NCBI GenBank assembly: GCA_951406725.2
Contig: OX597823.1
Span: 39,122,001 to 39,186,000, forward strand
From: Octopus vulgaris
Taxonomy: Eukaryota
Length of the DNA: 64,000 nucleotides
Reading direction: 5' to 3'
Position numbers and translations under genes: made by a program. Positions within the stretch are counted from its first letter, which is position 1; each line of letters opens with the position of its first letter. Below are positions 1 to 64,000 of the stretch, piece after piece. Below the pieces are notes generated by a model that was given only the letters and a program-made list of their open reading frames with translations, was not told where the DNA came from and searched no databases.

Positions 1-372
1 GTGCATGCCAACAAATATACAAAACCCAGTATACCCATTATGACTACCTGTCTCATAAGAGCACACCAGGTTCATACATCATGACCATGTGTGTAACATG
101 GTGATCTCGTATCAAGATAAACAGTGCATGGCCTGGCAGATGGGACCCAGTTAGAATGTTCTTCAGGTTAAGTAACTCATCCCACTCAGATATCCCTAAA
201 TAAGGGTTGTTTAAAGATATTGAACAAAACACCCATGTTTCCAGGGGTGAATTATTCAAACCCCAAAGATTTCCTCTCAACACATGGCTATGATGCTCAC
301 CCACTACTTCTGCTCATGATCAGAGATGCATACATCATCAGCCACTGAGAGACATGCTCAAATAATAATAAT

Positions 373-1020
373 AATGAAATTATTGTATACAGTGCTCAGG
401 TGCACCACAACTTGTCAGAAAGTGCATATAAAGTACATGCAGCAATGTAGAAATGTCTGGAAAGTGAACATGCTTGTGTGTGTATGGAGGGGAGAAAATC
501 AAGTGTAGTGTTGGCGAATCTCAGGAAACATGGAAGTTTTGAAGGATGCAGTGCTCCGACAACTAACAACTGATGCCGGCAGTTTGTTCCACGCTTCAGC
601 AACTCTCAGCGTGAAAAAAATGTTTCCTGAAGTCATGGGAGCTGTGCTGTTTTCTTACTTTGTAAATATGTCCACGGGTGTTAGATGGGTGGATTTTGAA
701 GAGGTGCTCAGAGTTATTGTTTGTGCGATGGTTGATAATTTTATGGGTGTCTGCCAAGTCAGCTGCCAGACGTCGGAGTTTCAATGTGTCCATGCCCAGG
801 GAAGTAAGGCGTTCAGGATATGGCAAATGCCTGATGGAGGGTATTCTTTTGGTTGCACGTCGCTGAACAGCTTCCAGACGATTGATGTCCTGGGCAAGAT
901 AGGGGTTCCAGACCGGTGATGCAAATTCCAGGTGAGGTCTTACCGTAGCTATATAAAGCCGCAGATAGATAGCCGGAGAGCGGCTCACAAAGGATTTGGT
1001 GAGTAATGCCAAGACACCCT
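373..1020 (-). mobile_element. CR1-type LINE 3' fragment
   Basis: RPHLEFASPVWNPY...LEAVQRRATK...YPERL; same family at 31810-32215. Confidence 0.85.
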
Positions 1021-1189
1021 CAGCCTTCTTGACAATTGGTTAAGGTCAAGCAACTGACTAGCAAATCTATGGTATTGAGCAGAATATTTGCTGTAACCTG
1101 TCTTTTACACCAAGACAAAACATGTACATGATAACACTTCCAATCAGTTAAGATCAGAAGCCATGAGAGCCTCTGCCTGGTATTGTATC

Positions 1190-1460
1190 TTGGCGGCACC
1201 TGTGCCGGTGGCACGCGTAAAAAGATTTGAGCAAGGTCATTGCCAGTACCACCTGACTGGCCCCCGTGCTGGTGGCATGTAAAAAGCACTCACTACACTC
1301 TCGGAGTGGTTGACGTTAGGAAGGGCATCCAGCTGTAGAAACTCTGCCAGATCAAGATTGGAGCCTGGTGCAGCCATCTGGTTTGCCAGCCCTCAGTCAA
1401 AATCGTCCAACCCATGCTAGCATGGAAAGCGGACGTTAAACGATGATGATGATGATGATG

Positions 1461-1462
<2 letters not shown>
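1190..1462 (+). mobile_element. RTE 3'-tail fragment
   Basis: gttaggaagggcatccagctgtag...ggaaagcggacgttaaac(gat)n; similar tails near 4620-4930, 31270-31460, 33600-33780 and 42830-43017. Confidence 0.75.
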
Positions 1463-1507
<45 letters not shown>

Positions 1508-2404
1508 CATCATTATTATTATTATCATTATTATTAATATTTCATTTGTTTTTACATTCTGAATTCAAATGCCACTGAAGCTGACTTTGCCTTTTAACCT
1601 CTCAGAGCTTATAAATATCAATTGAGTATTGGGATCAATGTAATCAATTTAACTTATCCCTCGAAGTTGCTGGCCTTGTGTTAAATTTGAAATTGTCATT
1701 ATTGTTATTATTTTGGGTTTGTTATTATTGAGTGAGAGTACAGCACATGCTATCAAAGTGACCTAGGGTACGAATATACGAAGCCCAATATACCCATCAT
1801 AACTACTCACCTGATAAGGGTATATCAGGCACATTCATCAAAACCATATGAATGTGACATGGTAACCTTTTATCAAAATAAACAGCACATGACCTTGCAG
1901 GTGGGGTCCAGTTAGAATTTTGTCCAGGTCGAGTAGCTCAGCCTGCACAAAAGGTCCCTGAATATAGGTTCCTTAAATCCTTAAAAATGTTTTAGCTCGA
2001 AGGCCGCGGCCATGCTGGGGCACCACCGCTGAAGGTTGTTTAAGAATTTGATCTCAAAATGTGAAGACAGACAAAATGCTACTAAGCATTTTTCTCGGTG
2101 ATTCTGACAGCTTGCTGCCTTAGTATAATATAGTATTGATGACAAACCACTGCAGAAATGTAGCTTTGGTTTGATTAAAATAATCAACTGAGATTTTTTT
2201 TTTGTCATTATGAAATGAGGGAAGAGTATTTTTAAAGCATGATTTGGTGAACGGGAGCATTGAACTAGAAACCGTTGAAAACCATGGATTTAATTGAGCC
2301 TCAAATATTTGACCTTGTGTCAATGTTTAGAGGTGAATATATTGGATGATAGAACTGGATGAAATTTTGTGGTCTGTTTTCTTACCATTGGTAATAACTG
2401 CTTT

Positions 2405-2405
2405 C

Positions 2406-2456
<51 letters not shown>

Positions 2457-2626
2457 GTGTGTGTGTGTGTGCGCGTGTGTGTGTCTGTATGTGCATGTAT
2501 GTATGTGTATGTATGCATATGTAATGCATAAGCATGTGAGTGAACATCTATGAATGTATGTTGTGTGCGTATGTTGTCTGTGCTTGTTGTCTATGTATGT
2601 TGTGCATATGTGTGTGTGTGTTTGAA

Positions 2627-2670
<44 letters not shown>

Positions 2671-2790
2671 CATGTATATGTGCATGTATATGTATATATG
2701 TATGTGTATATGTTGTATGTGTGTTTGTTGAGTGTGTGTCTGCATGTGTGTGTGTGTGTATGTATGTGTGTGTGTGTGTACGTGCGCATG
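2405..2790. repeat. (TG)n compound microsatellite
   Basis: Direct observation. Confidence 0.95.
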
Positions 2791-3941
2791 AAAGAAACTC
2801 CATTAGATGTTTTAATAAGACATTTATAACTTTTAAATGATTTGACTCAAAAGAAACCTCAAAGACTGTGTCATATCTTGAAACTAAATCAAATGACAAA
2901 AAGTTCTATATGAAATGAAAATACAATATTTTACCCTTTATCTTTATCTCCTAATTTTATCTCATCAACCAACAATTGCTGAAATAACCCCAAATCAGTA
3001 TCTGAACAAGGTAATGTGCAAAATAATTATTTTTATATTTTTAATTGCAAATTAATTGGAAGAGGGAGCAGAATGTGTTGTATGCTGGATGAACAGTGTT
3101 GATTTGTGATATAAAACAAATATGAATAAGTTGAAAAACAAACTGGACATCAAATATAAAGACCAGATATATACACCAACAACTGGACATGAAATATATA
3201 GACCATAAAATATACACCCAGAACTGGGCAGCAAATGTATAGACCATAAAATATAACCAAACTGAAAACCAAACATATAGGACTCCCTTTGTGCAAAAGC
3301 TGTTTTTGTTGGTTCAAATATGTTGTTGATGGTGTTTAGCCCTAGGTCAGCCCTGTTTGAGCAGGCACAGTCATAGGTATTAAAAAAAATAACCATCCTG
3401 TTTATTTTTCAGGAATAATGCACTTTGGATGTCACTTTTTAATGTTTCCCTTTTTCTGACAGTAGAGTGATGTTTGAAGGTGATTTGGCTGCTATATTTA
3501 ACAGGTAAATCATCCTTGTAGGAGTACCTTTTTATGGCATGCTGATAGGTGATTAAAACTGTTTGACAAAGTATCTTAAATCTGTAGTGGAATGGTAGAG
3601 TAAGGATTATCTGCAAGGGAATTATTTAGGGTTTAGTGGTAAGCTGACACAAGATTTGGTTGATGATCTGTATGTTTGATACCAAATATTGCTGGGCTTA
3701 AAGAATCCTAGATGAAATGGTACTATTTATCTTCCCGATGATAAATAAAAATAGAAACACGAATAACCGAATAAATAAACAAATAAACAAACAAAAATTG
3801 AGTTGAATTAATGATATTCTTCTGCGTAATTCTTAACAAAGTTTGTATATAATGGAAAGAGAAGAAAAAGAAAACAATAGAAAAGAATATAAACAATAAA
3901 TACACTGTACCTGAGCACTGTATACAATAAACCCATTATTA

Positions 3942-4001
<60 letters not shown>

Positions 4002-4002
<1 letters not shown>

Positions 4003-4515
4003 GTGGCGAGCTCACAGATTTGTTAGCTCACCAGGCAAAATGTTTAACAGCATTTTGTCTGTCTTTATGTTCCGAGTAGTTCAAATTCCACAGTGGTCAT
4101 CTTTGCCTTTCATCCTTTCCGTATCGATAAAATAAGTACCAGCGGAGTACTGGTGCCGATGTAATCAACTAGTCCCCTCACCTGAGATTTCAGGCCATGT
4201 GCCTATAGTAGAAAGGATCATCATCAACGTCATCGTCATCGTCATCGTCATCGTCATTGTCATTGTCATCGTCATCGTCATCATCATCATCATCATCATC
4301 ATCATCGTCATCATTCAAGCTAAGGTGGCAAGCTCACAGAGTCATTACTGCACTGGGCAATATACTTAATGGCATCTCTTCTTGCTCTTCACATTCTGAG
4401 TTCAAATTCCACTACAGTTGACTTTGCTTCATCTTTTTGAGATTGATTACAAAGTACCTGTCAAGTACTAGGGCCAATGCAATCGACATGCCATTTCCCT
4501 TCAAAATTGCCGTCC
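4002..4515 (+). mobile_element. Two tRNA-derived SINE copies (same family) separated by (CAT)n
   Basis: ggcgagctcacag...gttcaaattcc...gcctttcatcctttc; other copies near 1550-1690, 8350-8555 and 63385-63600. Confidence 0.75.
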
Positions 4516-4988
4516 CTCACTCATTTGGACCCACATAAAAATTGTACTAGTTCCACATAAAAAGCTCCTGTGTTGGTGCCACATAGAAAGCACCCATGCT
4601 GGTACCATCTATAAAGCACTTCTGCAAGTGCCACATATAAAGCACCCATGCCAATGCCATGTATAAAGCCCCCAGTACACTTTGTAAAGTGCTTGGCATT
4701 AGGAAGGACATTCAGTTGTAGAAACCATTTGAAAACAGACAATTGGAACCTGAACAGTTCTTCAGCTGGTCAGCTTTCCAGCTAGCCAGCTCCTGTCAAA
4801 CTGTCCAACACATAACTGTATGGAAAATAAATGTTAAGTGATGATGATGATAATGATGATGATTATGATGATGATGATGATGATGATAATGATGATGATA
4901 ATGATGATGATAATGATGATGATGATGACATGCCAAATCTTGATGCAATCTTATTATTTTAAATACTGAGTAAAGAAAACAGACTTAC

Positions 4989-5097
4989 CTGATACATTGA
5001 TCCAGTTTCAATACATCTCTACCCTTATCTGCATACTGACAGATTTACTCCAAAGTAAATGCACACGAAGCTATGCAAGCAATGAGATAATCCAATG
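4989..5097 (-). other. Candidate non-coding exon
   Basis: tttctag| ... tcag|gtaagt; stops in all three frames. Confidence 0.35.
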
Positions 5098-6338
5098 CTA
5101 GAAATCTTTAATGCATGAACACAATTATATTCCAATAAGATATAAAATATAATTATAAATTCCAGTAAAATAGAATTAGAAATAAACTGACTTCACGGAA
5201 TTTTCATGAGAGAAATTTTTTTTATTTAAACCAGGTTTTGTACAGAACATTTCAGTTAGATATTTTACAAGTGTAGCTCTTCTCTGCTTCAATAATATTA
5301 ATGTATCTTTTTCTCTTCTTCATGTTTTTATTCAATACTTATTTGTTCCCACCTCTCTCTCTCCATATCTTTTTTTCTCTCTCTCTCTTGTTTCTGTGTC
5401 TCTTTTTCTCTCAATAATGTCACCTTCCTCAAACGTTTGTAATGGTTCATGGTTTTAGAAAGTGATATCATCTCTAAGGTTACCATAGTGTAAAGTTGAG
5501 AAATTGTCTTGTATAACCAAGCATCGAATTACCTTAGGCCTGCGTTCCTTTTAAACAAAGTAGACATTTGTTTTCATACAAACGACTAACCCAATCTTCT
5601 TACTTTTTCTCGGTCACCTGAGGTCTGACTGATCCCCTCCAACTGCCATGATTGCAGTTTATATCTTCAGAAGAAGAAGCTTCACTGTGTATTAGCATAT
5701 GTCAACACATTTACATACATAAGAACAGACCAATACACACAAATACCTGCGTGCACACATATACACACACACGTACGCACGCCCGCACACAGATACACAC
5801 AGAGACATAGACACGCGTGCGCGCAGCTAACTGATTTGATGCTATTGTTTAGCTCAAGATCAGTCCTACTTCAGCAGGCCCAAAGTGAAAAATTTTGCAC
5901 CCAGGTCGATCTTTTTCTTCCATTCAGACACTTCTTCAATGTGTCTTTCATTTTTTGCTATGATGTTAGGATTTGATTCGATGAAGATTTTGTTGCTATT
6001 TCTACTACCTGGAGTGAAATGTGAACATATCGTCGAACTGCTATTTCTAGCAAATTAAACGACTACAAGCTCGTCACAAATAAATTTACAAGGGAGACAA
6101 CTTTTCAAATTTTAAGGGAAATAACTCTAAATTCTTTTTTTTTTTTTATTCTTTCATTTTTCTCAGTCATTTCACTGCAGCAAATGCTGGAGCAGCGCCT
6201 TTTGAAAATAATTATTTAAAATCCATTTCTTTCAAACTTTTCTCATAAGAAACTCCTAACGTACATACACAAATATATACAACACAAACGTACTTACAAA
6301 CACACGTACACTTCCAAGTATGTGGTTCATATATGTGA

Positions 6339-6582
<244 letters not shown>

Positions 6583-6989
6583 ACAGAGAGAGATAGAGAG
6601 ATAGAGAGAGGGAAAGAGGGAGAAAGAAAGAGGTGTGGAATAAGAAGAACTAATACACAGGTCTTTTGGGAAATATAAGCGGTTCTATGGTGATATGGTT
6701 TTTTAAGGCTTTGCATTGCTGTATGGTAAAGAAGCTTGCTCTGCAACCATGTAGAACTGCATGGCACCTTGGGTTCCCTACTATAGCTCTGGACCAACCA
6801 ATGCCTTGTTAGTGAATTTGGTAGACAAAAACTGTGTTGAGGCCTGTTGAGTGTGTGTGTGTGTGTGATCATCATCATTTAGTGTCTGTTTTCCATGGTG
6901 GCATGGGTTGGATTGTGTAGACAAAGACACACACACCTATCATATACTGTCATGTGGTGTGTCTTTGTTTTGCAGTGCTTCTCCCCTAT

Positions 6990-7900
6990 TCGTTAATTTT
7001 TGTGATGGCTGAAACAAAGAAACAGTGAGCTTCCTTGAAATTCTGTTTTCTGCTGGGGAAAATGGTGACCAAAACAGTTGTCATGCTTTAAACAACCTAC
7101 AAGGACGCTGCCATGAGCAAAACACAAGTTTACAAGTGGTTTTCACACTTTAAGAATAGTCATTTGTTGCTTGAAAACCAATCTCATTCAGAGTGACTGT
7201 TGACCTCCTGAATGAATGAAAAACATCACAAAGATTCATGAATTGATTTTGGAGGACCAAGGCTGAACAATTGATGAACTTGTTGGTATGACTGGTGTAT
7301 CCTAGAGCTCCTGCCAACGAACTTTAAGTGAGGAATTGCAAATAAAAAGAGTTGCAGCAAAATTTGTGCTTTGCTTGGTCATGGAAGATCAAAAGCAGTC
7401 ATGACTGAATGTGAGTCATTAACTGAAAAAGCAGTTGGAAGTTGACCCAAACATTTTTCTGAAGGTCATCATTGATAATGAAAGCTGATGCTATGGCTAC
7501 GCTTCGGGAACGAAGCAGCAATCAACTCAGCGGAAGCATTCAATGTCACCACATCTCAAAAAAAAAAGCCTGTCAAGTGAAGTCCAATGTCAAGATGATG
7601 CTGATTTCTTTCATTGATGTGAAAGGAATTGTCCACACAGAATTTGTTCCTCCTCGTCAAACTGTTAACCAGACATTTTACTTGGTAGTTCTGAAGCTTT
7701 TGGGAGACGTAGTGAGATGAAAACTCCCTGACTTGTGGCAAAGTGGAGAGTGGTGGTTTCATTGTAACAATGCATCTTTGCACACTGCCTTGTGTGTGAG
7801 ACAGTTTTTGACCAAAAACGGCATGACTCCACTTATGCACCCTCCCTATTCGCCCGATCTTACTCTCTGTAACTTTATTGTGTTCCCCCAAATGAAAAAC
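6990..7900 (+). mobile_element. Decayed mariner transposase
   Basis: SNVKMMLISFIDVKGIVHTEFVP, HPPYSPDLTLCNF. Confidence 0.85.
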
Positions 7901-8150
7901 TACACAATGACGAGAACACAAACACAAACTATACAAGGAAAATCTATGACATCTGTTTTTATTTTGCATGCTTTTCCATTTACTAATTATACATACCAAC
8001 CCATTGTGGTTTTGGATTTTTTTACAATGTAACGGTAAATAGATATTTTCTTCACAACTTCAATCACTGTTCTTTCATCTTTACATAATGGCAATCAATA
8101 AAGAACCAGTCCTTACAAACTGATTATGACTCCGACGTTCCATACTATTG

Positions 8151-8310
8151 ATTACAAATTGATGACCCTACCATTACAAATTGGTGACCCCAGCATTACA
8201 AATTGGTAATCCTGGCATTACAAATTGCTAACCCTGGCGCTACAAATTGGTGATCCCAATGTTGCACCATAACAGGCATCGATTACAAATTTATGACCCT
8301 ACCATTACAA
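8151..8310. repeat. 22-bp minisatellite (attacaaattggtgaccc...), about 5 tandem units plus detached copies
   Basis: Directly visible 22-nt periodicity. Confidence 0.85.
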
Positions 8311-8950
8311 CTATATTGGATAAAGTAATATTACATAAATGATAGCAAGGTGGCAAGGTGGCAGAATAATTAGCACCTTGTGCAGAATCTTAGTGACACT
8401 TCATCTGTCTGCACATTGTAAGTTCAAATTCTGTTGTGATCGACTTTACCTTTCATTTCAGGGTTAATGAAATAAATACCAGTTGAGTACTGGGATCAAT
8501 GTACGTGATTTAGCTCCTTCCCCAAGACTGATGGCTTTGTGCCAAAATTTGAAACCAATATTATATATATAATATCTGGACCTGGAGCTAAATAACTACA
8601 AAGCTACATAGACACAGACTGGTAAAGGAAACCATCATTATGATAAATAGGTCAAATATTTAACAAAGATCTTCTTGTTTGAAGGTAATCTAAGATCAAA
8701 TAGAATATTGAGAAGATGTAAAGACAATGTCACCTGATATCTAATTAAAGGTAAATTTACCTTATTCCAGGTGGGTGGTTAACAAGAAAAGTATTGAGTT
8801 TAATGGATGTCATGCATGAATCAGATTCCAAATTCATTTTTGCATCTCTGACATGACAAGACAAGTAAAGGTCATTAATAAATTCGTTAGTAACAATTTA
8901 ATCACTAAGATTTACAAAATAGTTCTTGTTTATTATGAAGATGCACTTAC

Positions 8951-8984
8951 CTGGTGAAATGCACTTGATCTGGGACTGTTGAAA
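8951..8984 (-). other. Candidate 34-nt exon of an unidentified minus-strand transcript
   Basis: tctcctccttgcag| ... ccag|gtaagt, near-consensus splice sites in non-repetitive sequence. Confidence 0.45.
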
Positions 8985-9133
8985 CTGCAAGGAGGAGACA
9001 TTCAGAAACACAAAGACTGTTAACTTCATTTAAGCATTTATTACTTAATGTCAAAATTTTGTTGCATGAACTGCAACCTAGTTAGTGACACAGTTCCATT
9101 GTAACTGGCTTGAGACAAGACAGAGGTCCTATA

Positions 9134-12100
9134 TCATCATCATCATCATCATCGTTTAGCGTCCGCTTTCCATGCTGACATGGGTTGGACGGTGCAACTG
9201 GGGTCTGGGAAGCCGGAAGGCTGCACCAGGCCCGGTCTCATCTGGCAATGTTTCTACGGCTGGATGCCCTTCCTAACGCCAACCACTCCATGAGTGTAGT
9301 GGGTGCTTTTTATGTGCCACCTGCACAGGTGCCAGACAAGTCTGGCAAACGGCCACGGTTGGACGGTGCTTTTTATGTGCCACCGGCACGGAGGCCAGGC
9401 GAGGCTGGCAATGGCCACGATCGGATGGTGCTTTTTACGTGCCACTGGCACGGAAGCCAGTCAGGGCGGCACTGGCAACGGCCACGTTTGGATGGTTCTC
9501 TTATGTGCCACCAGCACTGAATCACAGCGACAATTTCCATTCATGTTGATCGATTTTGATTTTTGATTTTGTCATTTTTTGATTTTGTCATTTTTGATTT
9601 TGATTTTCACTTGCCTCAACAGGTCTTCACAAGTAGGGTTTTGTGTCCCAAGAAGGAAAGGTATGCATAAGCGGACTGAGGCCATGGGTGATGGTCTCAC
9701 TTGTCCTGCCAGGTCTTCTCACGCACAGCATACTTCCAAAGGTCTCGGTCTCTAGTCATTTCCTCGGTGAGACCTAAAGTTCGAAGGTCGTGCTTCACCA
9801 CCACATCCCAGGTTTTCCTGGGTCTGCCTCTTCCACAGATTTCCTCAACAGCTAGGGTGTGGCACTTTTTCACACAGCTATCCTCATTCATTCTCGCCAC
9901 GTGGCCATACCAGCGCAAACGTCTCTCTTGCACACCGCAACTGATGCTTCTTAGGTCCAACTTCTCTCTCAAGGTACTTACACTCTGTCGAGTATGAATA
10001 CTGACATTACACATCCATCGGAGCATACTGGCTTCATTTCTTGCGAGCTTACGCATATCCTCAGCAGTCATGGCCCATGTTTCACTGCCATGTAGCATGG
10101 CTGTTCGTACACAAGCATCATACAGTCTACATTTTACTCTGAGCGAGAGGCCTTTTGTCCCTAGCAGAGGTAAGAGCTCTCTGAACTTTGCCCAAGCTAT
10201 TCTTACTCTAGCAGTTACACTTTCAACACACCCGCCCCCGCTACTGACTTGGTCACCTAGGTAACGGAAGCTATCAACTATTTCTAGTTTTTCTCCCTGG
10301 AAAGTGACGGAAGTTGGTCTCAGAGCATTATCAGTGTTTATTGCTCCTGAGCATCTGCCACAGACAAAAACTATCTTCCTAGTTAGCCTTCCCTTGACGT
10401 TGCTGCACCTCTTGTGTGTCCATAGCTTACACTTGGTGCATCTTATAGAGTTTCTACCTATGCCTTTCCTACAGATCGAGCAAAGCCATCTACCTGAAGG
10501 CGTTTGTGACTTGTCTACCTTCCTACTTATTAGGACTTTGGTTTTAGCTAGGTTGACTCTAAGGCCCTTCGATTCTAATCCTTGCTTCCACACCTGAAAC
10601 TTCTCCTCCAGTTCTGATAGTGACTCAGCAATTAGAGCAAGGTCATCAGCATAGAGGAGCTCCCAGGGGCATCCTGTCTTGAATTCCTCCGTTATTGCCT
10701 GGAGGACTACGATAAATAGGAGGGGCTGAGGGCTGAACCTTGGTGGACCTCTACCTCTACCTGTAATTCTTCACTGTACTCGTAGCCAACCCTCACTTTA
10801 CTAGCAGCGTCCCTGTACATGGCTTGCACAGCTCTCACTAACCATTCATCTATCCCTAGTTTCCTCATTGACCACCAGATAAGGGATCGGGGGACCCTGT
10901 TGAAAGCTTTCTCCATGTCAACGAAAGCCAGGTACAGGGCCTTATCTTTGGCTAGATATTTTTCCTGCAGTTGTCTTACCAGGAATATGGCATCAGTGGT
11001 GCTTTTCCCTGGCATGAACCCAAATTGCATCTCATCTAAACTAACTCTCTCTCTAATTAGTTGGGCTATGACCCTCTCCGTAACCTTCATTACCTGATCC
11101 AACAGCTTGATACCTCTGTAATTATTTGTATCTAGGGCATCACCTTTACCTTTGTAGCAGTTGACTATTATGCTGCTACACCAGTCATTGGGTATGACTC
11201 CTTCGTGTATTACCTGGTTAACTATACGGGTGACTAGGCTATAGCCAACACTACCAGATATTTTGAGCATCTCTGCAGTAATTCCTGATGGGCCTGGGCT
11301 TTCCCTGTCTTCATGCTTCTAATTGCCTCAATTACCAAGGAACTGTCAACTTGGATAGCTGGTCTCTCCGTTGGGTCGACATTCGGCAGACTCTCTTTAT
11401 CCCATTCATTTTCTTCATTCAGCAACCTTTCATAGTGGCGTCTCCACACCTCTCTCTTTGCATCCTCATTTAGCGCAAGTGAACCATCATCCATGCGAAC
11501 ACATTTCTCTCCTACCACATCACGATTCTCTCTCACACACTGTCTTGCAACGCGAAATACCTCAAGTCTTTGGTCCTCACGGCGCAGAACATTGGCAAAT
11601 TTTTTCTTATCTGCTAAATAAACCTGTCTCCTAGCTTCTCTTTTGGTAGTCTGATACAATTCCCTGCTACCCCCATTTTTCCAGTCCTTCCAAGCCTGTC
11701 TCTTTTCTCTAATAGCCCTGTCTACAACATTGTTCCACCACCATGTTATTCTAGGTCGAGAGGGGACTTTGCACCAGCCACAGATCTGGTCAGTGGCTCT
11801 CAGCAGGTTGTCCCTTAGAAACGTCCAGTTGTCTTCTACCCCCTGTGATACTCTATCCCCTTCTACTTCGTCAAAGGCTTCAAGTAGCATGTCCCTAAAC
11901 CTCTGTCCATTTGCAGGATCTTTAAGCTTCCAGATCCTTCTTCTCCATGTTGGTGGTCTTCTGGTCGTCCTCTTAGTCCTGATCCTAAAGTCACTAACTA
12001 CCAGTCTATGTTGTGGGGTACATTCTTCACCTGGGAAGGTTTTGGCATTTATAAGCAGCCATCTTTCCCTTTTCCTGGCAAGGATGTATCAATTTGGCTG

Positions 12101-12565
12101 GTATGTCGACCCGATCGGTAGGTGACTAAGTGGCTGGTAGGTTTCCTGAAGTTAGTGTTGCAAACCATGAGATCATTTGCGTCGCAGAACTCCAGGAGCC
12201 TGGTTCCCTCCTCATTGCGGGAACCATAGCCATAGCCTCCATGTACACCATGGAAGCCCCCAGCACGTTTTCCAACATGCCCATTGAAATCACCAGCCAC
12301 AAAGAGAAGGTCTCTGTCATTTGTCAACGAGGTAGTCTGCAGTAAGGCGTCATAGAATTGGTCTTTCTGTCCATCGGGTAGCCCTGGCTGAGGGGCATAA
12401 GCCGATATAATGGTTGCTAATCCATGATGAAGCACTATTCTAATCTTAAGTATTCTGTCACTTACTCTGATTACCTCAAGTACCTTATGTACCAATTTTT
12501 CAGCGATAAGTATACCCACACCTCCAACCCCGTCAGTGTTTCCTGCCCAGAAAATCTTGTACCTG
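9134..12565 (-). mobile_element. RTE-clade LINE, 5'-truncated and frameshifted (APE + RT + Cys-rich finger, repetitive 3' UTR, (GAT)n tail)
   Basis: APE motifs GVGGVGIL, AYAPQ, GDFNGH; RT motifs NYRGIKLL, QFGF, FVDMEKAF, HQGS, LLYADDL; ORFs 12049-12588, 11234-11890, 10707-11270, 9697-10593. Confidence 0.92.
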
Positions 12566-12851
12566 TGTGTATATATATATATACACACACAGCAATAAGA
12601 AAATGGAGGGGATCAAGAGGTGGTACTCATCAACTTTTAGACATTATATTATGTCTATTTATTTATTGGTACATAAATTAAGAGTAAAAAACTTTTTTTT
12701 ACCCTCACCCATTTATTATATTCAGTAGTGTAATTGCCACACAAAAAAAAAAACCCACTTGTGTATTAATAATTGGTTTTTCTGCCAGCAGTATATTGGA
12801 TAGATATTATCCCTTAGTTGGTTGGATTAACAACCTCTAACTCTTTTGGAA

Positions 12852-12902
<51 letters not shown>

Positions 12903-12979
12903 CTAGCTTAAAAGTGCGTGGATTTTAAGCCAGTTTAGAGCTTTTAAGCTACTGATCCCAAAGTATGGGATTCAAGCCT

Positions 12980-13480
12980 CTTCTCCTTATCTCCTCAAAG
13001 ACATACATCATCTCAAAAGAGTCCAGAAGCTGGCTACCCACATGGTTCTTGGTCTCAAGCATTTGTCTTATGAAGAAAGGCTGAAGACGCTTGACCTTTA
13101 TTCTCTAGAAAAACAACGACTCCGTGCTGATCTCATTCTCGCTCACAACATCATAAGTGGAAAGTGTAACCTCTCGAAAGAGCTGTTCTTCACTCCTGCT
13201 CCAGAGCATCGGCTGCGGGGTCACTCCGAAAAGCTTTATCTGCGACGATTTCATCTCAATTGAAGGATAAGGGGCTTTCTCCGTCCGGGTTGTGGATCTG
13301 TGGAATAAGCTGCCAGACGAGATAGTGAAGATGCCAACGACTGCTCGGTTCAAAGACTCTCTTGACCAGAAATGGCCTGAACTCTTTGCATGAACACCCT
13401 CCCTGTACATAACTCCATGTCCCCCTACATGGCCTTGCTTTTGCTTTTTGAGCTAAAAAATTAACTTAACTTAACTTAAC
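12980..13480 (+). mobile_element. CR1-type LINE 3' fragment with (TTAAC)n tail
   Basis: LSYEERLKTLDLYSLEKQRLRADLI...RGHSEKL. Confidence 0.85.
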
Positions 13481-14075
13481 TCTAAATAGGAAAATCTGCA
13501 AACAGATCTCTGACTTGTTTTGGAGAATTTGTTACAGTTGGTTCCTCCAGAGTCATATCCCAATGATGATCATATCTGTCATAAAAAAATCACATTAAAA
13601 AATTGCTGTAAATAATTGCTGGATTTTGTAATTAATTTCAATTATTCCCCAAATTTATTTCCAAGTTATAAAAATTGTTATAAAAAAAAATTCATCACAA
13701 AAAAAATCATGTAAAAAAAATCACTGAAAGCAATTGTAATAATGAAAACTTAGGAATCCAAAATTTCAGGATTGTGGGTCCGGATTTGGCCTGGAATATT
13801 TTAATTTACTCATAAAGTCGGCCAGATTCCAAAATGGTATGATATGTTGGGCTACAGCCTCTAAGAGTAAAGTTGAAAAAGTGTGACACACTGACATACT
13901 GCCATTTGCATTTATTATATATATACAGTAAAAGCAATTAAGATTCAAGTGAGTTCTGTTGAATTCACATGAATGCGGTACTTAACTTAGATGCACCAGA
14001 AATCTATATGGTATTAACCATAAGATAATGCGTGGTGATTATAAACAAGAAAAAAGCAACAAAAATGGATCAATA

Positions 14076-14165
14076 TTTCGGTACAATTGTTTCGTACGAA
14101 GACCACCTTTATTAAGGTTGCAAATATTGCAGCAAATACAAGTGACCCGTACTCATCAGCCGAAA
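14076..14165 (-). ncRNA. Type I hammerhead ribozyme motif (mirror copy)
   Basis: Reverse complement of 14311-14400. Confidence 0.85.
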
Positions 14166-14310
14166 ACATCTGAGTTCTCGTAACATTTAAGGCTGAGCTA
14201 CACTCTGAAATATCAGGGATAGTTCTATAAAAATGATTTTTATAGAACTATCCCTGATGTTTCAGGAGTGTAGCCTCAGCCCCTTAGATGTTACGAGAAC
14301 TCAGATGTTT

Positions 14311-14400
14311 TTTCGGCTGATGAGTACGGGTCACTTGTATTTGCTGCAATATTTGCAACCTTAATAAAGGTGGTCTTCGTACGAAACAATTGTACCGAAA
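14311..14400 (+). ncRNA. Type I hammerhead ribozyme motif with long stem II
   Basis: UUUCGG-CUGAUGA-GUACG...CGUAC-GAAA-CAAUUG-UA-CCGAAA: intact core, 6-bp stem I, self-complementary stem III, GUA site at 14394. Confidence 0.85.
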
Positions 14401-14431
14401 TATTGATCCATTTTTGTTGCTTTTTTCTTAT

Positions 14432-14479
<48 letters not shown>

Positions 14480-14587
14480 TGTTTGTTTTTATGTTGTTAT
14501 AATAAAGACAGTTTTACATTAGTCTGATGGGTTACTGTATGCTTTTGTAGAGTGCAAATTTATTATTCTTATACAAGAATTTTGTTG

Positions 14588-14632
14588 ACAGTTACTTCAA
14601 AGTTTCATTCAGTTAAGCCATCATCAGACTAT
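14588..14632 (-). ncRNA. Degenerate type I hammerhead motif
   Basis: AUAGU-CUGAUGA-(14 nt, poor stem II)-GAAA-CUUUGAAG-UA-ACUGU. Confidence 0.5.
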
Positions 14633-14647
14633 TCTGTTCTTACACGA

Positions 14648-14784
14648 GGCACAGGAGTGGCTGTGTGGTAAGTAGCTTGTTTACCAACCACATGGTTCCG
14701 GGTTCAGTCCCACTGCGTGGCACCTTGGGCAAGTGTCTTCTACTATAGCCTCGGGCTGACGGAAACTGAAAGAAGCCCGTCGTA

Positions 14785-14827
<43 letters not shown>

Positions 14828-15030
14828 TTGTGTGTCTGTGTTTGTCCCCCTAGCATTGCTTGACAACAGATGCTGGTGTGTTTATGTCTCCGTTACTTAG
14901 CGGTTCGGCAAAAGAGACCGATAGAATAAGTACTGGGCTTACAAAAGAATAAGTCCTGGGGTCGAGTTGCTCGATTAAAGGTGGTGCTCCAGCATGGCCG
15001 CAGTCAAATGACTGAAACAAGTAAAAAAGT
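14648..15030 (+). mobile_element. Second tRNA-derived SINE family
   Basis: gtggctgtgtggtaag A-box-like, ggttcagtccc B-box-like, ccttgggcaag; internal TA/TG microsatellite. Confidence 0.7.
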
Positions 15031-15039
15031 GAAAGAGAG

Positions 15040-16080
15040 TGCTTTTGTAACATTAACTGAAAAACAGGAAAAAAATGCAGCGTCAACCAATACATTTCTC
15101 TATGAAAAACATACCAATACCCACAAAAAAAGTTACCTGAAAACTCTACAACACAAAGACAGAAAACTTTATAAAAGTACTCAGGTGGAAAATTTACCAT
15201 TATGAAAAAGACCAAAAAGAGAAACAGCGAACCAACAAATATGGATTTAAGGCAGTCAAATGTCAGCCTCCCAGCTCATTTGAAGATGACTTATTTGCAC
15301 TGACTATGCAAATAAAATTCACCAAACAAACCAATAAATTGTAGAAAGAATTGAAACAGAAAATCAACCACAACAAAAAAACCCCCCAAAAAACAAAAAA
15401 ACAAACAAACCCAACTCTATTTGTAAAATTGGACAAGACAAACAACTTCTACCAGATAAGTAGAATCTCTTATACCTGCATTCTTTGTAACATAATCTCC
15501 AACACATACAAAAAACAACAACAATAAAATAAACACCACAGCCAAAGAAATATCAAAATATCCACTAAACTTAAAATAGACATTAACACCAAAATGCTCA
15601 TATATAATGATGAAAGACTGCAAACCAAACTTCAATAGCAACCTATCCATCAGACATAAGCACAATTAGTAAAAAAAATCCTAAACAAAAATGGAAGCCA
15701 CTTCTTCCAGTTCAACTTAAAAGACTATTAAGCGTTAAAAACAAAACCTTTCATTATAGCTGCTTTGAACTTCACAATAAACACCAAAATAGAAACAATA
15801 CTGCAAGCAAGAAAATTGCTCCTCTTCCACAACAATGCTTGCTGGATTAAGAAAAACATTAAAGAACCACTTGATGTAAGCATGGGCTCAAAGGACTCAG
15901 CAGAGATAAGTGACACCATGGATCTTGAGATGTTAGAAAAATTATGCAAAAATTTCCATACATCTCAGGTGGTCTATTGAGGGATTATTGATTACTCCTA
16001 CTAAGAAAATTCAACCCACAAAAAACTGATAAATCTACATCACCTCTTCAAAACATTGGGTTTCTCAATCACAGTAGAAA
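15040..16080 (+). mobile_element. Decayed Penelope-like retroelement RT region
   Basis: Ordered frameshifted motifs MKNIPIP, NKYGFK, FEDDLF, DKTNNFY, MKDCKPNF, ARKLLLFHNNACWIKK, DVSMGSKDSAEI, as recalled for Penelope-like RTs of marine invertebrates. Confidence 0.75.
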
Positions 16081-16142
16081 CACAAAATCCAGGTCATGTG
16101 CCTATAGTAGAAAGGATTATTATGATTATAATTATTATTGTT

Positions 16143-16211
<69 letters not shown>

Positions 16212-17212
16212 GAGATTATTATTATTATTATTAAATTATATCATATTTTCATTTTCCTTTTCATACATGAATATATATAGATATTGATAAATAATATTTA
16301 TTTCTCACCAGATGGAGTATTTTTTGGTGAACTTACCATCATGGAACAGTACATTATATATATATTTGTATATATCCACACACCCTCTATATCAGCCCCA
16401 CTTTAGCAACTATCTGTAATAGAATTGGATGAAATTTTATAAACAAACACCAAAGAAACTCTATCTCCAGAAAGCAGGAAGTTTAAAATATCTATATATC
16501 AATTAGATTGCTTATAGAACAATGAACACCTGGAGAGAGAAACATAAGCATACAACCTCTACACAAATACTTTTATGAAAACCAAAGCACAAGAGAAACA
16601 ATTGTCTATACTAAAATAGCCATGACAAGCCTGACCCTAACAGATGAAAACAATAAATACCTTATATAACTACAAATAAAAATATGACCAACCTAAACTC
16701 ACCACATACCTACATTCTTTTGCGAATAATAGTTGACATACTCAATTACTTAGTGATTAAATACTGGACTTTTGTACCTTTGACTTTTGTACCTTTGATC
16801 TTTGACCAAAGCAAAAGGATTAAATCCAATAATACCAAAAGCAACAAAAATACTGTCAAGCCTTGTGCCTACCTAACAAAAGAGAAACACCAAAGTTCTA
16901 CATGCATGAATAAATTCTAAAGGAATATATAACTAACTCCAATTCATCACAGGGATTCAAGGGGCCACAGTTATTTTATGCCTTGCCAAAACAGCTGAGG
17001 GATCTTCATGAGTATGAGTAGATGTTTTCAAGACACAATTTGATTTCCTGAACCTATATCACAGTAAGAAACTCAAAAGAGGGCAAAAGTGTTGAACTCC
17101 CTCCTTCATCAAAAGCCAATCACATAAGAATGGCCATTGAAAAGGTTATTACACTGGCAGTGCTCCAGCATGGCCACAGCCTTTGGGTTGAAACATATAA
17201 TAAAAGAATATG

Positions 17213-17249
<37 letters not shown>

Positions 17250-18684
17250 TGTATTGAGGTGTGAGGTCAACACTGTTAAACAATGAATAATTAAACCAAA
17301 TATAGGCAAACTGAATACTCAAATTTGTAAAGAATTTAAAAAAAAATTTAAATTAGACAGTAGTAGTAGCCACAGCAGCAACAGCAAGAACAACACCAAA
17401 GAATGTAAAATAGTCACATAGGATAATTAATTACATAGGGCAAGTTACCTGGTTTCCATAGCATATTAATGACTGAGATTACAACATCCTTCTTGAATGG
17501 GATGTCAAACTGTTCCAAGGTTACTCATTTACAGCTGAGAGGTGTGGAGTAATGTGAAATGAAGTGTTTTGCTCAAGATCATATTGCACTGCTTGTGTCA
17601 AGAACTGAAACCATGAGCTTGCAATTATGAGTGCAACAGACTAACCACTACACCAAGACATATCCAGGTATATATATTTTTTATTGCTCTGTCACCAGTT
17701 ACATGGTTGGCTATCAATACAAATGAATAGATAATGAAACTGAACTATTGGGAAATATTAATTTTCTCCTATAAATTTACATATTGATTTTTTTTCTGTA
17801 GATTTGAAAAGCTGATTGTGGTTTTCACCCAAAATAAAATAATACAAAAATCAATGAGGGACAGATACCCAGTTGCTCAACCTGCTAGAGATCGCAACCA
17901 AATCTCCTTGAAATCACACTCTACTGTTTTAAAATTTGAAGGACACATTAAGCAATCTAGTTATCAATACTTTTTGGTTTTATTTGTTGAGTTAGGAGGA
18001 ATGGGCAGCTTCCACGACTTTTGTAGGTCCTCCAAGAGTGGAGAGGTTGATACTGCTCATGTCACACTTAAAATCTTGAAGGTTAATCTGTGTGAAAGAT
18101 ATGAGCAGAGAGAAGATTAGAGAGGTCCCATGTTCAGGGACTGAAGGACTAGCAATAGGGGTTAGTGTGGGAAATGAGAGTGGGGTTGCAGAGATGAGTG
18201 GGGGAAGGGTGCCTTATTAGTGGATGTACATGTCCATCTAGCTCTAAGGAACAGAGGTCATAATAATAGTGATAGAAAAGATGGAGAGAGTGGAGGTAAC
18301 ATACCTTTGGGCCAGCAATTAGAATGTGTCCAGTAGTGATTTAATGCCAATCAGTCAAGGACTCTTCTCTTGAAGTGGTCCAGGATATCAGTGTGTGTGT
18401 AACAGCGACACTATTCCAGCGGTGGGGGCGTTAAAGCTACAGTATGAGCCTGACTTGAGCTTTGTAGGGAGTCAGTAATTGCTGACAAAAGATGGGATAG
18501 TCATGGCTGGAATTCCTTTGATTATTGGTCAACTCAGTCAGAGATAATTTGGGGTTAAACAACAGCAACAACAACAACAAATGCAACAAAGATCAAACAT
18601 GGACATCATATAATACAAAGGACATACTCATCACCAGACATTTCTCATCCTTCAACATTCTCTGATGCCCTGATTTATATGACA

Positions 18685-18728
<44 letters not shown>

Positions 18729-18732
18729 TTCT

Positions 18733-19200
18733 GAGTGAGAGAGCAGTGCATGCCATCAAAGTGACATGGGTACAAAATATATGATGCCCATTATACCCGT
18801 CATGACTGCTCACCTGATAAGGGCACAGCAGACACATGCATCACAACCATGAGTATGTGACATGGTGATCTCATATGAAGATAAATAGTGCATGACCTTA
18901 CAGGTGGTGCCCAGTTAGAATTTTCTTCAGGTTGAGTAGCCCATCCTGCTCAAAAAGGTTCCTGAATAAGGTTTGTTTAAGGATGATGAACAAAACACCC
19001 ATGTTTCTGGAAATGAATTATCCATATCCTTAAAAAAAAATTCCTCACAACACATGGAACTGGTCAAGGTCAAGCAACTGTCAAGCAAATCTGTAGAATT
19101 GAGCAGAATATTTGTTGTAGCTTTTACACCAAGACAAAAAACATGTACATGATAACACTTCCAATCAGTTCAGGTCAGAAGCCATGACAACTGTGCATCG
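18733..19200. repeat. Unclassified interspersed repeat associated with (TTA)n; other copies at 1-360 plus 1030-1190, 1730-1980 and 40930-41030 (inverted)
   Basis: Shared gtgcatgcca...cccagttagaatttt...ttgagcagaatatttg...cagaagccatga. Confidence 0.7.
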
Positions 19201-19227
19201 GGGCATTTATTATTATCATTATTATTC

Positions 19228-21210
19228 AGTAGTTTTATTTCTATAGTGTGTTTTCACTTCACTACTTACTGCAGCCATGTGTGTTTTGGGTATGTGCTGT
19301 GGTTTGCTGTGATGCTCTTATGGTTACTGTATTGAAAGTGTTTTGTGTAGGATGTGTGCAGTGCCTAGTAATGCAATTTTCTGTATGTTACATGTATTTG
19401 TAAGTCCTGGTGTTTTTGTTATGTATTTGTCTGAACATTTTTTTTATCATACCTAATGTGCCTACTATGATAGGAATTGTTTCTGTTTTTAGATTCCACA
19501 TTCTGGTTACCTCTATTTCCAGGTCTTTGTATTTTGAAAGTTTCTCCATTTCTTTTAGAGACACGTTGTCATCTGCTGGTATTGATTTATCAATTAGAAA
19601 GCATTTTTTTCCTTCATAATCTTTGACAACTATATCTAGTCTGTTGGCCTTAATTTCTCTATCTGTGTGTATTGGCATATCCCAGAGTATGGTTGCTTTC
19701 TCGTTTTCTGTGACCTTTTCTGGAGTGTGCCTATATAATCTTTTTCTGTTGTTCCATAGTGTTGGCACAGCTTCCAGTTTATGTAGGTCCCAACACTGTC
19801 ATGTCTGTGAATATATTCCTTCTTATCCAGGACTGGGCAGCCAGAGATAATATGATTTATTGTTTCTTGTCCATCCCCACATATTCTGCAGTTACTTGTT
19901 ATGGTTATTTTCATTATATGTTTTTGGTAATTTCTGGAGGTGAGGCTTTGGTCTTGTGCTACAATTAAAAATTCTTCAGTCTCTGCTTTGAGTCCTGAGC
20001 TTCTCAACCATTGCTGGGATTTTTCTGTGTCTATTTCTTTTGCATTTAGTTTAGCTCGGTATTTGTCATGAAGGGACTTTTCTTGCTATCGTTTTATCAT
20101 GGTCAGTTGCCGTTCTAGTTTTAGTTTGGATTTCATTTGTTTTATAGCTTTTGTTGTTTCTTCTTCTTCATATTTGTTAGGTAGTATTTCTTGTTTGTAT
20201 TTGTCAGCTTCCTTAAATACTGAAAACAGATTTTTGTTTTGCTTGTGTTTTGTGGCTATTTGTATTAGTTTTCCTCGCTTCTGAAGTAGGTATTTCTGCA
20301 GTCCTATGGTGGTTATTTTATAATAGTTTTCCAGCTGTATAAGGCCTCTACCACCTTCTATACGTTGTATATATAGCCTTTCTATGTCAGATTTTGGGTG
20401 GTGCATCCTAGATCCTGTCATTATTTTTCTTGTTTTCCTGTCTAGTTTGGTTAGCCCATTTAGTATCCAGTTGAGGATATTATAGCTGTAACTTATAACA
20501 GGGACGGCTAAAGTGTTAGTACCTATTATCTTGTTTTTAGCATTGAGCGCTATTTTCAGTATTGATCTAATTTGTCTATAGTATTCTTTCTTTATTTTCT
20601 TTTTCATTTGTGTGTGCTGTATCATATCTAGTTCATTGATTCCTAGATATTTATATGTCTGGCTCTGGTCTAATTCTCCTATTTCATTGGTTTTATCTAG
20701 TGTGATGTTGCTACTCTTAACTAGTTTTCCTCTTTTCAGGGTTGCTTTGGCACATTTTTCTAATCCAAATTTCATATCCATTTCTTTGGTAAACCTATGT
20801 ACTGTCTGTAGTAGTGCTTCCAACTGTTTATCATTTGTAGTGTATAGTTTTAGGTCATTCATATATAAAAGGTGGCTGATTGTTTTACTGCAACATTTGT
20901 ATCCACATCCAGTTCTGTTTAGCATGTCAGATAAAGGTGTCAGTGCCAAACAGAAAAGGAGTGGAGAGAGCATGTCTCCCTGGAATATTCCTCTTCTAAT
21001 GGGGATGGCTTTGGTTTTCACGAGTCCCTCTTTTGTTTGGAGCTGTAGCACTGTCTGCCATTTATTCATAGAGTGTCTTATATATTTTATAATTATTGGT
21101 GCTACCTTGTTGATTGCTAGTGTTTCAAGGATCCACATGTGAGGAATACTATCAAAAGCCTTTCAGTAGTTGATCCAGGCCATACAGAGACCTTTCCTCT
21201 TTCTGTAGCT
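19228..21210 (-). mobile_element. R4/Dong-type non-LTR element (RT, CCHC finger, restriction-like endonuclease) between (TAA)n tracts
   Basis: RRGIFQGDMLSPLLF, SHLLYMNDLKLY, CRICG...ETINHIISGC, RHD, ANRLDIVV...EKLSKY; TTA repeats on both flanks. Confidence 0.85.
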
Positions 21211-21864
21211 TATTATTATTGTTGTTGTTGTTGTTATTATTATTATTATTTAGATACTGTCAGAAAGGAAACATAATTCCTTGTAAAAAAACCTGACTTG
21301 TTAATGTTTCAGTTTAAGCCAGCCTGATCAAAAGTGGTCCATTCATGACTTCCCCATCTTGTGCTTGTAGGTCTAGTGTAATGTATGACTACATTATCCA
21401 GTGGATCCTTCCCTAAAATGGTAGGGTGTGCTTTAGGGAAGATTCAGGGCTGGTTGTCAGGTAATGAGACAGATTTGTTAAAATTGAGCCCCATGCCAAG
21501 AGAGGGCCCCAAACACATTTGAGCACAGGTCACTGATGAATTTTTAGAAGGTCCTTGTGGCTGATGATGGAACATCAATGCTTTTTAGCTGGGACTGGCA
21601 TACTACATGAAGCATGAAACAATCTTCAGCTGTTGTAGAATAGAGGGCCCCATTAACAATTCTCTAATTGGGACCCACACTTTCTAATGCTGGCCCTACT
21701 TCTACTGAGTCAGGACACCCTGTTCAACTCTTCTTTGAGAAAATTCATTGCTTCTAGCTGACGCTAGGTTGTTTCTTTTAGATTAACAATTCCTTTGGGA
21801 AAGGCATAAATACATCTTCATTGATGTTCAAGATGTCTAATTATGCAAAATAGAATTGTTATGA

Positions 21865-22432
<568 letters not shown>

Positions 22433-22850
22433 TTTATGAGCCCTAATAATCGCTAGTGCACTTTGTTAAACTTGCTTTAGACTTTTCGTGTCTCAAAGGT
22501 TTCAAGTTCAATTCCAGCATGCACCACTATAGATTGATGATTTTGTATGAGAAAGAAACGAACAAGTTAATTAGTATTAATTAACAACACTTTTATTACT
22601 TTAAGTTAAACTACAAACAGAACTGTCAGAAATTCTATAAAACAATGTTGGAAAAAAGAAGATATAGTCAAAGAATACAGGGATAGACTTTGTTTTTGAT
22701 TTTTTTACAAGAGATTATAAACAGTTATTTGTTTTATTTTTTATTTATAATTTCATGGAAAAAGAAAATTCAGTTTCTGACCCTGAATACTTTGTTATTT
22801 TGTTACCACCCAATTTAAAGCTTCATGAATCAGAGTCAAAATTCTTTTCC

Positions 22851-22887
<37 letters not shown>

Positions 22888-23364
22888 TAAGAAGGTAAGG
22901 GGAAAACTCATATCCTGGGTAGAAGTCAAATCTACATCAGATTAACAGTCATCATAGTCTTATGCCTTGCCTGTTTCCCAAGCTTGTAATTTTTTCAAAA
23001 TTTGATCAGATGTATGATAAAATCACAACTTGGTCATCACATCTCATTTCAAGTCTTTTGATTTATTTCTTATCTATTTAGTCTTTAAAACTAATTCTTC
23101 GAAATAGGTGTTTCCAGTTCTTAATATTAATGTTATAAAACTGTGACAATAAGTCGCCATTAGAATAAGTTTTTCATTAAACATAGCAGAAATTTTCTGT
23201 GAACTGGTCTACTGTCACTATTGTCAGGTTTCAAAAAAAAAAAAGGTTTTCTAGTCTTCCAGAATAAAATAAAAATCCCGGATTCTCCCTACCCCACTTC
23301 TTTATTGGATAATTTAAGAACTAATGGAAAGAATTGATATAAGCATAAAGTAATTGTTTCTAAT

Positions 23365-24590
23365 TTAGGCACAAAGCCAGCAATTTTGAGGGGAGAAGCT
23401 TGTTGATTGTAGTGACACCAGTATTTGACATTATTTTATCAGCCCCACAAGGATGAAAAGCAAAGTTGACATCAGCAGGATTTGAACTCAGAATGAAAAC
23501 TGCCAGAACAAATATTGCATGCCAACGTGCTACATTAATAATAATAATAATGATAATAATGATGGTTTCAAATTTTGGCACAAGGCCAACAATTTCGGGG
23601 GCAGGTCTACATTGATTAGATCAACCCCAGTGCTCAACTGGTACTTAGTTTATCGTCCCCAGTGGCATTTGAACCCAGAACATAATGATGGGCAAAATAC
23701 TACTATGGGGGAGGGGACTAATTGATTACATCGACCCCAGTGTTTCAATGGTACTTAATTTATTGACCCTGAAAGGATGAAAGGCAAAAATCAACTTGGT
23801 GGAATTTGAACTGAGAACATAAAGATGGGCAAAATACCGCTAAGCCTTTTGCCTGGATTGCTAACAATTCTTCCAGCTTGCCACCTTAATAATAATAATA
23901 ATAATCATCATCCTTTCTACTAAAGGTATAAACCCAGAAATTTTTTTTGTGGGTAGGGGACCAGTCAATTATGTTGACCTCAGTGTTTGTATCACAGTTA
24001 CTTAATTTATCAACTCTGAAAGGATGAAAGGCAAAGTTGACTTTGGCAGAATTTGAACTCAGAACGTTTAGACGGAAGAAATACCGCCAAGTATTTTGTC
24101 TGGTGCAATAATGATTCTGTCAGCTTGCCACCTTAATAATAAGAATCCTTTCTACTATAGGCACAAGGCCTGAAATTTGGGAGGAGGGGTTAAGCCGATT
24201 ACATTGACTCCAGTACGCAACTGGTACTTAATTTATCGACCCTAAAAGGATGAAAGGCAAAGTCGATCTCATGAATTTGAACTCAGAACATAGTGACAGA
24301 CGAAATATTGCTATGTATTTCGCCCGGCGTGCTAATGATTCTGCCAGCTCGCCACCTTAGTATAATAATAATCCTTTCTACTGAAGGTACAAGACCTTGA
24401 AATTTTGGAGGAGGGACTAGTCTCTTACATAAAGCTCAGTGTTTCACTGGTACTTAATTTATCGACCCCAATAGGATGAAAGGCAAAGTCCACCTCGGCG
24501 GAATTTGAACTCTGAACGTAGCGACGGGTGAAATACTTCTAAGCATTTCGTCCAGCGTGCTAACGATTCTGCCAACTCATCGCCTTAATG
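23365..24590 (-). mobile_element. Head-to-tail cluster of about 6 tRNA-derived SINE copies (Nin-like central domain)
   Basis: Repeated gagttcaaattc B-box and gcctttcatcctttcggggtcgataaattaagtaccag, separated by (AAT)n. Confidence 0.85.
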
Positions 24591-25529
24591 ATAATAACAA
24601 TAATAAATAGAAATGTTTTTAAAATTCTAAAGAGTATTGTCCCCTATTACAAAATTTCTGCTTTAGATTTTTTTAGAGGTTACGTTTCTCCCATAAATTG
24701 GTTCTAGAAAGACTAATAGACAGAATCATCGACTGCAACTTACTGATATGAATAAGGCCCTTGAAAGTTAGTAACACTTTTCTGGGATACTACAAGAATC
24801 ACAATTGGAGCTGATGATAACATAAAATAAATATTCGTCGATGAACTATAAATATCTTTTACATTTAAATAATAGAAAATATTCACAAGACGTAGAAAAT
24901 CGTGATAATGAAAATATATTGATGAGTTAGTTCCCTTAGATAGCACGGGTTATTTCCCTTGAAATTTCGAGTTTCCTGAATTATTCTCGTTCTATATCTT
25001 CTAAAAATATTAATTTTGGCTTCAATTGAAGAACATTTGGGTAGAAGAAATGGAAGATTGTTGACAGTGAAACGATGAGAATCTTTGCAATTTTCTTTAA
25101 TAAGAAACTGTTGTAAAAATAAATTAATTACAAATATGTCAAAAACTGCCCTTTTCATGGTTTTAAAAAAGAGGAAATCATGTGTGTGTATATATATATA
25201 TATATGTTTCCAGGTGATGTCCAATGGATATATATATATATGGAAGACTGCAAGTAACAATAAGTGACCATAAGCATGTATATCATGCTCTAGTTAATAA
25301 TTATTTTCGAGTAACATATACCACTCGACTTTCATTAAGTATAAAAGCAATGAAGACCGCCGTATAAACAGTCCTAGATACCAAGGTGAAAAATGTGGTA
25401 ATATCAGGTACTGAGCATGAGTACATATATATATATTGTGTGTGTGTGTAAAACAGGGAAAATAGTCTTTTGTAAGGCAGATGCACAGGTACAATAAACA
25501 CTAGAAATATACAGAAAATAGACTTCATC

Positions 25530-26420
25530 AAATGCCAGGGAAGATACCTAGAAGTAGTTGATAGCTTTCATAATCTAGATGACCAAGTCAGCAGTGGTGG
25601 GGGATGCTCTGAGAGCATAGTTGCTAGAGTAAGAATAGGTTGGGCAAAGTTCAGAGAGTTTCTACCTTTGTTGGCAACAAAAAGCCTCTTCCTCAGCGTG
25701 AAAGGCAGATTGCATTATGCCTGTGTGTGAAGAGAAATGCTACATGGCAGTGAAACAAGGGCTGTGATGGCAGAGGACATGCAAAAGCTTGAAAGAAACG
25801 AATCTAGTACACTCCATTAAATGTGCAATGTCAGTGTGAATCTACAGCTGAGTGTTAATGTTTCAAGAGAAAAATTGGGCATAAGAGGCCTCAGATATGG
25901 TGTGCAAGAGCAATGAGACCAACCCATATCTCCCAGATCTAGCATATGGCATCATTGCATCAATGAGAGATAGCTGAGAGGTTTGTTATGATTGTATGGT
26001 CATGTGATGCATAAGAATGAGGACAGCTGCATACAGAAGTGCTGATCTCTAACTGTGGGGGAACCTTAGAAGAGATAGACCCAGGAAGACATGAAATGAG
26101 GTGGTGAAGCATGATCTTTGAATGTGGGGTCTCATGGAGGCGATGACAAGTGATCATGTCCTTTGGTGATTTGCTGTGTTAGAGACTTGTCAAGCCAAGT
26201 GAAATCATAGTTGTGGTTGGTGCTGGTGACATGTAAAAGCACTCATACCAGTGACATGCAAAAAGGCACCCACTACACTCCTGGAGTGGTTGGTGTTAGG
26301 AAGAACATCCAGCTGTAGGAATCAAGCCAAAATCAGACTGGAACATGGTGCAGCTCTCTGGCATACCAGTTCCAGTCAAGCTGTCTAACCCATGCCAGCA
26401 TGGAAAGCAGGTGTTAAATA
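25530..26420 (+). mobile_element. RTE LINE 3' fragment, decayed
   Basis: Sequence similar to the 9134-10290 copy (DQVSSGGGC, WAKFRE) plus the 3' tail. Confidence 0.8.
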
Positions 26421-26423
26421 ATG

Positions 26424-26454
<31 letters not shown>

Positions 26455-27188
26455 TACGTTTGCATTTGTGTGAATGTGTTGCATACACATATAGAATGTA
26501 TACATACACAAAAAAATGTATGCATGTGTGTGTGTAGTGAAAGAGAGAGAAAGATACACAGAGGCTTAGGTGACACCTAATTATATATATTAGGTATATA
26601 TATATATTAGAGGCAGAGTAAGAACGTGTGTGGGAAAATTTAAGGGAGCTGTTATCTTTCCTGGTTATGAAAGGTTTCTCTTTGTGTTTAAAGAAGAGAT
26701 TGGCTGATGCTTTCAGATGAGGTTCGATGTTGTATGGTAATAAAACCTGGAAAATAAATGTGGGAGATGAGCAAAGGTTGGAAAGAAACAAGGCAAGCAT
26801 CCTTCCCTTGTAAAACAGCACAGATTAAGTTGACAAAATATACAGGTACACAAAAAATCTGCTGTTGTGTGCAAGAAAGAAGACTGTAAAGGCAGCATGG
26901 AGAAGAGACTGATGTGGAGGATAAGAATTGAGTAAAAAAAACTGTCAAGAAATCCAAATGAAAGAAATTTGTGGAAGAGGAATATCATGGAAGACATAGA
27001 TGTGTTGAAGGCTGGTCTGAAGAACTTAAAAGATCCTAAGAAATAGCAATATGCTGTGCTGTGTGTATGTGTACGCACACACGCATGCACACACACACAT
27101 ACACACATGAAATAATTTGTCTTTAAGAGTAGGACATGAAGTAGAAAAACTACAATTAATAGCATGTAAATACTGGGTTCTATATATA

Positions 27189-27222
<34 letters not shown>

Positions 27223-27434
27223 GATATATATATGTAAGTGCATGTATGCATGTATGTATGATGAATGGATTTGCTTGTTTTTTTATGACAATCTAAATAG
27301 AAAACTCAATATCTTTTGGATAAAATACTAAATATTTATTTAGATGAATGCTAGCAGTTGTTTATATATCTAAATGTGCATGAAATATGCAAATATATAT
27401 AAACTGTATAGGTGCTAGGGAGTTTGACTAACTT

Positions 27435-27624
27435 AGCTTACAACTGCTTCTGCTATAAGATGCAGTGGACTCATAGTTGAGTGCCTGTATAATACCTTAT
27501 AGCTTCATCAGAGCCTCAATTTTGAAGTACAATTTTACACTTTGGCTCCAATGAAGCTTTAAGATGTCACTCAGGCACTCAACTATGAGTTTACTGCATC
27601 TTATAGCAAAAAGAGCTGTAAGTT
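27435..27624. repeat. Imperfect inverted repeat (about 81-bp arms, 28-bp spacer) with decayed outward-facing hammerhead motifs
   Basis: Minus arm reads GGCU-CUGAUGA-AGCUAUAAG...CUUAUAGCA-GAAG-CAGUUG-UA-AGCU; plus arm is more decayed. Confidence 0.7.
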
Positions 27625-27774
27625 AATGAAGTTCATAAAATAATTGCTTATTCCTTTGTCATTTCATTTTCTTATTATCACTCTATACTTGTCTAACACT
27701 TTGTTCTGAAGCATATATATATTGGGCTCTACACCAGGTCATTAGTCTTGCAATGCCTAAGCAATATACACACA

Positions 27775-27805
<31 letters not shown>

Positions 27806-28389
27806 GCCAATCAGTCAAGGACTCTTCTCTTGAAGTGGTCCAGGATATCTATGCGTGTGTAACAGCAACACTATCCCAGCTGTGGGAGCATTAAAGCTAC
27901 AGTATGAGCCTGACTTGAGCTTTGTAAGGAGTCAGTAATTGCTGACAAAAGATGGGATAGTCATGGCTGGAATTCCTTTGATTATTGGTCAACTCAGTCA
28001 AGAGATAACTTAAGGTTATTGAATAAAAGAGCAGTCTGGTAGTTTTGTGAACCAAGGATATAAAAGTATAAAAATCATAGTTGAGCTAGAGTCCATATAT
28101 GGATATTGGTGGGTTGTAGTTAGCTATTAGTATACAGATACTGATACCTGGAGGACTCTTGTATATGACATCATACTGAAAGGATCTCTATGTACAGATA
28201 CAGTGGACTAATCCTTTATGGAAACTATGTCATTTCAAGATTCACTGTATTACTTTAATCATTTCTGTATACATATATAGGGTAGTTTTTATTTTGTGCC
28301 TGAAGAAAAGCTCCCTCTTAAAATGTTTCACATACACACACACACACATACACACATTAATTAATGAAATTCCAACTTAGTCTGATTTC

Positions 28390-30262
28390 CAAGTTTTATT
28401 TTTTGCAATTTTTATAATTTTACAATATTTAAATAAACTAGTACTTTCATGCATCATGTAATCATCAGGTTTATGTAGTGACAAGCATGTTCCACAATTG
28501 ACATCTGCTAATTGTGGAACACGATTGTCACTACATAAACCTGATGATTGCATAACACGTGAAAGTACTAGGTTTATTTCAATATTGTAAAATTGTAAAA
28601 ATTGCAAATAATAAAAGGGGAAAATCAGACTAATTTGAATTTCATTGATTAATATAATCTTCTATATACACTTATATACTTATATATATATATATATGCA
28701 TATATATATTTATATATACACACACACAAACGTACACATACATATTTATGTTGCATTACATTATATTTCACAGATTTATTTTGTTATGAAAAAGAAACTG
28801 TGCTTTGTCATTTCATATGTTCTTCAGAAACTTGTAATATTTTGTGTCTGTAGATACAACATAAATTAATAAATAAATTCAAGACTTTTTCAGTGCAATT
28901 CTGAACAAATGAGCCAAAGTTAAATGTAGTATGGTGAGAATTAGGAAAGATAATATCAAAAAGTGAGTTCTTCATGGCTGATGGCATCAAAAGTTCACAT
29001 ACACACACACAAACACACACACACAGAAAGAGAGAGAGAGGGAAGGGGAGCGAGGGGGAAGGAGGGAGAGGTCTCCTTGATCATTGAATTAAGATTAACA
29101 GAAGCACTAGATAGTAATATTTTTTGAAGGTAAGTAGAAATAGAAGGTAAATTTACAAGTATGTGCCTCCCATAACCACAGAATTTAGCTTCTTTTTAAA
29201 AATGAAATTTAATGATATAATTTACTTTTAATAACAAGGATAAATTGTGTGTTTATCAAAAAAAAACAAAAAAAAAACAGGCTCCTAAATTCAATGTTTC
29301 AAAATGGCATCCACTGGTAAGAAATTAATTTACAGAGTTTCTATATATGGTAGACTTTATTTCAGAACTGTCTCAAAGACAGTTATCTGCCTCAGGTGGG
29401 TCTGGTGGGGTGAAAATTTATTTGCAATATGCATTGATTAGTTTTGTTACACATGATTTCGCATTGCTGTGGAAGAATCATCAATAACAAAAACCCAGTG
29501 TAATTATTATTATTATTACATTATTGTTGTTGATGTTATCACTTATGACAAAAAGCCAAATCACTGTTTATTGGTAAATGTCTCAGCTGTTTGCCATTTT
29601 ATTTCCATTCAGTCTTTAATTTATATACAAACTCACACACACATACAAGCATATACATGCACGCGCGCACACACACATATGTATATACACACACATATAC
29701 ATATATATATACACACGTACATATATATATATACATACATACATAATATACATACACACATATATATACATATATACATACATATATACACACACAGATA
29801 TATATACATATATATATACATAATACATATATATACACACAGATATATATACATATATATATATACATAATACATACATATTTATTTTTATACACATATA
29901 CATACATACTCACACATACATATCCATGCATACTTTCTCATTTTTTTTAGTTATTTTTAATTCTTTTACTACAAAAAGTCAATAAAATCTACAAACAAGT
30001 CCTTACAGCTCTCACCACCTTGTTACAGGTTGTCAAGTGCAAGAGGAAGGATGATAGTTTTTCAAATTATGCCATTTATATTTAAGAATTGGCCAATTCT
30101 TGATGGTATAATCCAGTTTTAATTTGCCCACCCCATTTGTTTGATAAGCACAGGGCTTCAAATAACTGACATTAAGGGGTTAGGGGTAATGTCAGCATGA
30201 ACAAAATATTTTGTTGATGTGGCCACTACTAATGGCTTCAGTCACAAGTCTTCAATCATAAA
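28390..30262 (-). other. Probable EGFR 3' UTR (3' end uncertain)
   Basis: Immediately downstream of the stop; several minus-strand AATAAA hexamers (plus-strand tttatt near 29567, 28573, 28396). Confidence 0.35.
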
Positions 30263-63321
<33,059 letters not shown>

Positions 63322-64000
63322 CTTGAAAAGAAGAGAGAAAATAATTATATTTAAATATTTGATAATTACAAGAAGTATTACTAAATATTGGTTTCAAATT
63401 CTGGCAAAAGGCCAACGATTTCAGGGGAGGGGATAAGCTGATTACATAAACCTCAGTGCTCAACTGGTACTTATTTTATTGACCCTAAAAGGATGAAAGG
63501 CAAATCTGACCCTGGAGGAATTTGAACTTAGAATGTACAGACAGATTAAAAGCTGCAAAGCAGTTTACCCGTGAGCTAACAATTCTGCTGAGTTGACACT
63601 TGAGAAGTATTACTAAATAAATTAGACATTTTTTCAGTGTGAGTGTTGCATAATATATCACTGATTCTGCTGACAGCTTATCATCTTTGTCATCATCACT
63701 CAACACCACTTAGCTTTCCCATGCTTGTATGCCAACAGATAGAATTTACCAAGGCAGATATTCTATGGTGGGATATCCTTCCTGTTGCTACCCCTCACTT
63801 GTTTCCAAGTAAGGTAATATTTCCCCATGACCAAACTTGGTATCATGGCAGATTAAAAATGAATAACATTGCTTGTATGATGGTGACACTGGTTTACAAC
63901 TGTCATGCAATGTCAAGATGAAGAGGCTGCATACACACACACGCACACGAAAGGCTTCTTGCAGTTTTTGTCTACCACATCCATTCAGAGGGCTTCAGTT

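Follow-up and report, generated by a model that had tools for sequence, protein, structure and literature searches.

Hammerhead motifs at the termini of eight dispersed repeat families, of which seven follow their own Penelope-like open reading frames, in an octopus receptor gene region

The 64,000-nucleotide stretch of the Octopus vulgaris genome analysed here, called the window throughout, carries an EGFR-type receptor tyrosine kinase gene on its minus strand and eight loci with hammerhead-like ribozyme motifs. We take the receptor to be EGFR-like from its domains and sequence. Its last coding exon seen lies at about 30.3–30.6 kb, identified from translation and without a Pfam match; the loci at 14–28.6 kb therefore appear to fall outside the coding region, and only four of the eight (39.3, 51.2, 55.3 and 61.4/61.8 kb) lie between exons seen. 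Inspection of the sequence confirmed all seven hammerhead-like loci reported by an initial annotation of this DNA, both in position and in the string spanning A15.1 to U16.1, and revealed an eighth that it had missed, an inverted pair at 28.47/28.54 kb with stem III AGUACU. The features of the window are the following.

596-1039, 9697-12612, 19388-21162, 45319-45729 and 47353-47997, minus strand: non-LTR retrotransposon ORF fragments, which we take to be RTE-, R4/Dong- and CR1-like
7556-8059, 52546-52875 and 54109-54468: presumably Mariner-type transposase fragments
13926..14433, both strands: family A head-to-head insertion with Hydra-like PLE 3′ ends, set among (TA)n repeats; tail of 116 bp, confined to the left arm
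14076..14165, minus strand: family A hammerhead, type I, intact; long stem II; stem III ACAAUUGU
14311..14400, plus strand: family A hammerhead, type I, intact; cut predicted after 14394
14545..14632, minus strand: short inverted arm of family B; hammerhead decayed, stem II broken, stem III ACUUUGAAGU
15050..16921, plus strand: long arm of family B with a decayed PLE RT in pieces (RWK and DKT motifs) and 3′ region; own ribozyme end absent
27433..27755, both strands: family C head-to-head pair; both hammerheads decayed, cores from 27511 (minus) and 27548 (plus); right arm tailed
28364..28680, both strands: family H head-to-head pair, Neptune/Nematis-like PLE; cores at 28468 (minus) and 28541 (plus), stem III AGUACU, U-U at 10.1/11.1
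39243..39815, both strands: family D head-to-head pair (Penelope/Poseidon-like pLTR) with tRNA-type head, (AAT)n and ACGU hammerhead
39428..39508, minus strand: tRNA-like head of family D with A-box- and B-box-like motifs, the start of the repeat
49387..49812, minus strand: host exon, tyrosine kinase domain of the EGFR-like receptor (PF07714, E 7.8e-20)
50345..51310, plus strand: family E solo copy, 5′-truncated, Neptune/Nematis-like; end of the GIY-YIG ORF (50345-50450) and CA-rich 3′ UTR
51188-51222, plus strand: family E hammerhead, decayed; core CUGUUGA against the family's CUGUCGA
55078..55366, plus strand: family F solo copy flanked by (TA)n tracts; Hydra-like sister of family A; antisense to the host gene
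55248-55336, plus strand: family F hammerhead, intact; one G-U in stem III
60042..60329, minus strand: host exon, growth factor receptor domain IV (PF14843, E 9.3e-9)
61296..61901, both strands: family G head-to-head pair, Hydra-like by endonuclease similarity; right-arm core CCAAUGA, decayed, at 61702

The 14.6-kb motif and the RT-bearing arm at 15.05–16.92 kb are the short and long arms of one unit. In the family D pair both hammerheads are decayed (cores at 39332, minus, and 39686, plus) and the tail belongs to the right arm; the A-box- and B-box-like motifs in its head are putative. The initial annotation had also described four inverted repeats with ribozymes pointing outwards. Their orientation is as described, but the left (61.4 kb) arm of the family G pair retains the 3′ half of the ribozyme only, without the 5′ half, that is, the CUGAUGA strand. 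No clear target-site duplication was found at seven window units, and several units sit within microsatellites.

Motif frequency in the window exceeds that of dinucleotide-shuffled sequence, as the annotation's reading required. A strict type I descriptor recovers three intact motifs (14159, minus; 14317, plus; 55254, plus), where 300 block dinucleotide shuffles average 0.007 and never reach three, and a relaxed descriptor gives 11 matches against 3.85 ± 1.8 (0 of 100 shuffles as high). Seven of these 11 fall at named loci and four look like chance; the copies at 14.6, 28.5 and 51.2 kb are not picked up. Searches against Rfam returned no hammerhead family among 82 window matches at E ≤ 5, and its models presumably suit forms with a short stem III and a long stem II poorly. 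The CUGANGA/GAAA/UH core with stems I–III is present in three window copies and in most copies of families A, F, D and H, and is decayed or variant in families B, C, E and G. Every window locus proved to be a member of a dispersed repeat family, with 43 to 3,901 first-look candidates per query, and the several distinct ribozyme-bearing families that had been proposed amount to eight. It is hardly credible, then, that the motifs arose by chance or that the host retained them to regulate its EGFR-like gene. The relaxed descriptor does yield about four chance matches per window and four loci do lie inside the gene, but the excess of strict matches over shuffles refutes a chance origin, as does the membership of every locus in a dispersed family; window copies are decayed as much as their relatives or more, and the sole intact intronic copy, that of family F at 55.3 kb, is antisense to the gene.

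By the strict, unbiased descriptor the ribozyme density of the window is ordinary, at 2 loci in 64 kb as against 5 in 400 kb. The eight families themselves occupy 8 loci in the 64-kb window and 13 in 400 kb of arbitrary stretches, a contrast that is inflated because the families were chosen from the window itself. The latter figure extrapolates, roughly, to about 90,000 loci across the 2.8-Gb genome, and long inverted hairpins would therefore be frequent in its introns.

Upstream walking traced an RT and/or GIY-YIG ORF of its own for seven of the eight families: RT plus endonuclease for A, B, D and E, and endonuclease for F, G and H, in H including the thumb region. In family A, RT motifs and GIY-YIG occur in copies L062 and L061 (Pfam E 0.0009, below the curated cut-off), and the ORF has 3,111 relatives at E ≤ 0.001. 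The family F endonuclease is 67–72% identical to that of A and was found upstream in 3 of 30 loci. Endonuclease matches lie downstream of the RT in 13 of 30 RT loci of family B, of which copy L307 preserves the order RT–linker–EN–ribozyme. Of 30 family D endonuclease loci, 28 have the tRNA head downstream and 21 the ribozyme tail, and a ribozyme lies downstream in 19 of 30 family E loci chosen by ORF end. For family G an endonuclease lies 1.1–1.4 kb upstream in L372, L382 and L394, and for family H the linkage is seen in L402, L410/411, L412 and L416. Family C yielded no ORF after two walking steps, the walk ending in a microsatellite about 330 bp upstream, and no in-register profile match. 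Endonuclease fragments near L187, L243, L075, L080, L038 and L118 were rejected as unrelated neighbours or parts of the opposite arm. Further features were noted among the family copies. In family A the ORF contains a long asparagine-rich stretch between the RT thumb and the endonuclease (L062:4900-5650, L061:1950-2600). At L061:4880-5143 (minus), 1.4 kb past the 5′ end of the element, a Pif1-type helicase ORF fragment, which we take to be Helitron-like, is joined to a family A tail. In family C, the nearly identical copies L428 and L435 (at G000:C1:137754870 and 137756530) lie 1.66 kb apart in direct orientation, apparently within a host gene and with exons between them.

The endonucleases form three groups, comprising A, F, B and G; E and H; and D. 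Family A has Hydra-like traits in its CxCX5C linker, flanking motifs and (TA)n target, and family B in its linker and its RWK and DKT motifs, and F and G are Hydra-like only via the similarity of their endonucleases to that of A (about 70% and 28–35%, respectively). Families E and H share a CX2-5CxxC linker and two cysteines between GIY and YIG, and D has a cysteine pair inside GIY-YIG and no zinc-finger linker. On the clade motifs of PMC8557442, and by motif rather than by tree, we designate A, B, F and G Hydra-like, E and H Neptune- or Nematis-like, and D Penelope/Poseidon-like; 'Neptune' for A, B, F and G was dropped in favour of Hydra-like on these motifs. Seven families with their own ORFs of three PLE types are therefore best regarded as autonomous with no single helper RT, and the one RT that the initial annotation had imagined them to share does not fit.

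Stem III differs between families and is self-complementary in each. Thirty top loci were fetched per search, so that each alignment holds 29 to 44 arms; some of the loci overlap. The commonest string is ACAAUUGU in family A (34 of 36), AGUACU in H (34 of 38), ACGAUCGU in F (24 of 33, with the window's ACGAUUGU in 3), and ACAGCUGU in both G (17 of 29) and C (12 of 41). Family D has ACGU in 24 of 42, AUGU in 14 and ACAU in 3. In family E the outcome varies with the set: ACAU 13, ACGU 10 and AUGU 4 among 33 loci chosen by the window copy; ACGU 6, AUGU 6 and ACAU 1 among loci chosen by ORF. In family B (n = 34) the palindrome is not the commonest form, the counts being 15 for ACUUUGAAGU, 8 for ACUUCGAAGU and 3 for ACUUCAAAGU. 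The main or inferred stem III is a perfect palindrome in each family, with six different palindromes overall. These ancestral forms are inferred from paired C-to-T/G-to-A departures, which follow the pattern of CpG decay: GCAGUUGU, ACAU and ACGAUUGU are decayed ACAGCUGU, ACGU and ACGAUCGU, respectively, and not covariation, and ACUUUGAAGU is probably a decayed copy of ACUUCGAAGU. The co-varying stem III of the annotation thus stands as one palindrome per family, whereas four of the variants that it listed are decayed copies.

Compensatory change is visible between the sister families A and F, in which 6 of 21 pairs are changed on both sides, in stems I, II and III and a distal hairpin. In this comparison 97.5% of cells are paired and slid controls give 0–1 double changes; the double changes all trace to the single divergence of these two families, and the number of pairs does not exceed that of the shuffle control (325 of 500). 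In sets chosen by upstream sequence, core positions 3–5 read CUG, CCA and CCG in 5, 3 and 3 of 13 family C copies and in 6, 3 and 4 of 14 family G copies, which points to a putative ancestral CCGAUGA, and the family E core carries U at position 6.

Family D combines its ORF with a terminal repeat of tRNA type. The repeat runs from a tRNA-like head, which directly adjoins the stop codon of the ORF in 28 of 30 loci, through (AAT)n to the ribozyme, and 27 of 30 heads have a ribozyme tail downstream; ARAGORN found no tRNA in any of the 30 family D loci. Among 44 ribozyme-selected arms, 16 begin no more than 12 nt from the head start, another 14 begin within the head and 12 beyond it, and 2 extend into the ORF. 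A head behind its own ORF, together with many copies that begin at the head start, argues for a SINE-like terminal repeat, and the repeat probably behaves like a SINE through Pol III transcripts; family D would then often be copied from RNA beginning at the tRNA-type promoter. It may accordingly be read as a Penelope/Poseidon terminal repeat whose tRNA-type promoter spawns SINE-like copies. Core position 7 is A in 14 and U in 6 of the ORF-linked copies against 2 A and 21 U in head-start copies (Fisher p 7e-5; one of about 170 columns), and this difference may mark a separate source or reflect how the sets were selected. In three separate family D loci (L042, L053 and L055) the (AAT)n tract that links head to ribozyme contains the same 600-bp repeat; either these loci form a subfamily, or the repeat has (AAT)n as its target.

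A quite different account would make the families non-autonomous retrozymes or SINEs that borrow one Penelope RT, with family D a separate tRNA SINE. Copies are indeed mostly short and non-coding, family C was found without an ORF, and the D arms that cluster near the head start, the scarcity of arms entering the ORF, the heads that precede ribozyme tails and the contrast at position 7 can all be taken to favour borrowing. Yet the upstream ORFs of seven families belong to three groups, the position 7 contrast may stem from set selection, and a head that adjoins the stop codon of its own ORF led us to reject D as a stand-alone SINE mobilized by Penelope. Retrozymes, moreover, would be expected as head-to-tail arrays, which these families lack (2 direct arrangements among 224 loci). 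We regard borrowing as improbable. The account that we hold with considerable confidence is that the eight families are 5′-truncated ends, seven behind their own PLE ORF, with hammerheads predicted to be active solely as dimers and with pairs that would each stem from one twin-primed insertion.

The arrangement of copies supports the suggestion that a Penelope-like RT makes head-to-head inversions. Scored within about 1.5 kb, 224 distinct matched loci (of 240) comprise 61 head-to-head, 2 tail-to-tail and 2 direct arrangements and 159 solo copies. Tails, scored in families A, F and D alone, occur on exactly one arm in 12 of 12 A, 9 of 10 F and 25 of 29 D pairs (46 of 51); the other five pairs are tailless and none has two tails. 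In the family F exception, L109, the two arms share one flanking sequence, which suggests a later duplication. Of 22 A and F pairs, 8 have a tail arm that extends further 5′ than its partner, 10 have one that falls short and 3 have arms of equal reach, with 1 unscored; the shortfall of the tail arm at the 5′ end is about 1.8 kb in L063 and about 1.5 kb in L064. Arms of A and F pairs carry the same subfamily allele in 35 of 35 comparisons, where 15 discordant would be expected (A, 29 of 29 at three linked sites in 12 pairs; F, 6 of 6; sites are linked), and this absence of discordance led us to reject an origin of the arms from different source elements. Agreement is weak among the older families, whose arm alleles are discordant in 26 of 118 comparisons against 37 expected (D) and in 14 of 56 against 18 expected (H). 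Arm-to-arm identity compared with identity to other copies fails to separate the models, the arms being more alike than the family average in 22 of 60 pairs.

Non-nested arms, shared alleles and a single tail, together with in vitro data from the green anole, make twin priming on the RNA of one source element the simplest reading. The available text of PMC11167929 describes a protein, that of Poseidon_Ac, which resembles family D in clade type, cuts and extends both target strands, has two RT start sites that bracket and define the tail, and is predicted to form a dimer; it draws no connection between these start sites and the arms of inverted pairs. In a single insertion event both cut target strands would prime cDNA, the inner start site giving rise to one cDNA and the outer, or tail, site to its partner, and the two cDNAs would be joined at their truncated 5′ ends. 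Taken alone, twin priming is in our judgement the probable, though by no means assured, origin of the head-to-head pairs: later deletions at the palindrome centre could make nested arms non-nested, and gene conversion between arms could yield shared alleles. Fold-back, the copying of a strand that has folded back onto itself, proposed for rotifer Penelope elements on an antisense template, also accounts for subfamily alleles common to both arms. The available text of PMC3846280 interprets the palindromes found where inverted copies meet as self-priming; in family D a short hairpin at the start of the head frequently marks the middle of the junction, and several junctions have microhomology or short palindromes. 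A fold-back copy has to sit inside the first arm at both ends, however, and the 10 of 22 A and F pairs with a shorter tail arm therefore argue against it, barring later deletion, as does the fixed inner site at which one arm ends in nearly all pairs. We consider fold-back unlikely, although it deserves to be kept in mind. The pair counts bear on how PLEs form head-to-head pairs.

Twin priming could be extended by a more speculative proposal, one that we rate as doubtful, in which the palindromic stem III is an RNA pairing signal that holds two transcripts of one source in a dimeric PLE protein, with both strands primed. Such a signal would explain why the palindrome is retained in three clades though cleavage is dispensable in vitro, and would also explain one-tailed head-to-head pairs and overlapping, non-nested arms.

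Predicted folding bears on what these insertions may do in a host transcript. The 389-nt family A palindrome is predicted to form a single hairpin (−318 kcal/mol) in which each ribozyme is paired with its own complement. One ribozyme per strand means that an inverted pair has no dimer in cis, and a pair predicted to mask its own ribozyme in a hairpin makes intron cleavage unlikely. The family F copy is predicted to co-fold as a dimeric hammerhead; for the A, D, B, C and G copies the dimeric hammerhead was not the best predicted co-fold. Genomic copies are mostly dead. The seeding of introns with self-cleaving motifs, which the annotation had foreseen, is doubtful, with four of eight loci between exons, the intact copy antisense and the pairs folding into hairpins. 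Long double-stranded hairpins in introns, on these models, are plausible.

Much of this architecture is the published PLE signature and will therefore not surprise a specialist. The available parts of PMC4209133 and PMC6765202 describe type I hammerheads in metazoan PLE terminal repeats, together with their palindromic stem III, their folding as dimers, the diversity of their families and their occurrence as pairs on opposite strands, and weak, protein-assisted cleavage and dimer folding of PLE hammerheads are known from the literature. As in the text available from PMC4209133, the eight families are of type I with a palindromic 15.2–16.2/loop 3 and fit the dimer model, families B, D and E have an extra base after A9, and many sequence-diverse families per genome occur with compensatory changes and with opposite-strand pairs 100–700 bp apart. 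Unlike the minimal forms described there, stem II reaches about 55–65 nt in families A, F, C and G and is much longer; nor does that text give as PLE family traits the apparent CCGAUGA with unpaired 10.1/11.1 (A-A, C-A) of C and G or the U6 of E. Hammerhead variants with U4C, A6C and U-U at 10.1/11.1 appear in the accessible part of PMC3088659.

Comparison with the Hydra clade, as far as PMC8557442 was available, finds in common a C-terminal endonuclease, the CxCX5C linker (A and B), RWK and DKT in the RT (B), a lack of the cysteine pair inside GIY-YIG with flanking CxxC and CxH (A), (TA)n targets (A and F) and inverted 5′-truncated copies with a one-sided tail. By contrast, the tails of A and F measure about 100–116 bp against 30–40 bp published for that clade, and their 3′ UTRs, unlike those published, exceed 1 kb. 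File S2 of that source includes Hydra ribozymes with ACAG/CUGU and ACUU/AAGU stem III, and the ribozyme of Hydra-1_Obim, the published octopus Hydra family, matches none of the eight families. For Poseidon_Ac, the available text of PMC11167929 makes no mention of a tRNA-type promoter in the terminal repeat, unlike family D. The Pen2a/Pen2-4 elements of Adineta vaga, in the text available from PMC3846280, have head-to-head inverted pLTRs, a tail on one arm and no cross-mobilization between families, as here, and an asparagine-rich insert from RT to endonuclease, like family A; that source attributes the inversion to self-priming with an antisense RNA as template, against which the non-nested arms here argue. 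Animal non-LTR retrozymes, in the available text of bioRxiv 10.64898/2026.07.22.740005, have the type I hammerhead and a PLE origin in common with our families, but are non-coding head-to-tail arrays, whereas our eight consist of scattered ends, with an ORF linked to seven of them.

Earlier descriptions of inverted copies tailed on one side exist (PMC8557442 and PMC3846280, in the parts available), and coleoids are described as rich in Penelope repeats in PMC8967140, whose available text does not mention ribozymes. A literature search, over the texts it could reach, found no publication on hammerheads of octopus Penelope elements, on Penelope twin priming, or on a Penelope-linked tRNA-derived hammerhead SINE or a Pol III/tRNA-type pLTR. 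The eight families, which include the young Hydra-like A and F (95–98% alike), are absent from the literature searched and may already be catalogued in Repbase or Dfam.

Other hammerheads came to light elsewhere in the genome. A 359-bp tandem array at about 2300–4550 of L485 (G000:C1:20000001-20010000) has an intact hammerhead per unit and is retrozyme-like, with five plus-strand and two minus-strand units back to back. Three more intact hammerheads with a long stem II, none of them belonging to the eight families, lie in arbitrary stretches (L507:1760, plus; L509, minus; L510:941, plus), and their stem III is palindromic or nearly so.
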